Of a stretch of DNA of 64,000 bases, positions 1-64,000 are shown in pieces. Within the stretch, counting starts at the first letter, position 1. Each line of letters begins with the position of its first letter. The stretch lies in NCBI GenBank assembly GCA_001784175.1, contig MFPR01000004.1, forward strand, positions 1-64,000, written 5' to 3'. This DNA comes from Candidatus Lindowbacteria bacterium RIFCSPLOWO2_12_FULL_62_27 (GTDB taxonomy: Bacteria > Lindowbacteria > 2-12-FULL-62-27). The notes beneath the pieces are model-generated. The model saw only the letters and a list, made by a program, of their open reading frames with translations. It had not been told where the DNA came from and did not search any database. A program made the translations under genes and the position numbers.

Positions 1-810
1 GAGCTCCGACGGGGCGAAGATCACGAACGCGAGGAGAATCCCCAGAAAAATCGTGAAGACGCTCATTTCCTTGAGGACATGCTCCGGGAAAAACCGGAGG
101 CTCCGGTCCGGATGAAAGACCGGTTCGACGCCGACGGGATCCATCGTCGAAAGATTCTGCACGCGCATCAAAAACAAATGGATGGAAACCAACCCCACGA
201 TCACCCACGGCAGGACCACCACGTGCAGGACGTAGAATCTCGCCAGCGTCTCGCCGCTGACCGTTTCCCCGCCGCGCAAAAGGAGCGACAGGTGGTTGCC
301 GATCAGCGGCACCGCGCGCGTGACTTCCGTGCCGACCGTCGTGGCCCAGTAGGAGAGCTGGTTCCAGGGGAGAAGATACCCGGTGAAGCCGAACGTGACG
401 GTGACGCCGAGAAGCGCCACGCCGGTGACCCACGTCAGTTCCCGGGGTTTTTTGTAGCTGCCCATGACGAACACGCGAAGCATATGGAGCATGAGCATGA
501 CGATCATGAGGGTGGCGCCCCAGGAGTGCAACCCCCGGATGAGCCAGCCCGCCGGGACTTCGATCTGGATGAATTTGATCGAATCGAAGGCGTGATCGGC
601 CGTGGGCCGGTAATAGACCATGAGGAGGATGCCGGTGACGATCTGGTTGACGAGCAAAAACAGCGCGAGGCTTCCGAAAGTGTGCCACCAGGAGACGTGC
701 GGCGGGAGCGGTTTTTGGGCCTGATGCCGGGCGAAGTCTTTGACGGCGTCCCACGGGTAGCGATCGCGCAAAAAGCCTTCGACGGCGGCCTTGAGTTTCC
801 CGAGACTCAT
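1..810 (-). CDS. petB: Cytochrome b of a bc/b6-type complex (partial, runs off left edge)
   Basis: Not in the ORF track because it has no stop in the window. Manual translation from ATG 810: MSLGKLKAAV...QIVTGILLMVYYRPT...GWLIRGLHSWGA...HMLRVFVMGSYKKPRELTWVTG. Its start overlaps the Rieske gene stop. Confidence 0.93.
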   Translation of the reverse strand, partial: MSLGKLKAAVEGFLRDRYPWDAVKDFARHQAQKPLPPHVSWWHTFGSLALFLLVNQIVTGILLMVYYRPTADHAFDSIKFIQIEVPAGWLIRGLHSWGATLMIVMLMLHMLRVFVMGSYKKPRELTWVTGVALLGVTVTFGFTGYLLPWNQLSYWATTVGTEVTRAVPLIGNHLSLLLRGGETVSGETLARFYVLHVVVLPWVIVGLVSIHLFLMRVQNLSTMDPVGVEPVFHPDRSLRFFPEHVLKEMSVFTIFLGILLAFVIFAPSEL

Positions 811-1259
811 ACCGGCGGCACCTTCACTTTCACGTTGTCGCCCACGACCATCACCTCGTAGGCGAGGAGCGGCCCCGGCGGCGGGCCGGAAACGACTTTG
901 CCGTCCTGCGAAAACACGCCGGCGTGGCACGGGCATTTGAACGTCCGGGTCGGACTGTCCCATTGGACGATGCACCCAAGATGCGGGCAGGCGAGGGAAT
1001 AGGCCTTGAAGTCCGATTCCGAAACGCGGATGACCGAGAACGGATGTCCACCCACCTGGAAATTTTTGGCGGTGGCCACCGGCCAGTCCCGTGTCGGGCC
1101 GGCGTCGATGACATCCTGCGCGCCGCCGCGTTTTCGCGCCGGCCAGAGGTAGGCGCCGACGGGCGCGAGCATGGCGGCCAGGACCGTCGCAAGCCCTCCG
1201 CCCAGAAAGTAGTCGAGGAATTTCCGGCGCGGGAGGCCGTTCTGATTATGGGCGGCCAT
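807..1259 (-). CDS. Rieske [2Fe-2S] protein of bc complex
   Basis: Tat-like RRKFL plus TM helix; CPHLGC and CPCH boxes; GPPPGPL tail. Confidence 0.93.
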   Translation of the reverse strand: MAAHNQNGLPRRKFLDYFLGGGLATVLAAMLAPVGAYLWPARKRGGAQDVIDAGPTRDWPVATAKNFQVGGHPFSVIRVSESDFKAYSLACPHLGCIVQWDSPTRTFKCPCHAGVFSQDGKVVSGPPPGPLLAYEVMVVGDNVKVKVPPV

Positions 1260-2463
1260 TCGTTTGTTCCACCTCGGCGCGTTTGGCGGCGCAGGCGATC
1301 GACAGCACAAGCAGAAATATGAAGATGGGCACGAACATCAGCCGCCGGACGCCCTCGCTCAGAATTTTTTTCTTGATCGATTGCCGTATCTGATCCAACC
1401 GGTCGGTGTTCTCCCGGATGACCTTGGAAAGATCCACCAGATTGAGCGCGTGCTGGGCGGGCGTGAGCGCAATCAGCGCCGTTTTGGCCTCCTCCATCTG
1501 TACCTGCGCCTCGCCGACTTCAAATCCCCGCACGGCGGCCTTGTGCAGTTCGCCCGACACGTCCGAAAGGTCGCGCCGGAGCTGTCCGAATCCGGCAAGA
1601 AACTCGTCCCGGACATCCAGTGCGTTGTCGTCCGGGCGTTGATGGCATTCCCGGCAGGCGGTGCGGAGGAGGTCCTCGGTCGGATGAAGAATGGCGTGGT
1701 TGGAGTGGCAGGACACGCAGGCTTTCATCTTGCCGGCGGCCGTCACCGCCGCGTGCGGGCTTTTCGAAAACGATTCGGCCTCGCGGATGTGACAGCTCCC
1801 GCAAATTTCACTGACATCCCGGACGCCCGGCGGCACGGCGCCGTGATTGCCGTGACAAGTGGCGCACGTCGGCGCCGAGAGGTCCTTGCGGACGCGCAGG
1901 GCGTGCGCGTGGACGCTGCGCTCGTAATCGGCCGGATGGGCCGCGGACAATTTGTACTTCGACATTTTCGCCGCATCCGAGTGGCATTGGCCGCACGTGG
2001 CCGGGACGTTCGTCGGATGGACGCTCGACGCCGGATCCTTGGGGCGCTTGATGCCGTGCGACCCGTGGCAGTCGGCGCAGACGGCGACGTTGTCGTCCCC
2101 CGCGCCGAAAAGGCGCTCGCCGTGTTTGGACGTTTTGTAATGGGCCAACTGGTCAGTCGGGAGGCGGAACGGATTCATCTTGCGGACGTCGCTGTGGCAT
2201 CCGCCGCAAAAATTCGGGATGTCCTTGCGGTCCGGTTTGCCTTTGAACGACGGGTCGTCCGTCATCGCCGCCTCGTCGGCGACGGCCGGATTGCCCCCGT
2301 GACAGCCGTGGCATCCCACCTGGGCGTGGACACTGGAGCGCACGCCCTCCACCAAGGCCGGGTCGGATTCGAAATGGCATGATTCGCAACTGGAGGCGAA
2401 GGCCGCCGGTTGCGCGGCGAACAGAAGAACGCCGCCGAAGAGGAGTACGCCCCGCCGCATCAT
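1246..2463 (-). CDS. Membrane-anchored nonaheme cytochrome c
   Basis: Signal peptide, 9 CxxCH motifs, helical coiled region and C-terminal TM helix; start probably 2463 or 2460. Confidence 0.88.
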   Translation of the reverse strand: MMRRGVLLFGGVLLFAAQPAAFASSCESCHFESDPALVEGVRSSVHAQVGCHGCHGGNPAVADEAAMTDDPSFKGKPDRKDIPNFCGGCHSDVRKMNPFRLPTDQLAHYKTSKHGERLFGAGDDNVAVCADCHGSHGIKRPKDPASSVHPTNVPATCGQCHSDAAKMSKYKLSAAHPADYERSVHAHALRVRKDLSAPTCATCHGNHGAVPPGVRDVSEICGSCHIREAESFSKSPHAAVTAAGKMKACVSCHSNHAILHPTEDLLRTACRECHQRPDDNALDVRDEFLAGFGQLRRDLSDVSGELHKAAVRGFEVGEAQVQMEEAKTALIALTPAQHALNLVDLSKVIRENTDRLDQIRQSIKKKILSEGVRRLMFVPIFIFLLVLSIACAAKRAEVEQTNGRP

Positions 2464-2483
2464 GCGCCGCACGCGAATGCCTT

Positions 2484-3125
2484 CTATTTGGCGGGCTTGG
2501 CCGGCGCCTCCTTGGCCGTGGGTGCCGCCGGCTTCTTGTGGGCGACCTTCTTCCACATTTCCTTGAAATCAAATCCCTTGAAACCCGGCGCGGATTCGTT
2601 GTGGCACCGCGTGCAGGTCTTCTCGTCCGGAATGATCATCCCGTTTTCGACGGCCTTTTTGCGGTCTTTCATGACGGGCACTTTCGCGTAATCTCCTCCC
2701 GCGCCATGGCAGGCCTCGCACTGAACGCCGTCTGACATTTTGAATTTCTCGCCCAAGAGGGACGCGGCGGCACCAAAGGCCGTGACGTGGCACTTGAGAC
2801 ACTCCGGCGCTTTCTGCGGGTCGCCCTTCACGCCGGCTTTTTCGGCCACCTCTTTCGCTTCCTTTGTCGCCAGCGTCTGGTACGCATGCGAATGCTTGCT
2901 GCCCTGCCACTGCTTGAGCTGGTTGCCCTTGGCGTCGCTCTTGTGGCAGGCGCCGCACTTTTCGGCGCCGATGAATTTGTGCGGGGCCGGCTCTGCGGCG
3001 GACGCGCCATTGGACGGCCAGAACAGAATGACCAGGCAGGCCAGCGAAAACACGATGGCCAGCGCCACGCCCGTGATCACAAACGTGCGCTCAATGAGCG
3101 AAACCTCTCTCTCGTCCAGTTCCAT
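2484..3125 (-). CDS. Tetraheme cytochrome c, c554-like family
   Basis: N-terminal TM; CGACH, CLKCH, CEACH, CTRCH; W..SKH..A and GVQCEACHGAG signatures. Confidence 0.88.
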   Translation of the reverse strand: MELDEREVSLIERTFVITGVALAIVFSLACLVILFWPSNGASAAEPAPHKFIGAEKCGACHKSDAKGNQLKQWQGSKHSHAYQTLATKEAKEVAEKAGVKGDPQKAPECLKCHVTAFGAAASLLGEKFKMSDGVQCEACHGAGGDYAKVPVMKDRKKAVENGMIIPDEKTCTRCHNESAPGFKGFDFKEMWKKVAHKKPAAPTAKEAPAKPAK

Positions 3126-3351
3126 CGGATGCACTTCCTTTCCCATACTTCGTGTCACCTCAGCCTTCGCTTGCCCCGCCCGGGATATGCCCTTTGCCGA
3201 TAAATTCGGCAGTCTTGGTGCAGACTACCGGGAGAATTGCAAAAGTGGTTCCTCGGCAAGAGACGGAGGTTAAAAACAGGGTTACTGGTTGGAGTTGAAA
3301 GCGATAGAGGTCAAGGATGAGCGCGGCGGATGTGGACGAAACGTCATGTTC

Positions 3352-3367
3352 TGTGACAAATGTCATG
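3352..3367. promoter_or_regulatory. Possible Crp/Fnr-family box
   Basis: TGTGA-caaatg-TCATG in a divergent intergenic region; a Crp/Fnr regulator is encoded at 22252. Confidence 0.4.
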
Positions 3368-3526
3368 AATAGAGACAGATCATCCGCCTTCCGTCAGCGG
3401 GAGCATTCCCAAGACATCCCGTCTTATGATTCCGATGTTGAGCGTGTTAAGCAATCTTGCGGTGCGGCGCCGTCAATGGACTGAAAATTGCTCTATCAAG
3501 AGACAGGTGGGTTTGAAAGGAGCGTG

Positions 3527-3931
3527 ATGGCCATGCAGTTGACACCGGTAGAACTTGTGGAGTATCGACGGGATCTCAAGGACCGCATCTGCTCGATTTG
3601 CCGCAAGTTCGGCTACGATGACGTGTGCGGGGTGGGAGCGGAAGGCGAATGTCCCTTTGATGTGCATCTCGCCCGGCTGGTCGACGCCGTTTTGTCGACG
3701 CCCCGGAGCAACCTGGTCGCCGATTACGTGCCGAAAATCCGCGAGTTGGTCTGCGCCTCGTGCCCGAACCAGAACGAGCAGGGCGTCTGCAAGTCGCGCG
3801 ACCGGGCCTACTGCGGCCTCGACAGCTTCCTCGTGCTCGTCGTCCAGACCATCGAGGACACGTACGACCGGCTGCACGCACGACCGGCCGCATCCAGCCA
3901 ACGGGAGACGCTCAGACAGAACGTGGCTTAG
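3527..3931 (+). CDS. Small Cys-rich protein with two CxxC-x8-C-x7-C repeats
   Basis: RBS aaggag before ATG 3527; 8 Cys in two identically spaced units. Confidence 0.75.
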   Translation: MAMQLTPVELVEYRRDLKDRICSICRKFGYDDVCGVGAEGECPFDVHLARLVDAVLSTPRSNLVADYVPKIRELVCASCPNQNEQGVCKSRDRAYCGLDSFLVLVVQTIEDTYDRLHARPAASSQRETLRQNVA

Positions 3932-3976
3932 CCGTGTAACAAAATGAACATTTGGCCGGGGATATTCACGCGCGTA

Positions 3977-4513
3977 CTAACCGGTTGGGTATCTCTCAAG
4001 ATACTTCAGAACGGCCCGTTCAACCGCCGACGGGGACAGGTTCGGATATTTCTGATAGATCTCTTTTGGAATCCGGCCCAGCAGGCTTTTCATCCGTTCA
4101 GGGACCACCAGACCCGAACGGATCAGGCTGTCCGCATCCCGCAGATCCTTTTCAAACCCGCGGACGACCTTCGATAAAAATTGCCCGTAGGGATCGTAGT
4201 GATAAAAACTGACGTTCTGCAGCGTCAGGATATGGACATGACGGTCGTCCGATCCCGGAAGGGCCGGAACAAAATCGGCCGGGCTTGCCAGTTCGATGTT
4301 GATATTGAGTTTCTCCTTGATGGCCTGCACGTCCCGCAAAACGTCTTCGCGATCCACAGACAAATCGACGTCCAATGTGCTTTCCCGCCATCCCATTTCG
4401 ACGGCGGTGCCTCCTCCGGTGATGTAGATCCGGTAATGGCCGCGCGTCGGCGCCGAGGCCGCGATGGCCCGCATGAACTTCTTGAGGCCCGACTTGTCCA
4501 GCGCATTTCTCAT
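3977..4513 (-). CDS. Nucleotidyltransferase-like protein (DUF6036-like)
   Basis: GGGTA...R.ST.DVD motif; K..RG..KD..D C-terminal motif. Confidence 0.75.
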   Translation of the reverse strand: MRNALDKSGLKKFMRAIAASAPTRGHYRIYITGGGTAVEMGWRESTLDVDLSVDREDVLRDVQAIKEKLNINIELASPADFVPALPGSDDRHVHILTLQNVSFYHYDPYGQFLSKVVRGFEKDLRDADSLIRSGLVVPERMKSLLGRIPKEIYQKYPNLSPSAVERAVLKYLERYPTG

Positions 4514-4956
4514 GACCCCGTCCCCTGCAGCCGATCCAGCGCGTCCGCGAAACTGCTGATCCTTCGAAGATGCGCGGTATATCGCGCATGGGCCAGGTCA
4601 TCGCCCGATTCCTTTTCCAGAAGACGATAGAGCTCCACGTCGGACCGGGGGAACGCCATTTTCGGCAGCGCGACTCCCTGACGACGGAGCCGCGGAAAGG
4701 CGATGGAAATCAAAAGCGCGGGGATGGTCTTTCGGCCCATCGACAAATCCCGGATGCCTTCGTCCACCATTTCCCCGCCCGGCAGGCCCATTTTTTGAAA
4801 GGATGCCGACCCGAATCGCGCCCTCTGCCATCGGGCGCAGACCGCCGCGCAGGCGCCGGCGGACCTGTCCCTCGCCCGCATCCTCCGCGCGCGCGTCCGG
4901 CCGCCCTGCCGGCCCCAATCCCGAAACAGGCGACGAACCCTCGCAGGCAAGATCAT
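4510..4956 (-). CDS. Hypothetical partner of the nucleotidyltransferase
   Basis: 4-nt overlap with the downstream gene; consensus promoter ends 6 nt before ATG 4956. Confidence 0.65.
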   Translation of the reverse strand: MILPARVRRLFRDWGRQGGRTRARRMRARDRSAGACAAVCARWQRARFGSASFQKMGLPGGEMVDEGIRDLSMGRKTIPALLISIAFPRLRRQGVALPKMAFPRSDVELYRLLEKESGDDLAHARYTAHLRRISSFADALDRLQGTGS

Positions 4957-4962
4957 GGGATG

Positions 4963-4991
4963 ATTATATACGTATGGGGTACGTATTGCAA
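4963..4991 (-). promoter_or_regulatory. sigma70 promoter with two TACGTA palindromes in the spacer
   Basis: TTGCAA-17 nt-TATAAT on the minus strand. Confidence 0.65.
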
Positions 4992-5028
4992 GTATTCGTC
5001 CCGTTGTCTCCGGTTGTCTCCGGGCCGC

Positions 5029-5442
5029 CTATCCCTTTTTGTGCGCGCCGACCGTCCGGGTGAGGAGAGAGTAGTATCGAAGGGTGGCCGGCATGTGGGA
5101 TCCGACGGAACCGAGGATGAGGACGGCCGACAGGATCCAGACCCGCTGCTCCCAGAGAAGCGGAACCAGCAGGACCAAGCCGATTTTGGCCAGCGTGAGC
5201 AGACCCCGGACCTGAAACAGCCAGTTGAAACTGCAATAGAGTTCGATCACCGCATAGGCCGCGCCCGTGCCGGCCGTCCAGAGCATGGCCGGGAAGAGCC
5301 TCTCCGCCGGCAGGTCAAAGACGTGGCCGCCCAAGAGGATTCCCATCGACGCCAGATGCGCCGTCCGGACCGCGATTCGAAGCGCCCGCTCGCCGCGGAA
5401 GGCCCGGTCTTTTTCGGGGAACAGGACGTCCCGGATACTCAT
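5029..5442 (-). CDS. Hypothetical membrane protein (about 4 TM)
   Basis: Hydrophobic helices; RBS aaggag; cotranscribed after mobA. Confidence 0.7.
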   Translation of the reverse strand: MSIRDVLFPEKDRAFRGERALRIAVRTAHLASMGILLGGHVFDLPAERLFPAMLWTAGTGAAYAVIELYCSFNWLFQVRGLLTLAKIGLVLLVPLLWEQRVWILSAVLILGSVGSHMPATLRYYSLLTRTVGAHKKG

Positions 5443-5467
5443 GCTTGCTCCTTGTCCTGTTTCGGGA

Positions 5468-6079
5468 CTACCGGCAGACCGTCAAACGGCGGGCGGGCGG
5501 CGGGCGGCGCGCTTGCCGTTCAAACGACGCCGGATCGTTCAGATTCCGGAACGTGGCCAGCTCTGGATCCAAGTCCCGGACCCGGCGATCGTCCAAAATG
5601 GCGGGAAACCCGGACACGAAAAGATTCTCCTGGATGGACAGCACGCCGTACGAGAACGAGTCCGCGACCGCGTCCAGCAGATCCGTGGAGAAAATCAGCG
5701 GAAACGGCCGCAGCCTCCGGTCGGCCTCGCAGACGACCACATCGCCCGGCGTCGCGATCATGACCCGAAGCAGTCGCGGCGAAAGGAACGGCTGGTCGCA
5801 GGCCGTGATGAGGACCCGGCGGGTGGCGGCATGCCGGAGCGCGGCATGGACGCCGGCCAGGGCGCATCGGTAGGGCATGGCGTCCCGCGCGACTGCCAGT
5901 CCGAGCGACTCATATTTTTTGGGGCACTTGGCGACCAGAAACGGATCCGTTCCCGTTACGCGTTTCAAAATCCCCGCAATGAAGAGCGCCATGGGCCTGC
6001 CACGGATGGGCAGGAGGGCCTTGTCACTCCCCATCCGGCGGGACAGCCCGCCGGTCAGGATGGCCGCGGAAATCGTCAT
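5468..6079 (-). CDS. mobA: Molybdenum cofactor guanylyltransferase
   Basis: ILTGGLSRRMGSDKA, ACDQP, FRNLNDP motifs. Confidence 0.92.
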   Translation of the reverse strand: MTISAAILTGGLSRRMGSDKALLPIRGRPMALFIAGILKRVTGTDPFLVAKCPKKYESLGLAVARDAMPYRCALAGVHAALRHAATRRVLITACDQPFLSPRLLRVMIATPGDVVVCEADRRLRPFPLIFSTDLLDAVADSFSYGVLSIQENLFVSGFPAILDDRRVRDLDPELATFRNLNDPASFERQARRPPPARRLTVCR

Positions 6080-6600
6080 GACCGCCGGCCCACGGCCGCC
6101 GCCCCGAGCTTGTCCAGGACAAATCCGGCAATGCGGTCGACCTCGTCGGCCCAGAACCGCGGGACGCGCGAATCGGGAGGATTGGCGTTCGGCGTCCGGC
6201 GCAGGACAAATCCGATGACCGTGCTTTCGCGCTCAAGCCCCATGTCGGCCAGTTCGGCGGCGTCGCGGAGCACCACGAGTTTGGGAAATCCCAGCCGCTT
6301 GTAGCCCTCGAGGATGACGAGGTCCGGCGACTCCAGCCGGCTGAGAATGTCGGCGACCTCGATGGGCGCCTCCAGCCTTCGCATGTGAGCCACCTGTGAA
6401 CTCGATGCGATCACAACTTCGTCCGCGCCGGCCTGCCGGAACCGCCACGTGTCCTTGCCCTTCTGGTCGATGGAAAAATCATGGGCGTCGTGCTTGATCA
6501 CCGCCACGGCGAGGCCCTGCGCGCGGAAGAGAGGAATCATCCGCTCGATCAGCGTCGTCTTGCCGCTGTTTTTTCTCCCGACAACGGAAATGATTTTCAT
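6076..6600 (-). CDS. mobB: Molybdopterin-guanine dinucleotide biosynthesis protein B
   Basis: GRKNSGKTT P-loop, IKHDAH, GKDT.R...AGA, DLVILEGYK. Confidence 0.93.
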   Translation of the reverse strand: MKIISVVGRKNSGKTTLIERMIPLFRAQGLAVAVIKHDAHDFSIDQKGKDTWRFRQAGADEVVIASSSQVAHMRRLEAPIEVADILSRLESPDLVILEGYKRLGFPKLVVLRDAAELADMGLERESTVIGFVLRRTPNANPPDSRVPRFWADEVDRIAGFVLDKLGAAAVGRRS

Positions 6601-6844
6601 ATGTGAGGATTCGTTCTGCATAAAGTGGGCCATGAAGGCCCTCTGAGCAGAAGTTGGGCATTATTGATTGAATGAGTGTCGGTTGTCGATCTATGGCGGG
6701 CGAGCCGGACAAAGTCGGCGAAGCAAAAATTGCCCTGTAACAGGACAATTGTAAATCGACGCGGCCAAGTCCATTCCACGGACACACGAGACTTCTGTAT
6801 TGAAACACAACCGGTTAAGCACGAAGTCTCATCGGCGGACCGGG

Positions 6845-6860
6845 CGGAATAGTCTTTGCA
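6845..6860 (+). promoter_or_regulatory. Putative sigma54 -24/-12 promoter
   Basis: cGGaatagtcttTGCa (GG-N10-GC); near-identical copy at 8948. Confidence 0.55.
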
Positions 6861-6873
6861 ACTCGGTAATTTA

Positions 6874-6906
6874 TCACCTCCTCTCTCCCCCCGCGGGGAC
6901 AAGGAG
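6874..6906. repeat. Truncated copy of the CCTCTCCC/GGGAGAGG palindromic repeat
   Basis: tcacctcctctctccccccgcgggg matches the starts of the 8976 and 28042 copies. Confidence 0.6.
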
Positions 6907-6929
6907 AACTACGGATTGAAGGACGGGAC

Positions 6930-8810
6930 ATGGTCGACATCTCTCCATATAATAATGACCCTCTCCACGCATACGCCGAGGGCTTGCGGTCGAAGTACCT
7001 CCGGAACAGGAACGTCCTTTTGGTGCAGGCGTTGCAGTTTCTGCCGTACTCGACGAATCTCGAGGTGATCTTCCGCAAGGGCTATCCCGCCTGGCCGCCC
7101 ACGGGCATCCAGCGGATCGCCAATGCGCTTGCGGGCAGAGGACTCAACATCAAGATCGTCGATTTGAATTATGAAACGCTCGAACACGTTTTCGAAACGC
7201 GCGCCTACAAGCCGGAAGACAGCCTCGAGATTCTGGACCGGCACATTGCGGAGGTCCAGCCGTCGATCATCGGCGTGTCATGCATCTGCATGTTCAGCGA
7301 CCTGCACGCGCCCACCAATCCGCTGACGATGCTGTTGGACCACTTGAAGAAGCTCGACCGGTTTGTGGTGGTGGCCGGCGGCACGGCCCTGAACAACGAC
7401 ATCGGCGGTTTTTTGCGAAGAGAGATGTGCCATTTCGCCGTGGCCGGCGAAGGCGAGGACAAAGTCCGCTACCTGATGGACGTTCTTCTCGACGACGGCG
7501 GGAAGGCGGCGCCGCGCAAGGGAATTTACTTCAAACCCGCCGACCGTCTCGAGCAGACTGACGGCGGGACCGAATGGGCGGTCCTGACCGGAGACCTGAT
7601 CGGCACGTACCAGTCGCTTCCGATTGAGAAATACCACCGGGTCGGGTGCCTGAACACGTTCTCGAGGTTCGCCGGCATGGATCGGCCCTACGGGGTGCTC
7701 CAGCTCAATCGCGGATGCCGGGCCCGGTGCCTCTTCTGCGGCGTCCCGAAATTCATGGGCCGGCCGACGCGGCACTATCCCGTTGCGGAAGTTCTGGCGG
7801 AGGTGCGGTACCAGGTGGAGGAGCGGGGCATCCGGCATCTGGACGTGATCGACGACGATTTCATCGGCGACCGGCGAACGACCTCCGAGCTGATCCAGGG
7901 GCTGATCGATCTTCGCGCCCGATACGACTTCACGTGGTCGGCCTACAACGGCCTGATCGCCTCCCAGATCACGGAGGACCTGCTGGAGCTTCTCCGGAAG
8001 GCCGGCTGTATCGGGTTTTCGATGGGCATCGAATCCGGCAATCCCGATCTTCTGCGCCGGACGCGCAAGCCCTCGAACCTGCGGGCGCTGCGGAAGGCCA
8101 GCGACATGCTGCAGCGGTTTCCGGAACTCTTCGTGGTCGGCAACTACATCCTCGGGCTTTACGATGAGGAAACCTTCGGCCAGATGCTGGATTCGTTCCG
8201 GTTCACCTTCGAGATGAAACTCGACTGGTCCGCCTTCGCGGCATTTCAGATCACCAGTTTCGGCACCGCCGTCGAGCTGGAGCGGCAGTCGGACGTCAAC
8301 CGGGCCACGCACGTTTTGCCGGCGCGCGACCGGCCGGACGGCGAAGTGGCGATCGCGGAGGGCGTGCTGGCCGGACCGGACGTGTTCCGTCTGGATCCGG
8401 ACAAAGTCCCGGCGCGCCGCCAGATTTCCCAGATATGGTTCACGTTCAATCTGGTGTCAAACTACATCGGCAACAAGCATCTGCGGCCGGGGGGCGATCC
8501 GGCCAAGTACGTCGCGTGGGTCGAGACGATCCAAGGCATCTACCCGGCCAATCCCTACATGCCGCTCTTCGCCGCGCTGGGCCGCCGGCTGATGCAAGAC
8601 CACGCCCGCGTCCCGGCGCTTCTGGAGATCGCGCGAACCAACGTGGACAAATCCGACTACTGGAGAACACGGTTCGAGCAGTTCGACCTGATGTCGGTCC
8701 TGGAAAATTTCCCCGACAGCGCGCCCGGCGCGGCCGAAACTCTGGAGGCGATGAGGGAGCGGTACGCGCCATGGATGGAGGCGGATGGACATTTAAGTCA
8801 CAAGGAGTAA
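6930..8810 (+). CDS. B12-binding-domain radical SAM protein
   Basis: N-terminal WPPTG...IGVS...VAGG...GEGE domain; RGCRARCLFC; IDDDF; GIESG. Confidence 0.88.
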   Translation: MVDISPYNNDPLHAYAEGLRSKYLRNRNVLLVQALQFLPYSTNLEVIFRKGYPAWPPTGIQRIANALAGRGLNIKIVDLNYETLEHVFETRAYKPEDSLEILDRHIAEVQPSIIGVSCICMFSDLHAPTNPLTMLLDHLKKLDRFVVVAGGTALNNDIGGFLRREMCHFAVAGEGEDKVRYLMDVLLDDGGKAAPRKGIYFKPADRLEQTDGGTEWAVLTGDLIGTYQSLPIEKYHRVGCLNTFSRFAGMDRPYGVLQLNRGCRARCLFCGVPKFMGRPTRHYPVAEVLAEVRYQVEERGIRHLDVIDDDFIGDRRTTSELIQGLIDLRARYDFTWSAYNGLIASQITEDLLELLRKAGCIGFSMGIESGNPDLLRRTRKPSNLRALRKASDMLQRFPELFVVGNYILGLYDEETFGQMLDSFRFTFEMKLDWSAFAAFQITSFGTAVELERQSDVNRATHVLPARDRPDGEVAIAEGVLAGPDVFRLDPDKVPARRQISQIWFTFNLVSNYIGNKHLRPGGDPAKYVAWVETIQGIYPANPYMPLFAALGRRLMQDHARVPALLEIARTNVDKSDYWRTRFEQFDLMSVLENFPDSAPGAAETLEAMRERYAPWMEADGHLSHKE

Positions 8811-8947
8811 TCCAAGTAATCCGGAGCAGAAAATGGCTTGAATTGAGACACTTGCTCGTCTCGATTTGTCGCGTGACACATATGTCCATAAAAAGCATTC
8901 GAAAGAGAATCAGTCCATTAAGAACGAAGTCCCTGCCGGCGGATGGA

Positions 8948-8963
8948 CGGAATGGTCTTTGCA
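8948..8963 (+). promoter_or_regulatory. Putative sigma54 -24/-12 promoter upstream of the cox-nap operon
   Basis: cGGaatggtcttTGCa; a sigma54 activator is encoded downstream in the same gene run. Confidence 0.6.
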
Positions 8964-8975
8964 CGTTCTGTACAC

Positions 8976-9096
8976 TCACCTCCTCTCCCCCCGCAGGGGG
9001 GAGAGGAATGAGGTGAGGGGGGAGGACGCGGACAGCGAGAGCCGTCGTCTGCCACCCTCACCCCAACCCTCTCCCGCCGGAAGCGGGAGAGGGGGG
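8976..9096. repeat. Palindromic REP-like element
   Basis: Hairpins cctctcccccc-gca-ggggggagagg and ccctctcccgc-cggaa-gcgggagaggg; a similar copy lies at 28042. Confidence 0.85.
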
Positions 9097-9130
9097 AACA
9101 GTTACAACGGAGTCGGGGTGACGGGCGGGC

Positions 9131-9808
9131 ATGTTTAACAATCTTCCGCAAAATATCTCAACCTATGGCGCGGACATCGACGGGATACTGTACCTGATTT
9201 ACGCCATCGTCGGGTTCTTCTTCGTGACGATGGAGGGGTACCTCGTCTATGCGGTGGTGCGATACCGCCGCCGGGAGGGCGTCCGGGCTGTGTATCAGAC
9301 GGGCGAAACGTGGCGCGAGATGCGCTGGGTGGTCGGGCTGGTGGCGGTCGTGGTGTTTCTCGATTTTCTGATCGACTTTCGTGGCGCAGACACGTGGGCG
9401 AAGGTGAAACAGGATTTTCCCTCCGGAGATGTCGAGATTCTGGTCAAGGCCAAACAGTTTGCGTGGACGTTTGTCTATCCGGGCGCGGACGGGCAGTTCG
9501 ACACGAAGGACGACCTGACCGTGCCGAGGATTCTACACGTGCCGGTCCACCGCAAGATCCGCCTGACGCTCACATCCGAAGACGTGATCCACAGTTTTTG
9601 TCTGCCGGAGGTCCGGCTGAAGCAGGACATTCTGCCGGGGCGCCGGACGCCCGCATGGTTTGAGGTCACGCGCACGGGAACCTTCAGCCTTGTCTGCGCC
9701 GAGCTGTGCGGGCTCGGCCACACGAAGATGCTCGGCGTGCTGGAAGTCCACGACGACTCCGGCTATGAACGCTGGCTGGCCGAAACGGCGAAGGAGATGT
9801 TCGAATGA
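9131..9808 (+). CDS. coxB: Heme-copper oxidase subunit II (CuA)
   Basis: Two TM helices, QFAW, DVIHSF, CAELCGLGHTKM. Confidence 0.93.
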   Translation: MFNNLPQNISTYGADIDGILYLIYAIVGFFFVTMEGYLVYAVVRYRRREGVRAVYQTGETWREMRWVVGLVAVVVFLDFLIDFRGADTWAKVKQDFPSGDVEILVKAKQFAWTFVYPGADGQFDTKDDLTVPRILHVPVHRKIRLTLTSEDVIHSFCLPEVRLKQDILPGRRTPAWFEVTRTGTFSLVCAELCGLGHTKMLGVLEVHDDSGYERWLAETAKEMFE

Positions 9809-11505
9809 CGAACGATCCGCACGGCCCGCAGAAATTCATATGGAAATACATCTTATCGACCGACCACAAGATGATCGCCAAGCAGTATCTGCTGACGGGG
9901 CTGGTCATGGCGCTGGTCGGCGCCTTCACCGCCTATCTCATGCGCTGGCAGCTCGGATATCCGAACACGAATGCGCCCGGATGGGGATTGGTCACGCCGG
10001 ACAAGTTCAACATGCTGGTCACGATGCACGGCACCATCATGGTCTTCTTCGTCGGCATGCCGCTTCTCGTCGCGGCCTTGTCGAATTTCGTCATCCCGCT
10101 CCAGATCGGCGCGCGCGACATGGCCTTCCCGCGTCTCAACATGCTCTCATACTGGATTTTCGTTCTCTCGTGCGTGGCGCTGCTCGCGTCGTTTTTCGTG
10201 CCCGGCGGCGCGCCCGCCGGCGGCTGGACCGGTTATCCGCCGCTGTCGGCGAGCGAGCAGTACACGGGCGTCCACTGGGGCATGGTGCTGTGGATCACGG
10301 CCCTGGCGCTGGAGTTCGCGTCCTTCACGATGGGCGGGATCAATTATCTCGCGACCTTCATGTGCCTTCGCGTTCCCGGCATGACGTACTTCCGGGTGCC
10401 GATGGCGACGTGGTTTCTGATCGGCGCGTCTTTGGCGTTTTTCTTTTCGGTCGGTCCCCTGATTGCCGGCGCGGTGATGCTGCTTTTGGACAACGTGGCG
10501 GGCACGGGATTTTATATTCCGGCGCAGGGCGGCGAGCCGCTCCTGTGGCAGCACCTGTTCTGGTTTTTCGGCCATCCGGAGGTCTACGTGATTTTCCTGC
10601 CGGCGGTGGGCTGTGTTCTGGAGATTCTGCCGGTTTTTTCGCGCAAGCCCATTTTCGGATACCGGGCGATCGTGTGGAGCATGGGGGCGGCCCTGGCGCT
10701 GTCCTACATTGTTTGGGCGCATCACATGTTCATCAGCGGGATGAATCCGCGCCTCGCGACGCCGTTTTCGATCACGACCATTCTGATCTCGGTCCCGTTC
10801 GCCGTCATCATCTTCTGCATGTTGGCGTCGCTTCGGCAGGGATCGATCCGCCTCGACACGCCGATGCTCTGGGGACTCGGGTTTCTGGCGACCTTCCTCA
10901 TCGGCGGGCTGACCGGCATATTCTTAGGCTCGGCTTCGGCCGACATTTACCTTCACGACACCTATTTCGTGGTCGCGCACTTCCATTACACGTTCTTCCC
11001 ATCGGTCTTTTTCGGCGGATTCGCCGGCATCTATTTCTGGTACCCGAAACTGTTCGGACGGCGGTACAATGAAACGCTCGGCAAAATCCATTTCTGGATG
11101 ACCTTCATTTTCTTCAACGCCACCTTCTGGCCCATCTTCCGTGTCGGCGCCGGCGGGATGCTCCGCCGCATCGCCGACCCCACGCAGTACAGGATCCTCG
11201 ACCAGTTCAAGGAAATGAATTCGATGATCAGCGTCGCGGCCTTCATCCTGATCCTCGGGCAGGTTCCGTTCGTGTGGAATTTTTTCTGGAGCATGTTTCG
11301 CGGTCCCGCGGCGGACGCCAATCCCTGGCGGGCCGGCACGCTCGAATGGCTCGCGCCCTCGCCGCCTCCGCACGGAAACTGGGGACCGGGTCTGCCGACC
11401 GTCTACGTCGGGCCCTACGAGTACAGCCGGCCGGACATGGCCGACGATTTCGTGCCGCAGTACCGGCCGGTCGGCGTGCTGGGCGGCCCAGCGGGTCAGG
11501 CCTGA
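9805..11505 (+). CDS. coxA: Heme-copper oxidase subunit I, A1-type motif with atypical K-channel
   Basis: TMHGTIM, RDMAFPRLN, WFFGHPEVY, WAHHMF, HDTYFVVAHFHY, MLRR. Confidence 0.95.
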   Translation: MTNDPHGPQKFIWKYILSTDHKMIAKQYLLTGLVMALVGAFTAYLMRWQLGYPNTNAPGWGLVTPDKFNMLVTMHGTIMVFFVGMPLLVAALSNFVIPLQIGARDMAFPRLNMLSYWIFVLSCVALLASFFVPGGAPAGGWTGYPPLSASEQYTGVHWGMVLWITALALEFASFTMGGINYLATFMCLRVPGMTYFRVPMATWFLIGASLAFFFSVGPLIAGAVMLLLDNVAGTGFYIPAQGGEPLLWQHLFWFFGHPEVYVIFLPAVGCVLEILPVFSRKPIFGYRAIVWSMGAALALSYIVWAHHMFISGMNPRLATPFSITTILISVPFAVIIFCMLASLRQGSIRLDTPMLWGLGFLATFLIGGLTGIFLGSASADIYLHDTYFVVAHFHYTFFPSVFFGGFAGIYFWYPKLFGRRYNETLGKIHFWMTFIFFNATFWPIFRVGAGGMLRRIADPTQYRILDQFKEMNSMISVAAFILILGQVPFVWNFFWSMFRGPAADANPWRAGTLEWLAPSPPPHGNWGPGLPTVYVGPYEYSRPDMADDFVPQYRPVGVLGGPAGQA

Positions 11506-11507
11506 TC

Positions 11508-12095
11508 ATGGACGGCGCGGCGCACTCGGATTCGGCGCAGATGCCGACGGCGCACTTCACCGCCAAGCTGGCGATCTGGTGGCTGATCGGGTCGGAGATC
11601 ATGATCTTCGGCGGGCTCATCGGATCGTTCATCCTGTTTCGGCTGGCCCGCCCGCAGTGGGCGGAGATGGCGCATCATCTCAGCGTGCCCATCGGGTCCT
11701 TCAATACGCTGATTCTGCTGACCAGCAGCTACACCATGGTACGGGCCTTCGTGTCCTCCGGACGCCGCGACCGGACCGCCACCTGCTGGAATCTTCTGGT
11801 GACGGCGCTTCTGGGACTCACGTTTCTGTGCGTGAAGGGATACGAGTACGCCGGAAAATTCTCGCACGGATATTACCCGAACGCGGGACTCTTCTGGGCG
11901 TTTTATTTCACGATGACCGGCCTGCACGCGCTGCACGTGCTGATCGGGATCATCGCGATTCTCATTCTGTTCGTGTTCGGCCTGCGCGACCGGCTGTGGC
12001 CGATCGCGAGCCGCGTCGAGTTCACGGGCCTCTACTGGCATTTCGTCGACGTGGTGTGGATCTTCCTATTTCCGTTGTTGTATCTGACATCATGA
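11508..12095 (+). CDS. coxC: Heme-copper oxidase subunit III-like protein
   Basis: SEIMIF, NTLILLTSS, TGLHALHV, YWHFVDVVW. Confidence 0.9.
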   Translation: MDGAAHSDSAQMPTAHFTAKLAIWWLIGSEIMIFGGLIGSFILFRLARPQWAEMAHHLSVPIGSFNTLILLTSSYTMVRAFVSSGRRDRTATCWNLLVTALLGLTFLCVKGYEYAGKFSHGYYPNAGLFWAFYFTMTGLHALHVLIGIIAILILFVFGLRDRLWPIASRVEFTGLYWHFVDVVWIFLFPLLYLTS

Positions 12096-12382
12096 CCGAG
12101 TCCGGCGCGGCGCGCCCCCGGTATTTCACGATCTGGGTGTGGCTGGTGGTATTGACGCTCGCGTATCTCGCGGAGCGGCTGATCGGCGTGCCTCACCGGA
12201 TCGCGCTGGGCCTGGTGTTCGGAATTGCGCTCGTGAAGGCGCTCTTGGTGGCATGGAACTACATGCATCTTCGGCACGAAAGCCGGATGATTTTCGTCAT
12301 TCTTCTCATTCCGATTCTTCTCTTCGCGATTCTGGTCACGCTCTTGCTCCCGGACATCGCATTCGTCGGAGTCGGGAAATGA
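12092..12382 (+). CDS. Oxidase subunit IV family protein
   Basis: 3 TM; KALLVAWNYMHLRHE motif; ATGA coupling. Confidence 0.85.
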   Translation: MTESGAARPRYFTIWVWLVVLTLAYLAERLIGVPHRIALGLVFGIALVKALLVAWNYMHLRHESRMIFVILLIPILLFAILVTLLLPDIAFVGVGK

Positions 12383-12969
12383 CGGCGGCGCCCGCGGACT
12401 CGATCGCGTCCGACCGGCCCGCGCCGCTCGTTTCCAAAGTGGGGATGGCGCTCTTCATCGGCACGGAAGCCATGTTTTTCGCCGGCCTCATCAGCGCCTA
12501 CCTGGTGTTCCGGGTCGGCAATCCGAACTGGCCGCCGGCCGGCCAGCCGCGGCTGCCGGTGGAATCGACCGCGTTCAACACGCTGATCCTGCTCCTCAGC
12601 GCCGCGTTCTGCCATCGGGCGGTCTCGACGCTCCGCGCCGGTCTCGCCAGATCCTCCGCGTACTGGCTGGGACTCACTGCCGTCTTCGGCCTGTTTTTTC
12701 TCGTCCTTCAGGGCCGGGAATGGATCCGGCTGGTGCAATTCGGCCTGACGCTGACCTCGAGCGTTTACGGCGGCCTTTTTTATACCCTCATCGGCGTCCA
12801 CGGTCTTCACGTGCTCGCCGGTACGGCGCTGGTTCTGTACGTCCTGAAACGATCCGTGGAGGGCCGGTATTCGGCGGCGTATCCGCTCGGCGTGGAGCTT
12901 GCCCGAATGTACTGGAACTTCGTCGTCGCCCTCTGGCCGGGCCTCTACTTCCTGGTTTACCTCTTGTGA
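12379..12969 (+). CDS. Second subunit III-like protein
   Basis: TEAMFFAGL, NTLILLLS, GVHGLHV, YWNFV. Confidence 0.88.
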   Translation: MTAAPADSIASDRPAPLVSKVGMALFIGTEAMFFAGLISAYLVFRVGNPNWPPAGQPRLPVESTAFNTLILLLSAAFCHRAVSTLRAGLARSSAYWLGLTAVFGLFFLVLQGREWIRLVQFGLTLTSSVYGGLFYTLIGVHGLHVLAGTALVLYVLKRSVEGRYSAAYPLGVELARMYWNFVVALWPGLYFLVYLL

Positions 12970-12971
12970 TC

Positions 12972-13172
12972 ATGCGCCGCATGGCGCTGTTCACGTTTGT
13001 GTTCGCCGTTGTCTCGCCGGCCTTCGGCTGTCCGCTCTGTTTCGGTTCAACGCCCTATGAGTTGGGTCTCTACTGGTCGGTGCTTTTTCTTCTTCCCGTG
13101 CCGTTTGTCATTGTCGGTGTGCTGATCGCATGGATTCGCCGTCAGTCTGACGGAAATATTAAGGAGGGATAA
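12972..13172 (+). CDS. Small membrane protein with CPLC motif
   Basis: Signal-like N-terminus, AFGCPLCFG, C-terminal TM; fills the gap in the operon. Confidence 0.65.
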   Translation: MRRMALFTFVFAVVSPAFGCPLCFGSTPYELGLYWSVLFLLPVPFVIVGVLIAWIRRQSDGNIKEG

Positions 13173-13175
13173 AAC

Positions 13176-15500
13176 ATGAGTGTTTACGGAGACCGCCGCG
13201 ATTTTCTTAAAAGAATGGCCTGGTATTCGTCCGCCGGCGCCGCGATATCCCTGATGCCGGGGGTGTCAATGGAGGCGTGGAGCGACTTCGAAGGCGACGC
13301 GGCCGAAATTGTGTGGAAGAAATCGCCGTGCCGATTCTGCGGCACCGGCTGTGGCCTTCTGATCGGCCTTGCGAGGGACCGCGCCGTCGCCGTGAAAGGC
13401 GATCCGAACTCGCCCGTCAACAAGGGGCTCTGCTGCGTCAAGGGCTACCACTCCGTCCAGATGCTGTACGGGAAGGACCGCCTGACGAAGGCCTTGGTGC
13501 GAAAGAACGGCGAGCTCGTCGAAACGCCGATTCAAGACGCGCTCGATCTTGTGGCCGCCAAAATGAAGGAGACCATCGGCGCGCGCGGCAAGGACGCCGT
13601 CGCGATTTACGGGTCCGGCCAGTGGACCATTCCCGACGGATACGTCGCGACCAAATTTTTCAAGGCGGGACTGGGGACGAACAACATTGAAGCCAACGCG
13701 CGGCTCTGCATGGCCAGCGCCGTGACGGGATTTATGACCACGTTCGGGTTGGACGAGCCGATGGGCTGTTACGACGACATCGATCACGCCGACACCTTTA
13801 TCCTCTGGGGCAACAACATGCCGGAAATGCATCCGATTCTTTTTTCCCGTGCGCTCGAAACCCGCCGCCAGAAGGAGTCGGGACTCATCATCGACCTCGG
13901 CACCCGGACAACCCGGGCCAGCTACGGCGCCGACAAATCGATCCTCTTCAAGCCGCAGACGGACCTGGCGCTGGCCAACGCGATCTGCCGGGAACTCTTC
14001 CGCACGGGGCTGGTCAACCAGGATTTCGTGAAGAAGCACGTGACGTTCAAAAAAGGCAAGACCAACATCGGATACGGCCTCGAGGACAAATTCAAATTCG
14101 ACGACGAGGCCGTCGAGATCGGCGTGAGGGAGTATCAGGCCTTTCTCGAGGACTACACACCGGAAAACGTGGAAAAAATTTCCGGCGTCCCGGCGACGGA
14201 CATCCGGTACCTGGCGCAACTGTACGGCGACCCGAAACGAAAGGTTGTCTCGTTCTGGTGCATGGGAATGAACCAGCACACGCGCGGCACATGGATCAAC
14301 AACCTCGTCTACAACCTGCACCTTCTGACCGGAAAAATCTCCACGCCCGGCAACAGCCCCTTTTCCCTCACCGGCCAGCCCAGCGCCTGCGGCACGTCAC
14401 GCGAGGTCGGCACGTTCACGCACCGGCTGCCGCACGGCGTCGTGACCAACGAGCACGATCGCGAGATGGCCGCCAAAATCTGGAAAGTGCCGGTCGAAAA
14501 AATCCCGGCGAAGCCCACCTACCACACCGTCGAGATGTTCCGGGCGCTGGACCGCGGGGACATCCAGTTTCTCTGGATACAGGCGACCAACCCGTTTCTC
14601 ACGATGCCGAAACTGCGGCGGTACCGGGACGGCGCCAAAAAGGAGGGCCGGTTCATCGTCGTGTCGGACGTCTATCCCACGCCGACCACCGACATCGCCG
14701 ACGTGATTTTGCCGTCCGCGCTCTGGATCGAGCGCGAAGGCATGTTCGGCAACGCGGAGCGCCGCACGCAGCATTTCGAGAAGATGGTCGACCCGCCCGG
14801 CGACGCGATGCCGGACGGCTGGCAGCTCATCGAGGTCGCGCGGAGGCTCGGGTACGGAGAGCTTCTGCCTTATTCGAAGAAGACCTGGGTTCAGGAGGTC
14901 TGGGAGGAGTACCGGCAGTTTCAACACGGCCCCGCGCATGAGATGGCGTCCTACGAGGACCTCCGCCGCCAGCCGGGCGTGATGTGGCCGCACGTGAACG
15001 GCAAGTCCACCAAGTGGCGGTACAACACGGCATACGATCCGGCGGCGAAGGGAGAGGGTGAATTTGATTTTTACGGGAACAAGGACCACCGCGCGGTCGT
15101 CTGGCAGCGTCCGTATGAGCCGCCGCCCGAATCGCCGGATGGGGAGTTTCCGTTCTGGCTCTGCACCGGGCGCGTGCTCGAACACTGGCACAGCGGGTCA
15201 CTCACCCGGCGGATCCCCACGCTGCACCGGGCCGTGCCGGAGGCGTATGTCGAGATCCATCCCGCCGACGCGGACCGGCTCGGCATCCGCAACAAGGACC
15301 CGGTCCGGCTGACGACCCGCCGAGGGACCCTGACGCTGCCGGCCAGCATCAATGGCCGGGCCGTGCCGCCGGCCGGCATGGTGTTCGTGCCGTTTTTTGA
15401 CGAGCGCTACCTGATCAACGAGCTGACGCTCGACGCATTCTGCCCGATCTCGAGACAGCCCGACTACAAGAAGTGCTCCGTGAAAGTGGAGCGCGCATGA
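13176..15500 (+). CDS. napA: Periplasmic nitrate reductase catalytic subunit
   Basis: Tat RRDFLK; CRFCGTGC...C; NARLCMASAV; MGMNQH; LTGQPSACGT; DYKKC.V terminus. Confidence 0.92.
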   Translation: MSVYGDRRDFLKRMAWYSSAGAAISLMPGVSMEAWSDFEGDAAEIVWKKSPCRFCGTGCGLLIGLARDRAVAVKGDPNSPVNKGLCCVKGYHSVQMLYGKDRLTKALVRKNGELVETPIQDALDLVAAKMKETIGARGKDAVAIYGSGQWTIPDGYVATKFFKAGLGTNNIEANARLCMASAVTGFMTTFGLDEPMGCYDDIDHADTFILWGNNMPEMHPILFSRALETRRQKESGLIIDLGTRTTRASYGADKSILFKPQTDLALANAICRELFRTGLVNQDFVKKHVTFKKGKTNIGYGLEDKFKFDDEAVEIGVREYQAFLEDYTPENVEKISGVPATDIRYLAQLYGDPKRKVVSFWCMGMNQHTRGTWINNLVYNLHLLTGKISTPGNSPFSLTGQPSACGTSREVGTFTHRLPHGVVTNEHDREMAAKIWKVPVEKIPAKPTYHTVEMFRALDRGDIQFLWIQATNPFLTMPKLRRYRDGAKKEGRFIVVSDVYPTPTTDIADVILPSALWIEREGMFGNAERRTQHFEKMVDPPGDAMPDGWQLIEVARRLGYGELLPYSKKTWVQEVWEEYRQFQHGPAHEMASYEDLRRQPGVMWPHVNGKSTKWRYNTAYDPAAKGEGEFDFYGNKDHRAVVWQRPYEPPPESPDGEFPFWLCTGRVLEHWHSGSLTRRIPTLHRAVPEAYVEIHPADADRLGIRNKDPVRLTTRRGTLTLPASINGRAVPPAGMVFVPFFDERYLINELTLDAFCPISRQPDYKKCSVKVERA

Positions 15501-16174
15501 TCTGGGAATCGGACCGGCGGATTTTTTTCGTCGGCCTGGGAATCGCCGCGATGGCCGTGCTGGTCATGTTCGTGGGTCCGGAACTTTTCGATTACCGGCC
15601 GGTCGCGTCGCGCGCCGACCCCCGCAGCGTCGACCTTCCGACCTCGAAACGCGATGTGGCGGCGGAGGCGGAGCCGATGCGGAAGCCGGCGTACGTCGTC
15701 CCGGCGCGCGCCGACGCGGACACGCGGACGTGGACCAAGTACGAAAGCCGCCGGGCCTTTCCCGGCGCGCCGCCGGCCATTCCCCATCCGGTGTCTGACG
15801 GGCCGGCATGGGAAAGCGGGAAAGTCTGCACCGCATGCCACGCCAGGGGCGGATATGTCCCGAAATACAACGCGTACGCCCCTGTGACGCCGCATCCGAA
15901 TTTCTCCTCTTGCCGCCAGTGCCACGTGCCGCGCCTGACAGACAAGTTATTTCGCGAAACCGCCTGGGCCACCGTCGCGCGTCCGAAAACCGGCCTCCGG
16001 GCCATGCCCGGCGCGCCGCCGGCGATCCCGCATTCCCTGCAGATGCGCGAAAACTGTCTCGCCTGCCATTCGGGTCCCAGCTCGGTGCCGGCCATCCGGT
16101 CGAGCCACCCGGACCGCGGCAACTGCCGGCAGTGTCATGTGCCGCGAGTCACCGATGAGCCGTTTGAACGGTGA
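15497..16174 (+). CDS. Tetraheme NapB-like cytochrome (two tandem diheme units)
   Basis: Two GAPPAIPH...CxxCH...CRQCHVP repeats; N-terminal TM. Confidence 0.85.
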   Translation: MIWESDRRIFFVGLGIAAMAVLVMFVGPELFDYRPVASRADPRSVDLPTSKRDVAAEAEPMRKPAYVVPARADADTRTWTKYESRRAFPGAPPAIPHPVSDGPAWESGKVCTACHARGGYVPKYNAYAPVTPHPNFSSCRQCHVPRLTDKLFRETAWATVARPKTGLRAMPGAPPAIPHSLQMRENCLACHSGPSSVPAIRSSHPDRGNCRQCHVPRVTDEPFER

Positions 16175-16743
16175 AACATATGACGATACAGTTCTTTGCC
16201 ATTCTCCTCCTCGCTTGCATCGGCTGCGGCAGCGAGCATCACATGTCATTGATGGAAAAAATCGAGCGCGCGGCGCCGGCGGCAGCCGCACCGGCGACGG
16301 ACTCGGGCGTGCGCCTGTTTTCGGTCCTGAGCCGCCAGGACAAGCTGGCCCACTTTCCCTGCCGAGGCTGTCATACCGACGGATTCAACCTGTCCGCCGC
16401 GGCCAAGCGCCCGCAGGAGAGGCGATCGCACTGGGACGTGGAGCTTCGGCACGCGCCGGCCGACGTCATGACCTGCGCGACCTGTCATGACTACCGCGAT
16501 TTAAATCATTTGAATAAAAACAACGGCGAGGCCGTGTCCTTCGACGAGCCCTCCGCGGTCTGCCGGTCATGCCATTTCCAGCAGTTCAAGGACTGGTCCG
16601 GCGGCGCGCACGGGAAGCAATTCAAATCCTGGACTCCGCCGCGCGTCCGCTACAACTGCACCACCTGCCACAATCCGCATCGCCCGGCGTTCCAGAAACG
16701 CTGGCCGGTGACGTATCCGAGCGTGCCGAGGAGGTATCCATGA
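16171..16743 (+). CDS. Tetraheme cytochrome c lipoprotein
   Basis: Lipobox-like IGC; CRGCH, CATCH, CRSCH, CTTCH. Confidence 0.85.
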   Translation: MKHMTIQFFAILLLACIGCGSEHHMSLMEKIERAAPAAAAPATDSGVRLFSVLSRQDKLAHFPCRGCHTDGFNLSAAAKRPQERRSHWDVELRHAPADVMTCATCHDYRDLNHLNKNNGEAVSFDEPSAVCRSCHFQQFKDWSGGAHGKQFKSWTPPRVRYNCTTCHNPHRPAFQKRWPVTYPSVPRRYP

Positions 16744-17750
16744 GCGGCGGGGCGAAGGCATGGTTTCAATCGTGGCTGCGGAAATGGAACGGCCCGGCGG
16801 GCGGTTGCGGTGCAGGTCTCTTGTCGAAATCCATCGGCCGGCGCGACGCGCTGAAAATGCTCGGCGGCGGCGCGGCGGCGAGCGGGGCGGTCGTGAACGC
16901 GTTCGCGCCGGTGAATCTCCTCTCCGGCTCATCCGAAGAGCGGGAAAAGGCCGTGATCGACTGGAAGGAATTTTTCAAAACCAACTACCGTTTGATGAAC
17001 GACCGGGAGCGCGCGGACACCATCGAGCGACTCGAACGCAAATACAAACTCGAACGCAACCTCGACGTGAAGATCAGCACCGCAGGGCCGCTGCCGAACG
17101 TCCTGTACGGATACGCCTTCAACCTGTCCAAGTGCAAAGGCTACCGCGAATGCATCCGGGCCTGCATTCAGGAGAACAACCAGGACCGCGCCAGCAACAT
17201 GCAATACATCCGGATTTTCGAAAAGCCCATGGGGTCGATGAGCGTGGAAAGCGGCGACGCCCGGTATTATCACGAGGTGCCGGCCGAGGGCCACTTCTAC
17301 ATGGGAACCCAGTGTTTCCAGTGCGACAATCCGCCCTGCGTGCGGGTCTGCCCGACGGGCGCGACGTGGAAGGAACAGGACGGGATCGTCGTGATCGACT
17401 ACGACTGGTGCATCGGCTGCCGGTACTGCCAGGCCGCCTGTCCCTACTGGGCGCGGCGGTTCAACTGGAAGGAGCCGACGGTCCCCAACGAGGAGGTCAA
17501 TCCGAACCAGCACTATCTCGGGAATCGCCTGCGAAAAAAAGGCGTGATGGAAAAATGCACGTACTGCATCCAGCGCACGCGCCAGGGACGCCTGCCGGCC
17601 TGCGCCGAGGCCTGTCCCACCGGCGCGCGCACGTTCGGCAATCTCCTCGACCCCGGCAGCGAGATCCGGTACATCCTCGCGCACAAGAAGGTCTTCCGGC
17701 TGAAGGAAGACCTGAATACCGAACCGAAGTTCTGGTACTACATGGACTGA
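16740..17750 (+). CDS. NrfC/TtrB-like 4Fe-4S dicluster protein
   Basis: Tat RRDALK; CFQCDNPPC..VCP, CIGCRYC..ACP, KCTYC...PAC..ACP. Confidence 0.9.
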   Translation: MSGGAKAWFQSWLRKWNGPAGGCGAGLLSKSIGRRDALKMLGGGAAASGAVVNAFAPVNLLSGSSEEREKAVIDWKEFFKTNYRLMNDRERADTIERLERKYKLERNLDVKISTAGPLPNVLYGYAFNLSKCKGYRECIRACIQENNQDRASNMQYIRIFEKPMGSMSVESGDARYYHEVPAEGHFYMGTQCFQCDNPPCVRVCPTGATWKEQDGIVVIDYDWCIGCRYCQAACPYWARRFNWKEPTVPNEEVNPNQHYLGNRLRKKGVMEKCTYCIQRTRQGRLPACAEACPTGARTFGNLLDPGSEIRYILAHKKVFRLKEDLNTEPKFWYYMD

Positions 17751-18970
17751 TGCCAATGACTCTCATCTATTTCCTCCGGGACGCCTTGCGTGAAGCCACG
17801 AGCGGCGGGCGCAAATATCATCTCTGGATGGGCGCGCTCACGCTCGTCATGCTGACCGGCGCCTACGCCTACTCGATCCAGTTCCGCGAAGGGCTTGGCG
17901 TGACCGGCATGACCGACCACGTGAGCTGGGGTCTCTACATTTCGAACTTCACCTTTCTCGTCGGCGTCGCAGCGGCGGCCGTCATGCTCGTGATGCCGGC
18001 CTACATCCTGCACGACGTCGATTTCAAGCGCGCGGTGATGCTGGGCGAGGGCGTGGCGGTGTCGGCGGTCGTCATGTGCCTCTGTTTCGTGATGGCGGAC
18101 ATGGGCGGGCCGCACCGGGGATGGCATCTCATCCCGGTGATCGGCTATTTCAACTGGCCGCAGTCGATGCTGACGTGGGACGTGATCGTGCTGAACGGAT
18201 ACCTCGCGCTGAATCTGCTCATTCCATTTTACATCCTGTTTTCGCATTATCGAAACCGCGATCCCAATCCAACGCTCTACGTGCCGTTCGTGATCCTGTC
18301 GGTTTTCTGGGCGGTCAGCATTCATCTCGTGACCGCCTTCCTGTACGCGGGGCTCGTCGCCCGGCCGTTCTGGAACAGCGCCCTGATGGGGCCGCGGTTT
18401 CTCGCGTCCGCCTTCGCCGCGGGCCCGGCGCTCATCCTGCTGGCGCTCGCCGTCATCCGCTCGCAGACGTCCTTCGCGATCGAGGACACGACGATCCGGA
18501 AACTCAGCCTGGTCATCACGGTGGCCGCGCAGATCAATCTGATCATGCTGGGCTGCGAGGTCTTCAAGGAATTCTACTGGCCATCGGAACATAGCGCGAG
18601 CGCCGTCTACCTCTTTTTCGGCCACCACGGCCATCATGCGCTGAATCCATGGATATGGACGTCCATCGCGATGAATGTCGTCGCCACGGGGATCATGACC
18701 GTTCACTCGGCGCGGCGATGCCATCACCTCCTGTATCCCGCCTGCGTCCTGCTGTTCACGGCGATCTGGATCGAAAAGGGCATGGGACTCATCGTGCCGG
18801 GATTCATCCCCTCCCCGCTCGGCGAGCTGGTCGAATACATGCCGACATGGATCGAGGTCGCGGTGACGCTGGGCATCTGGGCGACCGGGCTCTTCGTCTT
18901 CACCGTGCTGGTCCGGGTCGCCCTGCCGATTGAACTTGGGCGCCTCCGGGCGCCGGGGACGAATCGATGA
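17750..18970 (+). CDS. NrfD/PsrC family membrane anchor
   Basis: TGMTD.VSWGLYI.NF.F.VG; DMG.P.R; P.S...WD; about 10 TM. Confidence 0.9.
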   Translation: MPMTLIYFLRDALREATSGGRKYHLWMGALTLVMLTGAYAYSIQFREGLGVTGMTDHVSWGLYISNFTFLVGVAAAAVMLVMPAYILHDVDFKRAVMLGEGVAVSAVVMCLCFVMADMGGPHRGWHLIPVIGYFNWPQSMLTWDVIVLNGYLALNLLIPFYILFSHYRNRDPNPTLYVPFVILSVFWAVSIHLVTAFLYAGLVARPFWNSALMGPRFLASAFAAGPALILLALAVIRSQTSFAIEDTTIRKLSLVITVAAQINLIMLGCEVFKEFYWPSEHSASAVYLFFGHHGHHALNPWIWTSIAMNVVATGIMTVHSARRCHHLLYPACVLLFTAIWIEKGMGLIVPGFIPSPLGELVEYMPTWIEVAVTLGIWATGLFVFTVLVRVALPIELGRLRAPGTNR

Positions 18971-20361
18971 CAGGCGCGCAACCCGTCGTGCGGTCCGGCA
19001 GTCCGTGGCCTTTCTGGACAGGGCTTGCGTTGCAGCTCATCCTTGCGTGGGCGGCGGTTTTCGGCGCCTACGAGCTGATCGAACGATATTATCTTCAGGA
19101 TACCGGCCCCGCGCTCTTGCATCGGCTGCACATTCTGCGCGGGAGCGGCACGTCATTTTTGCTGGCGCTTCTGGCCGCGCGCGCCATGTACCGGCGGCGG
19201 GAGGAGCTGATCGTCGAGGCGAAGAACCGGCTGGCGGCGGAAAAATCGCGGCAGGACGAGATTCTGGCGGGACTCGGCGCCGGCCTCATCGTGCTCGACG
19301 CGTCGTTCAAGGTGACGTACGCGAACGCCCAGGCGCAAAAATGGCTGGGGACGAAACTCGCGAATTGCCTCTGCATCGTCGAGGATTGCCCGATGGGCCG
19401 GGACACCGGCGTGTGCCCGGCGCGGGTTTCGGCGCTTCAAAAAGGATGGGTGTCGTTTGAGGAAAAAATTGAAACGCCCGACGGGACGCGATACCTGTAC
19501 ATCACGGCGTCGCCCATCGGAGGCGGCAACGGCCGGCCGCCGGACGCCATCATCGAACTCGTTCAGGACATCAGCCCCATCAAGGCCATGGAGGCGAAAC
19601 TCCGGCAGACGATCATGGCCGCGCGCGTCGGCGCCATCGCCGCCGGCGTCGCACACCAGCTCGGCAATCCCCTCGCCTCGCTCACCGCGGCGGTCGAACG
19701 GCTTCTCAGCCTGGGCGCCGACAAGCAGGACGCGTACGCGCGATACCTGCGGCGCATCGAGGTCGAGGCCGAGCGGGCCGTCCACATCGTGCGGTCCCTG
19801 ATGGACCTGGCGCGCCGCGTCAAGGACCAGGAGTCGCGCCCGGAAGACTGCACGCATCAGGCCGACCTTCACGCAACCGTCACCGAGGCGGTCGAGATCG
19901 TTTCGGAAACATACAGCGAGATTCGTTCCTTTCTCAAACTCCATCTGCCCGACCATCCCCTGCCGGTCCGGGCCAACCCGACGGACGTCCGGGAGGTGCT
20001 GGTGAACCTGCTGGAAAACGCCGTCGAAGCCATGGTGGGTCGCGACGCGCAGCGGCTGGCCATCCATGCCGCCGAGGACCGCGGATCGGTGCTTCTGCAG
20101 GTGTGCGACAGCGGGCCGGGCATCGAAGAGGCGGCTCGCGACAAGATTTTCGAACCATTTTTCTCGACGCGCCGGGAGGGCACCGGCCTGGGCCTTTATC
20201 TGTGCCGGCAGATCGTCGAATCCTACGGTGGAGAGATCCGCGCGGACAACCTGCCGGCCGGCGGTGCGCGGATTCTGGTCCGGTGGCCGGCCGGTCGGCC
20301 GGCCGGTCGATCGCCGGTCGCCGGTGGCGCGCACACCGGCGCGCAGGCGGATCATCCATGA
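18967..20361 (+). CDS. PAS-containing sensor histidine kinase
   Basis: 2 TM, PAS, AHQLGNPL, NLLENA, DSGPG, GTGLGL. Confidence 0.92.
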   Translation: MTGAQPVVRSGSPWPFWTGLALQLILAWAAVFGAYELIERYYLQDTGPALLHRLHILRGSGTSFLLALLAARAMYRRREELIVEAKNRLAAEKSRQDEILAGLGAGLIVLDASFKVTYANAQAQKWLGTKLANCLCIVEDCPMGRDTGVCPARVSALQKGWVSFEEKIETPDGTRYLYITASPIGGGNGRPPDAIIELVQDISPIKAMEAKLRQTIMAARVGAIAAGVAHQLGNPLASLTAAVERLLSLGADKQDAYARYLRRIEVEAERAVHIVRSLMDLARRVKDQESRPEDCTHQADLHATVTEAVEIVSETYSEIRSFLKLHLPDHPLPVRANPTDVREVLVNLLENAVEAMVGRDAQRLAIHAAEDRGSVLLQVCDSGPGIEEAARDKIFEPFFSTRREGTGLGLYLCRQIVESYGGEIRADNLPAGGARILVRWPAGRPAGRSPVAGGAHTGAQADHP

Positions 20362-21758
20362 CCTCGCCCGCGCAGGCGTCGCAATCGGCGCCGTCGGCGC
20401 CTCATCCGCACCCGCGGCCGCTCCGGATCCTTCTGGTGGACGACGAGGCGGGCTTTCGGGAAATGGCGGCGGAACATCTCGAATCGGCCGGCTTCGAGGT
20501 CGAGCAGGCGGGCGGCGGGAGAGAGGCGCTGGAGATTCTGAAGGTGCGGACGTTCGATCTGGCGGTATTTGACCTCAAGATGCCCGACATGAGCGGGCTG
20601 GACCTTCTGACCAGGGTAAAATCCGACTTGCCCGAAATCGAAGTCCTCATTCTGACGGCGCACGGCGGCGTCGACACCGCGGTTGAGGCGATCCGGCGCG
20701 GCGCGCACCATTACCTTGTCAAACCGATCAAGCTCGCGGAACTGCAGGCTGCGCTGGAACGCGCGGCCGAGAAAACCGCGCTGAACCGCCGGCAGGCCGG
20801 GGAAACGGCGGTCCGCGCGCACCGTCAAAGCTACAGGGCCGGCGAATTTCTAGCGACGGGTCCGCGCACGCGGGAGCTTTTGGAAACTACGGCGCACGCC
20901 GCGGCGGGCGCCTTTCCGGTCCTGATCGAGGGCGAGACCGGCACGGGCAAGGAGCTTCTGGCGCAGTTCGTCCATCGGCGATCCCCGCGACATCAGGGCC
21001 CGATGGTGGCAGTCAACTGTGGGCTTCTGTCCGAAAGTCTCCTCGAGCGGGAGCTGTTCGGTCACAGCAGGGGCGCGTTCACAGGCGCCAGCGACAGCCG
21101 CGCGGGTCTGTTTGAGGCGGCCGACGGCGGCACCCTCTTTCTGGACGAGATCGGAGAGGCCAGCCCCAACGTGCAGGTGGCGCTGCTTCGCGCCATCGAA
21201 ACCGGCATGTTCCGGCGGATCGGGGAAGTTCGGGAGAGGTTTGCGGATGTGCGCATCGTCGCGGCCTCCAATCAGCCGCTGGCGAAATCCGCCGAAACCG
21301 GCAGGTTCCGCACCGATCTCTATCATCGCCTGAACGTCGTGAACCTTCGCATCCCGCCGCTGCGCGAGCGGCCGGAGGAGATCGTGCCGCTGGCCGAGAC
21401 GTTTTTGTCCCGGCTGTGGCCCGAATCCCGGTTTCTGGACGACGCCCGGGCGGCGCTCCAGTCCCATCCATGGCCCGGGAACGTCCGGGAATTGCAGAAC
21501 GCCATCGAACGCACCGTCTATTTATGCCGCGCAGGATCGGCCGGAAAAATGACGGGAACCGTGACGGCGCAGATGCTGGGCCTGACCGCCGCCGTGCCGC
21601 CGCCGGGTCCGGCCATGGATCTCGACGGGGCTGAACGCGCCCACATCCAGGCCACGATCCTGCATTTCAACGGCGACAAGCGCGCCGCCGCGGGCGCGTT
21701 GGGCATCACGCTCCGGCATCTGTACCGCAAACTCAAGAAACACGATTTGAGCGTCTGA
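20358..21758 (+). CDS. sigma54-dependent response regulator (NtrC family)
   Basis: REC domain; [23 protein letters not shown]-terminal HTH. Confidence 0.94.
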
Positions 21759-22238
21759 ATGGATCCCGGGCGCCGCCCCCGCGTCCTGTTTCTTTGCACG
21801 GGCAACTCGTGCCGGTCCCAGATCGCCGAGGGTCTCATGCGGTCCTTGTACGGCGACCGGTACGATGTGTTCAGCGCGGGGACCCGACCCGCCGCCGGCC
21901 ATGGATGGCCAAGTGCCGAAGGTGACAGGGATGTCAGACCTTCGGCCGCCGTCCATCCCTGGGCGGTGCGGGCCATGCGTGAAATCGACATCGACATTTC
22001 CGGCCGACGCGCAAAATCCATCGCCGATCTGCCGGGCGCGCCGTTTGATATCGTGGTCACGGTTTGCGACAACGCCCATCGAGAGTGCGTAAGCCTGCCG
22101 GCCCGGTCCCGCAGAATCCATTGGCCGATCCCGGACCCCGCCGCCGCCGGCGGCACGCAGCGGGAAATCGAATCGGCGTTCCGGCGCGCGCGCGAACTCA
22201 TCCGGGAGAATCTGCTGGCCGAATTCGGCAAACCTTGA
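21759..22238 (+). CDS. arsC: Thioredoxin-type arsenate reductase (LMW-PTP fold) with an internal repeat insertion
   Basis: [13 protein letters not shown]...C, HW..PDP. Confidence 0.85.
   Translation: MDPGRRPRVLFLCTGNSCRSQIAEGLMRSLYGDRYDVFSAGTRPAAGHGWPSAEGDRDVRPSAAVHPWAVRAMREIDIDISGRRAKSIADLPGAPFDIVVTVCDNAHRECVSLPARSRRIHWPIPDPAAAGGTQREIESAFRRARELIRENLLAEFGKP
21894..21946. repeat. Intragenic double-hairpin repeat (CCAAGTGCCG family)
   Basis: ggccatggatggcc-aagtgccgaaggt-gacagggatgtc-agaccttcggc. Confidence 0.7.
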
Positions 22239-22251
22239 TAGAAAAACCCGC

Positions 22252-22941
22252 ATGGCCGAGCTGACGAAGTTCTGGTACCTGAAACGGATCAATCTCTTTT
22301 CCGAGCTGACGCGCGAGGATATGCAGATGATGGCCGACATGACCACCATGTCCTCCTTTCCCGCCAAAGAGGTCCTCTATTTTCCGGGCGACCCCTCCGA
22401 TTCGGTCTTTCTGCTTAAAGAGGGCAACGTCAAAATTTCTCAGCTCACGCCGGACGGAAAAAAGCTGACGCTCGACATCCTCAATCCCGGGGAACTTTTC
22501 GGCGAGGCCGCGATCACGGGGCCGGACGCGGAACGGGACACGATGGCGGAGGCGCTCACGCCGGTGCATGTGTGCGTCGCGTCGAAAGACCGGTTCATGC
22601 AGTTTCTGGATCGCCGGCCGGCCCTCGTGATGCGGATCACCAAGCTCATGGGATTTCGATTGAAGAGAATCGAGACCCGTCTGCAGTCGCTCCTGTTCAA
22701 ATCCGTGCCGGCGCGCCTCGCGGAACTGATCCTCCGGCTGGCCGACGATTACGGCAAAGAGACGCCGAACGGCGTCGAGATCAGCCTGAAACTGACGCAT
22801 CAGGAATTGGCCGAGCTGATCGGATCCACCCGCGAAACCACCAGCGCCATCATGGGCCGGTTCCGGGACAAAAAACTGATCGACACCGACGGCCGCCGGA
22901 TTAGCGTTCTCAACCGGCAAAAGTTGTCCGCTATCGTCTGA
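22252..22941 (+). CDS. Crp/Fnr family transcriptional regulator
   Basis: cNMP domain (G.VKI, PGELFGE); LTHQELAELIGSTRET HTH. Confidence 0.93.
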   Translation: MAELTKFWYLKRINLFSELTREDMQMMADMTTMSSFPAKEVLYFPGDPSDSVFLLKEGNVKISQLTPDGKKLTLDILNPGELFGEAAITGPDAERDTMAEALTPVHVCVASKDRFMQFLDRRPALVMRITKLMGFRLKRIETRLQSLLFKSVPARLAELILRLADDYGKETPNGVEISLKLTHQELAELIGSTRETTSAIMGRFRDKKLIDTDGRRISVLNRQKLSAIV

Positions 22942-22953
22942 CGCCGCGTCTCT

Positions 22954-22989
22954 GACCGAAAACCGGCCGGGGCCGGCCGGTTTTCGGTC
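22954..22989. terminator. Perfect 17-bp stem hairpin, probable terminator
   Basis: gaccgaaaaccggccgg-gg-ccggccggttttcggtc right after the last gene of the run. Confidence 0.65.
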
Positions 22990-23108
22990 GGTCGTCCACC
23001 CCCTCCTCAAAATTTGCCATCCCTGTCCATTAAACTTTTCGCCTTCCGATTCAATCTGTTACGCTCGATTTTTCAGCGCGTCCCGGAGTATGCACGGCAT
23101 TTGCAACT

Positions 23109-23630
23109 ATGCGGGTGATGAGACAAGCGATGTTCGTTCTGGTCGTGGTTGTTCTGTTTGCCGTGGCGGGCGTTTGGGCGAATGGTCGGAGCGCCGACGA
23201 GCCGCAGACGCGCATCATTCACATGACGGCGCGGCAGTATGCGTTTGAGCCGTCGACGATTCGCGCGAATCTCGGCGATACGCTGGTGTTTCGATTGCAG
23301 TCGGCGGACGTCATGCACGGGTTTTATCTGGAGGGACATGATGTCGAGGCGGTCATCACACCGCAGAGTCCCTACGTCGAGCTTCGCCGGCCGTCGGAAC
23401 CGGATGCGCGGCCGCAAAAAGTGGAGGAAATAGTCGTGACGGCGGACCGGACGGGCAAGTTCCGTTACCGGTGCTCCCACACGTGCGGGACGATGCATCC
23501 ATTCATGATGGGCGAACTTGTCGTGGCGCCCAACCGCCTGTTTATCGCCTCAAGCTGGGGGATCGTCGGCCTGACGGCAGGCCTTGCGGGTACCGCCCTG
23601 TCGTCGAGGAAAAAACAAAATGGCGCGTAA
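23109..23630 (+). CDS. CuA-type cupredoxin with C-terminal membrane anchor
   Basis: Signal peptide; DVMHGF; CSHTCGTMHPFM (CxxxCxxxHxxM). Confidence 0.82.
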   Translation: MRVMRQAMFVLVVVVLFAVAGVWANGRSADEPQTRIIHMTARQYAFEPSTIRANLGDTLVFRLQSADVMHGFYLEGHDVEAVITPQSPYVELRRPSEPDARPQKVEEIVVTADRTGKFRYRCSHTCGTMHPFMMGELVVAPNRLFIASSWGIVGLTAGLAGTALSSRKKQNGA

Positions 23631-24111
23631 ATTTTCGGATTTGACGCCGGAAGAAGTCTTGCGGGTCGCCATTGGGGTTGAGATTGCCAACGGGGAGAGG
23701 CTGCGGACATTTGCGGACATGTTTTCTCAACAGTCGCCGGAAGCGTCGTCTGTTTTCAAGGAAATGGCGGAGGAGGAGGATCAGCACAAGGCTGTGCTGG
23801 TGGCGAGATACGCGCAAATCTACGCCAAGCTGGCCGACCCATTGCCGGAATCCGAAATCTCGGATGTCCTGGAGGCCCACGATCTTCAGGATGCGGAGCA
23901 TTTTATTTTCGACGATATGGACGCCCGCGCGGCGCTCAAAGCGGTGTTGGCGGCGGAGAATGTCGCGATGGATTTTTATCGCCGCGCCGTTCCTACCGCC
24001 GCCACGGATGAGCTGCGCGCGGTTTATGCGGAACTGGCCGATGGCGAGGCGGACCACGTCCGGCGCGTTCAGGAGCGGTTGGCGGCGCAGGGGATGCGAG
24101 ATGCCGGATGA
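23620..24111 (+). CDS. Rubrerythrin/ferritin-like diiron protein
   Basis: AI..E, MAEEEDQH, AE.....FY, LADGEADH motifs. Confidence 0.85.
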   Translation: MARKFSDLTPEEVLRVAIGVEIANGERLRTFADMFSQQSPEASSVFKEMAEEEDQHKAVLVARYAQIYAKLADPLPESEISDVLEAHDLQDAEHFIFDDMDARAALKAVLAAENVAMDFYRRAVPTAATDELRAVYAELADGEADHVRRVQERLAAQGMRDAG

Positions 24112-25589
24112 ATGCGCTCGAAACGATCGAGCGGCGGAGCGCCGCGGCGCCGACGGGATTACCCGAACCGTCCAAGCGCACGTTCCTGACCGGCCGGCGA
24201 ATGGAACTGTTCGAAAAATTCCCCCGGCTCTACTGGCTGGTCACGCGGCGGTGGTTTCAGTTTGCTGTCGTGGTCCCCAACCTGCTTTTCTTCTACGCGT
24301 TTCTGATCGCCGGCGTGTTTGGATCTCCGGTCGGCAACCGGAACATCATCATCATTTTTATCTGGATTCTCTGGTGGTTCGCGCTGATTACGGCGCTGGT
24401 GCCGTTCGCATCGCGAGTCTGGTGCACCGTGTGTCCCCTGCCGTTTTTCGGCGACTGGATCCAGCGCCGGGCGCTCATCAATGTCCGAACCGGCCGAACC
24501 TGCGGGCTTCAAAATCAAATGTACGGATTAAACAAGAAGTGGCCGAAGGCCCTGTCCAACATCTGGCTTCAGAACATCGCATTCCTGGGTCTTTGCACTT
24601 TTTCCGCCATGCTGGTGACCCGGCCGATCGTGACGGTGTGGGTGCTGGGCAGTCTCATCGTCCTTGCGGCGCTCATGGCGGGGGTCTTTCGCGGGCGAAC
24701 CTTCTGCAATTACGTTTGTCCCATCAGCGGATTTCTGTCGCTGTTTTCCATGACGTCGACGCTGGCGTTGCGGTCAAAGGATCTCGACGTGTGCGCCAAA
24801 TGCAAAACGAAGTCGTGCTCGGTCGGGAGCGACAAGGGCTGGGCCTGCCCCTGGGGCATCTACATGGGCAAACTCGATCGCAACAATTATTGCGGGCTGT
24901 GCATGGAATGCGTCAAATCCTGCCCCAACGACAACATCGGGTTGTTCCTCCGGCCGGCGATGTCCGACACGCGGATCAAGGGGTACGACGAATCCTGGAA
25001 GGCGTTCATCATGCTGACGCTCGCGGCCGCCTACTCGATCGTTTTGCTCGGGCCTTACGGAATCGTGAAGGACTTCGCGAACGTCGCCGAGGTCGGCGAC
25101 TGGAAGGGATTTGGAATCTATGCCGGCGGGCTGTGGTTGACGGCGCTGGCGGCGCTGCCGGCCGCGTTCGCCGCATGCGTGTGGATCGGACGGCGTCTTG
25201 CCGGTCGAAGCGACCTTGGGCAGAAAGAAATATTTCTGGGACTGAGTTACGTCTTCGTTCCTATGGGCCTTTTGGCGTGGATCGCGTTCAGCTTTCCCCT
25301 CATCATGATCAACGGCTCGTACATTCTGAACGTGATGTCGGATCCGATGGGTCGCGGCTGGGATTTGTTCAGGACGGCGCAAATTCACTGGTCGCCCATT
25401 CTGCCGGAATATGTCGGTTGCATCCAGGCGCCGCTCCTTTTCCTCGGCGCCTTCTACGCGATTCGCGCCGGATACAGGTTCGCGCTCGAAAAAACAGGGA
25501 CACCGGCCGTCGCGGTTCGGCTGGCCGCGCCCGTTTCGATTCTCGTTACGGCGATCACGCTCGCGTTTCTGAAGCTGTTTGTGGGATGA
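24108..25589 (+). CDS. Polytopic 4Fe-4S membrane protein (NapH/NosR/CcoG-like)
   Basis: WCTVCP, FCNYVCP, CAKC....C, CP, CGLCMEC..SCP; many TM helices. Confidence 0.85.
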   Translation: MNALETIERRSAAAPTGLPEPSKRTFLTGRRMELFEKFPRLYWLVTRRWFQFAVVVPNLLFFYAFLIAGVFGSPVGNRNIIIIFIWILWWFALITALVPFASRVWCTVCPLPFFGDWIQRRALINVRTGRTCGLQNQMYGLNKKWPKALSNIWLQNIAFLGLCTFSAMLVTRPIVTVWVLGSLIVLAALMAGVFRGRTFCNYVCPISGFLSLFSMTSTLALRSKDLDVCAKCKTKSCSVGSDKGWACPWGIYMGKLDRNNYCGLCMECVKSCPNDNIGLFLRPAMSDTRIKGYDESWKAFIMLTLAAAYSIVLLGPYGIVKDFANVAEVGDWKGFGIYAGGLWLTALAALPAAFAACVWIGRRLAGRSDLGQKEIFLGLSYVFVPMGLLAWIAFSFPLIMINGSYILNVMSDPMGRGWDLFRTAQIHWSPILPEYVGCIQAPLLFLGAFYAIRAGYRFALEKTGTPAVAVRLAAPVSILVTAITLAFLKLFVG

Positions 25590-25590
25590 C

Positions 25591-25656
25591 GGCGACATGG
25601 ATGACGCCGTACCCGGAGTCGGGAATTCTGCGACACAGGGACGTGGAGCAGCCGAC
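25591..25656. repeat. Intergenic GGATG-loop double hairpin
   Basis: ggcgacatggatgacgcc ... cacagggacgtg, same loop words as the 21894 element. Confidence 0.5.
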
Positions 25657-25668
25657 GGAGGGTGGCCC

Positions 25669-26172
25669 GTGGAAAAAATAGGAGTGATTCTGACGGTGGC
25701 GGTTTTGATTCTGACGCCGGTCGGCATGATCGCCGCGGATCGGCACTTTGCGTCGGGCGAACCGGCGGACGTGACGTTCACGCTGACGGGCGTGTCGGAC
25801 GGCGGCGTGTGGACGGAGGAGGCGGTCGTCGGACACAACTACTGGCGCCGGACGCCCAAGCCTGCGCGGCTCGTCGCGCGCGCGGGTCAGAAGGTGCGCA
25901 TCCGGCTCCAGAGCGCCGATGTGACGCACGGGTTCAGCATCCCGGACTTGGATGTCGGCCCCATCCTGATCGAACCGGGCCACGTCGTCGAAGCCGTGTT
26001 CACGCCGGAAGAGCCCGGCGAATATCTGTTTCAGTGCACCACGCGATGCGGCAAGTGCCATGAAGAAATGCTCGGCAGTCTCGTCGTTCTGGGCGAAGGC
26101 GAAACCCTTGAGAACTACCCGGGCGGCCTCATCAAGCCCAGAACCAAATGTCTGCTTCACGGGAGGTCGTGA
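25669..26172 (+). CDS. CuA-type cupredoxin with N-terminal TM
   Basis: GTG after ggagg; DVTHGF; CTTRCGKCHEEM. Confidence 0.8.
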   Translation: MEKIGVILTVAVLILTPVGMIAADRHFASGEPADVTFTLTGVSDGGVWTEEAVVGHNYWRRTPKPARLVARAGQKVRIRLQSADVTHGFSIPDLDVGPILIEPGHVVEAVFTPEEPGEYLFQCTTRCGKCHEEMLGSLVVLGEGETLENYPGGLIKPRTKCLLHGRS

Positions 26173-26173
26173 A

Positions 26174-26890
26174 ATGAAAACCGGAAAATGGATCGGGCGC
26201 GCCGGTCTGGCCGGCATGATTTTGTTGTCTTTCAATGTGGCCCATGCCGTCGAAAACGGCGGGATCGTCTCCGGCGCCGTCACTTATAAGGGCAAAGGCC
26301 GGCCAGCGAATCTCAAGGTGGATCACGACCTCGAGGTCTGCGGCAAACATCCGATCCGGGACGAATCGCTCCTCGTGGCGGCGGACGGCGGATTGGCCAA
26401 CGCCGTGGTGTGGCTGGAAGGCGTTTCGGGAGGAAAAGAGATGCCGACATCGGAGGCGGCCATGGATCAGTCGGGATGCGCCTACGTTCCGCACGTGTTG
26501 GCCATCGGCGTCGGTCAAAAGATTCTTTTCAAGAACAGCGATGCGGTGCTTCACAATATCAACAGTTTTCCAAAGGAGAACCGGCCCTTGAACCTCTCAC
26601 TCCTCGCCGCCGGGCAGGGAAGGCCGCTCAAGCGTTCGTTTCCGCTGGCGGACGAAATCAAAGTGACCTGCGACGCGCACAAGTGGATGAGCGCGTGGAT
26701 CGTTGTTCGGGACAATCCGTATTTCGCGGTGACGGATTCTAAGGGCCGTTACAAAATCGCCGACATCCCGCCCGGCAAATACCGGCTGGTCGTTTGGCAC
26801 GAAACCGCCGGCCGGATGCAAAAAGATATTGTCGTACAACCCAAAAAGGCCGCGACGGAAAATCTTGCCCTGCCGGCGGCGAAAAGATGA
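26174..26890 (+). CDS. Secreted cupredoxin/carboxypeptidase-regulatory-like protein (type-1 Cu motif)
   Basis: Signal peptide; DQ.GC.Y.PHV; HNIN; CDAHKWM; PPGKY.L.VWHE. Confidence 0.8.
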   Translation: MKTGKWIGRAGLAGMILLSFNVAHAVENGGIVSGAVTYKGKGRPANLKVDHDLEVCGKHPIRDESLLVAADGGLANAVVWLEGVSGGKEMPTSEAAMDQSGCAYVPHVLAIGVGQKILFKNSDAVLHNINSFPKENRPLNLSLLAAGQGRPLKRSFPLADEIKVTCDAHKWMSAWIVVRDNPYFAVTDSKGRYKIADIPPGKYRLVVWHETAGRMQKDIVVQPKKAATENLALPAAKR

Positions 26891-27999
26891 ACGGTCGGCG
26901 CCGGGGGTTTCTCTTGCTTTCCGTCACCGCGCTGATTTCGTGCGTCGCACTCGTCTGCGAACGGACGGGTTTCGGCGAGGAGCCGTACAAACTGGAGCCC
27001 CTGCCTCCGGCGCAAAGCGTAAACCCGGAACAGGCGGCGCTGGGTCGCCGGCTGTTTTTCGATCCGCGGCTTTCCGGCGACGGATCGATGTCCTGCGCCA
27101 CCTGCCACAAACCGGACGCCGGATGGGCGGACGGCCTGCCGCTGTCGATCGGGTACCCCGGTTCGCTCTACTTCCGAAACACGCCGACTGTGTTGAATGC
27201 GGCGCACGGCGCCTATTCGTATTGGGACGGCCGGCTCCCCGCCGCTGATCTGCCGACGGTCGTAAGGGATCATCTGACCGAAGCACATTTTCTGCAGTTG
27301 GACGGCCGGTTGGGGATCGAACGCCTTCGGCAGATTCCGGAATATGAGGAAGGATTTAAGAAAGCCTTCGGTGGCGTGCCGGGCTACGGTAAAATTCTGA
27401 ACGCCGTCGCCGCCTACCTCAAGACTCTGCGGTCCAAAAATATTCCGTTCGACCGATTCCTGGCCGGAGAGGAATCGGCATTATCGGCCGACGCCAAAAC
27501 CGGCATGGATCTATTCAAGGGCAGGGCCGGCTGTATCCGCTGTCACAGCGGCGGCATGCTGAGCGACGGCCGATTCCATGCCACAGGCGCGCCCGAAAAT
27601 CCGGACGTGTTCGCAACGCCCGAACGGCACATTACATTCCGTCGGTTTCTCAAAACGCTCGGCGTTTCCGATTACGCGACCCTGCGTGAGGATATCGGCC
27701 GCTCCGCCGTCACAAAGGAACCGCAGGACCGAAACGCGTTTCGGACGCCGACCTTGCGCGAACTCACGCGCACCGCGCCGTACATGCATAACGGGACTTT
27801 CAAATCGCTGGACGACGTAGTTGAGTTTTACAATCGCGGCGGGGGAAAAGAAAATCGCGCCGGACTCAAACCCCTCGGCCTTTCATCCCGGGAGAAAAAA
27901 GCCCTCGTCGAATTTCTGAAATCCTTGTCGGGCGACGAAGTCCTCGACGATCCCGGCCTCAGTCCCATGTATCAAGTCCGAACGCTGGGGAAAAACTAA
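26887..27999 (+). CDS. Diheme cytochrome c peroxidase family protein (IdrP-like)
   Basis: LGRRLFFDPRLS, SCATCH, RNTPT, WDGR, CIRCH, FRTPTLR, PYMHNG. Confidence 0.9.
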   Translation: MNGRRRGFLLLSVTALISCVALVCERTGFGEEPYKLEPLPPAQSVNPEQAALGRRLFFDPRLSGDGSMSCATCHKPDAGWADGLPLSIGYPGSLYFRNTPTVLNAAHGAYSYWDGRLPAADLPTVVRDHLTEAHFLQLDGRLGIERLRQIPEYEEGFKKAFGGVPGYGKILNAVAAYLKTLRSKNIPFDRFLAGEESALSADAKTGMDLFKGRAGCIRCHSGGMLSDGRFHATGAPENPDVFATPERHITFRRFLKTLGVSDYATLREDIGRSAVTKEPQDRNAFRTPTLRELTRTAPYMHNGTFKSLDDVVEFYNRGGGKENRAGLKPLGLSSREKKALVEFLKSLSGDEVLDDPGLSPMYQVRTLGKN

Positions 28000-28000
28000 G

Positions 28001-29314
28001 ATGGCGCAAACACGGAGGGGTCATAGCTGCAGTTTGTCCATTCACCTCCTCTCCCCCCGCAGGGGGGAGAGGATTGAGGTGAGGGGGGCAACTGGCGTTC
28101 GGCCACCCTCACCCCTACCCTCTCCCGCCGAAAGCGGGAGAGGGAGACAGAGTCAACAGCAACAGAGGGGTCATACTTGCAGTTTTGCAGTTTTGGCTGC
28201 GCTGGTGACAGTACTGATTGTCGGATGTGGGAAAGGCGCGGTTGAACCGCAACATGCTGTTGACCCGGAATTCCCGCCGCTGGCCGCGCTCGGGCCCGTC
28301 TCCGTGCCGCAGGACAACCCGATCACGCCGGCCAAGGTCAAACTCGGGCGGCTCCTCTTTTTCGATCAGCGCACGTCCGGCGACGTTTCGACCTCGTGTA
28401 AATCCTGCCACACGCCGGAACTCGGCTGGGGCGACGGCCAGGCCATCTCGCGGGGATATCCGGGCACGCGGCATTGGCGCAACTCTCAGACCGTCGTCAA
28501 CTCGGCCTATCTCACCAAATTGTTCTGGGGCGGCGAGGTCACGTCGCTGGAGAGCCAGGCCAACAGCGCCATCACGGGCAATCTCGCCGGAAACGGCGAC
28601 CCCGTGATGATCGAAGAGCGGCTGGCGCAGATTCCCGAATACGTCGCATTGTTCAAAGAAGTCTTCGGCGTCGACCAGCCGACGTACAATCTTGCGCTGA
28701 AGGCCATCGCAACATTCGAGCGCGCCGAGGTCGTGGACAACAACACGCCGTTCGACCGATACATGCGCGGAGACAAAAACGCCATTTCGCCGTCGGCCGT
28801 GCGGGGAAAGACATTGTTTGAAGGAAAGGCCAACTGTATCCGCTGCCATAACGGGGCGCTGCTATCAGACGAAAATTATCACAACTTGGGAGTTCCGCCG
28901 CCGCCGCAGTTCGAAAAGGACGTCCTCATGCAGGTGTCCCTCCGATACCAGCACTACAGCCGCGGCGTGCCGGAAGAGGTGTACCTGAAGGCCGACCGGG
29001 ATCTGGGTCTGTACTACACAACGAAGCGCGAAGAGGACAAAGGCCGGTTGCGCACACCGCCGCTTCGATACATCCGATACACGGCGCCCTACATGCACAA
29101 CGGCGTGTTCGCGACGTTGGAGAAGGTCGTCGATTTCTATAACAAAGGCGGCGGAGACGACCCGGCCAGGAGCATACTTCTCGCGCCGCTGAATCTCACA
29201 CCGCCTGAAAAAGCGGATCTTCTCGAATTCCTCCAGACCTTGAGCGGCCCGGAAATTCTCATGGAACCGCCGGCCATGCCGGAATACAAACCCATTGAAG
29301 TGGGGAGGCGATAA
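28001..29314 (+). CDS. Second diheme cytochrome c peroxidase family lipoprotein (IdrP-like), with a repeat in its 5' end
   Basis: Lipobox IVGC; CKSCH, CIRCH, PYMHNG. Confidence 0.9.
   Translation: MAQTRRGHSCSLSIHLLSPRRGERIEVRGATGVRPPSPLPSPAESGRGRQSQQQQRGHTCSFAVLAALVTVLIVGCGKGAVEPQHAVDPEFPPLAALGPVSVPQDNPITPAKVKLGRLLFFDQRTSGDVSTSCKSCHTPELGWGDGQAISRGYPGTRHWRNSQTVVNSAYLTKLFWGGEVTSLESQANSAITGNLAGNGDPVMIEERLAQIPEYVALFKEVFGVDQPTYNLALKAIATFERAEVVDNNTPFDRYMRGDKNAISPSAVRGKTLFEGKANCIRCHNGALLSDENYHNLGVPPPPQFEKDVLMQVSLRYQHYSRGVPEEVYLKADRDLGLYYTTKREEDKGRLRTPPLRYIRYTAPYMHNGVFATLEKVVDFYNKGGGDDPARSILLAPLNLTPPEKADLLEFLQTLSGPEILMEPPAMPEYKPIEVGRR
28042..28146. repeat. Palindromic REP-like element inside the ORF 5' end
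   Basis: Similar to 8976-9096; flanked by imperfect direct repeats gaggggtcata..tgcagttt. Confidence 0.85.
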
Positions 29315-29317
29315 CGG

Positions 29318-29869
29318 ATGGACGTCCAGACACCCTGCGTGAACCGCCGCCAATTTTTGCTGGCCGGCGCAGTCTCGGCGATGACGGTAACGCTTGGCTC
29401 GCTCTTCAAAGGCCGCGTGTTCGCCGCGGACGAGCACAAAACCGCGACCGTCTACGGATTTGAAAAGAAATGGATCGCCAAACTTTCGGAAATCAAAACT
29501 GGCGACACGATCGTGTTCCTGTTTCCGCGCGAAGACGCCCATTCGCTCTGCACGCTCTACAAACTGGGCGTCCGGGCCGGAGGCGGCATCGGGCCGGATC
29601 AGGACATCGTCGCTTTCAGCGATCTGTGCACCCACATGGGCGGGCTTTTGCGCGGCAACGTTGATTTCAAATCCGCGGTTGCCGGACCGTGCCCCATGCA
29701 CCTGACGACGTTCGACCTGCGGCGGCACGGCATGGTCGTGAGCGGCCAAGCCACGCAGAACCTGCCGCAGATTGTGCTCGAAACCGACGGCAACGATGTT
29801 TTCGCCGCCGGCGTCGTAGGACTCCTCTACGGCCACCATAATAATATGGAGAGGCGGGACCGGGCATGA
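29318..29869 (+). CDS. idrB: AioB/IdrB-like Rieske subunit
   Basis: Tat RRQFL; GGIGPDQDIVAFS; CTHMGG and CPMH (no disulfide Cys); GQATQNLP. Confidence 0.8.
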   Translation: MDVQTPCVNRRQFLLAGAVSAMTVTLGSLFKGRVFAADEHKTATVYGFEKKWIAKLSEIKTGDTIVFLFPREDAHSLCTLYKLGVRAGGGIGPDQDIVAFSDLCTHMGGLLRGNVDFKSAVAGPCPMHLTTFDLRRHGMVVSGQATQNLPQIVLETDGNDVFAAGVVGLLYGHHNNMERRDRA

Positions 29870-32583
29870 CGGCAAAATACGAACCGAAGGACCACGTGCC
29901 TCTGCCTCCGAAAGATGCCAGCGTTCATACGACCGCGTGCGATTACTGCATCGTCGGCTGCGGCTACAAGGCCTTTGTCTGGCCCAAAGGACGTGAGGGT
30001 GGGCCTGGCAAAGCCGAAAACGCGCTCGGGATCGATTTCCCCGTTCCGGCGCTCTCAGGCCGATGGCCCAGTCCCAATCAGCACAACGAGTGTCTGGTCG
30101 GCGGCAAGAAACACAACGTGATCGTCCTGCCCGACCCAGATGCGACCGTGGTCAACCGCGGCGGCAATCACTCGATCCGCGGCGGATGCCTCGCGCAGAA
30201 AGTCTACAACCCCGACGGCCCGACCGCGGACCGGCTCAAGACGCCGCAGATCCGGGTGAACGGAACGCTCGTTCCGGTTTCGTGGGATGCGGCCTTTGAC
30301 ATCATGGCCGGCGTTTCACGGCACGTTCTGTCGAACTTCGGCGAGTCGGCGTGGGCGATGAAGACATATTCCTACCAGTATTTCGAAAACACCTATGCCA
30401 TCTCAAAACTGGCGTTCGAGTCCATCCAGACACCGGCCTATTCGGAGCACGACAAGCCTGGACCCGGCAACGACACGGCCGGCGTTGATGACTCGGGGAT
30501 CGTGACGTTCAGCGCGTCGTATCACGACTGGGAGCAGGCGGCCGTTTTATTTATTTCCGGCACCGATCCCTACGAGACGAAAACGATCATTTTCACGGAA
30601 TGGATGATGAAAGGCGCGCCGAACAAGATCATCATGGTCAATCCCAGGCGCACGGCCGGCGCGGCCTACGCCGAAAAAACCGGCGGGCTGTATCTGCCGA
30701 TCATTCCCGGCACTGACACGATTCTGCATCTGGCGCTGGCGCGGATCATTCTCGAAAACGGCTGGGAGGACCGCGAGTTCATCGATCACTGGATCGCGAC
30801 CAAATGGGAGATCGATTCCGGGTTCGGCCGCGGCCCCCGCAATACGCCGGTGGAGTGGCGGACGACCTGGGACAAAATCGGCGTCACCGATTTCGCCGCC
30901 TACAAAGAATGGCTGCTCGCCCAGCCGTATTCGGACTTGAACACCGCGGCGCAACTGACGGGCATCCCCGCGAAAAAAATCCGGGCGACGGCCGAACTCA
31001 TCGCCAAACCCATCGGCGGCGTACACCCGAAAACGTCTTTTGGATTCGAAAAGGGAAATTACTGGAGCAATAATTATCTGAATACCGCGTCCTTCGCCGC
31101 GCTGGCGCTCCTCTGTGGCGCCGGCAACCGTCCCGGCCGCGTGATTTCGCGTCTCGGCGGCCACCAGCGCGGCTGGGCCTCGAACGCCGCGTCTTATCCG
31201 CGCATCCAGTCGCCGAACAAATACCAGGGCCGGCGAAAACAGGAGATCGATCTGGACCGATGGGTCGAGGCCGGGCATGTCCGCTTTGCCTACGTCATCG
31301 GCACCACGTGGCTTCAGGCAATGGCCGCCAGCCAGGAACTGGCGCGGACATTCCAAAAACTTACGCGGGATAATCCTCATCAGGTTTCGTCATCGGACGC
31401 ATCTTCGGCGGTGGACGCGCTGAAAAAACGCGCCGACTCCGGCGGCATGGTCGTGGTCCATCAGGACATCTATCCGGTTGATCCGATCGCCACCGAGTAC
31501 GCGGACCTCGTGTTGCCGGCGGCCACGTGGGGCGAGGAGGATTTCTCGAGGGCCAACGGCGAGCGGCGGATCAGGCTCTATTCGAAATTTTGCGACGCGC
31601 CGGGCGAGGCCAAACCGGACTGGTGGATCATCTCGGGTTTCGCGCGGAAAATGGGGTTCAAGGATTACGACTGGAAAGATTCGAATCAGGTGTTCGAGGA
31701 GGGCGCGCGATTTTCCCGCGGCGGCGTCCTCAATTATCATCCGCTGGTCTGGTACGCCAAACAAATCGGCATGCGGGGGCATGACGTCCTGCGGGCGATG
31801 GGCACGCGAGGGATTCAGGGGCCGGTTCGGTTTAGAGAGAAACCGACGGAAAACGCCGAGTATCTGGACTACGCCGGATTTTTTTCCTCGCCCAAACGGC
31901 GCGGCATGATCGTCGGCACCAAACGCCTGCACGACCCCGATCACGATTTCGGCGCGCCGGAAGGCCCGACCGTTCACCAAAAATGGCTTTCGGCGTTCGG
32001 CTCGCACAGCGGCAAGGCGCTTCTGCACAAGACGCCGTGGGATTTGTATTCAGATTTTTTTGAACGGATCACGCCCCGCGAGGACGAGTTGTGGGTGACA
32101 AGCGGCCGGATCAACGAGCGCTGGCAGTCAGCATTCGACGATTCTCGGCGGCCGTACATCATGCAGCGCTGGCCCGGGCAATTCGTCGAAGTCCACTCGG
32201 AGGACGCCCAAAAACGCGGGATCGAAAGCGGCGACGAGGTGCTGATCTGGAGCGACGACGTGCTGATTCAAACCGGCGGATTCGTCGCCACCAAAGACGG
32301 CGAGATGACGTACACGGAACTGGAGAAGGCCGGCCGGATCCGGATCGGGCACGGCGAATTCAAAGGCGTGGCGATCGTCACCGATGACATCAGGCCCGGC
32401 GTGGTCTTCGCCGATTTTCTCTGGCCGGCCGCGCCCGCCAACAGCGTCGTCCACCGCGTTCCCGATCCGATCACACTCCGATACCGGTTCAAACTTGGCA
32501 AAGGCAGGATCAAAAAAATCGGCGAATCGCCCTACAAGAAAACGTTCGATGAAATGAGTTTCGCCCCGAGGACGGTGATGTAA
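29866..32583 (+). CDS. idrA: AioA-family molybdoenzyme, most like iodate reductase IdrA
   Basis: VPLPPKDA, CDYCIVGC...HSIRGG [3Fe-4S] motif, KTYSYQYFENTYAI, HDKP...ND, EKGNYWSNNY, GGHQRG; adjacent Rieske gene and two peroxidase genes. Confidence 0.78.
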   Translation: MTAKYEPKDHVPLPPKDASVHTTACDYCIVGCGYKAFVWPKGREGGPGKAENALGIDFPVPALSGRWPSPNQHNECLVGGKKHNVIVLPDPDATVVNRGGNHSIRGGCLAQKVYNPDGPTADRLKTPQIRVNGTLVPVSWDAAFDIMAGVSRHVLSNFGESAWAMKTYSYQYFENTYAISKLAFESIQTPAYSEHDKPGPGNDTAGVDDSGIVTFSASYHDWEQAAVLFISGTDPYETKTIIFTEWMMKGAPNKIIMVNPRRTAGAAYAEKTGGLYLPIIPGTDTILHLALARIILENGWEDREFIDHWIATKWEIDSGFGRGPRNTPVEWRTTWDKIGVTDFAAYKEWLLAQPYSDLNTAAQLTGIPAKKIRATAELIAKPIGGVHPKTSFGFEKGNYWSNNYLNTASFAALALLCGAGNRPGRVISRLGGHQRGWASNAASYPRIQSPNKYQGRRKQEIDLDRWVEAGHVRFAYVIGTTWLQAMAASQELARTFQKLTRDNPHQVSSSDASSAVDALKKRADSGGMVVVHQDIYPVDPIATEYADLVLPAATWGEEDFSRANGERRIRLYSKFCDAPGEAKPDWWIISGFARKMGFKDYDWKDSNQVFEEGARFSRGGVLNYHPLVWYAKQIGMRGHDVLRAMGTRGIQGPVRFREKPTENAEYLDYAGFFSSPKRRGMIVGTKRLHDPDHDFGAPEGPTVHQKWLSAFGSHSGKALLHKTPWDLYSDFFERITPREDELWVTSGRINERWQSAFDDSRRPYIMQRWPGQFVEVHSEDAQKRGIESGDEVLIWSDDVLIQTGGFVATKDGEMTYTELEKAGRIRIGHGEFKGVAIVTDDIRPGVVFADFLWPAAPANSVVHRVPDPITLRYRFKLGKGRIKKIGESPYKKTFDEMSFAPRTVM

Positions 32584-33414
32584 ATGGGAGAGCACCGTCG
32601 ATCTTTCCGCGCCGCTCTTATTCTTTCGTCGTCGCTGATGTGGGCGGCCTGCGGCTCTCCACCAAAATCCATCGCTCCGTCGGGACCGCCGATTTGGGAG
32701 GAACTGGCGCAGGCGCGCCCGGTGGGTGAGTCTTCCGGTTCGTCGGCGCATGGCCGGGCGGCCTACGAGGCGCACTGCGCCGCCTGTCACGGCATTCGCG
32801 GGGACGGCGGAGGGCCGGCGGCGCAATTTCTCGCCACGCCGCCGCGCGATTTCACCAGGGGCGTCTTCCGGTTTCGGACGACCGTCGGCGAAGGCATGCC
32901 GCAGGATGAGGATTTGTTCCGCAGTGTCACTGCCGGTTTTTCCGCCTACGGGATGCCGTCCTTCGCGTATCTGCCGGCCGGAGAACGCTGGGCGCTGGTC
33001 GATTACGTCAAAACTTTTTATCCGAAGTGGGACGCGTTCGGTGTCGGAGAAACTCTGGCCATCGGCGCGGAGCCGCCGCGGTTGCCCGGCTGGGAAGAGC
33101 GCGGCCGGCGACTCTATGAAACCAAATTCGACTGCAAAAAATGCCATGGCCTCACCGGGCATGGCGACGGGCCATCGGCGAAGGACCTCAAGGACGAACA
33201 CGGCCGAAGGATACGTCCCCGCGATTACTCGCTGGGACCGGTGTTTCGCAAATCCGGATGGCGCCCGCGCGACACCGTGCGCGTCATGGCCACCGGATTG
33301 CCCGGCACGCCCATGACGGGTTACTTCGAACAATTGAACGATCCAAACGACCTCACGGAATTCTGGGAGGCCGCGTGGTACGTCGAGCGGCTGGATCAAT
33401 CGACCCGGAGATGA
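32584..33414 (+). CDS. Diheme cytochrome c lipoprotein
   Basis: WAAC lipobox-like; CAACH and CKKCH; PRDFTRG, GTPM. Confidence 0.85.
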   Translation: MGEHRRSFRAALILSSSLMWAACGSPPKSIAPSGPPIWEELAQARPVGESSGSSAHGRAAYEAHCAACHGIRGDGGGPAAQFLATPPRDFTRGVFRFRTTVGEGMPQDEDLFRSVTAGFSAYGMPSFAYLPAGERWALVDYVKTFYPKWDAFGVGETLAIGAEPPRLPGWEERGRRLYETKFDCKKCHGLTGHGDGPSAKDLKDEHGRRIRPRDYSLGPVFRKSGWRPRDTVRVMATGLPGTPMTGYFEQLNDPNDLTEFWEAAWYVERLDQSTRR

Positions 33415-33482
33415 GAAAATTCCAAGCACGGTCGCCGCAGGGGACAGGGGCCAAACCCCGATGCGGCATGGCGGCTTGATTT

Positions 33483-33511
33483 ATACACATTTTATCGATA
33501 TTATTGTGTAT
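33483..33511. promoter_or_regulatory. Inverted repeat operator upstream of vapBC
   Basis: atacaca...tgtgtat overlapping an AT-rich promoter. Confidence 0.5.
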
Positions 33512-33528
33512 CGAGGAGGTGATGAGAA

Positions 33529-33738
33529 ATGTCGAAGGTCCGAACCAATGTTGTTTTGGACGAGCCCCTGGTCCGCCGCGCGATGAAAATTTTGGGCGCG
33601 AAAAGCAAGCGCGAGGCGATTCATACGGCGCTGAAAAAGGCGGTGGAGTTGGGCGCAGTCTATTCGAAGGCCCTTGCGTCGGGCGGCAAGTTGACGTGGG
33701 AGGGGGAACTGCGGCGTGAAGCGCGAATCCGCGCCTGA
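33529..33738 (+). CDS. vapB: VapB antitoxin
   Basis: RTNVVLDE.L...A....G.KSKRE.I..AL; W.G.L motif. Confidence 0.85.
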   Translation: MSKVRTNVVLDEPLVRRAMKILGAKSKREAIHTALKKAVELGAVYSKALASGGKLTWEGELRREARIRA

Positions 33739-34136
33739 TGCTTGTTGACTCTTCCGTCTGGATCGATCACTATGCCGGGCGCCATTCGGCGGTCTGCGGC
33801 GTCCTGCGCGAAGCGCTCGCAAGCGGCCGGCCGATATTTGTCACAGATATCATCGTGGTCGAAGTTTTACAGGGATTCCGTTCCGACGGAGACTTTGACA
33901 CGGCCGCCGGCCAACTCCCCAAGTTTCCACGGCTGGCGCTTGACGACAAGGGTCATCTGGCGGCGGCGGGGCTATCCCGCCAACTCCGCGCCAAAGGCGT
34001 CAATTTCGGAAGCGTCATAGACATTCTGATCGCGCAAATCGCTCTCACACACAATCAGCCGCTCCTCACGGGTGACGCCGGGTTCAAGCGAATTGCCGAG
34101 CACACCAACCTGCGCCTGCTCGTGCAACCGGCGTAA
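33738..34136 (+). CDS. vapC: VapC PIN-domain toxin
   Basis: LVDSSVWI, EVLQG, IDILIA, LLTGD.GF. Confidence 0.9.
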   Translation: MLVDSSVWIDHYAGRHSAVCGVLREALASGRPIFVTDIIVVEVLQGFRSDGDFDTAAGQLPKFPRLALDDKGHLAAAGLSRQLRAKGVNFGSVIDILIAQIALTHNQPLLTGDAGFKRIAEHTNLRLLVQPA

Positions 34137-34302
34137 ACCAAGCGGCCTTCAGTGGATTGTAACGAAACAGGTCATAACATGTCTGCGGCTTCGGGATAGG
34201 GCCGCCCCCAGAATATAATATCGCACCTCCTGACAAGCAGATACGACGTTCTTCGCCTCTGCGTGAAATGGATGGTGTGTTTTTTGCAGATCTGTAGGAC
34301 TG

Positions 34303-36597
34303 ATGGAGAGCAAATCGCCTGACACGCCTGTTTCGAGACAGAAAAGCCATGAGAAGTCCAAGCCGGGGAATAAGGATCGGCCTTGGACCGCGGTTCTGGC
34401 CGTCCTCCTTTTTCTGGCCGCCTTTTTCGGCGGATTCGAAATCATCGAACGGGTTTACCTTCGGGATGTTTCGGAGATGTGGCTCCATAAAATGCATCTA
34501 TTTCGCGGGATCCTGGCGAGCGTGGCGACTGGTGGGCTGGTCGCCTATCTTCTGGAGGTTCGATTCCGGTCCGGGTCGACGGCGCGGCGCTTCGCCAACG
34601 ATGTCAACCCCTGGATCCACCGGCTTCAGGAAGTCAGCATTCGGACGAAGCTCATCGTTCCGTTCATCCTCCTCTCCACGCTGCCGGCCGCTGTTGTCGG
34701 CTATTATGCCATCGCTCATACCGGAAATACGTTGAAGAACGAAATTGTCAGCCAGGTCCAAAGCGAGGCTGTTGCCCGGGCGAACGATATGCAGGAATTT
34801 TTGCTTCAGGTGGAGACGGACGCGCGATTTCTGGCGAGTCTGGCGCCCATCCGGTCATTGGCCGGCCACAGGTCGGAGGCGTCCCGGTGCAAGGCCGAGG
34901 ATGCTCTGCTTGTTTTTTCACAGGGCCGTCGCGCGTTTTATCAAGTCCGGTATCTTGATAGCCGCGGAATGGAAATGGTCCGATTGAATCTGAAGGACGG
35001 CCGGCCCCTGCCGGTTCCGGCGGAGTTGCTTCAAGACAAATCGGACCGCTATTATTTTCGTGAAGGGATGGAGGCAAACGCAGGCGGAGTCTATGCGTCG
35101 CCGATGGACCTGAACATGGAATTCGGCCGGATCGAATCCCCGCCGAATCCGGTTGTCCGCTATGCGTCCCCTGTTCTGGACGAGCGCGGCGAGAAGGCCG
35201 GCCTCATCGTGATCAATCTCTTCGCCGAACATCTCTTTTCCGTTCTCAGGCCTTTTCCCAACCAAACGCGGATCATGATCCTGGACCGGTCGGGAGTTGT
35301 TCTGGCGTCCTCTCCCGAACAGCCGACAGGCGCAACCCGGATTCTGTTTCAGCCGGGACTAACTCTTTCGGAACTGGGATTATCCGGCGCATCCCGTCGG
35401 ATTCTCGCCGACACCGCCGGCATCCTCGAATCCAACGAATCGTTCATGATTCATGCGCCCATCCGGCGCACGGCGGATGAGGCGTGGGCAGGATGGATTT
35501 TCGCGGCCAAGACGCCTTTTTCCGCGGTGATTGCGCCTCTGCATCATCAAAAAGCGCTTTTGTATCTGGCGCTCAGCGCGATGATCGTCCTTGCGTGTCT
35601 GGTCGGCCTGCTCATCGGGCATTACATCACGCGTCCAATCATCCGGCTGGCGCGGGGGATGGAGGAGATCGCCGCGGGGCAATTTGACCTGCGCCTGAAC
35701 ATCGCCACCGGCGACGAGATCGAATTTCTGGCCCAGCAGGCCAACCGGATGGCGGAGAAACTCGGCGAGTCCGACCGCCGGCTTCGGAATTGGAACGACG
35801 AACTCCAAAAAGAGGTGTCCCGCCAGACGGAGGAAATCAGGCGGTCGCAGGAACATCTGGCAAGCGCCCAACATCTCGCCGCCATGGGCCAGTTCGCCGC
35901 CGGTGTCGCTCACGAGATCGGCAATCCGCTTGGCGCCATGAAACTCGCCGCACAGGCCATCGACGCCACAGCGGTCGCGTGGCCCCGCCCGGCCGATCCT
36001 GACCGTTGCAAAATCTGCGAGCCGGTTGTCGCGCATCCACGCATTCACACACTGGCCATGCGGCTGGTTGAAGAAATCGACCGGCTCGCCGGCATCGTCC
36101 GGAACTTCAACGCCTTCGCCCGGCCCGCGCCGACCCGGCTTGCGCCGTGCCAGCTTGAGGATATGATTGGGCCGCTGGTTGATCTGTCGAAAAAGACGGC
36201 GGAAAAGGCGGGCATCCGGATTGAAACCGACATTTCTCCCCGCCTTCCGGAAATCCTCGTCGATTTTCAGCAGGCGCGGCAGATTATTCTGAATCTCATT
36301 CTGAACGCCATTCAGGCGCAGCCCGGCGGCGGCCGGATCCTCGTGAGCGCCGCGCCGAACGGCGGGAACAAAGTGGCGGTCCATGTCAGCGACATGGGCG
36401 GAGGTATTCGGCCGGAGGACCGCGAAAAGATTTTTCAACCGTTTTACACGACACGCGCGGACGGCACAGGCCTGGGGCTTTCGGTCGCCCGGCGTCTGGC
36501 GGCGCAAAACAACGCCGAGTTGTACCTCGGCCATGCCAATGGCTGGAATACGGTGTTCACGCTGGAACTCAGGGCAATGGCGGGGGCGGCGACTTAG
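34303..36597 (+). CDS. Cache/HAMP sensor histidine kinase
   Basis: TM helices; QVRYLD..G.E, LQDKSDRYYF Cache domain; HAMP; AHEIGNPL; GTGLGL. Confidence 0.92.
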   Translation: MESKSPDTPVSRQKSHEKSKPGNKDRPWTAVLAVLLFLAAFFGGFEIIERVYLRDVSEMWLHKMHLFRGILASVATGGLVAYLLEVRFRSGSTARRFANDVNPWIHRLQEVSIRTKLIVPFILLSTLPAAVVGYYAIAHTGNTLKNEIVSQVQSEAVARANDMQEFLLQVETDARFLASLAPIRSLAGHRSEASRCKAEDALLVFSQGRRAFYQVRYLDSRGMEMVRLNLKDGRPLPVPAELLQDKSDRYYFREGMEANAGGVYASPMDLNMEFGRIESPPNPVVRYASPVLDERGEKAGLIVINLFAEHLFSVLRPFPNQTRIMILDRSGVVLASSPEQPTGATRILFQPGLTLSELGLSGASRRILADTAGILESNESFMIHAPIRRTADEAWAGWIFAAKTPFSAVIAPLHHQKALLYLALSAMIVLACLVGLLIGHYITRPIIRLARGMEEIAAGQFDLRLNIATGDEIEFLAQQANRMAEKLGESDRRLRNWNDELQKEVSRQTEEIRRSQEHLASAQHLAAMGQFAAGVAHEIGNPLGAMKLAAQAIDATAVAWPRPADPDRCKICEPVVAHPRIHTLAMRLVEEIDRLAGIVRNFNAFARPAPTRLAPCQLEDMIGPLVDLSKKTAEKAGIRIETDISPRLPEILVDFQQARQIILNLILNAIQAQPGGGRILVSAAPNGGNKVAVHVSDMGGGIRPEDREKIFQPFYTTRADGTGLGLSVARRLAAQNNAELYLGHANGWNTVFTLELRAMAGAAT

Positions 36598-37935
36598 ATG
36601 GCGCGGATTCTGGTGATCGAAGACGACAAGAATCTCCGGCTCACCATCGACGATGTGTTGACGGGCGCAGGTCAGCACGTGACCGCCGCGGTCAGCGCCG
36701 GCGATGGGTGGGATCGCTTTTCCGCCGCTCACTTCGATCTTGCGCTCCTGGACATCCGCCTGCCGGATGGCAGCGGCGTTGATCTTTTCTCGAAGATCCG
36801 TTCTGTCGATCCAAATATGCCGGTGATCCTGATGACGGCCTTCCCCGACGCGTCGGCGGCCGTTGCCGCCATGAAAGCCGGCGCGACCGACTACCTAATC
36901 AAACCCTTCGATCTCGACGAGCTTCTCGTGACCGTCTCCAAGGCGCTCGAAGTGTCGCAACTCAAACACCTGGTGGCGTCCCAGCGCCGGCTCGCGGGCG
37001 CCGCCGCGTCGGAGATCATCGGCGAATCTGAAGTGGTCCGGCAAGTGCGGGATCTGATCTCGCGCGTCGCGCCGGCCTCTAACACCACCGTTCTCGTTCT
37101 CGGCGAAACCGGCGTGGGCAAGGAACTCGTCGCGAGCAGCATCCACGCGCAAAGTCCCCGCGCCGCCAAATCCATCATCCGGCTCAACTGCAGCGCCATC
37201 CCGGAAAATCTGCTCGAAGCGGAATTGTTCGGCGTCGAACGTGGCGCGTTCACGGACGCCAGGGAATCCCGCGAGGGACTCCTTCAGATGGCCGACGGCG
37301 GCACGCTCTACCTCGACGAAATCGGCGACATGTCTCTGGCGCTTCAACCCAAACTTCTTCGAGTCATTGAAGACAAAACCTATCGGAGGCTCGGCGGCCG
37401 GCGGGAATTTGTCGCCGATATCCGCATTCTGGCCTCCACCAACCACGACCTCGCGGCGGCCGTCGCGGCCGGGCGATTCCGCGAGGACCTCTATTATCGC
37501 CTCAAAGTCATGGTGATTCACGTGCCGCCGCTTAAAGCCAGGGGAAATGACATCCTCCTTCTGGCGCGGCATTTCCTCCGCCGATTCGGGAGCGAGCGCG
37601 GGCGGACGAATTTCAGCCTGTCTCCCGAGACCGAACAACGGCTTCTCTCCTATCACTGGCCGGGCAACGTCCGGGAACTCCGCAATCTTCTCGAACGCGC
37701 CGTCCTCCTGGCGCCATCCGATACCATCACGCCCGACCTCATTGTTCTTGACACGCCCACGCTCGGCCCGCCCGATAACGGCAACGCGTCGTTATCGGCC
37801 GCCGAAAAGCGCCACATCTTTTCGGTCCTCGCCCGCGCCGGCGGCAACAAAAGCCGCGCCGCCGAAGTGCTGGGCATCTCGCGTTCGACATTGAAAGAAA
37901 AACTGAAGGAGTACGGCGGGGAAATGATTTTGTGA
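36598..37935 (+). CDS. sigma54-dependent response regulator
   Basis: [25 protein letters not shown]; Fis-type HTH. Confidence 0.94.
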   Translation: MARILVIEDDKNLRLTIDDVLTGAGQHVTAAVSAGDGWDRFSAAHFDLALLDIRLPDGSGVDLFSKIRSVDPNMPVILMTAFPDASAAVAAMKAGATDYLIKPFDLDELLVTVSKALEVSQLKHLVASQRRLAGAAASEIIGESEVVRQVRDLISRVAPASNTTVLVLGETGVGKELVASSIHAQSPRAAKSIIRLNCSAIPENLLEAELFGVERGAFTDARESREGLLQMADGGTLYLDEIGDMSLALQPKLLRVIEDKTYRRLGGRREFVADIRILASTNHDLAAAVAAGRFREDLYYRLKVMVIHVPPLKARGNDILLLARHFLRRFGSERGRTNFSLSPETEQRLLSYHWPGNVRELRNLLERAVLLAPSDTITPDLIVLDTPTLGPPDNGNASLSAAEKRHIFSVLARAGGNKSRAAEVLGISRSTLKEKLKEYGGEMIL

Positions 37936-38056
37936 CCACCGGCAAGTAATTTGGGCTGTCCTTGCCGGGAGTGAAAATAGCGTTCAGAAAAATCATGTGA
38001 ATTTGTAATCTTCCTTACCGCCCCCCCGTTGCCTGCCTGTTAGTCTTGTCACTGTC

Positions 38057-38998
38057 ATGAGAAACGTACGGGTTCGACATCTGTTGTCGGTTGCTTTGTT
38101 ATTGACCGCGATCCATCCGGCGCAAGCGGCCGCACTGAACGGGTTCGACCTGTCCAAAACGGATGTGCCGGCGGATGAAATTCTTTCCGGCGGGCCGGGG
38201 CGGGACGGGATTCCGGCTATTTTGCGGCCGGAGTTCGACCGCGCGTCCGTCGCGGCGTGGCTTGCGCCGTCCGACCGGGTACTGTCGATTGAAATCGACA
38301 GCGACGCGCGGGCCTATCCGATCCGCATTCTGAACTGGCATGAGATCGTCAATGATGTGGTTGGAGGAGTTCCGGTTGTGATTTCATTCTGTCCTCTATG
38401 TGGAACGGGGATGGCATTTGACCGGCGCGCCGGGGATAAACCCCTCACCTTCGGCGTGTCCGGTCTGCTTTATAACAGCGACGTGCTCATGTACGACCAT
38501 CAGACTGAAAGTCTCTGGTCGCAGATTTTGATGAAGGCCATCAGCGGGGAAATGCGTGGAAAGCCGCTCCGGATTCTCCCGCTGGACCAGACAACCCTCG
38601 CTGATTTCAAAGCGCGTCATCCGTCCGGCAAAGTCCTCTCCACTCGAACAGAGCACGACAGGGACTACGGCAGAAGTCCTTACCGCGATTATGCCTATTC
38701 CCCGCTTATTTATTTTCCGGTGTCCAATCGCGACGAGCGGCTCCCGACCAAAGAGCCGGTGGCGGGAATCATCGTCGGTGGGCGGGCCAAGGCTTATCCC
38801 ATCCGGAGGCTCGAAACGGGTCCGGACCGATTCCAAGATCGCATCGGCGGCGTCGCCCTTGACATCGAATATGATAAAGGTGCGGATCTGATTCGGGTGA
38901 ACGATCCCGCCGGCCGGCCCATTCCCGTGGTGCGGGCGTTCTGGTTTGCCTGGGCAGCCTTCCATCCGCGCACGGAGATTTTTTCGACCGGCAGATAA
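38057..38998 (+). CDS. DUF3179-like secreted protein
   Basis: GGPGRDGIPAI, HEIVND, FCPLCGTG, FGVSGLLYNS, WFAWAAFHP. Confidence 0.82.
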   Translation: MRNVRVRHLLSVALLLTAIHPAQAAALNGFDLSKTDVPADEILSGGPGRDGIPAILRPEFDRASVAAWLAPSDRVLSIEIDSDARAYPIRILNWHEIVNDVVGGVPVVISFCPLCGTGMAFDRRAGDKPLTFGVSGLLYNSDVLMYDHQTESLWSQILMKAISGEMRGKPLRILPLDQTTLADFKARHPSGKVLSTRTEHDRDYGRSPYRDYAYSPLIYFPVSNRDERLPTKEPVAGIIVGGRAKAYPIRRLETGPDRFQDRIGGVALDIEYDKGADLIRVNDPAGRPIPVVRAFWFAWAAFHPRTEIFSTGR

Positions 38999-39070
38999 AT
39001 TAAAAAGTTTTAACCGGTTTCCGTTCTGATTTGGCTTTGTTGTAATTCCCTGGGCAGCGGAAGAGACGAT

Positions 39071-39099
39071 TTGACTTGGTTTACTAATTAGTCTAAAAT
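39071..39099 (+). promoter_or_regulatory. sigma70 promoter with internal palindrome
   Basis: TTGACT-17 nt-TAAAAT; actaattagt palindrome; ATG 6 nt downstream. Confidence 0.65.
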
Positions 39100-39105
39100 G
39101 TAGTC

Positions 39106-39351
39106 ATGGTCAAACTGAACATGCATGCCGCCAAGACCCATCTGTCGCGGTACATCAAGCGCGTCCAGAAGGGCGAGACGATTCTCATCTGCCGCCGCAA
39201 CATCCCCATCGCGGAGATCCGGCCGGTCCCGCAACCTCCCGCCCGCAGACGCCCGGTCGGGTTGGACAAGGGAAAAATCCGGATTCCGAAATCGTTTTAC
39301 GACCCTCTTCCCGACGACCTCACCAATCTCTTCAACGGCAGGAAATCTTGA
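39106..39351 (+). CDS. Phd/YefM antitoxin
   Basis: NMH.AKTHLS....V..GE.I.I.R...P.A. Confidence 0.88.
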   Translation: MVKLNMHAAKTHLSRYIKRVQKGETILICRRNIPIAEIRPVPQPPARRRPVGLDKGKIRIPKSFYDPLPDDLTNLFNGRKS

Positions 39352-39734
39352 AGATTCTGCTCGACACCTGCGCGTTTTTGTGGATCGCTTCGGACGATAA
39401 AAATTTGTCCGCCGCGGCCCGCGATTGTTTTCAAGACACCGGCAATGAAGTGTGGTTGAGCGCCGCATCCGAGTGGGAAATCGTGGTCAAGCATGGCGCA
39501 AAAAAACTTGTCCTCCCCGAGCCACCGGATGATTTTCTTCCGGCCCGCCGCCGCGCGTATGGGATCTCGGCGCTGGCGATTTCCGAGGAAGCGGTGCTCC
39601 GGCTGGCCCGCCTGCCCGGGCTTCATAAAGACCCCTTCGACAGGATGCTCGTCTGTCAGGCCATCGTCGAGGGATGCGTCATTCTCACCCCCGACCCATT
39701 GATCCGGCAATATCCCGTCCGGTGCGAATGGTGA
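39348..39734 (+). CDS. vapC: VapC PIN toxin
   Basis: LLDT.AFLW, S.WEI..K, HKDPFDRML..QA. Confidence 0.9.
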   Translation: MKILLDTCAFLWIASDDKNLSAAARDCFQDTGNEVWLSAASEWEIVVKHGAKKLVLPEPPDDFLPARRRAYGISALAISEEAVLRLARLPGLHKDPFDRMLVCQAIVEGCVILTPDPLIRQYPVRCEW

Positions 39735-39841
39735 AAAATCCATGGCCGATGCCGTCATGCCGGGGGTCATTCTTACCCGCGTCGAGATTGAAAGTGTAAA
39801 AGAGGAAGAACGACCCCCTCAACCGCACGCGTCATTGTCGG

Positions 39842-40654
39842 TCAGGCCGTGCCGGAAACGGGCAGGCCGCGCTTGCGCGTCATCCGCGGCCGCCTCCGAA
39901 TCTGCGCCTTGCGGGCCGGCCGTGACCGCGCCTCGGCAGGTTCCCCGATGTCGATGCCAAACACATCCGAGAGCGCCTTCTCGTCCAGCACGCGGCCCTT
40001 CCCGGCCGGCGCGCGTGTGACGACAGCCCGGGCGGCGTCTTCGCTTACCAGCTCGGCGTGATCAACGCCGCGCAGAAGAAACAGCAGTTCCGGTTTTTTG
40101 TCCAGCCGCGCGCCCACGCCGTAAAGGACCGCGGCCACGTGCTTGCACATGTCGGCCCAGTCCGGACAGGAACAGTCAAGGTCGATCTCCTTCGGGAGCG
40201 GGAAAAGCCCGCTTGATCTGTCCGTGACGATCGACATCACCTGATTCGAAATCCTGCCCTGCAGAAGCTCCAGCATCGACCCGACCTGCCCGGCGCAGCG
40301 CTTTTTCAGCGCCTTCCACTTCTGCGGCGCCAGCGTCTTCACCGCGATCTCGACATCATAAATCCTCGACCCGCGCACCTTCGCTTCGATCGTCCCTTTC
40401 CGGATATCGAGATGGCAGACCGAGCCGTTGCGCACGTACGTGCAGCCGCGCGGCAGGCGGTTCTCGTAGTCGCTGAATTTTTCGAGATGCCCGCACCACG
40501 CCTTGCCCCAGAAAGTTTCGGCAATCTTGCGGCCCTCAAGAACGACGGGCTGGATGTTCACGCCTTTTTTGCGCAATTTGTCCATGGCCTTCTCGGCGTT
40601 CCGCCGGCGCTTCCACACCGGAACGTACGGCCGCCACATTCCCCAATAGGACAT
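39842..40654 (-). CDS. SWIM zinc-finger protein
   Basis: CSCPDWADMCKH; NRL.RG..Y. Confidence 0.9.
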   Translation of the reverse strand: MSYWGMWRPYVPVWKRRRNAEKAMDKLRKKGVNIQPVVLEGRKIAETFWGKAWCGHLEKFSDYENRLPRGCTYVRNGSVCHLDIRKGTIEAKVRGSRIYDVEIAVKTLAPQKWKALKKRCAGQVGSMLELLQGRISNQVMSIVTDRSSGLFPLPKEIDLDCSCPDWADMCKHVAAVLYGVGARLDKKPELLFLLRGVDHAELVSEDAARAVVTRAPAGKGRVLDEKALSDVFGIDIGEPAEARSRPARKAQIRRRPRMTRKRGLPVSGTA

Positions 40655-40657
40655 CGG

Positions 40658-43444
40658 TTACTCCTCCCCCACCGTTGACGCGTCCAGCCGGACCATCTTC
40701 AACAGTTCCTTGTCGTCCATCTCCGTGATCAGTTTCGGCGCGCCGCCTTCCAATATCTCGCCGGCGAGCGCCGTCTTGTCCCGGATAAGCGCGTCGATTT
40801 TCTCCTCAATCGTACCTTGGCAGATGAATTTGTGCACCATGACATTTTTTTTCTGGCCGATCCGGAACGCGCGGTCGGTGGCCTGATTTTCGACTGCGGG
40901 ATTCCACCAGCGGTCGAAATGAATGACGTGCGAGGCGGCCGTGAGGTTGAGGCCGGTACCGCCCGCCTTGAGGGACAACACGAAAAACGGCGGCCCCTGC
41001 TCGCGCTGAAAATCGTCCACCAGCGCCTTGCGTTTGCCGACGGCGACCTGCCCATGCAGCACGAGTCCGGGCCGGCCGAAGGCTGTCTTGAGGAATCCCG
41101 CCAGCGGTTCGGTCATTTCTCGAAACTGCGAGAAGATCAGCGCCTTCTCCTGTCGCGCGGCGATCTCCTCGCAAATTTCCCGCAGGCGGATGAACTTGCC
41201 GCTCTCCTCCGGCGCGTAGCCGCCCGACGCGAGCCACTGGGCCGGGTGATTGCAGATCTGTTTAAAACGCAGGATGAATGCGAGGATCACGCCGCGCCGC
41301 CGGATTCCCTCATCGGCGTCCGCGAGCGCCCTCGCCAGTTCCTTGACCGACTGCTCGTATAGAACCGCCTGCTTTTTCGTGAGCCGGCAGAACGCCTGCA
41401 CCTCCGTTTTGTCCGGCAGGTCGGCGATGACCGACTTGTCCGTCTTCAGCCGCCGAAGGATGTAGGGTCCCACGAGCTTCCGGAGCGGCGCGTACTGTTC
41501 GCTCTCCCGATTTTCAAGACGTTTGACAAACCCGCCGAACGTTTTCGCCGAGCCAAGCAGACCCGGGCAGAGAAAATCAAAGATCGACCAGAGGTCGGTC
41601 AGCCGGTTCTCGACCGGCGTGCCCGTCAGAACGATCCGAGCGCCGGCTTTCAACCGTTTCACCGCCCGAGTCTGGCGCGCGGCGGGATTCTTGATCGCCT
41701 GGGCTTCGTCGAGAACGGCCATGCTCCACTCGACTGCCGTCAGCCATTCCATTCGCGAGACCATGCCGTAGGTCGTGAGGATCGCATCGGCGCCGTCGAG
41801 AAACGCGCGCGGCGAGGTTTCGGCTTTCTTCAGAGTTTCGGGTTTCTCCAGGGAAGGGTGCGCAAACCGGAAGACCAGCGTCGGCGCGAAGCGCTCCATT
41901 TCAGATTTCCAATTGGCCAGAAGCGACGCAGGCAGAACCAGAATCGCCGGCGCGGCCACGAGGCGGCCCGTTTTCCTCTCCCGCTTCATGAGAAGCAGGA
42001 GCGCGATCACCTGGATCGTCTTGCCGAGTCCCATGTCGTCGGCCAGACACGATCCGAGTCCGAGCCGCGACAGAAAACTAAGCCACCGAACGCCCGTCTC
42101 CTGGTATGGCCGAAGCGTCGCGCGAAGGTCGCTTCCGGGAAGCGCGCGTTCGAACGACCCCGGCTCGCGAATTTCGCGCAGGCGATTTTCCAGCCACGCG
42201 CCGGCGTGTACGTCCGACCACGCGGCTGCGTCTGCCTCAAAGAGGCCGTCCAGATTCGCATCCATCGGCGCGCCGGCCAGAAGCCGCATGCCTTCGATGA
42301 ACGAAACGCCGTCCCCGCCTGACTGCCGTTCCACGCGTTTCCAATGTTCCAGCGCGTCTTTGAGTTTCGTCCGGTCCACCTCGACCCAGCGGCCCTTGAG
42401 GAAGACGAGTCCGTCACTGCCGGCAAGCAATTTTTTCCATTCCTCCTCCGTCAGAGTCTCGCCTTCGATGGTCAATCCCACTTTGAAATCGAGCATGGAC
42501 TTCGCGCTGAAATGGGCCCGGCCGGCATCCCCGATGGAAACGCCCACGCGCACGCGCGGCGGCCGCTTCGTCCACCAATCGGGCATGCGTACGAGCAGGC
42601 CGCTCTCCTCGAGCAGGGGCGCGTCCTTCAAGAATCGATAGGCCTCGGCGGGCGACCAGCGAAGCGGGTGAAAAATTTCGCCGGAATCGACAAGCGCCTT
42701 GACCCATGCCGATCGCTCGGCGGCGCGCTGGACGGGAGTCAGGAGATTGACCATCGCGCCGCAGTTTTTTGCGCCTGCGTATTCCTCGAGCGCGCGGCCG
42801 AGTGGCAGGTATTCCACGCGGCGGCCGTCGATGAGGCGCGGGGCGTAGGTGGCGAGGAAGGCGAATGGGCATTCGGCGTCGCGCTTGTTTTCGGCAAGAT
42901 GGAAAGAGACCCGCCCCACGCGATGCCAGAGGGGGCTTCGGGCGCGAAGCCACGCCGACAGGCCGCCGCTGGTGGCCGCGATCTCTGCGCGCGCGTGGGT
43001 GTCCATCTCCACCCAGAGCCGCTCCAGTGTCTCGGTCCGGAGATACTCCCCGCCGCGCATGGGCGGCGCGTCGAGAGCCAGAGCCTTCAGGTCTTCGCGC
43101 GGCGGCGGGATCGCCGCGCGCAGATTTTCGGATCGGCCAGCGCCGGCCGGCTCCGGAATGTGGCAGAGGCCGGTCAGGTATCGTTCGCCGAACCGCCGCC
43201 AATAAGAAAGGTCCGCCGGCAACCCCGCGTCATGCCGGATCAGCGTCTCCGACGACCCAAGTGCCGATGTCTCTGACATCGGCCGGATCGTCGCCAGATG
43301 CAGAAGCCCTTCTGACGGGCTTCTCTCAAACGCCTTTCGAATCGATTGGCCGAGGGCATCGGGCAATCCGGCGGCGTCCTTCGCCGCACCCTCTCTCCCG
43401 GCAATCGCCAGTTTTCCCGACGGCATGATCGCAATCCCGATCAT
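40658..43444 (-). CDS. SNF2-family helicase/ATPase
   Basis: LRPYQ, LADDMGLGKT, DEAQ, TGTPVEN, WWNPAVENQATDRAFRIGQ. Confidence 0.95.
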   Translation of the reverse strand: MIGIAIMPSGKLAIAGREGAAKDAAGLPDALGQSIRKAFERSPSEGLLHLATIRPMSETSALGSSETLIRHDAGLPADLSYWRRFGERYLTGLCHIPEPAGAGRSENLRAAIPPPREDLKALALDAPPMRGGEYLRTETLERLWVEMDTHARAEIAATSGGLSAWLRARSPLWHRVGRVSFHLAENKRDAECPFAFLATYAPRLIDGRRVEYLPLGRALEEYAGAKNCGAMVNLLTPVQRAAERSAWVKALVDSGEIFHPLRWSPAEAYRFLKDAPLLEESGLLVRMPDWWTKRPPRVRVGVSIGDAGRAHFSAKSMLDFKVGLTIEGETLTEEEWKKLLAGSDGLVFLKGRWVEVDRTKLKDALEHWKRVERQSGGDGVSFIEGMRLLAGAPMDANLDGLFEADAAAWSDVHAGAWLENRLREIREPGSFERALPGSDLRATLRPYQETGVRWLSFLSRLGLGSCLADDMGLGKTIQVIALLLLMKRERKTGRLVAAPAILVLPASLLANWKSEMERFAPTLVFRFAHPSLEKPETLKKAETSPRAFLDGADAILTTYGMVSRMEWLTAVEWSMAVLDEAQAIKNPAARQTRAVKRLKAGARIVLTGTPVENRLTDLWSIFDFLCPGLLGSAKTFGGFVKRLENRESEQYAPLRKLVGPYILRRLKTDKSVIADLPDKTEVQAFCRLTKKQAVLYEQSVKELARALADADEGIRRRGVILAFILRFKQICNHPAQWLASGGYAPEESGKFIRLREICEEIAARQEKALIFSQFREMTEPLAGFLKTAFGRPGLVLHGQVAVGKRKALVDDFQREQGPPFFVLSLKAGGTGLNLTAASHVIHFDRWWNPAVENQATDRAFRIGQKKNVMVHKFICQGTIEEKIDALIRDKTALAGEILEGGAPKLITEMDDKELLKMVRLDASTVGEE
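43234..43289. repeat. Intragenic CCAAGTGCCG-family repeat
   Basis: gccggatcagcgtctccgacgacccaagtgccg-atgtctctgacat-cggc; gccggatc repeated 48 nt apart. Confidence 0.75.
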
Positions 43445-43782
43445 GGCGCGCACTATCTCATGCGGGAGGGTTCGCGATCAATCCGTTTGTAATCTTACGC
43501 GGCCATCAGACGTATTGGGAAAATGTTCCTTTCAGACCGTAAGCGGTGAAGGGCAACCCCCTTTGCGGTAAGGTCTCAATAAGACCTTTGGTCAAACCGG
43601 CGCACAACACGCCGTATTACTGGGGAATTGCAAAAAAAGTTCTAATCGGCGGCGGGGTCCGTAAGTTGTTAAGTTTGGACGGTGGGGTTCGATGGCGGCA
43701 TATCAGGTGGAACAACTTACGGTCTGAGCTGACAACCAGGCAGGAGATCATCTTGGCGGCGTCAATCTTTCGTACTGAAGTC

Positions 43783-44022
43783 TCACCCTCTTAACATCCG
43801 CAAGATCAATGTTGATTTTCCCCCGAGTTTTTCAATGTCATAGTACAGGGTCATCCCGCTCGGGGTTGTGATTTCAAAGCACTTCCCATTCGGGATGCCA
43901 TTTATTTCCCCGGCACGCAAACGATAAATCAACAAATCGACTTCCTGTAATCTCCCCGTTTCAATATCCCGGCAGTCCTCCCGGAATTCCGGGTTGATCA
44001 GAATGTCAAACCGCAATCCCAA
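43783..44022 (-). CDS. Small hypothetical protein, candidate RelE/ParE-like toxin
   Basis: Overlaps the antitoxin 3' end; size and predicted strand/helix pattern are compatible; no diagnostic motif. Confidence 0.45.
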   Translation of the reverse strand: MGLRFDILINPEFREDCRDIETGRLQEVDLLIYRLRAGEINGIPNGKCFEITTPSGMTLYYDIEKLGGKSTLILRMLRG

Positions 44023-44284
44023 CCGAGCGCCTCCATTCGTCGTAACTCAACATATCCTTGCGGCTGCGGGTTCGGCGAGCTTCGATATGCCTTTGCAATT
44101 CCAAGTCCCGCAACATCCGCTGACTGGCTTCAATCGATTCAAACTCCAGCCCCGACATCATGACGACCACCCCATTTTCACGGTGGCGAATAAACACCCG
44201 TTCACCCCGCGCCGCCGCGCCCACCAGTTTGGTGAATTTCTCCCTTGCATCCGAGGCGTTTAGAACCTCTTTCTGCTTGGACAT
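44006..44284 (-). CDS. Phd/YefM antitoxin
   Basis: NASDAREKF..LV..A..GE.V.I......VVMMS..EFES; RBS aaggagg. Confidence 0.82.
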   Translation of the reverse strand: MSKQKEVLNASDAREKFTKLVGAAARGERVFIRHRENGVVVMMSGLEFESIEASQRMLRDLELQRHIEARRTRSRKDMLSYDEWRRSVGIAV

Positions 44285-44309
44285 TGTTCCCGTCACCTCC
44301 TTTCTTGTT

Positions 44310-44355
44310 CAAGTATATTACATCACAAGTATATTACATCAAGTGTACAATATCA
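44310..44355. repeat. 16-bp tandem repeat, probable operator
   Basis: caagtatattacatca x2 plus one degenerate copy, just upstream of the antitoxin. Confidence 0.7.
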
Positions 44356-44825
44356 ATTTTGCAGGAGTGACCGTGTGCCGTGCACACGCCTTTCCCGCCT
44401 TTCCGAAGACTTCTGCGCGACCCACCGGCCGCGGGCATGAACGAGGAAATGATCCAGTCGCTGGTCGGCAAACCGGCCCGGATCGAATCGGACACCGAGA
44501 GCGGTGACGTGACGTGGAAGTGGGGCCGGGTGCGGAATTGGAGCGACACTGTCGTTCAGCACTGTCGTTCAGCACAGACCGTAAGTTGTTAAGTTTTGAA
44601 GCAACCAGAGATAACAAGAGGGCGGCGAAGGCCGAAAGAAAGGAGGTCGAGGCGGCTCCACCGCCCGGCTGAAATCAAAAACGGTTTCATTATATGCCGC
44701 CGCCGGCCCCTTGCATGTCCAGAATCCTGCCTGAAACAAATTTGAAAGTATGTAAGGCGTATTACAGAACGGCAACTGAAGATGTGCGATAAGTGAGCCA
44801 TCACAGATGAGGAAAGGAGACCGCA

Positions 44826-45101
44826 TTGAACTTGTTGGAACTGTTTTTCGTCCCGAATTGCCTTTCCTGTCCGGACACGGACGACCTCTGGGACAAACTT
44901 CAACTCGTGAGGAGGGATCGCTGGCATCTGCGGATGGTCCGGCGGAACATGAGGCAATGGCGGGATCGAGCCGCCCGGGCGCGGGTGTTCGCATCGCCGA
45001 GTTTCGTGTTGAACGGCAAGGTCATCTTTATCGGCGTTCCCACACTTGAGAAAATGACTCAAAAGATCGGCGCGGCTGTGAACGGAACGGCGCGCGCATG
45101 A
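44826..45101 (+). CDS. Small thioredoxin-fold protein
   Basis: CLSCP; SPSFVLNGKVIFIGVP; RBS aaggag, TTG start. Confidence 0.7.
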   Translation: MNLLELFFVPNCLSCPDTDDLWDKLQLVRRDRWHLRMVRRNMRQWRDRAARARVFASPSFVLNGKVIFIGVPTLEKMTQKIGAAVNGTARA

Positions 45102-45474
45102 CCTCTGTCCGCACAAAACTTCTCGTTCACATCACGCTTGCCATTTTCTTTGTGGAAGCGGTCCTTCTCGCATTCTCCATCATGGCCAGAAAACGCCGGC
45201 TTCTGGCGGCCGAAACGGAAACCATCCAGATGAATGGATTGAGCTGAAAGTGAAAGACAACGGCATGGGGATGGCCCCGGAAATTCAGGAGCGCATTTTC
45301 GAGGCGTTCTACACCACAAAACCGTTGGATAAGGGAACGGGGCTGGGGCTTTCTCTGGTCCGGCAGATTGTCGAGGATCTGGGCGGAGAGATTCGAGTTT
45401 TTTCCGAGCCGGGAAACGGAAGCGAGTTCTCGGTTCTGTTTAAGAAGGCTGAAATACAGGCCGTCCATACATGA
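45098..45474 (+). pseudogene. Internally deleted sensor histidine kinase
   Basis: MTSVRTKLL plus TM helix (stop at 45246) followed out of frame by a HATPase tail (DNG.G, FYTTK, GTGLGL); no H-box. Confidence 0.7.
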
Positions 45475-45833
45475 GGAGTTAAGATACGACGGATTTTGCC
45501 GAACACGCCTGCGGAGGTTGAGGGGACATCGCGAAAGGATTCAGCGACCGCCTCACCTCCCATGAAACCCAAGAAACCCACTTCGTCCGTCATGCGAACG
45601 AATTCGACCCTTTCAACCTATGAGCAACTGTTGTCGCCCTTCGGCAAGAACCATCTGTTCATCGCGGCGCTGCCGGTGCTGGCGGCGTTTGTCGCGCTGT
45701 TCATGCTCCGGGAATTCGACACCTTCTGCGCGTTTGGCCGCCGGCCGGCCAAGAGAGATGAGGGCTGACGCGGGCAGCCCGTCAATCCTCTCATAAAGTG
45801 TCGAGAAGGGATCGAACCTCCCCGGTCATCTAT

Positions 45834-45992
45834 TTACTTCACAGGACATTTCGACATGTCGCCGCCGCACTTGCCGCAACATTCGTCCGCCGACTTGCCG
45901 CAACAGGAACCGTCTTTGGCGTGGGTGTACGCAACACCGCCGCCGACCAACAGGGCGACCGCTACCAGCGCGAGCAAAATCTTCTTTTTCAT
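45834..45992 (-). CDS. 52-aa secreted Cys-rich peptide (metal-binding candidate)
   Basis: Manual translation MKKKILLALVAVALLVGGGVAYTHAKDGSCCGKSADECCGKCGGDMSKCPVK; RBS aaggagg; below the ORF-track size limit. Confidence 0.75.
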   Translation of the reverse strand: MKKKILLALVAVALLVGGGVAYTHAKDGSCCGKSADECCGKCGGDMSKCPVK

Positions 45993-46014
45993 CTCCGTGC
46001 CTCCTTCCCTTCCG

Positions 46015-46587
46015 TCATGGCCTCGCCTCCAACTGCGACACCTGATATCCGGTTGCGTTGATCGCCTCTTCGATCCGCGGGCGACCCACCCTGGCCGGAT
46101 CGAACCGGACCGTCACGCGGCCGGCCTTTGAGTTGGCGTCGACGTACAAAACTCCGGGCAGTTTCTGAAGCTGGGTTTTCAGCGCCACCTCGCACGTGAA
46201 GCACACCATCCCGTCAACCCCAATCACAGCGACCTCGCCGGCCGGCTGAGTCTGGGTCGCGCCCGATCCCGCGCGCATGTGATGGGTCCAGACGTTCAAC
46301 ACCAGAAAAAACGCCAACACCGCGCTTGCGCCCATGAGCACCCCGCGGGTCTTGCGCGGCGTCGACAGATCGCAGCCTGTTTCACATGCGGTTTTTGATT
46401 CTTTGCGATGCCGCATCCATCCGGCGGTCAACATCACAGCGGCAATCGCCAGCCACACCCAATGATACTTGCCGAAAAACGCCGCCAGTCCCACTCCGCC
46501 CAGCCCCAGCATGACCGCCACCAGCGGTCCGACACAACAGACCGACGCAAAAACAGACGACAGAATGCCCAGCCGCGACGATTTCAT
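46015..46587 (-). CDS. MerT-like transporter fused to an HMA domain
   Basis: ASVCCVGP in TM1, loop C...C, C-terminal GMVCFTC. Confidence 0.85.
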   Translation of the reverse strand: MKSSRLGILSSVFASVCCVGPLVAVMLGLGGVGLAAFFGKYHWVWLAIAAVMLTAGWMRHRKESKTACETGCDLSTPRKTRGVLMGASAVLAFFLVLNVWTHHMRAGSGATQTQPAGEVAVIGVDGMVCFTCEVALKTQLQKLPGVLYVDANSKAGRVTVRFDPARVGRPRIEEAINATGYQVSQLEARP

Positions 46588-47126
46588 GATGTCGTCACGC
46601 CCTTCGCTTTGCGCAACCAATCGAGCGCCGCTCGAACCACCTGCCCGACATTTCCGAGACAACACGTTCCCTGCGGGTTCCTGGTCTCGCAGGCGCAGAG
46701 GCCCGCTTTCACCTTCTGTTTGATGTCCTCCAGCACCGTGCTCTTGCCCGTCCCCGCAATTTCCGCCGCAATCGACCGCCGCGTATGGTTGAAACAGTAG
46801 CAGGCCGGAACGTCCGGCCCGGCGTCTTTTTGAAAGACCGGCGACCGAATTTCGCCCGTACGTACAGCAGTGCCGTCGCCATTGAAATACACAACCTCGC
46901 AATCCGCCGACGCGCAGAAAAAGAAACCGCTCGGCGATCCCCGTTTCTCGATGAGACCCGGATTCGCCAGAGCATGGACTGTCTCCCGCCCCACCCGTTT
47001 TCCGTTCTTGCCGCACAGAAAACAGGAAAGTTTATTGTCACCCGATGCGGCTGTTTTCGATTCGCCGGGGTCGGGCATATCCTGCGGCGAAGGACAACAT
47101 CCTCCTGTCATTTTGAGGAATTTCAT
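46584..47126 (-). CDS. Cys-rich zinc/[2Fe-2S] metallochaperone-like protein (CopZ N-terminal-like)
   Basis: CxxC, FC....C.VVYF, CYCF, CAC...NP.G.CC. Confidence 0.8.
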   Translation of the reverse strand: MKFLKMTGGCCPSPQDMPDPGESKTAASGDNKLSCFLCGKNGKRVGRETVHALANPGLIEKRGSPSGFFFCASADCEVVYFNGDGTAVRTGEIRSPVFQKDAGPDVPACYCFNHTRRSIAAEIAGTGKSTVLEDIKQKVKAGLCACETRNPQGTCCLGNVGQVVRAALDWLRKAKGVTTS

Positions 47127-47551
47127 ACCGGCCGGCCACCCAGGGTGTCGAGGCTCCGCAGCACGGGGCATGGGTCGGTCTTGCGGCGGCATCGGCAATC
47201 GCGGATCAGGCGCTCCAGCGTCCCCCGGAGGGCGTTGAGGGTCGAAATCTTGTCCTCAACCTGCCGCAGTTTCTCTCCGGCTTTTTTCAGGACCTCGTCG
47301 CAATTGGAATTTGACACGCGGAGTTTGAGGAGGGCGGACATTTCCGCCAGCGTAAACCCGAGGGTCTGCGCGTTTTTGATGAACCGGAGTTTCCTCACCG
47401 CCTCCGGCGTGTAGAGCCGGTATCCGGATTCCATGCGCTCCGCCGGGATGAGAATCCCGCGCCGCTCGTAATACCGCACGGTCTGGATGTTGACCCCGGC
47501 CTCTTTGGCCACCTCGCCGATCTTGAGAAACCGCCGCTCTTGTCGGTTCAT
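47123..47551 (-). CDS. MerR-family heavy-metal-responsive regulator
   Basis: IGEVAK.AGV...TVRYYERRG; GYRLY; Cys at SNC, DCRC and CPVL. Confidence 0.93.
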   Translation of the reverse strand: MNRQERRFLKIGEVAKEAGVNIQTVRYYERRGILIPAERMESGYRLYTPEAVRKLRFIKNAQTLGFTLAEMSALLKLRVSNSNCDEVLKKAGEKLRQVEDKISTLNALRGTLERLIRDCRCRRKTDPCPVLRSLDTLGGRPV

Positions 47552-47557
47552 GCCGGG

Positions 47558-47589
47558 AGCATACACCCTATACTATGGTATAGAGTCAA
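47558..47589 (-). promoter_or_regulatory. MerR-type promoter/operator
   Basis: TTGACT-20 nt-TATGCT with dyad ctatac-cata-gtatag next to the -35 box. Confidence 0.8.
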
Positions 47590-47636
47590 GCGTTTTCTTC
47601 ATTTTTTTTGTCGAACGATGATAAATGGGAGGACGT

Positions 47637-48371
47637 ATGGAGAAGCTGACGAGCGTGGCCGTCATTGTCCCGGCGCTGAATGAGGAGCTGTCGCTGGGGT
47701 CCGTCCTGGAGGATATCCGGGCGGTGTTGGTGTCGCGTGTGATCGTCGCGGACAATGGGAGCGTGGATCGCACCGCGGATGTGGCGCGCGCGGCCGGTGC
47801 GGAGGTGGTGTCCGCGCCGCGGCGGGGATACGGGTCGGCGTGTTTGGCGGGAGTGGCGGCGCTGAAGGACGAATCGATGGTTGTCTTCATCGACGCCGAC
47901 GGTTCCTCCGATCCCGCCGAGATGCCGGCGCTGATCGCGCCCATTGAGCGAGGCGATGCGGATTTCGTGATCGGCTCGCGCAAACTCGGCCGGGTCGAAC
48001 CCGGCGCGATGTCCCTTCCGGCGCGTGTCGGGAACCGGCTGGCGCCTTTTTTGATTCACGTCATCTGGGGATTTCGGTATACCGACCTCGGGCCGTTTCG
48101 CGCCATCCGCGTCGATGCCCTGCGGCGGCTCGGCATGCAGGATCCCGACTACGGCTGGACGGTCGAGATGCAGATCAAGGCCGTTCGGCACGGACTGAAA
48201 ATCGTGGAAGTGCCCGTGACGTGGCGAAACCGGCGCGGCGGCGCGTCCAAGATCAGCCGGACGGTTCGCGGCGTCGTGGGGGCGTCGTGCAAAATCATCT
48301 GGACGATTCTAAACTACGCCATCGACGACCGCCGCGCCGGAGACGAAGCGCGACATGGACGAGGCCTATGA
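47637..48371 (+). CDS. Glycosyltransferase family 2
   Basis: [37 protein letters not shown]. Confidence 0.9.
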
Positions 48372-49815
48372 GAACCGGCACCTCGACGAGCGGGCCGATG
48401 ACGGCGGCGAAGGCGGCGCCGGAATTGATTCCGAACACGGCAATGGCGACCGCAATGGCCAATTCGAAATTGTTGCTGGCGGCTGTAAAGGAAAGGGTCG
48501 CAGTTTTCGCGTAGTCGGCGCCCGCCAACTTGCACATCCAGAAACTGACCAGAAACATCGAGACAAAATAGATCACGAGCGGAACGGCGACGCGAAGCGC
48601 GTCCATCGGAAGTTGAACGATCAGATTGCCTTTCAGGCTGAACATCACCATGATCGTGAAGAGCAGAGCGATGAGCGTAATCGGGCTGATCCTGGGAATG
48701 AAACGGGCGTGATACCATTCCTTCCCCCTCGCCCGGATCAGAACGAATCGCGTCAGGATTCCGGCCATGAACGGAATCCCGAGGTAAATGAACACGCTTT
48801 CGGCAATTTGTCCGATGCGAACGTCCACAACGCTGCCTGACAGGCCGAACAGCGGCGGCAAGACGGCGATGAAGAACCACGCATAGAGGCTGTAGAAGAT
48901 TACCTGGAAGATGCTGTTGAACGCCACCAGACCCGCGCAGTATTCAGTGTTCCCGCCGGCCAATTCGTTCCAGACAATGACCATCGCGATGCAGCGCGCC
49001 AATCCGATCATGATCAGTCCGGTCATGTACTCGGGACGATCGCGCAGAAAGACGACGGCGAGCAGGAACATCAGGATGGGACCCACGATCCAGTTCTGAA
49101 CGAGAGAAAGGCCGAGAACCTTTTTGTTTCGGAAAACGTCGCCCAGTTCCTCGTATCGCACTTTGGCCAGCGCCGGATACATCATGAGGATGAGGCCAAA
49201 TGCGATGGGAATATTTGTTGTACCCGCCTGAAAGCTGTTCATAAACATCTCCGCACCGGGGAAGAAACGCCCGATTGCGATTCCCATGCCGACCGCGAGA
49301 AAAATCCAAAGGGTCAGGAAACGATCCAGAAACGAAAGCCGGCCGACGACGGTCTGTGAGTTCCCTCTTCGGCCGCTTTCGAGGTTCACCATGCATTCGG
49401 GCATTGTCTCCACAAACGCGCGGATTTCGTCCCGGACCCGGCGGTAATGACCCAGCGCATCTTCATCGCTCCGGGCGTCCTTTGCCAGTTTCGGAGGATC
49501 GTCGAACCCTCGATGGACGACCTTCGCTTGTCGAGGAAAGACCGGGCAAGTCTCGTGGGCGTGTGCGCAGACCGTCACGACATAATCGAATTCGATTCTC
49601 GCCAGTTCATTCAGCGTCTTGGATGTGTGGCCGCTGATATCGATGCCCGCTTCGGCCATCACCCGGACGGCGTTTGGATTCAACCCGTGCCTCTCGACGC
49701 CCGCCGAATAGGCTTCGATTTCGCTTGATTTGAGCGCCTTGACCCACCCTTCCGCCATCTGGCTGCGGCAGGAGTTGCCCGTGCACAAAAAAAGCACCCT
49801 GAGTTTGTCCGTCAT
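48295..49815 (-). CDS. acr3: ArsC arsenate reductase fused to Acr3 arsenite efflux transporter
   Basis: N-terminal CTGNSCRSQ...CPVFP...DDP; then [43 protein letters not shown]; no stop between the domains. Confidence 0.88.
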
Positions 49816-49819
49816 CCGT

Positions 49820-50161
49820 TCATCCCTTTTTTGTCGGACAGCGCGCCCCGGAAAGGCGTTTGAGGTCGCGCTTGATGCCCGGATGACGCCCGAGGCATTC
49901 GCGCAGACATCGTTGCATGAATTTCACCAGCAACCCTTGAGGCCGGACCAAACGGTAGTGCATCCAGGTGCCCTCACGCCGGCACTCGACGAACCCGGCC
50001 GACTTCAGGATGCCCAAATGTCTGGATATCTTGAAATCGGCCTCCCCCAAAGCCCCGGCCAGAGCGCACACGCAGGTCTCCCCGTGGGCGGCCAGAAGGG
50101 CCGCCAGCCGCAAGCGCGTCGGTTCTCCAAGACTCCTGAGGAGACCGGCCTCGTCTTTCAT
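49820..50161 (-). CDS. arsR: ArsR/SmtB repressor
   Basis: L.EPTRL, ETCVCAL, SRHL..LK.AG, REG.W.HY. Confidence 0.9.
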
Positions 50162-50171
50162 GCCCAACTGC

Positions 50172-50229
50172 TATATGCATATCTGCGCATATATGCATAT
50201 AATAGCCGACGGCAGGCGAGGCTGTCAAG
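50172..50229 (-). promoter_or_regulatory. ars promoter and operator
   Basis: TTGACA-18 nt-TATTAT; 11-bp inverted repeat tatatgcatat/atatgcatata. Confidence 0.75.
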
Positions 50230-50328
50230 TCACAATATGATATTCTGCGGTGAGCGCTTCGATGGAATGGAGGAATTGAAAAACGTGCGGAAACATTTGC
50301 CGGCCCGGACGCCCACGTCACGCGGGTC

Positions 50329-51825
50329 GTGAAACGGATGCTGTTGTTTCTCGGATGTTCGATGCTTTCCGTCTATGCGCTCATGGCCTGGACGGCCGCC
50401 GGAATCGGCGAACGCTCGGCCGCCGTGTTGCGGTCCATCCTTCCGCACTTCCTTCATCCGACCATCGGCCGGTGGGAGAACGGCTTCGCCCGATTTTACG
50501 ACCTACCCAACAGCGCTGTTCCCATCGGAACTTTTCTTGCCTTGCTCGCCGCCGCCTTCGTCCTCTACGTCGCCGCGGTCCATGTCATCGCACCCTCCGT
50601 CAAGCGGCGCATCCGGCGCCGCTCCGGGTACGACGACATCCCTGTCGTCGTCAAATCGCGGGATCGATCCGATTCCCTGAAACTCATCCTCGTCTTCGGT
50701 GTCGCGTTCCGGCTCGTCCTGTTTCCGACGCCGCTCATCCTCGAGAACGACCTCTATCGCTATCTCTGGGAGGGCAAAGTCGCGGCGGCCGGGATCAGCC
50801 CCTACGCCCATGCGCCCCGCGAGGCTCTCTGCGATCCGTGTGAAACGGATGTAGGACTTCGATTGTCCGGTCTGCGATCCGAGTCGTCACAAAGCGAAGC
50901 CGTCTTCGGACGCATCGGCCGAAAAGATGTTCCGGCCGTCTACCCGCCGGTTTCGATGGGGTTTTTCTCGCTGGTGGCCGCGATCCGGCCCGATTCGGAA
51001 TTGGCGATGAAAGGCTTGATATTCGGATTTGACGTCGCCACGATGATTCTGCTGGCTGTGATTTTGAAGGCGATGAACCGTCCGCCCGGCGCGGTCCTCA
51101 TCTACGCCTGGTCGCCGCTCGTCATCAAGGAATTCGCCAACAGCGGCCATCTCGACGCCATCGGTATATTTTTCCTGATGCTTGCGTTTTGGTTCTGGAT
51201 TCGACGGAGTCGGTTCGGCGTGATCGCCGGCTGGACGGGCTCGATCCTGTCCAAATATTTCGCCGTGGTGCTGGCGCCCATCTTCTGGCGGCGAATCGGG
51301 GTTACCGGCCTGATTGCGGCTGGAATCGTATCGGTGTTGTCATTCGTCCCGTTTCTTCTGATGGACACGGGCGGCATGGCGGGAATTTCCAACACGTTTT
51401 CAGGGTTCGTGACCTTCGGGCGGGAATGGAAATTCAACGCGGGTCTCTTTCGGATCATCGAGTTTGTCGTCGGAACACCAACGGCCAAATTCATCGTCAC
51501 CGCGGTGATTCTCGGTCTGATGGCGCTTCTTGCGCGAAACAGATTCGACAGCCCCCGCCGTGCGGCCCAAGCCGTCCTCATCCTGCTCTTTGCGTCGCTC
51601 GCGCTCTCCCCGATCGTCAATCCCTGGTATGTGACATGGATCGTGCCTTTCCTCTGTCTGACGATTTCTCCCGCCATGTTGGCGCTCACGGCGCTGGTCA
51701 ACGTCTCATACACCGGCTTCATCGACAGCCGGGAAATCCTCTGCCTGACAGCTCTCGAATGGGGTATCGTCTTACTGTTGGTGATCCGCGAAATTCGCCG
51801 ATGGAGATATTTATTCGGCCCATGA
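50329..51825 (+). CDS. Polytopic GT-C glycosyltransferase (GT87-like)
   Basis: [23 protein letters not shown]...E...GH.D, PWY. Confidence 0.8.
50603..50651. repeat. Intragenic GGATG-loop double hairpin (reverse orientation)
   Basis: agcggcgcatccggcgccgct ... acgacgacatccctgtcgtcgt. Confidence 0.55.
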
Positions 51826-51844
51826 TGAAAGCCGAGGTGTTGAG

Positions 51845-54058
51845 ATGACATCCCCAAGAATTGCCGGTTCGCTGCTCATCGTATTTTGTGCCGGATTCGG
51901 TCAATCGGCGTTCGCAAAGGACGTGGATACCTCAACGGCGATTTCCATGTCCTCCAAACCGTCCACGCGCAAACCCCCTGCGAAATACAACCGCCTCATC
52001 CACGAAAAAAGCCCGTATCTTTTGCAGCACGCGCACAATCCCATCTGGTGGTATTCGTGGGGCGACGAGGCGCTTGCGGCGGCCAAACGAGAAAACAAAC
52101 CGATCTTTCTCTCCATCGGCTATTCCACCTGCTACTGGTGCCATTTCATGGAGAAGGATTCCTTTGAAAAAGAGGACGTGGCGGCGGTTCTCAACGAGCA
52201 TTTCATCTCGATCAAGGTCGACCGCGAGGAGCGGCCGGACGTGGACAACATCTACATGACGGCGCTCGTGTCGATGACGGGAAGCGGCGGCTGGCCGATG
52301 TCGATGTTTTTGACGCCGGAAGGCCAACCCTTTTTCGGCGCGAGCACCATTCAGCACGACCGATTCATCGGGATTCTTGGACAAATCGCGGCGGTGTGGA
52401 AGAACGAGTCGGCGAAAATCCGTGAAAGCGGCGAGCGGGTCACCTCGGCGCTGCGGCAATATCTGAATCCCGCGGGCGGCCGGGTCAGCGTCTCCGACGC
52501 CCCAAGTGCCGCGAGCCCTGCGAGCGCCCGGCGGGACATCGGCGAGGAGGCTTTGATCTCATTTTACAACACGGCCGAAAGCCAGTTCGACAAAACGTAT
52601 GGCGGCTTCGGCGGCGGAAACAAATTTCCGAGGCCACACGTGTTCATGGCCCTGCTTCGCTACCACCGGCGCGCCGGCGATCCACAAGCCCTCAAAATTG
52701 TGGCCGAAACCTTGAAGGCCATGGCGCGGGGCGGCATCCATGATGTTCTGGTCGGCGGATTTCACCGTTACAGCGTGGACGGCAAATGGGAGGTGCCCCA
52801 TTTTGAGAAAATGCTCTACGACAACGCCGGACTCATCGTCGCGTATCTGGAGGCGTACCAGGTAACGAGGGACCCGGAGTTCGCGCGGATCGCCCGAAAG
52901 ACGATGGACTGGGTACTGGCCGAGATGACGCATCCCGCCGGCGGTTTCTACAGCGCGCAAGACGCCGGCGATTTCGGCGAGGAGGGCGACTACTACGCGT
53001 GGCGGTACGACGAGGCGCAGCAGATCCTTACGCCGGAGGAATTCGAGCATGTCCGGAAATTTTTCCGCCTGACTCCCGAAGGCAACTTCGACCACAACCG
53101 CAACGTCATCCACGTTCCGGCCGACGTTTCCTTTCCGGGCCCGGCCGCCGATACGCTCTACGCCGCCGCTCATGGCAAACTCCTGGCCATCCGCGCGAAA
53201 CGCGAACGCCCCAGGCTCGATGACAAGGTGCTGGTGGACTGGAACGGACTCATGATTGCGGCGATGGCCCGCGGGTATCAGGTGCTGGGTGATGAGAAGT
53301 ATCTGCGCGCTGCGCAAAGGGCGGCCGGATTCATCCGTAAGAACGTGACAAAAAAAGACGGCAGGCTCCATCGTCGCTGGCGGGAGGGTGAGGCGTCCAA
53401 CCGGGCGGTCGTGAACGACTACGCGTTTTTGATCCACGGCCTGATTGAACTGTACCAATCCGATTTCGATCCGCGTTGGTTTGAATGGGCGATTCAGTTG
53501 CAGGAACTCCAGGACAAGGATTTTTGGGACGAACAAAACGGCGGGTACTTTTTTGACGACGCCAAAGACGCGACGCTCTTGTCCCGCTCTAAAGAATACG
53601 ACGACATGGCGATGCCGTCGGGGAATTCCATTGCGGCGTTGAACCTCCTCCGCCTGGCCGATTTCACCTATGACGACAAATATAAAAAACGCGCCGATGA
53701 CGTCATTCGTTCGGCGGCCGGTCAGGTCGCCAGGTCTCCTTTCGCGTATGCCCAGACGCTGGTCGCTCTGGATTACGCGCTCGATCGGTCCAAGGAAATC
53801 GCCATTGCCGGAAAACTCGACGATGCGCGAACCCGGAAAATCGTCCGCGCCTTGCGTTCAAAGTTCCTGCCCAACAAAGTCGTCGCCGTTTCGGACGGCC
53901 GGAAACCCGCCGCCACGCTTATTTTGCTCGACGGCAAAACGCCGACCCGGGGCGATCCGACGGCCTATGTCTGCGAGGAGGGGGTCTGCCAACTGCCGAC
54001 GACGGACGCCGCAACGGTCCTCAAACAGGCCGAGACGCATGTGCCGATCAAAAAATAA
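51845..54058 (+). CDS. YyaL/SPATA20-like thioredoxin-domain protein
   Basis: [43 protein letters not shown]. Confidence 0.93.
52479..52543. repeat. Intragenic CCAAGTGCCG-family repeat
   Basis: 31/33 nt match to 43234-43266; both copies end gacatcggc. Confidence 0.75.
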
Positions 54059-54163
54059 ATGTAAGGCCCATTACAGACGGATCGGGGTCTGACATGATTG
54101 AGTTGGCGATTACAAAGGCTCAATATTGAGCCTTGAAGAAAGAGATTCAGAGGAGGTCCAACC

Positions 54164-54892
54164 ATGTTTTACGGCAGAGGTTTTACGGCGGACAGGGAAG
54201 TCCTGTCCCCAACGCTACAGTCTCAGAAAATTCCAGGAGGGAATTTTCTTCATTACGCGTTGGGGGCGGTTTTGATGGCGTTCGCCCTCATGCTGTTTGG
54301 CGGGCGTATCGCCATGGCGGGGGAACACCCCACGGAGCACCCGAGCGAGCATCCGGCGGCCGGCAAGGCGAAGGCGGAGCATCCGGAACATCCGGCCAAG
54401 ACGGACAAGGCGGGCAAGGCGGAAAAGTCCGTCGGTCTCAGCAAGGAGGATATGGCGGAGGCCATCTCCGGGTATGTTTCCAAGGACGCGGATTTGAAGG
54501 GCGGATATTTTCTGGTGTTTGACAAGGAGTCGGGGCAGCCGCTGGCGCTTACGCTGGAGAAAGTCCACAAGGACCGGCTGTCGAGAGTGGCCAAAGATGT
54601 GTATTTCGCCTGCGCCGATTTCCGGACGCACGACGGCAAGAAGGTCTACGATCTCGATGTGTTCATGCACGGGCCGGACAAGAAGCACCTGAAGGTCACG
54701 GAAATTTCCGTTCACAAGGAGGACGGCGACGCGCGATACGGCTGGGTGGAGAAGGATGGCGTCTGGTCGAAGAGTCCGATCGAGGGAAAGAAGGCGCCGG
54801 AGATGAAGGACTGGAAGGGAAGCGATCACGAGGGCGGATCCTCCGGTGAGCATCCGAAGGAACATCCGAGCGAGCAACCGAAGGGCAAATAG
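54164..54892 (+). CDS. Secreted hypothetical protein with EHP repeats
   Basis: Hydrophobic signal; 7 EHP units split between both termini; YFACADF core. Confidence 0.75.
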   Translation: MFYGRGFTADREVLSPTLQSQKIPGGNFLHYALGAVLMAFALMLFGGRIAMAGEHPTEHPSEHPAAGKAKAEHPEHPAKTDKAGKAEKSVGLSKEDMAEAISGYVSKDADLKGGYFLVFDKESGQPLALTLEKVHKDRLSRVAKDVYFACADFRTHDGKKVYDLDVFMHGPDKKHLKVTEISVHKEDGDARYGWVEKDGVWSKSPIEGKKAPEMKDWKGSDHEGGSSGEHPKEHPSEQPKGK

Positions 54893-54898
54893 GGTGGA

Positions 54899-55912
54899 TT
54901 GATTTTGAGCAGGAGAAAATTGGCATGGGGCGCCGTTGCCGGACTTGTGTTTTTGTCCGGCATGGCGCTCTGGCCCGCTTTTCAGCGCGCATCGCTTCGG
55001 CCTGAGGAGAATTCCACGCGTGAGGTGCGATTTCGATATCGGGTGACGATTCCCTCCGTCCCATCCTCCGCGCGGCGCGTGATGGTTTGGGCGCCCATGC
55101 CGTTTACGGACACGTATCAAACACTGAACGGCTTTGAGGTCAGGGGCCCGGCAACCTATACCATCGCGGAAGAACCCGAATACGGAAACCGCTTTCTGGT
55201 GTTCGATCTTTCTCCCGCCGCAACATCCAAGCGGGACTCGATATTGGTGGAGATCGACTATCGAGTGAGCCGGCGCAGGTACAGGGTGGTTTCAGGGACG
55301 AATGCGCACCCTCCGAACGCGAACACGGATAAATTCCTCCGGCCGTCGGGGCTGATTCCCATCGACGGCCGGATTGCCGCCGAGGCGGCGACGGTGGCCG
55401 GTCGATTCGATGATCCGATGCGGCAGGCGCGGGCGCTGTATGATCACATCGTTGAGAGCGTGCTGTACGACAAGAGCGGCCATGGTTGGGGAAAAGGCGA
55501 CGCGGTTTACGCGTGTGATTTCCGAAAAGGCAACTGCACCGATTTCCATTCTCTGTTCATCGGCGAGTCGCGGGCGCTCGGGATTCCCGCCCGGTTCGTG
55601 ATGGGATTTCCGTTGCCGGCGCGTCAGAAGAACGGTTCGATTCCGGGCTATCACTGCTGGGCCGAATTTTTTGTCGAGCCGTACGGCTGGGTTCCGATTG
55701 ACGCCTCGGAAGCGCAGAAGGACCGGTCGCGTCAGGAGGAACTATTTGGCGGCCTGGATGCCAACCGGATCGGATTCACCATCGGCCGGGACATTCGCCT
55801 GCCGGGCGCCTCGTCGGGTCCGCTCAACTACGTCATCTACCCGCACGTCGAAATCGACGGCCAGGCCTATTCGAATGTCCGCGCCGAATTCGAGTTTTCG
55901 GACGCAAATTAA
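54899..55912 (+). CDS. Transglutaminase-like domain protein
   Basis: GNCTDFH, GYHCWAE, WVPID catalytic triad. Confidence 0.88.
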   Translation: MILSRRKLAWGAVAGLVFLSGMALWPAFQRASLRPEENSTREVRFRYRVTIPSVPSSARRVMVWAPMPFTDTYQTLNGFEVRGPATYTIAEEPEYGNRFLVFDLSPAATSKRDSILVEIDYRVSRRRYRVVSGTNAHPPNANTDKFLRPSGLIPIDGRIAAEAATVAGRFDDPMRQARALYDHIVESVLYDKSGHGWGKGDAVYACDFRKGNCTDFHSLFIGESRALGIPARFVMGFPLPARQKNGSIPGYHCWAEFFVEPYGWVPIDASEAQKDRSRQEELFGGLDANRIGFTIGRDIRLPGASSGPLNYVIYPHVEIDGQAYSNVRAEFEFSDAN

Positions 55913-55944
55913 TCTTTTCGATTTCGTAATGCCGCTTACGGCGT

Positions 55945-55960
55945 TGGAATGCAATCTGCG
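55945..55960 (+). promoter_or_regulatory. Possible sigma54 promoter
   Basis: tGGaatgcaatctGC (GG-N10-GC). Confidence 0.35.
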
Positions 55961-56012
55961 GTAACCTTCAAGTAGGATGGCAGACGACGAAATGGGTTCG
56001 AGGAGGACTGTC

Positions 56013-56801
56013 ATGAACAATCATCGATATGCCGGATGGATACTTGGAATGCTCATCCTGACCGCCGGCGTGCCGACAGCATTCGCCGTGGAAAATCTCC
56101 ATTCCCCGTGGACAGGTCTTCTTCAAAAATACGTTTCTCAAAACGGGCTTGTCGCTTATTCGTCATGGAAGAAGAACGATACAGACGTTCGGAAACTCGA
56201 ACGCTATCTGCAGGCAATGTCGCCCGTGAATGCGGATTCCTTGTCCCGGCCGCAGGCGCTTGCGTATTACCTGAACCTTTACAACGCCTCGATGGTCAAG
56301 CTGGTGCTGGATCATCATCCGATCCCGAGCGTGAAAAAGATCGGAGGCTTTGGCGGGCCGTGGAAGGTTCAATTTATCGAAACGCCGAAAGGTCTGATCT
56401 CCCTGAATGACATTGAACACGGCATCCTTCGGAAAAAATTCAAGGAGCCGCGCATTCATTTCGCGCTGGTCTGCGCTTCGACCAGTTGTCCGTCGCTTCG
56501 ACTGGAGGCCTACGAGGGCCATCGAATCGACACGCAATTGGCGGACCAGGAGAAAACTTTTCTGATGGACACCGCCAAAAATCGATGGCGGATTGCCGCG
56601 TCCGGACTTCTGTCCAAAGAGGACCGGCTCGAGTTGGAGCTTTCCTCCATATTCAAATGGTTCGGCGAGGATTTCGGAGGCGAAGCAGGCGTGGTTCGGC
56701 GCGTCAGGCCCTTTCTGGATCCAGCCGGGCGCGCGCTCCTGGATCAATCCCGATATGACGTTGATTATCTTGACTACGATTGGTCACTAAACGAAAAGTG
56801 A
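56013..56801 (+). CDS. DUF547-like protein
   Basis: NLYNA, SLNDIEH, EPRIHFALVCASTSCP, SSIFKWF, YDWSLN. Confidence 0.88.
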   Translation: MNNHRYAGWILGMLILTAGVPTAFAVENLHSPWTGLLQKYVSQNGLVAYSSWKKNDTDVRKLERYLQAMSPVNADSLSRPQALAYYLNLYNASMVKLVLDHHPIPSVKKIGGFGGPWKVQFIETPKGLISLNDIEHGILRKKFKEPRIHFALVCASTSCPSLRLEAYEGHRIDTQLADQEKTFLMDTAKNRWRIAASGLLSKEDRLELELSSIFKWFGEDFGGEAGVVRRVRPFLDPAGRALLDQSRYDVDYLDYDWSLNEK

Positions 56802-56809
56802 GGCAGGCC

Positions 56810-59314
56810 ATGAACGAAGAAACAGTCCTTCACGCAATGCCATACATCAAGGAAATCGTTGATGACACCGTATTTCTTCTCGCGCCGTCCGTTCCAAACT
56901 GGATTGCCACAGATGAGCGCGGCGCGAAGATTCTCTCATTCGTGGATGGTCGCCGCACGGCTGGCCGGATCACGGATCGTTATTGCCGTGATATGAGCAT
57001 CGACCGAACGCGCGGGTGGCTCCATGTCCACACATTTCTCAAGGACGCGCTTCGCCATCAATTTGTCTCCCCGAATCCCGTCACGCCGCAGGTCTACAAA
57101 GGCCGCGCCGCATATCTCGAACCCACGGCGCTTCGGGAACTCTGGATTCACACGAACAATTCCTGCAACCTGGCCTGCACGCACTGTCTTGTTCGCTCCG
57201 GCCCGAACGGTGACGCGGGGCCTGAAACGCGGAAGATTCTGAAATGGATTGACGAGGGTCTCGCGCTCGGTGTCGAGCGATTTTATTTCACCGGCGGCGA
57301 GCCGATGGCGCGGAAGGATTTCTGGGAACTGGTCGAATATGTGACCTCGCTGGCCGAGATGGCAGTGCTGACCAACGGAACGCTTATTTCAGGCGAGCGG
57401 CTGGAGCGCCTCCGCCAGTGCGATCCGAACCTTTTGAAACTCCAGATCAGCCTCGACGGTTCGACCCCGGAAACCAATGATCCGATCCGAGGCCCCGGAA
57501 GTTTTCGCCGCGCGGTGGAGGGAATCCGAAATGCGGTCTCCGCCGGATTTTACCCAACGCTGACAACGGTTGTGACGCGCCAAAACGTGGATGATCTGTC
57601 CGGCATCGTACGGCTTGCGGCTGACCTGCGCCTCACAGCCGTTCATTTCATGTGGATGCATCTCAAAGGCCGGGCGGCCGAAAATAATCAGATGGCGGCC
57701 GGCATTCTGGAAATGATTGAAGCGGTGGAAAAAGCCCGCCGGACCGCCGCTGAACTTGGCGTCTATGTGGACAACATCGAAGCCGCAAAGACACGGATGG
57801 GCGGGCCCGCCGGGCTTAAAATGGATCTTTCCAACGCCGCCTGGGAAAGCCTCTGCATCTACTCGGACGGAGGAGTCTATCCGTCCGCCGCTACTGTTCA
57901 GGTGGCCGAGCTTCGGCTGGGCGACGCCAATCGCGCATCACTGAAAGAGATTTGGTTGACATCGCCCGTCGCGCGAAAAATGCGCGAGGCGAGCGTCGAG
58001 CAAATGGATCAATGCAGGGGATGCCGTTACAAATTCCTCTGCGGGGGCGGTGACATTGAGCACAGGTATTTTTTTGGACGAAACGGACACGCGGATAGCC
58101 GCCGGAACGGTACCGCCTTCATTGGCGACGATCCCTACTGCGGTCTCTACCAGAGTCTCATCGGAACGGCGATGCGCGAAATGGCCCGGCGCGGCGATCA
58201 ACGGAACGGTCCCAAGACCGGCTTTGACGCCCCGACCGTCTTTGCCGGAATGGGCGATGTTCGGACGCATGATTTTGGACTCCGGAACGGCCACGCCGCC
58301 GAGCCTGCGGATAAAATACGAGTTGCGGTCAAACATTCCAACTGCGTGCTGGCCTTCGATCTCGACACGTATCGCCGACCCGTTCGGGAATTTTACGGCG
58401 AAGCCGCCGAAAAACCGCAGGCCGATCTTTGCTGTCCGATCAAATACAACTCCGAATTTCTCGACCACATCCCGAAAGAGGCCATTGAAGTTTTCTACGG
58501 TTGCGGCGGTCCCATGCAGGAGGCGGACATCCGCGAAGGCCAGACAGTGGTCGATCTCGGATCGGGCGGCGGCATCGACTGTTTCATCGCCGCCAAACGC
58601 GTTGGACCGGCCGGGCGGGTGATCGGCGTCGACATGACGGACAAGATGCTGAATCTGGCCGGGCAGAATCGCGTCAAAGTCGCCGCGAATCTCGGCTATG
58701 ACAACGTCGAATTTCGAAAAGGATTTCTTGAATCGGTTCCCGTCGATGACAAATCCGCCGATCTGGTCACCTCGAACTGCGTCGTCAATCTGTCGCCGGA
58801 CAAGCGCAAGGTTTTCCGCGAAATCTGGCGGATCCTCAAGGATACGGGAACGGTTCTCATTTCCGATATCGTGACCGAGCGGGAATTGCCCCTGCACCTC
58901 GCCGTGAACAACCGGCTGGTGGGCGAATGCATCGGCCAGGCTCTGACCGAGGAGCAATTTCTCGCCTATCTCGAGCAGGCCGGATTCTACGGCATCACCG
59001 TCACCAAGAAGTTTTTCTGGAAGGATGTGGAAGGTCATCCCGTCTATTCCATCACCGTGCGCGGGCAAAAATTCGAAAAAACGAAAGGGTGCGTCTTTAT
59101 CGGTCAGCAAGCGATTTATCACGGCCCGTTCAAGTCCGTGACGGACGAGGAAGGGCACCTTTTTCCAAGAAACGAGCCTGTCGAAATCTGCACCGACACC
59201 GCCGCCAAACTCTCCGCGCCGCCTTACAACGCCTTTTTCACGGTTACGTCGCCGGACGGCAAGGTCGAGAGCGCGTGTTGTCTGGCCGGAACCGACGGCA
59301 AATCCTGTTGCTGA
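56810..59314 (+). CDS. Radical SAM/SPASM domain fused to ArsM-like methyltransferase
   Basis: CNLACTHC, TGGEP; CRGC.....CGGG...C; then LCCP, FYGCGGP, DLGSGGG, SNCVVNL, GECI; C-terminal CC...CC. Confidence 0.85.
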   Translation: MNEETVLHAMPYIKEIVDDTVFLLAPSVPNWIATDERGAKILSFVDGRRTAGRITDRYCRDMSIDRTRGWLHVHTFLKDALRHQFVSPNPVTPQVYKGRAAYLEPTALRELWIHTNNSCNLACTHCLVRSGPNGDAGPETRKILKWIDEGLALGVERFYFTGGEPMARKDFWELVEYVTSLAEMAVLTNGTLISGERLERLRQCDPNLLKLQISLDGSTPETNDPIRGPGSFRRAVEGIRNAVSAGFYPTLTTVVTRQNVDDLSGIVRLAADLRLTAVHFMWMHLKGRAAENNQMAAGILEMIEAVEKARRTAAELGVYVDNIEAAKTRMGGPAGLKMDLSNAAWESLCIYSDGGVYPSAATVQVAELRLGDANRASLKEIWLTSPVARKMREASVEQMDQCRGCRYKFLCGGGDIEHRYFFGRNGHADSRRNGTAFIGDDPYCGLYQSLIGTAMREMARRGDQRNGPKTGFDAPTVFAGMGDVRTHDFGLRNGHAAEPADKIRVAVKHSNCVLAFDLDTYRRPVREFYGEAAEKPQADLCCPIKYNSEFLDHIPKEAIEVFYGCGGPMQEADIREGQTVVDLGSGGGIDCFIAAKRVGPAGRVIGVDMTDKMLNLAGQNRVKVAANLGYDNVEFRKGFLESVPVDDKSADLVTSNCVVNLSPDKRKVFREIWRILKDTGTVLISDIVTERELPLHLAVNNRLVGECIGQALTEEQFLAYLEQAGFYGITVTKKFFWKDVEGHPVYSITVRGQKFEKTKGCVFIGQQAIYHGPFKSVTDEEGHLFPRNEPVEICTDTAAKLSAPPYNAFFTVTSPDGKVESACCLAGTDGKSCC

Positions 59315-59345
59315 ACGAGGCCGCCGGATTGGTCGCAAAATAAAT

Positions 59346-60857
59346 ATGGAGAAGATCGACCTTCGGCCGGACGACGAACATAACCGCACGCTTCTGAAAA
59401 ACGCCCGACCGCCGGACTGGATCAATCCCACGCCCGCGGCCAAATACCATCTCGTCGTGATCGGCGCCGGCACGGCGGGACTTGTGACCGCGGCCGGCGC
59501 GGCCGGACTCGGCGCGAAAGTTGCGCTTGTGGAAAAGCACCTCATGGGCGGCGATTGCCTCAACTACGGATGCGTCCCCTCCAAGGCCCTCATTCGTTCA
59601 GCCCGTGCCGCGGCGGCCGCGCGGAGTGCCGCGTCGTTCGGCGTCCAAACGGGCAACGTCTCCGTCAATTTCCCGGCCGTCATGGAACGAATGCGCCGCC
59701 TGCGCGCCGACATCAGCCCGAACGACTCGGCCACGCGTTTCAGGAAACTGGGTGTGGATGTGTTCATCGGCGCCGGCAAGTTCACCGGCTCCGACACGGT
59801 TCAGGTGGGAGATAAAACGCTCCGTTTTAAGAAAGCCGTCATCGCCACCGGCGCCCGCGCCTCGGCGCCGCCTGTTCCCGGATTGAATGAGGTCCCTCAT
59901 CTGACGAACGAAACGCTTTTCTCGCTGACCGGCCTCCCGAAACGTTTCGGCGTTATCGGCGCGGGTCCGATCGGCTGCGAGATGGCTCAAAGCTTCTCGC
60001 GTTTCGGTTCGGAGGTATATCTCGTCGAAGCATTGCACGGCATCCTGCCGCGCGAAGACCGGGATGCCGCCGGCATTGTGCAGGCTGCCCTTGCGCGCGA
60101 CGGAGTCAAATTGTGGTGTTGCGGTAAAGGCCTGAAACTTTCAAAAACGGAGGGCGGGGGTCGGATGCAAGTCGAATCCCACGGAACAAACTACGACGTG
60201 GTGGTGGACCAGCTTCTTGTGGCCGTCGGCCGTGCGCCTAACGTCGAGGGATTAAGACTGGAAACCGTGGGTGTCGAATTTGACAAAAAGGGCGTGAAAG
60301 TGAACGACCGCCTCCAAACAACCAACCCCCGCATCTTCGCCTGCGGCGACGTCTGTTCACCCTATCAGTTCACCCACGCGGCGGATTTCATGGCGCGAAT
60401 CGTAATCCAAAACGCCCTGTTCCTCGGCCGCGCCCGCGTTGGGGCGTTGACGATCCCCTGGTGCACCTACACCGATCCCGAATTGGCCCACGTGGGACTC
60501 TCCGAAACGGAAGCAAAGACCAAAAACATCCCCATCCAAACTTTTACGCAAGAACTCAAAGACGTAGATCGGGCCGTATTGGACGGCGAGCCTGAAGGCC
60601 TGGTCAAAGTGCATGTCGAACCCGGCGGCAAGCGAATCCTTGGCGCAACCATCGTCGCCGGCCATGCAGGTGAAATGATCGACGAACTGACGCTTGCGAT
60701 GAATGCCGGCCTCGGCCTTTCCGCGATCGCAAAAACCATCCATCCCTACCCCACACAGGCCGAAGCCATCCGGCGCACCGGCGATGCGTGGAACCGGACG
60801 CGGCTGACACCGGTGGCGAAAAAGCTTCTGAATCTCTGGCTGAAGATCAGCGGTTAG
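59346..60857 (+). CDS. FAD-dependent disulfide oxidoreductase (MerA/Lpd-like, lacks MerA C-terminal CC)
   Basis: GAGTAG, GGDCLNYGCVPSK, GAGPIG, HPYPT. Confidence 0.88.
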   Translation: MEKIDLRPDDEHNRTLLKNARPPDWINPTPAAKYHLVVIGAGTAGLVTAAGAAGLGAKVALVEKHLMGGDCLNYGCVPSKALIRSARAAAAARSAASFGVQTGNVSVNFPAVMERMRRLRADISPNDSATRFRKLGVDVFIGAGKFTGSDTVQVGDKTLRFKKAVIATGARASAPPVPGLNEVPHLTNETLFSLTGLPKRFGVIGAGPIGCEMAQSFSRFGSEVYLVEALHGILPREDRDAAGIVQAALARDGVKLWCCGKGLKLSKTEGGGRMQVESHGTNYDVVVDQLLVAVGRAPNVEGLRLETVGVEFDKKGVKVNDRLQTTNPRIFACGDVCSPYQFTHAADFMARIVIQNALFLGRARVGALTIPWCTYTDPELAHVGLSETEAKTKNIPIQTFTQELKDVDRAVLDGEPEGLVKVHVEPGGKRILGATIVAGHAGEMIDELTLAMNAGLGLSAIAKTIHPYPTQAEAIRRTGDAWNRTRLTPVAKKLLNLWLKISG

Positions 60858-61009
60858 CGCCGGACTGACTGAACGCGACCGAAAGGTCAACGCCAAAGAC
60901 CAATCGGTCCGTGTTTGTGAGATGACAGCCTTCATGGTGCGCCGGTCACTCGTTTCTTAACACGCCGTTCACCAAGCAGAAATAAAAACTTTTGCTCCGC
61001 AGGGTCGGT

Positions 61010-61025
61010 TGGACCGCTGTTTGCA
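61010..61025 (+). promoter_or_regulatory. Possible sigma54 promoter of the nxr-like cluster
   Basis: tGGaccgctgttTGCa. Confidence 0.4.
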
Positions 61026-61038
61026 TTGAATCTGTGCA

Positions 61039-62580
61039 ATGAATCGGAACGTGACTCTGGCTTGCGTTTTGACGATTTTCGTCTCCGCCTGCGGGCAGGC
61101 GCCCTCTCGCGATACTGGGCAGAAAGTTTACTCCGCCTCCTGCGCGCCGTGTCACGGCGCATCCGGCAAAGGCGACGGTGAGCTTGCGGCGTTTTTGTAT
61201 CCCCGGCCGCGCGATTTTACGCGGGGCACATACAAGATCCGGTCGGTCATGGACGCAACGCCGGCCGACGCGGACCTTCGGCGCGTGATCGAGCACGGCA
61301 TGTCGGGGTCTGCGATGCCGGCGTGGAAGGGGCGGCTTTCCGATCAGGAAATATCGTCCGTCCTTTCCTATATTAAGACGCTTGCGCCGGACGCCTTTTC
61401 AACGCCGCCGACCCAGCCGGTCAGGGTGGGCACGCCTCCGGACCCTACGCCCGAACGGCTCTCCTCCGGCAAACTCGTCTACCAAAAAATGCAGTGCGCC
61501 AAATGCCACGGCGAGCGCGGCGTGGGGGACGGGCCGTCGGCTGCGGCCCTCAAGGACGATCTGGGGATGCCCATCCCGCCGGCCGATTTCACGCTCGGGA
61601 TTTTCAAGGGCGGCGACGATCCGCGCGATATCTACACGCGATTTACGACCGGCATGCTCGGCACGCCCATGCCGAGTTTCGGAGACTTGCTGACCGACGA
61701 CGACCGCTGGAACCTCACGCTCTACGTGAAATCGCTTGCGACGGAATCGATCCTCGACGACGAACCGCAGACCATCGTGGCGGCGATGACCTCCAAAATC
61801 ACCGACAACCCCTACGACCCGGTCTGGACCAAACTTCCACCCGTGCGCGTCGCGCTCCGGCCGCTCTGGCAGCGGGCGCGGTACGCAAGGCTCGCGGAAG
61901 TGCGTGCGGCGCACGACGGCAAAACGCTTGCGGTTCATCTCGTCTGGTATGATCCGAGCGAGGACGCGAGCAACGTCGAAGTCGACCGGTTCACGGACGC
62001 GGCGGCCGTGCAGTTTCCGCTGTCGACCACGCCGGGATTTTTCGGCATGGGCGCCGTCCTGTCGCCGTCCAATATATGGCATTGGAAGGCGGACATTCAG
62101 GCGGACATCGATCTCCGAAAGGCGGACCACCGGCGCCGGGACGTCGAAACCGCCTATCCCAACATGGCGGCCGACGCGTATCCGTTTTTGGGCAAGGATT
62201 GGAGCGGCGCCGCGCATGACGACCGGCGGCGGCCCGCAAAAGATTATGACGACCCCGCGTTCCTCACGGCCTGGGCGGCCGACAATCCCCTCGCCGATCC
62301 CGAACGGAAAAGTCCCTGCACCGAATACAACGCCGAAGGACCCGGCAGCCTGACGGTCCAGCCGCATGGCCATCAGAGCATCAACGGCGCCGGCGTCTGG
62401 CGCGGCGGCGTCTGGACGCTCGTGCTCCTGCACGAGCTGCACTCCGGCGACGAGATGGACGCGATGTTCACGATGGGCGACGAGCGGCCGGTGGCGTTCG
62501 CGATCTGGGACGGCGCCGCCGGCGACCGCGACGGCCAGAAGGTCGTGTCGCAGTGGCACAAGATGGTGCTGCGGCCGTGA
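61039..62580 (+). CDS. Diheme cytochrome c fused to an EbdC/NxrC-like (DMSO reductase gamma) heme domain, lipoprotein
   Basis: VSAC lipobox; CAPCH, CAKCH; DAAAVQFP...MG, WHWKAD, AFAIWDG...RDGQK. Confidence 0.82.
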   Translation: MNRNVTLACVLTIFVSACGQAPSRDTGQKVYSASCAPCHGASGKGDGELAAFLYPRPRDFTRGTYKIRSVMDATPADADLRRVIEHGMSGSAMPAWKGRLSDQEISSVLSYIKTLAPDAFSTPPTQPVRVGTPPDPTPERLSSGKLVYQKMQCAKCHGERGVGDGPSAAALKDDLGMPIPPADFTLGIFKGGDDPRDIYTRFTTGMLGTPMPSFGDLLTDDDRWNLTLYVKSLATESILDDEPQTIVAAMTSKITDNPYDPVWTKLPPVRVALRPLWQRARYARLAEVRAAHDGKTLAVHLVWYDPSEDASNVEVDRFTDAAAVQFPLSTTPGFFGMGAVLSPSNIWHWKADIQADIDLRKADHRRRDVETAYPNMAADAYPFLGKDWSGAAHDDRRRPAKDYDDPAFLTAWAADNPLADPERKSPCTEYNAEGPGSLTVQPHGHQSINGAGVWRGGVWTLVLLHELHSGDEMDAMFTMGDERPVAFAIWDGAAGDRDGQKVVSQWHKMVLRP

Positions 62581-63503
62581 AATCCGAAATCCGTAATCTG
62601 AAATCCGCACAGCCGTGTCCGTTGGTCACCTACGACCCGGCGCTGATCGAGGCCCTCGTCCGGTCGAAGGTCGATGCGGCGGCGGACGCGGATCAGAGCT
62701 GGATCAACGCCTACCGGGACGAGCTGGACGACATCTATGAGCGCAGCCCGGAAGAGCGCGAATCGCTCTTCGCCTCCCTGGATCGCCGCTATTTTCAGCG
62801 CGTCGGCATTCCGGCGATTGTGGAGGAGTGCCTTGCGGAGCGCGCCGGGGCGCTGCCCAAAACATGCAATGTGACCATGCTGTCGGCACAAGACCGGTCG
62901 GAAGAGGGCGCGGACGTAAACCGCGCCGGCCAGATGATCCTGCGCTTCCGGACCGCGACGCTGGCCGACTCGGAAAAATTTCGGCGGCGGCTGCGCAGGG
63001 AGATTGTCCAGGCGGCCGATTGTTTCAACCCGGAATTCGGCCATGCCCCGGAATTGCTGGACGCGCTGCTTCCATCCGAAAGAGAGCGCATCCGCGCGGC
63101 CCTGACCCTGCTCTGGGCGCTGACGGCGCAGATTCGGCTCTGCGCCGAGGAACCGTTGAAGACCGGCGCAACCGCGCAGGTTGAGAAAGAACGCCTGGAC
63201 CGGCTGGCCGCGGATCTGCGCGCCGCGCTGTGCGGCGACGCCCATGCGCCGCTGGCCGAACTTCTCCAGGACCTCCCGGCTCGGCCGCCGGCCTTCGGCC
63301 GGATGCTTGAGTTTTGCCGCCGGCACGCGGGCTCGGAGGCCGCGGCCTCCGGCATCTGCGATCTCTGCCGCTTTCCCTCCGAGGACGTTCAGACGTTGAG
63401 CGTCCTGCCGGACAACGTCCGCCGGGCGCTGACAGCGGAATTTACGTCACTCCAAAATATGTCACACGTCTGCGCACGCTGCGCCGAACGGTCCGCGATA
63501 TGA
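62577..63503 (+). CDS. Hypothetical protein with C-terminal CxxC...CxxC
   Basis: 4-nt overlaps with both neighbours; CDLCRFP and CARC; start uncertain. Confidence 0.65.
   Translation: MKSEIRNLKSAQPCPLVTYDPALIEALVRSKVDAAADADQSWINAYRDELDDIYERSPEERESLFASLDRRYFQRVGIPAIVEECLAERAGALPKTCNVTMLSAQDRSEEGADVNRAGQMILRFRTATLADSEKFRRRLRREIVQAADCFNPEFGHAPELLDALLPSERERIRAALTLLWALTAQIRLCAEEPLKTGATAQVEKERLDRLAADLRAALCGDAHAPLAELLQDLPARPPAFGRMLEFCRRHAGSEAAASGICDLCRFPSEDVQTLSVLPDNVRRALTAEFTSLQNMSHVCARCAERSAI
62579..62610. repeat. Heptamer tandem repeat (GAAATCC-like x4)
   Basis: gaaatcc gaaatcc gtaatct gaaatcc gcac. Confidence 0.7.
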
Positions 63504-64000
63504 CCTGGTCCGTATCCCGCCGCGCGTTCCTCCAGGCCGGCAGCCTCGCCGCGCTCCTCGCCGCCTGCGGCAAATCCAATCTCCGCCAGCTCAAAGGCAT
63601 CGTGGGCGTCGAGAACCCGCTCGAATATTATCCGGAACGCGGCTGGGAAAAAGTCTATCGGGACCAGTACCGGTACGACCGTTCCTTCACCTACGTGTGC
63701 TCTCCGAACGACACCCACGCCTGCCGCGTGCGGGCCTTTGTTCGAAACGGCGTGATCGTCCGCGTCGAGCAGAATTACGACATCCAGAATTACGCCGACC
63801 TCTACGGCAACAAGGCCACGCGCAACTGGAACCCGCGGATGTGCCCCAAGGGCATGACGTTCCCCCGCCGCGTCTACGGGCCCTACCGCCTCAAGCAACC
63901 GCTCATGCGGAAGGGCTGGAAGGCATGGGCGGACGACGGCTTTCCGTATCTGACGGCGGCGCTTCGGACCAAATACAAATTCGACAGCCGCGGCGCGGAC
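63500..64000 (+). CDS. nxrA: Periplasmic nitrite oxidoreductase/nitrate reductase alpha subunit, Nitrospira/anammox type (partial)
   Basis: Manual translation: SRRAFLQ Tat...NPLEYYPERGWEKVYRDQYRYD...CSPNDTHACR...VEQNYD...DLYGNKATRNWNPRMC...RRVYGPYRL...RKGW. Confidence 0.88.
   Translation, partial: MTWSVSRRAFLQAGSLAALLAACGKSNLRQLKGIVGVENPLEYYPERGWEKVYRDQYRYDRSFTYVCSPNDTHACRVRAFVRNGVIVRVEQNYDIQNYADLYGNKATRNWNPRMCPKGMTFPRRVYGPYRLKQPLMRKGWKAWADDGFPYLTAALRTKYKFDSRGAD

Follow-up and report, generated by a model that had tools for sequence, protein, structure and literature searches.

In the 94% complete MAG of an uncultured groundwater bacterium, Candidatus Lindowbacteria (G000), we describe what is, as read from its genes, a complete and intact operon for a periplasmic nitrite:nitrate oxidoreductase of the NXR type, within the type II DMSO-reductase family. 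Its catalytic subunit and its gamma subunit both carry predicted lipoprotein signals, and an NXR anchored by lipids would depart in architecture from the forms of this enzyme known so far. The interpretation that we favour, tentatively and with somewhat less than even confidence, is that this intact, lipid-anchored and cytochrome c-wired NXR is reversible and serves mainly in nitrate respiration, with aerobic nitrite oxidation as a possible second mode.

Organization of the nxr locus

The stretch of DNA that was analysed, hereafter the window, comprises 64,000 nt of a contig of 507,730 bp, in which nxrA lies at 63.5 kb. The region from 61039 to 64000 spans three genes, namely those of the gamma subunit, orfX and the start of nxrA; the operon genes after nxrA lie beyond the window end, and their contig coordinates (C4) continue the window numbering. 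The features are the following.

61039..62580, + strand: nxrC-type gamma subunit gene with a dihaem cytochrome c fused at the N-terminus (513 aa; Pfam, CxxCH motifs)
62577..63503, + strand: orfX, conserved NXR-cluster protein (308 aa; tblastn)
63500..64000 in the window and on to C4:66961 (= L002:3500-6961), + strand: nxrA, catalytic Mo-bisMGD subunit (1153 codons)
63515..63568, + strand: NxrA signal with Tat motif SRRAFL (63515-63532), hydrophobic stretch and lipobox LAAC (63557-63568), read from sequence
63698..63724, + strand: CSPNDTHAC, NxrA residues 67-75, with FS0 [4Fe-4S] ligands C67, D71 and C75 and substrate-contacting N70
63797..63844, + strand: DLYGNKATRNWNPRMC, NxrA residues 100-115, the last residue being the fourth FS0 ligand C115 (sequence, alignment)
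C4 66954-68258: nxrB (434 aa; 8-nt overlap with nxrA)
C4 68260-68955: NarJ/TorD-type chaperone (231 aa; PF02613, 67.6 bits)
C4 68952-69227: small conserved ORF (91 aa; ATGA overlap)
C4 69414-71219: NnrS-like/DUF1858 membrane protein (601 aa; gap of ~190 nt before the gene)

The genes from gamma through orfX, nxrA, nxrB and the NarJ-like chaperone to the small ORF are tightly coupled, and all of their reading frames, followed past the window into the contig, are intact. The initial annotation had noted the cytochrome c/gamma fusion upstream of nxrA; the fusion is indeed there, but not directly upstream, for the 308-codon orfX in between had been missed. Its proposal to look for nxrB and a chaperone in the next window was borne out, both following nxrA. 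The small ORF belongs to no Pfam or NCBIfam family, and tblastn found homologues of it at 16 of 80 nxr loci. The NnrS-like protein, a possible further member of the system, scored 53.9 bits against PF05940 and 75.5 bits against PF08984 (Pfam), and tblastn found no homologue of it in the other fetched loci.

NxrA groups with periplasmic nitrite oxidoreductases

Starting at ATG 63500, nxrA has 501 nt, or 167 codons, within the window, as the initial annotation had counted; the full ORF runs for 1153 codons with no stop inside, and the protein begins MTWSVSRRAFLQAGSLAALLAACGK. It matched Kuenenia NXR-A (PDB 7b04_B) with 1880.3 bits, query residues 5-1147 aligning to chain residues 3-1147, and the other PDB matches were much weaker (PcrA 214 bits, 4ydd_A; EbdA 153; NarG 105). 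With 1153 stop-free codons and a score of this size, the resemblance is not due to chance. NxrA is 69.8% identical to a Brocadia sequence, 67.9% to one from a Tectomicrobia MAG and 66.5% to one from a Nitrospinaceae-labelled MAG, while its nearest paralogue is at 42.8%; the suggestion that it is of the anammox type has thus held up. Both motifs on which that suggestion was built, CSPNDTHAC at residues 67-75 and the stretch at 100-115, are present. All six named residues, C67, N70, D71, C75, C115 and D275, are kept, with numbering and roles (Asp275, Asn70, the 3Cys/1Asp FS0) taken from the account of the Kuenenia structure in PMC8387239. The Mo ligand D275 and the substrate-facing N70 are invariant in 61/61 aligned NxrA sequences, and position 71 is D in 55 of them, the query included, and C in the remaining 6.

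In a FastTree phylogeny of 61 sequences, which was rooted on the 42.8% paralogue and holds no named Nitrospira, Nitrotoga or Nar reference, the query grouped with two Lindowbacteria MAGs (support 100), next to a sister group of Planctomycetota and Omnitrophota MAGs (support 90-94), and the Lindowbacteria group fell inside a clade with Brocadiaceae (anammox) and Nitrospinota sequences. The full-length protein therefore lies, undisrupted, inside the periplasmic NXR clade, apart from relatives at the level of Nitrotoga and Hydrogenobaculum (~40%) or of Nar and Ebd (~20%); the initial annotation had named a position outside that clade, or a disrupted protein, as what would count against its reading. 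The gene is present in three of the four Lindowbacteria genomes (G000, G002 and G003), at 90% identity, and the two other species have the same lipobox and gene order as the query operon. Against the NCBIfam model for the type II DMSO-reductase alpha subunit (TIGR03479), NxrA scored 348.2 bits, below the cut-off of 984.75. The beta and gamma subunits likewise remain below the cut-offs of their models, and by these scores the NXR clade is outside the curated subfamily model.

These results bear on two explanations that would remove the locus from the nitrogen metabolism of Lindowbacteria altogether. One is that the operon is foreign, either as a mis-binned contig or as a recent, possibly silent, horizontal acquisition; the NXR phylogeny does cut across phyla, the closest sequences from outside Lindowbacteria being those of Planctomycetota and Omnitrophota MAGs, and one of the four Lindowbacteria genomes is without the gene. 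Nevertheless, the position of nxrA well inside a long contig, the similar GC content of operon and genome (63.1% and 61.3%), the intact and coupled frames and the conserved operon in two further species of the phylum make a foreign origin extremely improbable. The other is that the enzyme acts on chlorate, perchlorate, selenate or something else, as do type II DMSO-reductase relatives with a soluble haem-b gamma subunit, so that the nitrite/nitrate label would be a family-level over-reach. EbdABC, SerABC, ClrABC and PcrABC do share with the query the three-subunit plan, an alpha-beta pair exported through Tat and a gamma subunit of the EB_dh family, and perchlorate reductase and ethylbenzene dehydrogenase provide the next PDB matches. 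Enzymes of this type exchange electrons with c-type cytochromes. However, they have different substrates and only local similarity to the query (150-215 bits); the NXR score is nine times higher than that of perchlorate reductase, and the query stays under the cut-offs curated for TIGR03479, TIGR03478 and TIGR03477, in fact far under those of the Ebd/Ser-type models. Together with the kept 3Cys/1Asp FS0 and the invariant Asn70, a position that is Ile in ethylbenzene dehydrogenase according to PMC8387239, this renders another substrate very unlikely.

A twin-arginine signal and two predicted lipid anchors

The signal of NxrA, SRRAFLQAGSLAALLAAC, has the twin-arginine motif SRRAFL at residues 6-11, a hydrophobic region and the lipobox LAAC, with Cys at residue 23, in agreement with the Tat-lipoprotein signal ending in LAAC of the initial annotation. 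Our Tat and lipobox calls come from scripted motif rules (with a PROSITE-style lipobox) and are hence predictions, a Tat lipoprotein being defined by an RR motif, a hydrophobic region, a canonical lipobox and a Cys within residues 15-35. By rule, the gamma subunit has a Sec-type lipoprotein signal, MNRNVTLACVLTIFVSAC followed by G, with the lipobox VSAC, the counterpart of which in the relative L004 is LVAC. A canonical lipobox is rare in NxrA, occurring in 3/121 homologues (the query, P0005 and P0113), yet it is kept in all three of the Lindowbacteria genomes that have NxrA, and among the fetched loci only Lindowbacteria sequences had it. The machinery that would be needed is encoded in G000, with Lgt (PF01790, 202 bits), LspA, the signal peptidase II (PF01252, 139 bits), and TatC (PF00902, 202 bits), and each of the three is found in 4/4 Lindowbacteria genomes. 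The initial description of a membrane-tethered periplasmic NXR stands in its placement within the periplasmic clade, and the tether of NxrA through a Tat-lipoprotein signal is plausible, since the lipobox rule applies, the lipobox is kept in the lineage and LspA, Lgt and TatC occur in every genome. Lipidation and membrane location are predicted for both subunits, and by the sorting rule of E. coli both, having Gly at +2, would go to the outer membrane. In the literature that we searched, no Tat-lipobox is described for the catalytic subunit of an NXR or a Nar.

NxrB, the gamma subunit and orfX

NxrB has a Fer4_11 domain (Pfam) and scored 256 bits against TIGR03478, below the cut-off of 480.7; in an alignment of 53 sequences it has Cys at 15/15 conserved Cys columns. 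The gamma subunit consists of two Cytochrome_CBB3/Cytochrom_C stretches, with two CxxCH motifs, and after them a haem-b domain of the EB_dh type (PF09459, 82 bits; TIGR03477, 117 bits, below the cut-off of 169.85). Residues M337 and K501 are invariant in 54/54 aligned gamma sequences and are candidate haem-b ligands on the strength of this invariance, as distinct from structure mapping. Fusion of cytochrome c to NxrC is common, being found at 34/55 loci.

At its start, orfX shares GTGA with the end of the gamma gene, and at its end ATGA with the start of nxrA; it is thus translationally coupled to both neighbours. Its product matches no Pfam or NCBIfam family, but tblastn found homologues at 35/80 nxr loci, Brocadia and Nitrospinota among them. 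The cysteines C261, C264, C299 and C302 are invariant, and where the consensus of the family has LRHELxH..D, the query protein has RREIVQ. Its AF2 model has a pLDDT of 91.3 and gave no clear fold match in the PDB.

Comparison with characterised and uncultured relatives

The NXR-ABC of Kuenenia stuttgartiensis (kustd1700/1703/1704; PDB 7B04), as described in PMC8387239, shares with the query the Mo ligand, Asn70, the 3Cys/1Asp FS0 and the cysteine set of NxrB; its gamma subunit, too, is a haem-b protein of the EB_dh type in which the Met and Lys positions are conserved. In the alignment, however, the Tat signal of Kuenenia NxrA has no cysteine where the query has the Cys23 lipobox, and the Kuenenia enzyme is soluble, forming tubules with NXR-T in the anammoxosome, whereas the query enzyme is predicted to be lipid-anchored. 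Brocadia loci have an orfX homologue directly upstream of nxrA, as here, but an unfused gamma subunit of ~330 aa in place of the cytochrome c fusion, which the Kuenenia gamma subunit lacks as well; the fusion and orfX are both found in a Tectomicrobia locus. The periplasmic NXRs of Nitrospina and Nitrospira have in common with the query a Tat-exported NxrA, an Asp in FS0 and a NarJ/TorD-like chaperone, and the Nitrospina type falls in the query's clade of the tree, through the Nitrospinaceae-labelled MAG. Their membrane attachment has been ascribed, with some uncertainty, to candidate NxrC proteins that have a transmembrane segment or keep their signal segment uncleaved (10.1101/317552), unlike the query, with its lipoboxes on NxrA and gamma. 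Moreover, Nitrospina and Nitrospira are autotrophs, while RuBisCO and CODH/ACS were not found in the Lindowbacteria genome.

Outside the phylum, the closest enzymes are the NXR-like proteins of non-anammox Planctomycetota MAGs (PMC10732223) and of other groundwater MAGs (PMC9562985), L005 and L056 being at 77%. There, oxidases and Nap co-occur with NXR, and the dihaem-c::gamma fusion is present, as here, but the NxrA signals have no lipobox and the gamma gene lies downstream, whereas in Lindowbacteria it lies upstream. The authors of these studies were likewise unable to give the enzymes a direction (PMC10732223, PMC9562985). Neither main text mentions Lindowbacteria, and in published surveys the nxr-like genes of the phylum are flagged only generically.

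Tat-lipoprotein signals on extracytoplasmic redox enzymes of the nitrogen cycle do have a parallel in the haloarchaeal NirK and NosZ (PMC8301774), in which, as in NxrA, a twin-arginine motif is followed by a lipobox, [LVI][ASTVI][GAS]C; these, however, are archaeal copper enzymes with different lipidation machinery. For the respiratory setting, a parallel by description is Thermogutta terrifontis, a cultured polysaccharide-degrading facultative anaerobe that reduces nitrate to ammonium via a deep-lineage Nar encoded beside bc1 genes, plus Nrf (PMC5673643). The Thermogutta nitrate reductase falls in the major clade of anammox and NOB NXRs, as reported in PMC10732223, and the setting of this Nar (THTE_1507-1509), with bc1 genes, an aa3 oxidase and NrfA, is the respiratory kit of G000. 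It is annotated as a cytoplasmic NarGHI in PMC5673643, whereas the query enzyme carries a Tat signal.

Metabolic setting and the direction of the reaction

G000 encodes two clusters for A-type (aa3-type) haem-copper oxidases, in which COX1 (454 and 435 bits) is accompanied by COX2, COX3 and COX4, one of them in the same window at 50 kb from the nxr operon, and COX1 occurs in 4/4 Lindowbacteria genomes. The oxidases found are low-affinity A-type only, plus a divergent bd-like protein, and there are four cytochrome b loci. The same window holds a complete Nap system, NapA with a quinol-dehydrogenase module; NapA was seen in one of the four genomes, the other MAGs of relatives being 81-91% complete. 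NrfA is encoded in G000 (458 bits), and the relative G002 has NXR and NrfA with no NapA detected. RuBisCO_large was above the cut-off in 0/4 Lindowbacteria genomes, CdhC (CODH/ACS) gave no match in G000 although the positive controls matched, and NirK and NarG were not found in G000. For the rTCA cycle, the ACL marker PF16114 gave no signal either in G000 and the phylum or in 7 further genomes with NXR, and hence lacks a positive control; the citrate synthases seen were ordinary ones only. HZS_alpha (PF18582) had no match in G000, with a weak control that matched only Bacteroides, and by this marker the organism is not an anammox bacterium. The rest of the genome looks like that of a sugar-eating generalist, unlike a classical nitrite-oxidising specialist.

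The pathway that we envision starts with the assembly of NxrAB in the cytoplasm and its export through Tat. Lgt and LspA would lipid-modify NxrA at Cys23 and gamma at Cys18, and the complex would therefore be held by two lipid anchors, without a transmembrane subunit. Electrons would pass between Mo, FS0-FS4, haem b, the two c-haems and the periplasmic cytochrome c pool, thus linking the enzyme with bc-type complexes and aa3 oxidases, without a direct link to quinones; the gamma-dihaem c fusion, the four cytochrome b loci and the two A-type oxidases are the reason for proposing this wiring. Least certain are the proposed reversibility of the enzyme and its role. Its main job in a facultative, glycan-degrading heterotroph may be energy-conserving nitrate respiration, from quinol through a bc complex and cytochrome c to NXR, with the nitrite passed on to NrfA, and a second mode may be the aerobic oxidation of nitrite, with the aa3 oxidases as electron acceptors. 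A heterotrophic, nitrate-respiring role is suggested by the presence of NrfA where RuBisCO, CdhC, NirK, NarG and HZS were not found, by G002 having NXR and NrfA without detected NapA (a weak point, given the completeness of these MAGs), by the Thermogutta analogy, and by the in vitro reversibility of the Kuenenia NXR, which works in both directions (PMC8387239).

Counting against nitrate respiration is that enzymes of two nitrite-oxidising groups have 66-70% identity to the query, that a second nitrate reductase would not be needed, since G000 already has its Nap system, and that nitrite oxidation would be served just as well by two aa3-type oxidases and high-potential haems. An enzyme wired in this way could work mainly in the oxidative direction, with periplasmic nitrite oxidation delivering electrons via the fused c-haems and cytochrome c to the aa3-type oxidases, as a lithoheterotrophic supplement or within an autotrophic, so far unrecognised nitrite-oxidising lifestyle, and we regard this as a real possibility, if a less probable one. 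All biochemically or physiologically characterised enzymes that could be assigned to the core group (anammox, Nitrospina, Nitrospira; identity of 60% or more, with levels from PMC8387239) oxidise nitrite in vivo, and the accessory genes of the NXR cluster are all present. That NapA is available for nitrate reduction, and that NXR is a conserved trait of the lineage (3/4 genomes) as opposed to NapA (1/4), also fits the oxidative direction, which the authors of the sister Planctomycetota MAGs (L056) favoured on similar grounds (PMC10732223). On the other side are the lack of RuBisCO and CdhC matches, the encoded NrfA, a genome profile unlike that of known nitrite oxidisers and the low affinity of the A-type oxidases. 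According to PMC10732223, the direction of the sister enzymes is not readable from sequence, so that the suggestion of an unrecognised nitrite oxidiser, made in the initial annotation, is not established: the genome has the oxidases, but also NapA and NrfA. Nitrite oxidation is possible, and is neither the sole nor clearly the best reading.

A bolder extension, which we consider rather unlikely, is that Lindowbacteria constitute a new phylum of heterotrophic or mixotrophic, as opposed to obligately autotrophic, nitrite oxidisers, in which NXR is lipid-anchored via NxrA and gamma and its built-in dihaem cytochrome c feeds aa3-type oxidases. If that were true, the membrane-attachment problem of NXR, long open, would have been solved by Lindowbacteria in their own way, by lipid anchors.

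The nxr operon and its surroundings

The Lindowbacteria genome under study (4.39 Mb in 44 contigs, completeness 94.2%, contamination 1.1%) carries its nitrite/nitrate oxidoreductase (NXR) genes on a contig of 507,730 bp, in an operon whose six genes (gamma, orfX, nxrA, nxrB, chaperone, small ORF, in this order) are tightly coupled. The GC content of the operon, 63.1%, is near the 61.3% of the genome, and none of the six genes encodes a transmembrane subunit.

Genes of the nxr operon and the gene that follows it (contig MFPR01000004.1)
61039-62580, gamma-subunit gene: two c-type cytochrome domains (two CxxCH) and an EB_dh haem-b domain
62577-63503, orfX: 308 codons; begins with a GTG that shares bases with the gamma stop (GTGA) and ends across the first codon of nxrA (ATGA)
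63500-66961, nxrA: ATG start; 1153 codons, uninterrupted
66954-68258, nxrB: 434 aa; 8-nt overlap with nxrA
68260-68955, NarJ/TorD-family chaperone gene (PF02613)
68952-69227, small ORF: 91 codons; ATGA overlap with the chaperone stop
69414-71219 (9414-11219 of locus L002, which spans contig positions 60001-80000), NnrS-like membrane protein: 601 aa; ~190 nt past the small ORF

The initial annotation had only the first 167 codons of nxrA in view, and these were read correctly, the frame opening at the ATG at 63500 and leaving the window after codon 167; the contig beyond supplies the expected nxrB and NarJ/TorD-family chaperone. The cytochrome c/gamma fusion that it placed upstream of nxrA was recovered by domain search as a single ORF, while orfX, which intervenes between the two, had been overlooked.

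A promoter scan of the operon returned 2 matches vs 2.0 expected from shuffles, and the terminator-like matches (17 vs 9.9 expected) included none usable at gene borders. A sigma-54-like sequence, TGGACCGCTGTTTGCA, lies at 61010-61025, 14 nt 5' of the gamma start codon, with the GG and GC dinucleotides and their spacing kept; we rejected it as a promoter, as the window holds 8 such matches against 9.98 by chance and the leader would be almost nil. A search of sequencing runs listed 11 DNA entries, from groundwater and soil metagenomes of 6 studies, and no RNA entry.

Two neighbouring genes may be mentioned here. The 601-aa protein 3' of the operon combines an NnrS-like domain, weakly COX1-like, with two DUF1858 or 'hybrid-cluster-protein-associated redox disulfide' stretches, both families being linked to nitrosative stress, and no counterpart of it was seen in the other nxr loci. 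Upstream, window positions 56780-59314 hold an 844-aa ORF that by sequence appears to be of radical-SAM/SPASM type, with a methyltransferase-like C-terminal half and a cysteine-rich tail.

NxrA as a periplasmic NXR

Against all PDB chains, NxrA scored 1880 bits to 7b04_B, the NXR-A of Kuenenia stuttgartiensis, with residues 5-1147 aligned to 3-1147, and the next families followed far behind (perchlorate reductase 214 bits, ethylbenzene dehydrogenase 153, E. coli NarG 105). In the Kuenenia enzyme, Asp275 is the Mo ligand, Asn70 contacts the substrate, and the Fe-S cluster FS0 has an unusual 3Cys/1Asp site made of C67, D71, C75 and C115, according to the portions of PMC8387239 available to us. 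All six residues are present in our NxrA, with coinciding numbering in the alignment. Across 61 aligned sequences D275, N70, C75 and C115 never vary; C67 meets a gap in one sequence and is Cys in the other 60, and position 71 is D in 55 and C in 6. CSPNDTHAC (residues 67-75) and DLYGNKATRNWNPRMC (residues 100-115), the motifs on which the NXR assignment had first been based, occur exactly as quoted, and that assignment is supported by the structural match together with the six retained residues. NxrB has exactly 15 cysteines. Scored with the NCBIfam models for type II DMSO reductases, NxrA stays under the curated cut-offs (348 bits vs 985 for alpha); those models were evidently built around the Ebd/Ser/Clr group.

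The NxrA family is very large: of 8000 candidates scored, 2227 passed E <= 0.001, and identity to the query was 67-90% in the 120 homologues listed. The relatives below come from a scan with one genome per species (GTDB).

Identity to the query NxrA among the best 80 of 97 relatives
A 'Candidatus Lindowbacteria bacterium' MAG: 90%
An unclassified groundwater MAG: 90%
Two Planctomycetota MAGs: 76-77%
An Omnitrophota MAG: 72%
Brocadiaceae, Acidobacteriota, Binatia, Tectomicrobia/Nitrospinota, Chloroflexota, Myxococcota and others: 64-70%

Within the phylum, three of the four species genomes have nxrA at 90% identity. For comparison, the sections of PMC8387239 at hand give identities to Kuenenia NXR-A of ~60% for Nitrospira and Nitrospina, ~40% for Nitrotoga and Hydrogenobaculum, and ~20% for Nar and Ebd. 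Since the query is 66-70% identical to anammox and Nitrospinota sequences, it lies well inside the periplasmic NXR clade, and a placement outside that clade, which would have spoken against the initial annotation, can be set aside.

For the tree we used FastTree on 61 full-length NxrA, from which two duplicate loci and all those aligned over less than ~1000 residues had been removed, and rooted it on a 43% identical paralogue; named Nitrospira, Nitrotoga, Methanoperedens or Thermogutta sequences are not part of it. The query and two Lindowbacteria sequences came together with support 100, and this trio grouped with the Planctomycetota and Omnitrophota MAGs (support 90-94). The resulting group, the Brocadiaceae clade, and a large clade of Nitrospinota/Tectomicrobia and Acidobacteriota form an unresolved three-way split. 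The 43% identical second NxrA belongs to one Lindowbacteria relative (locus L086; genome G003, contig C365, 4973-8422), where an NxrB-like gene adjoins it and one in-frame TGA is present.

Predicted lipoprotein signals on NxrA and the gamma subunit

In the N-terminus of NxrA, MTWSVSRRAFLQAGSLAALLAACGK, the canonical twin-arginine motif SRRAFL is followed by 12 residues without charge and then by L-A-A-C, whose Cys is residue 23. A lipobox rule in the style of PROSITE demands six non-charged residues followed by [LIVMFWSTAG]2-[LIVMFYSTAGCQ]-[AGS]-C; among the query and its 120 best homologues, 3 of the 121 satisfied it, namely the query, its Lindowbacteria orthologue P0005, and the homologue P0113; the canonical L-A-A-C-G is confined to Lindowbacteria among the fetched NxrA loci. 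Unlike these, the NxrA of Kuenenia and Brocadia have no cysteine at the lipobox position, and an Ala-x-Ala-type site instead. About ten Acidobacteriota NxrA signals fail the rule and have a conserved cysteine in a non-canonical context (e.g. GGLQAAC-TLLQP), which may represent a second, independent solution to lipid anchoring, or something else. At the Acidobacteriota loci with this cysteine (L029-L033, L045, L053, L063 and L074), the lipobox of the fused gamma subunit looks canonical.

The gamma fusion of the query starts MNRNVTLACVLTIFVSAC-G and also obeys the rule, the sole Lindowbacteria relative with a visible gamma N-terminus has LVAC-G, and among the fused gamma subunits from Acidobacteriota and Planctomycetota MAGs many have a lipobox-like start. 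Because the lipobox rule is satisfied by both proteins, and Lgt, signal peptidase II and TatC are each encoded in all four genomes of the phylum, both the catalytic and the haem subunit are predicted to be lipoproteins. The membrane tether proposed for NxrA in the initial annotation thus gains support from the motifs, and it would extend to gamma. By the sorting rule of E. coli, which does not have to hold in Lindowbacteria, the Gly at +2 would send the proteins to the outer membrane. The portions of the NXR and Tat-lipobox literature available to us contain no description of a lipobox on NxrA.

The gamma fusion and the electron path

While the gamma of Brocadiaceae-type loci is short (~330 aa) and unfused, that of the query is fused to a dihaem cytochrome c. 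Such a cytochrome stands in the same frame as the EB_dh-type gene in 34 of the 55 loci where tblastn found that gene, which makes the cytochrome c::NxrC fusion the prevailing form in the loci sampled. The parts of the NXR literature at hand do not describe the dihaem-c::NxrC fusion as such; a Nitrotoga preprint, in the part accessible to us, notes that NxrC candidates differ in size and haem content (10.1101/317552). All 54 aligned gamma domains, that of Brocadia NxrC among them, have M337 and K501; these two residues would be the haem-b ligands, which fits the Met/Lys ligation described for Kuenenia NxrC and EbdC in the sections of PMC8387239 seen.

Taken at the level of sequence, the subunits lay out a redox chain of Mo-bisMGD, FS0, FS1-FS4, haem b and two c-haems. 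Because the c-haems are fused to gamma, the electron partners of the complex would be c-type cytochromes of the periplasm instead of quinones, and through them NXR would be connected both to bc-type complexes and to aa3 oxidases.

The conserved companions orfX and the small ORF

Homologues of orfX were found by tblastn in 35 of 80 nxr loci; those of Brocadiaceae and Nitrospinota/Tectomicrobia precede nxrA, while those of Acidobacteriota and others follow the chaperone gene. The family has four invariant cysteines (CxxC...CxxC) and the consensus LRHELxHxxDMLDPxFGY, which in the Lindowbacteria trio becomes RRE(I/L)xQAADC with the loss of both histidines. The AlphaFold model (pLDDT 91.3, pTM 0.80) had no Foldseek match in the PDB at E <= 0.001, its best Z in the wide VIA-align search was 6.2, under the noise level of 7-8, and the Atlas returned unnamed clusters only, plus weak zincin-like rows at TM 0.30-0.44. 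The label 'zincin-like' is a lead, taken mainly from the HExxH-like consensus of the family. The 91-aa ORF has homologues in 16 of the 80 loci, usually between nxrA and nxrB. In Nitrotoga, two conserved hypothetical proteins of 70 aa and 341 aa adjoin nxr (10.1101/317552, seen in part), and these may be the same pair as the 91-aa ORF and orfX. With orfX, an uncharacterised four-cysteine protein accompanies the nxr genes from anammox bacteria to Acidobacteriota.

Respiratory and carbon context

The genome has two A-type haem-copper oxidase clusters, one at window 9131-12966 (COX2, COX1, COX4-like, COX3) and one on contig C14, and COX1 is present in 4/4 genomes of the phylum. NapA lies at window 13176-15500 (NF010055, 979 bits over a cut-off of 904), within a set reaching to 18970 that includes a NapB-like cytochrome, a multihaem cytochrome and a 736-aa NrfD-type membrane protein. 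The aa3-type oxidase cluster directly adjoins this periplasmic nitrate reductase set, and 3' of the latter, 18967-21758 encodes a PAS histidine kinase together with a sigma-54 activator, and 22252-22941 a regulator of the Crp/Fnr type.

Cytochrome b is encoded at four loci, one of them at window 160-717. On contig C6 (locus L096, 5655-8064; contig ~249654-252063) a cytochrome b gene is followed by that of a 441-aa protein, weakly CydA-like in its N-terminal half (43 bits) and ending in a c-type cytochrome domain. It is a 'bd-like' protein, a type that has been considered in Nitrospira. A tie between this protein and the nxr loci was rejected, as tblastn gave two weak matches only, in L027 and L082.

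NrfA was matched at 458 bits, and the matched stretch (contig C10, 9606-10826) contains one in-frame TGA. Profile searches of the genome found no NirK, no NarG besides NxrA itself, and no HZS_alpha, and the Cytochrom_D1 match was borderline. Among the four phylum genomes, NapA occurs in this one only and NrfA in two (this one and G002), the relatives being 81-91% complete. RuBisCO was above cut-off in 0/4 phylum genomes and CdhC gave no match, with positive controls responding. The ATP-citrate lyase marker PF16114 (Citrate_bind) had no match in this genome, the four phylum genomes or seven other NXR-locus genomes, Nitrospinaceae- and Nitrospinota-labelled MAGs among them, and 14 controls were equally silent; PF00285 returned full-length citrate synthases only (393-511 aa), plus two partial matches.

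Direction of the enzyme and implications

Kuenenia NXR runs in both directions in vitro (PMC8387239, in the part seen), and for sister Planctomycetota MAGs the authors of PMC10732223, in the portion available, regard the direction as unassignable from sequence; the same holds for the Lindowbacteria enzyme. We lean slightly toward nitrate respiration feeding NrfA as its main role, because the organism looks like a heterotroph, because no Nap was detected in the relative G002, which does have NXR and NrfA, and because the same respiratory kit is found in the cultured nitrate-ammonifier Thermogutta terrifontis (PMC5673643, seen in part). Electrons would then pass from quinol through the bc complex and cytochrome c to NXR, a route that would save more energy than one of the Nap type. 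Nearly as likely is that the enzyme mainly oxidises nitrite: the characterised enzymes this close to it all do so in vivo, the genome has its own Nap, and aa3 oxidases are present throughout the lineage. Still, the genome context, with its heterotrophic look, Nap and NrfA, does not favour the 'unrecognised nitrite oxidiser' that the initial annotation suggested, and nitrate respiration remains our slight preference. To our knowledge, nitrite oxidation is the sole known biological route to nitrate.

The locus is a new architectural variant of a known enzyme, predicted from its motifs to be doubly lipid-anchored and cytochrome-c-wired, in a phylum not earlier discussed for NXR. Lindowbacteria are unnamed in the main text of PMC9562985, and its supplementary NxrA trees, or those of PMC10732223, may already hold the sequence. 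In published schemes (10.1101/317552 and PMC8387239, as far as available to us) the membrane attachment of periplasmic NXRs and their onward electron transfer still carry a question mark, for which the locus offers a concrete, testable answer in one lineage, in the form of an NxrA with predicted Tat and lipobox signals and a putative lipoprotein gamma with its own two c-haems. Because an nxrA that is Kuenenia-like at the 70% level here shares a genome with NapA and NrfA, environmental surveys that count such genes in groundwater as "nitrite oxidisers" may mislabel nitrate reducers.
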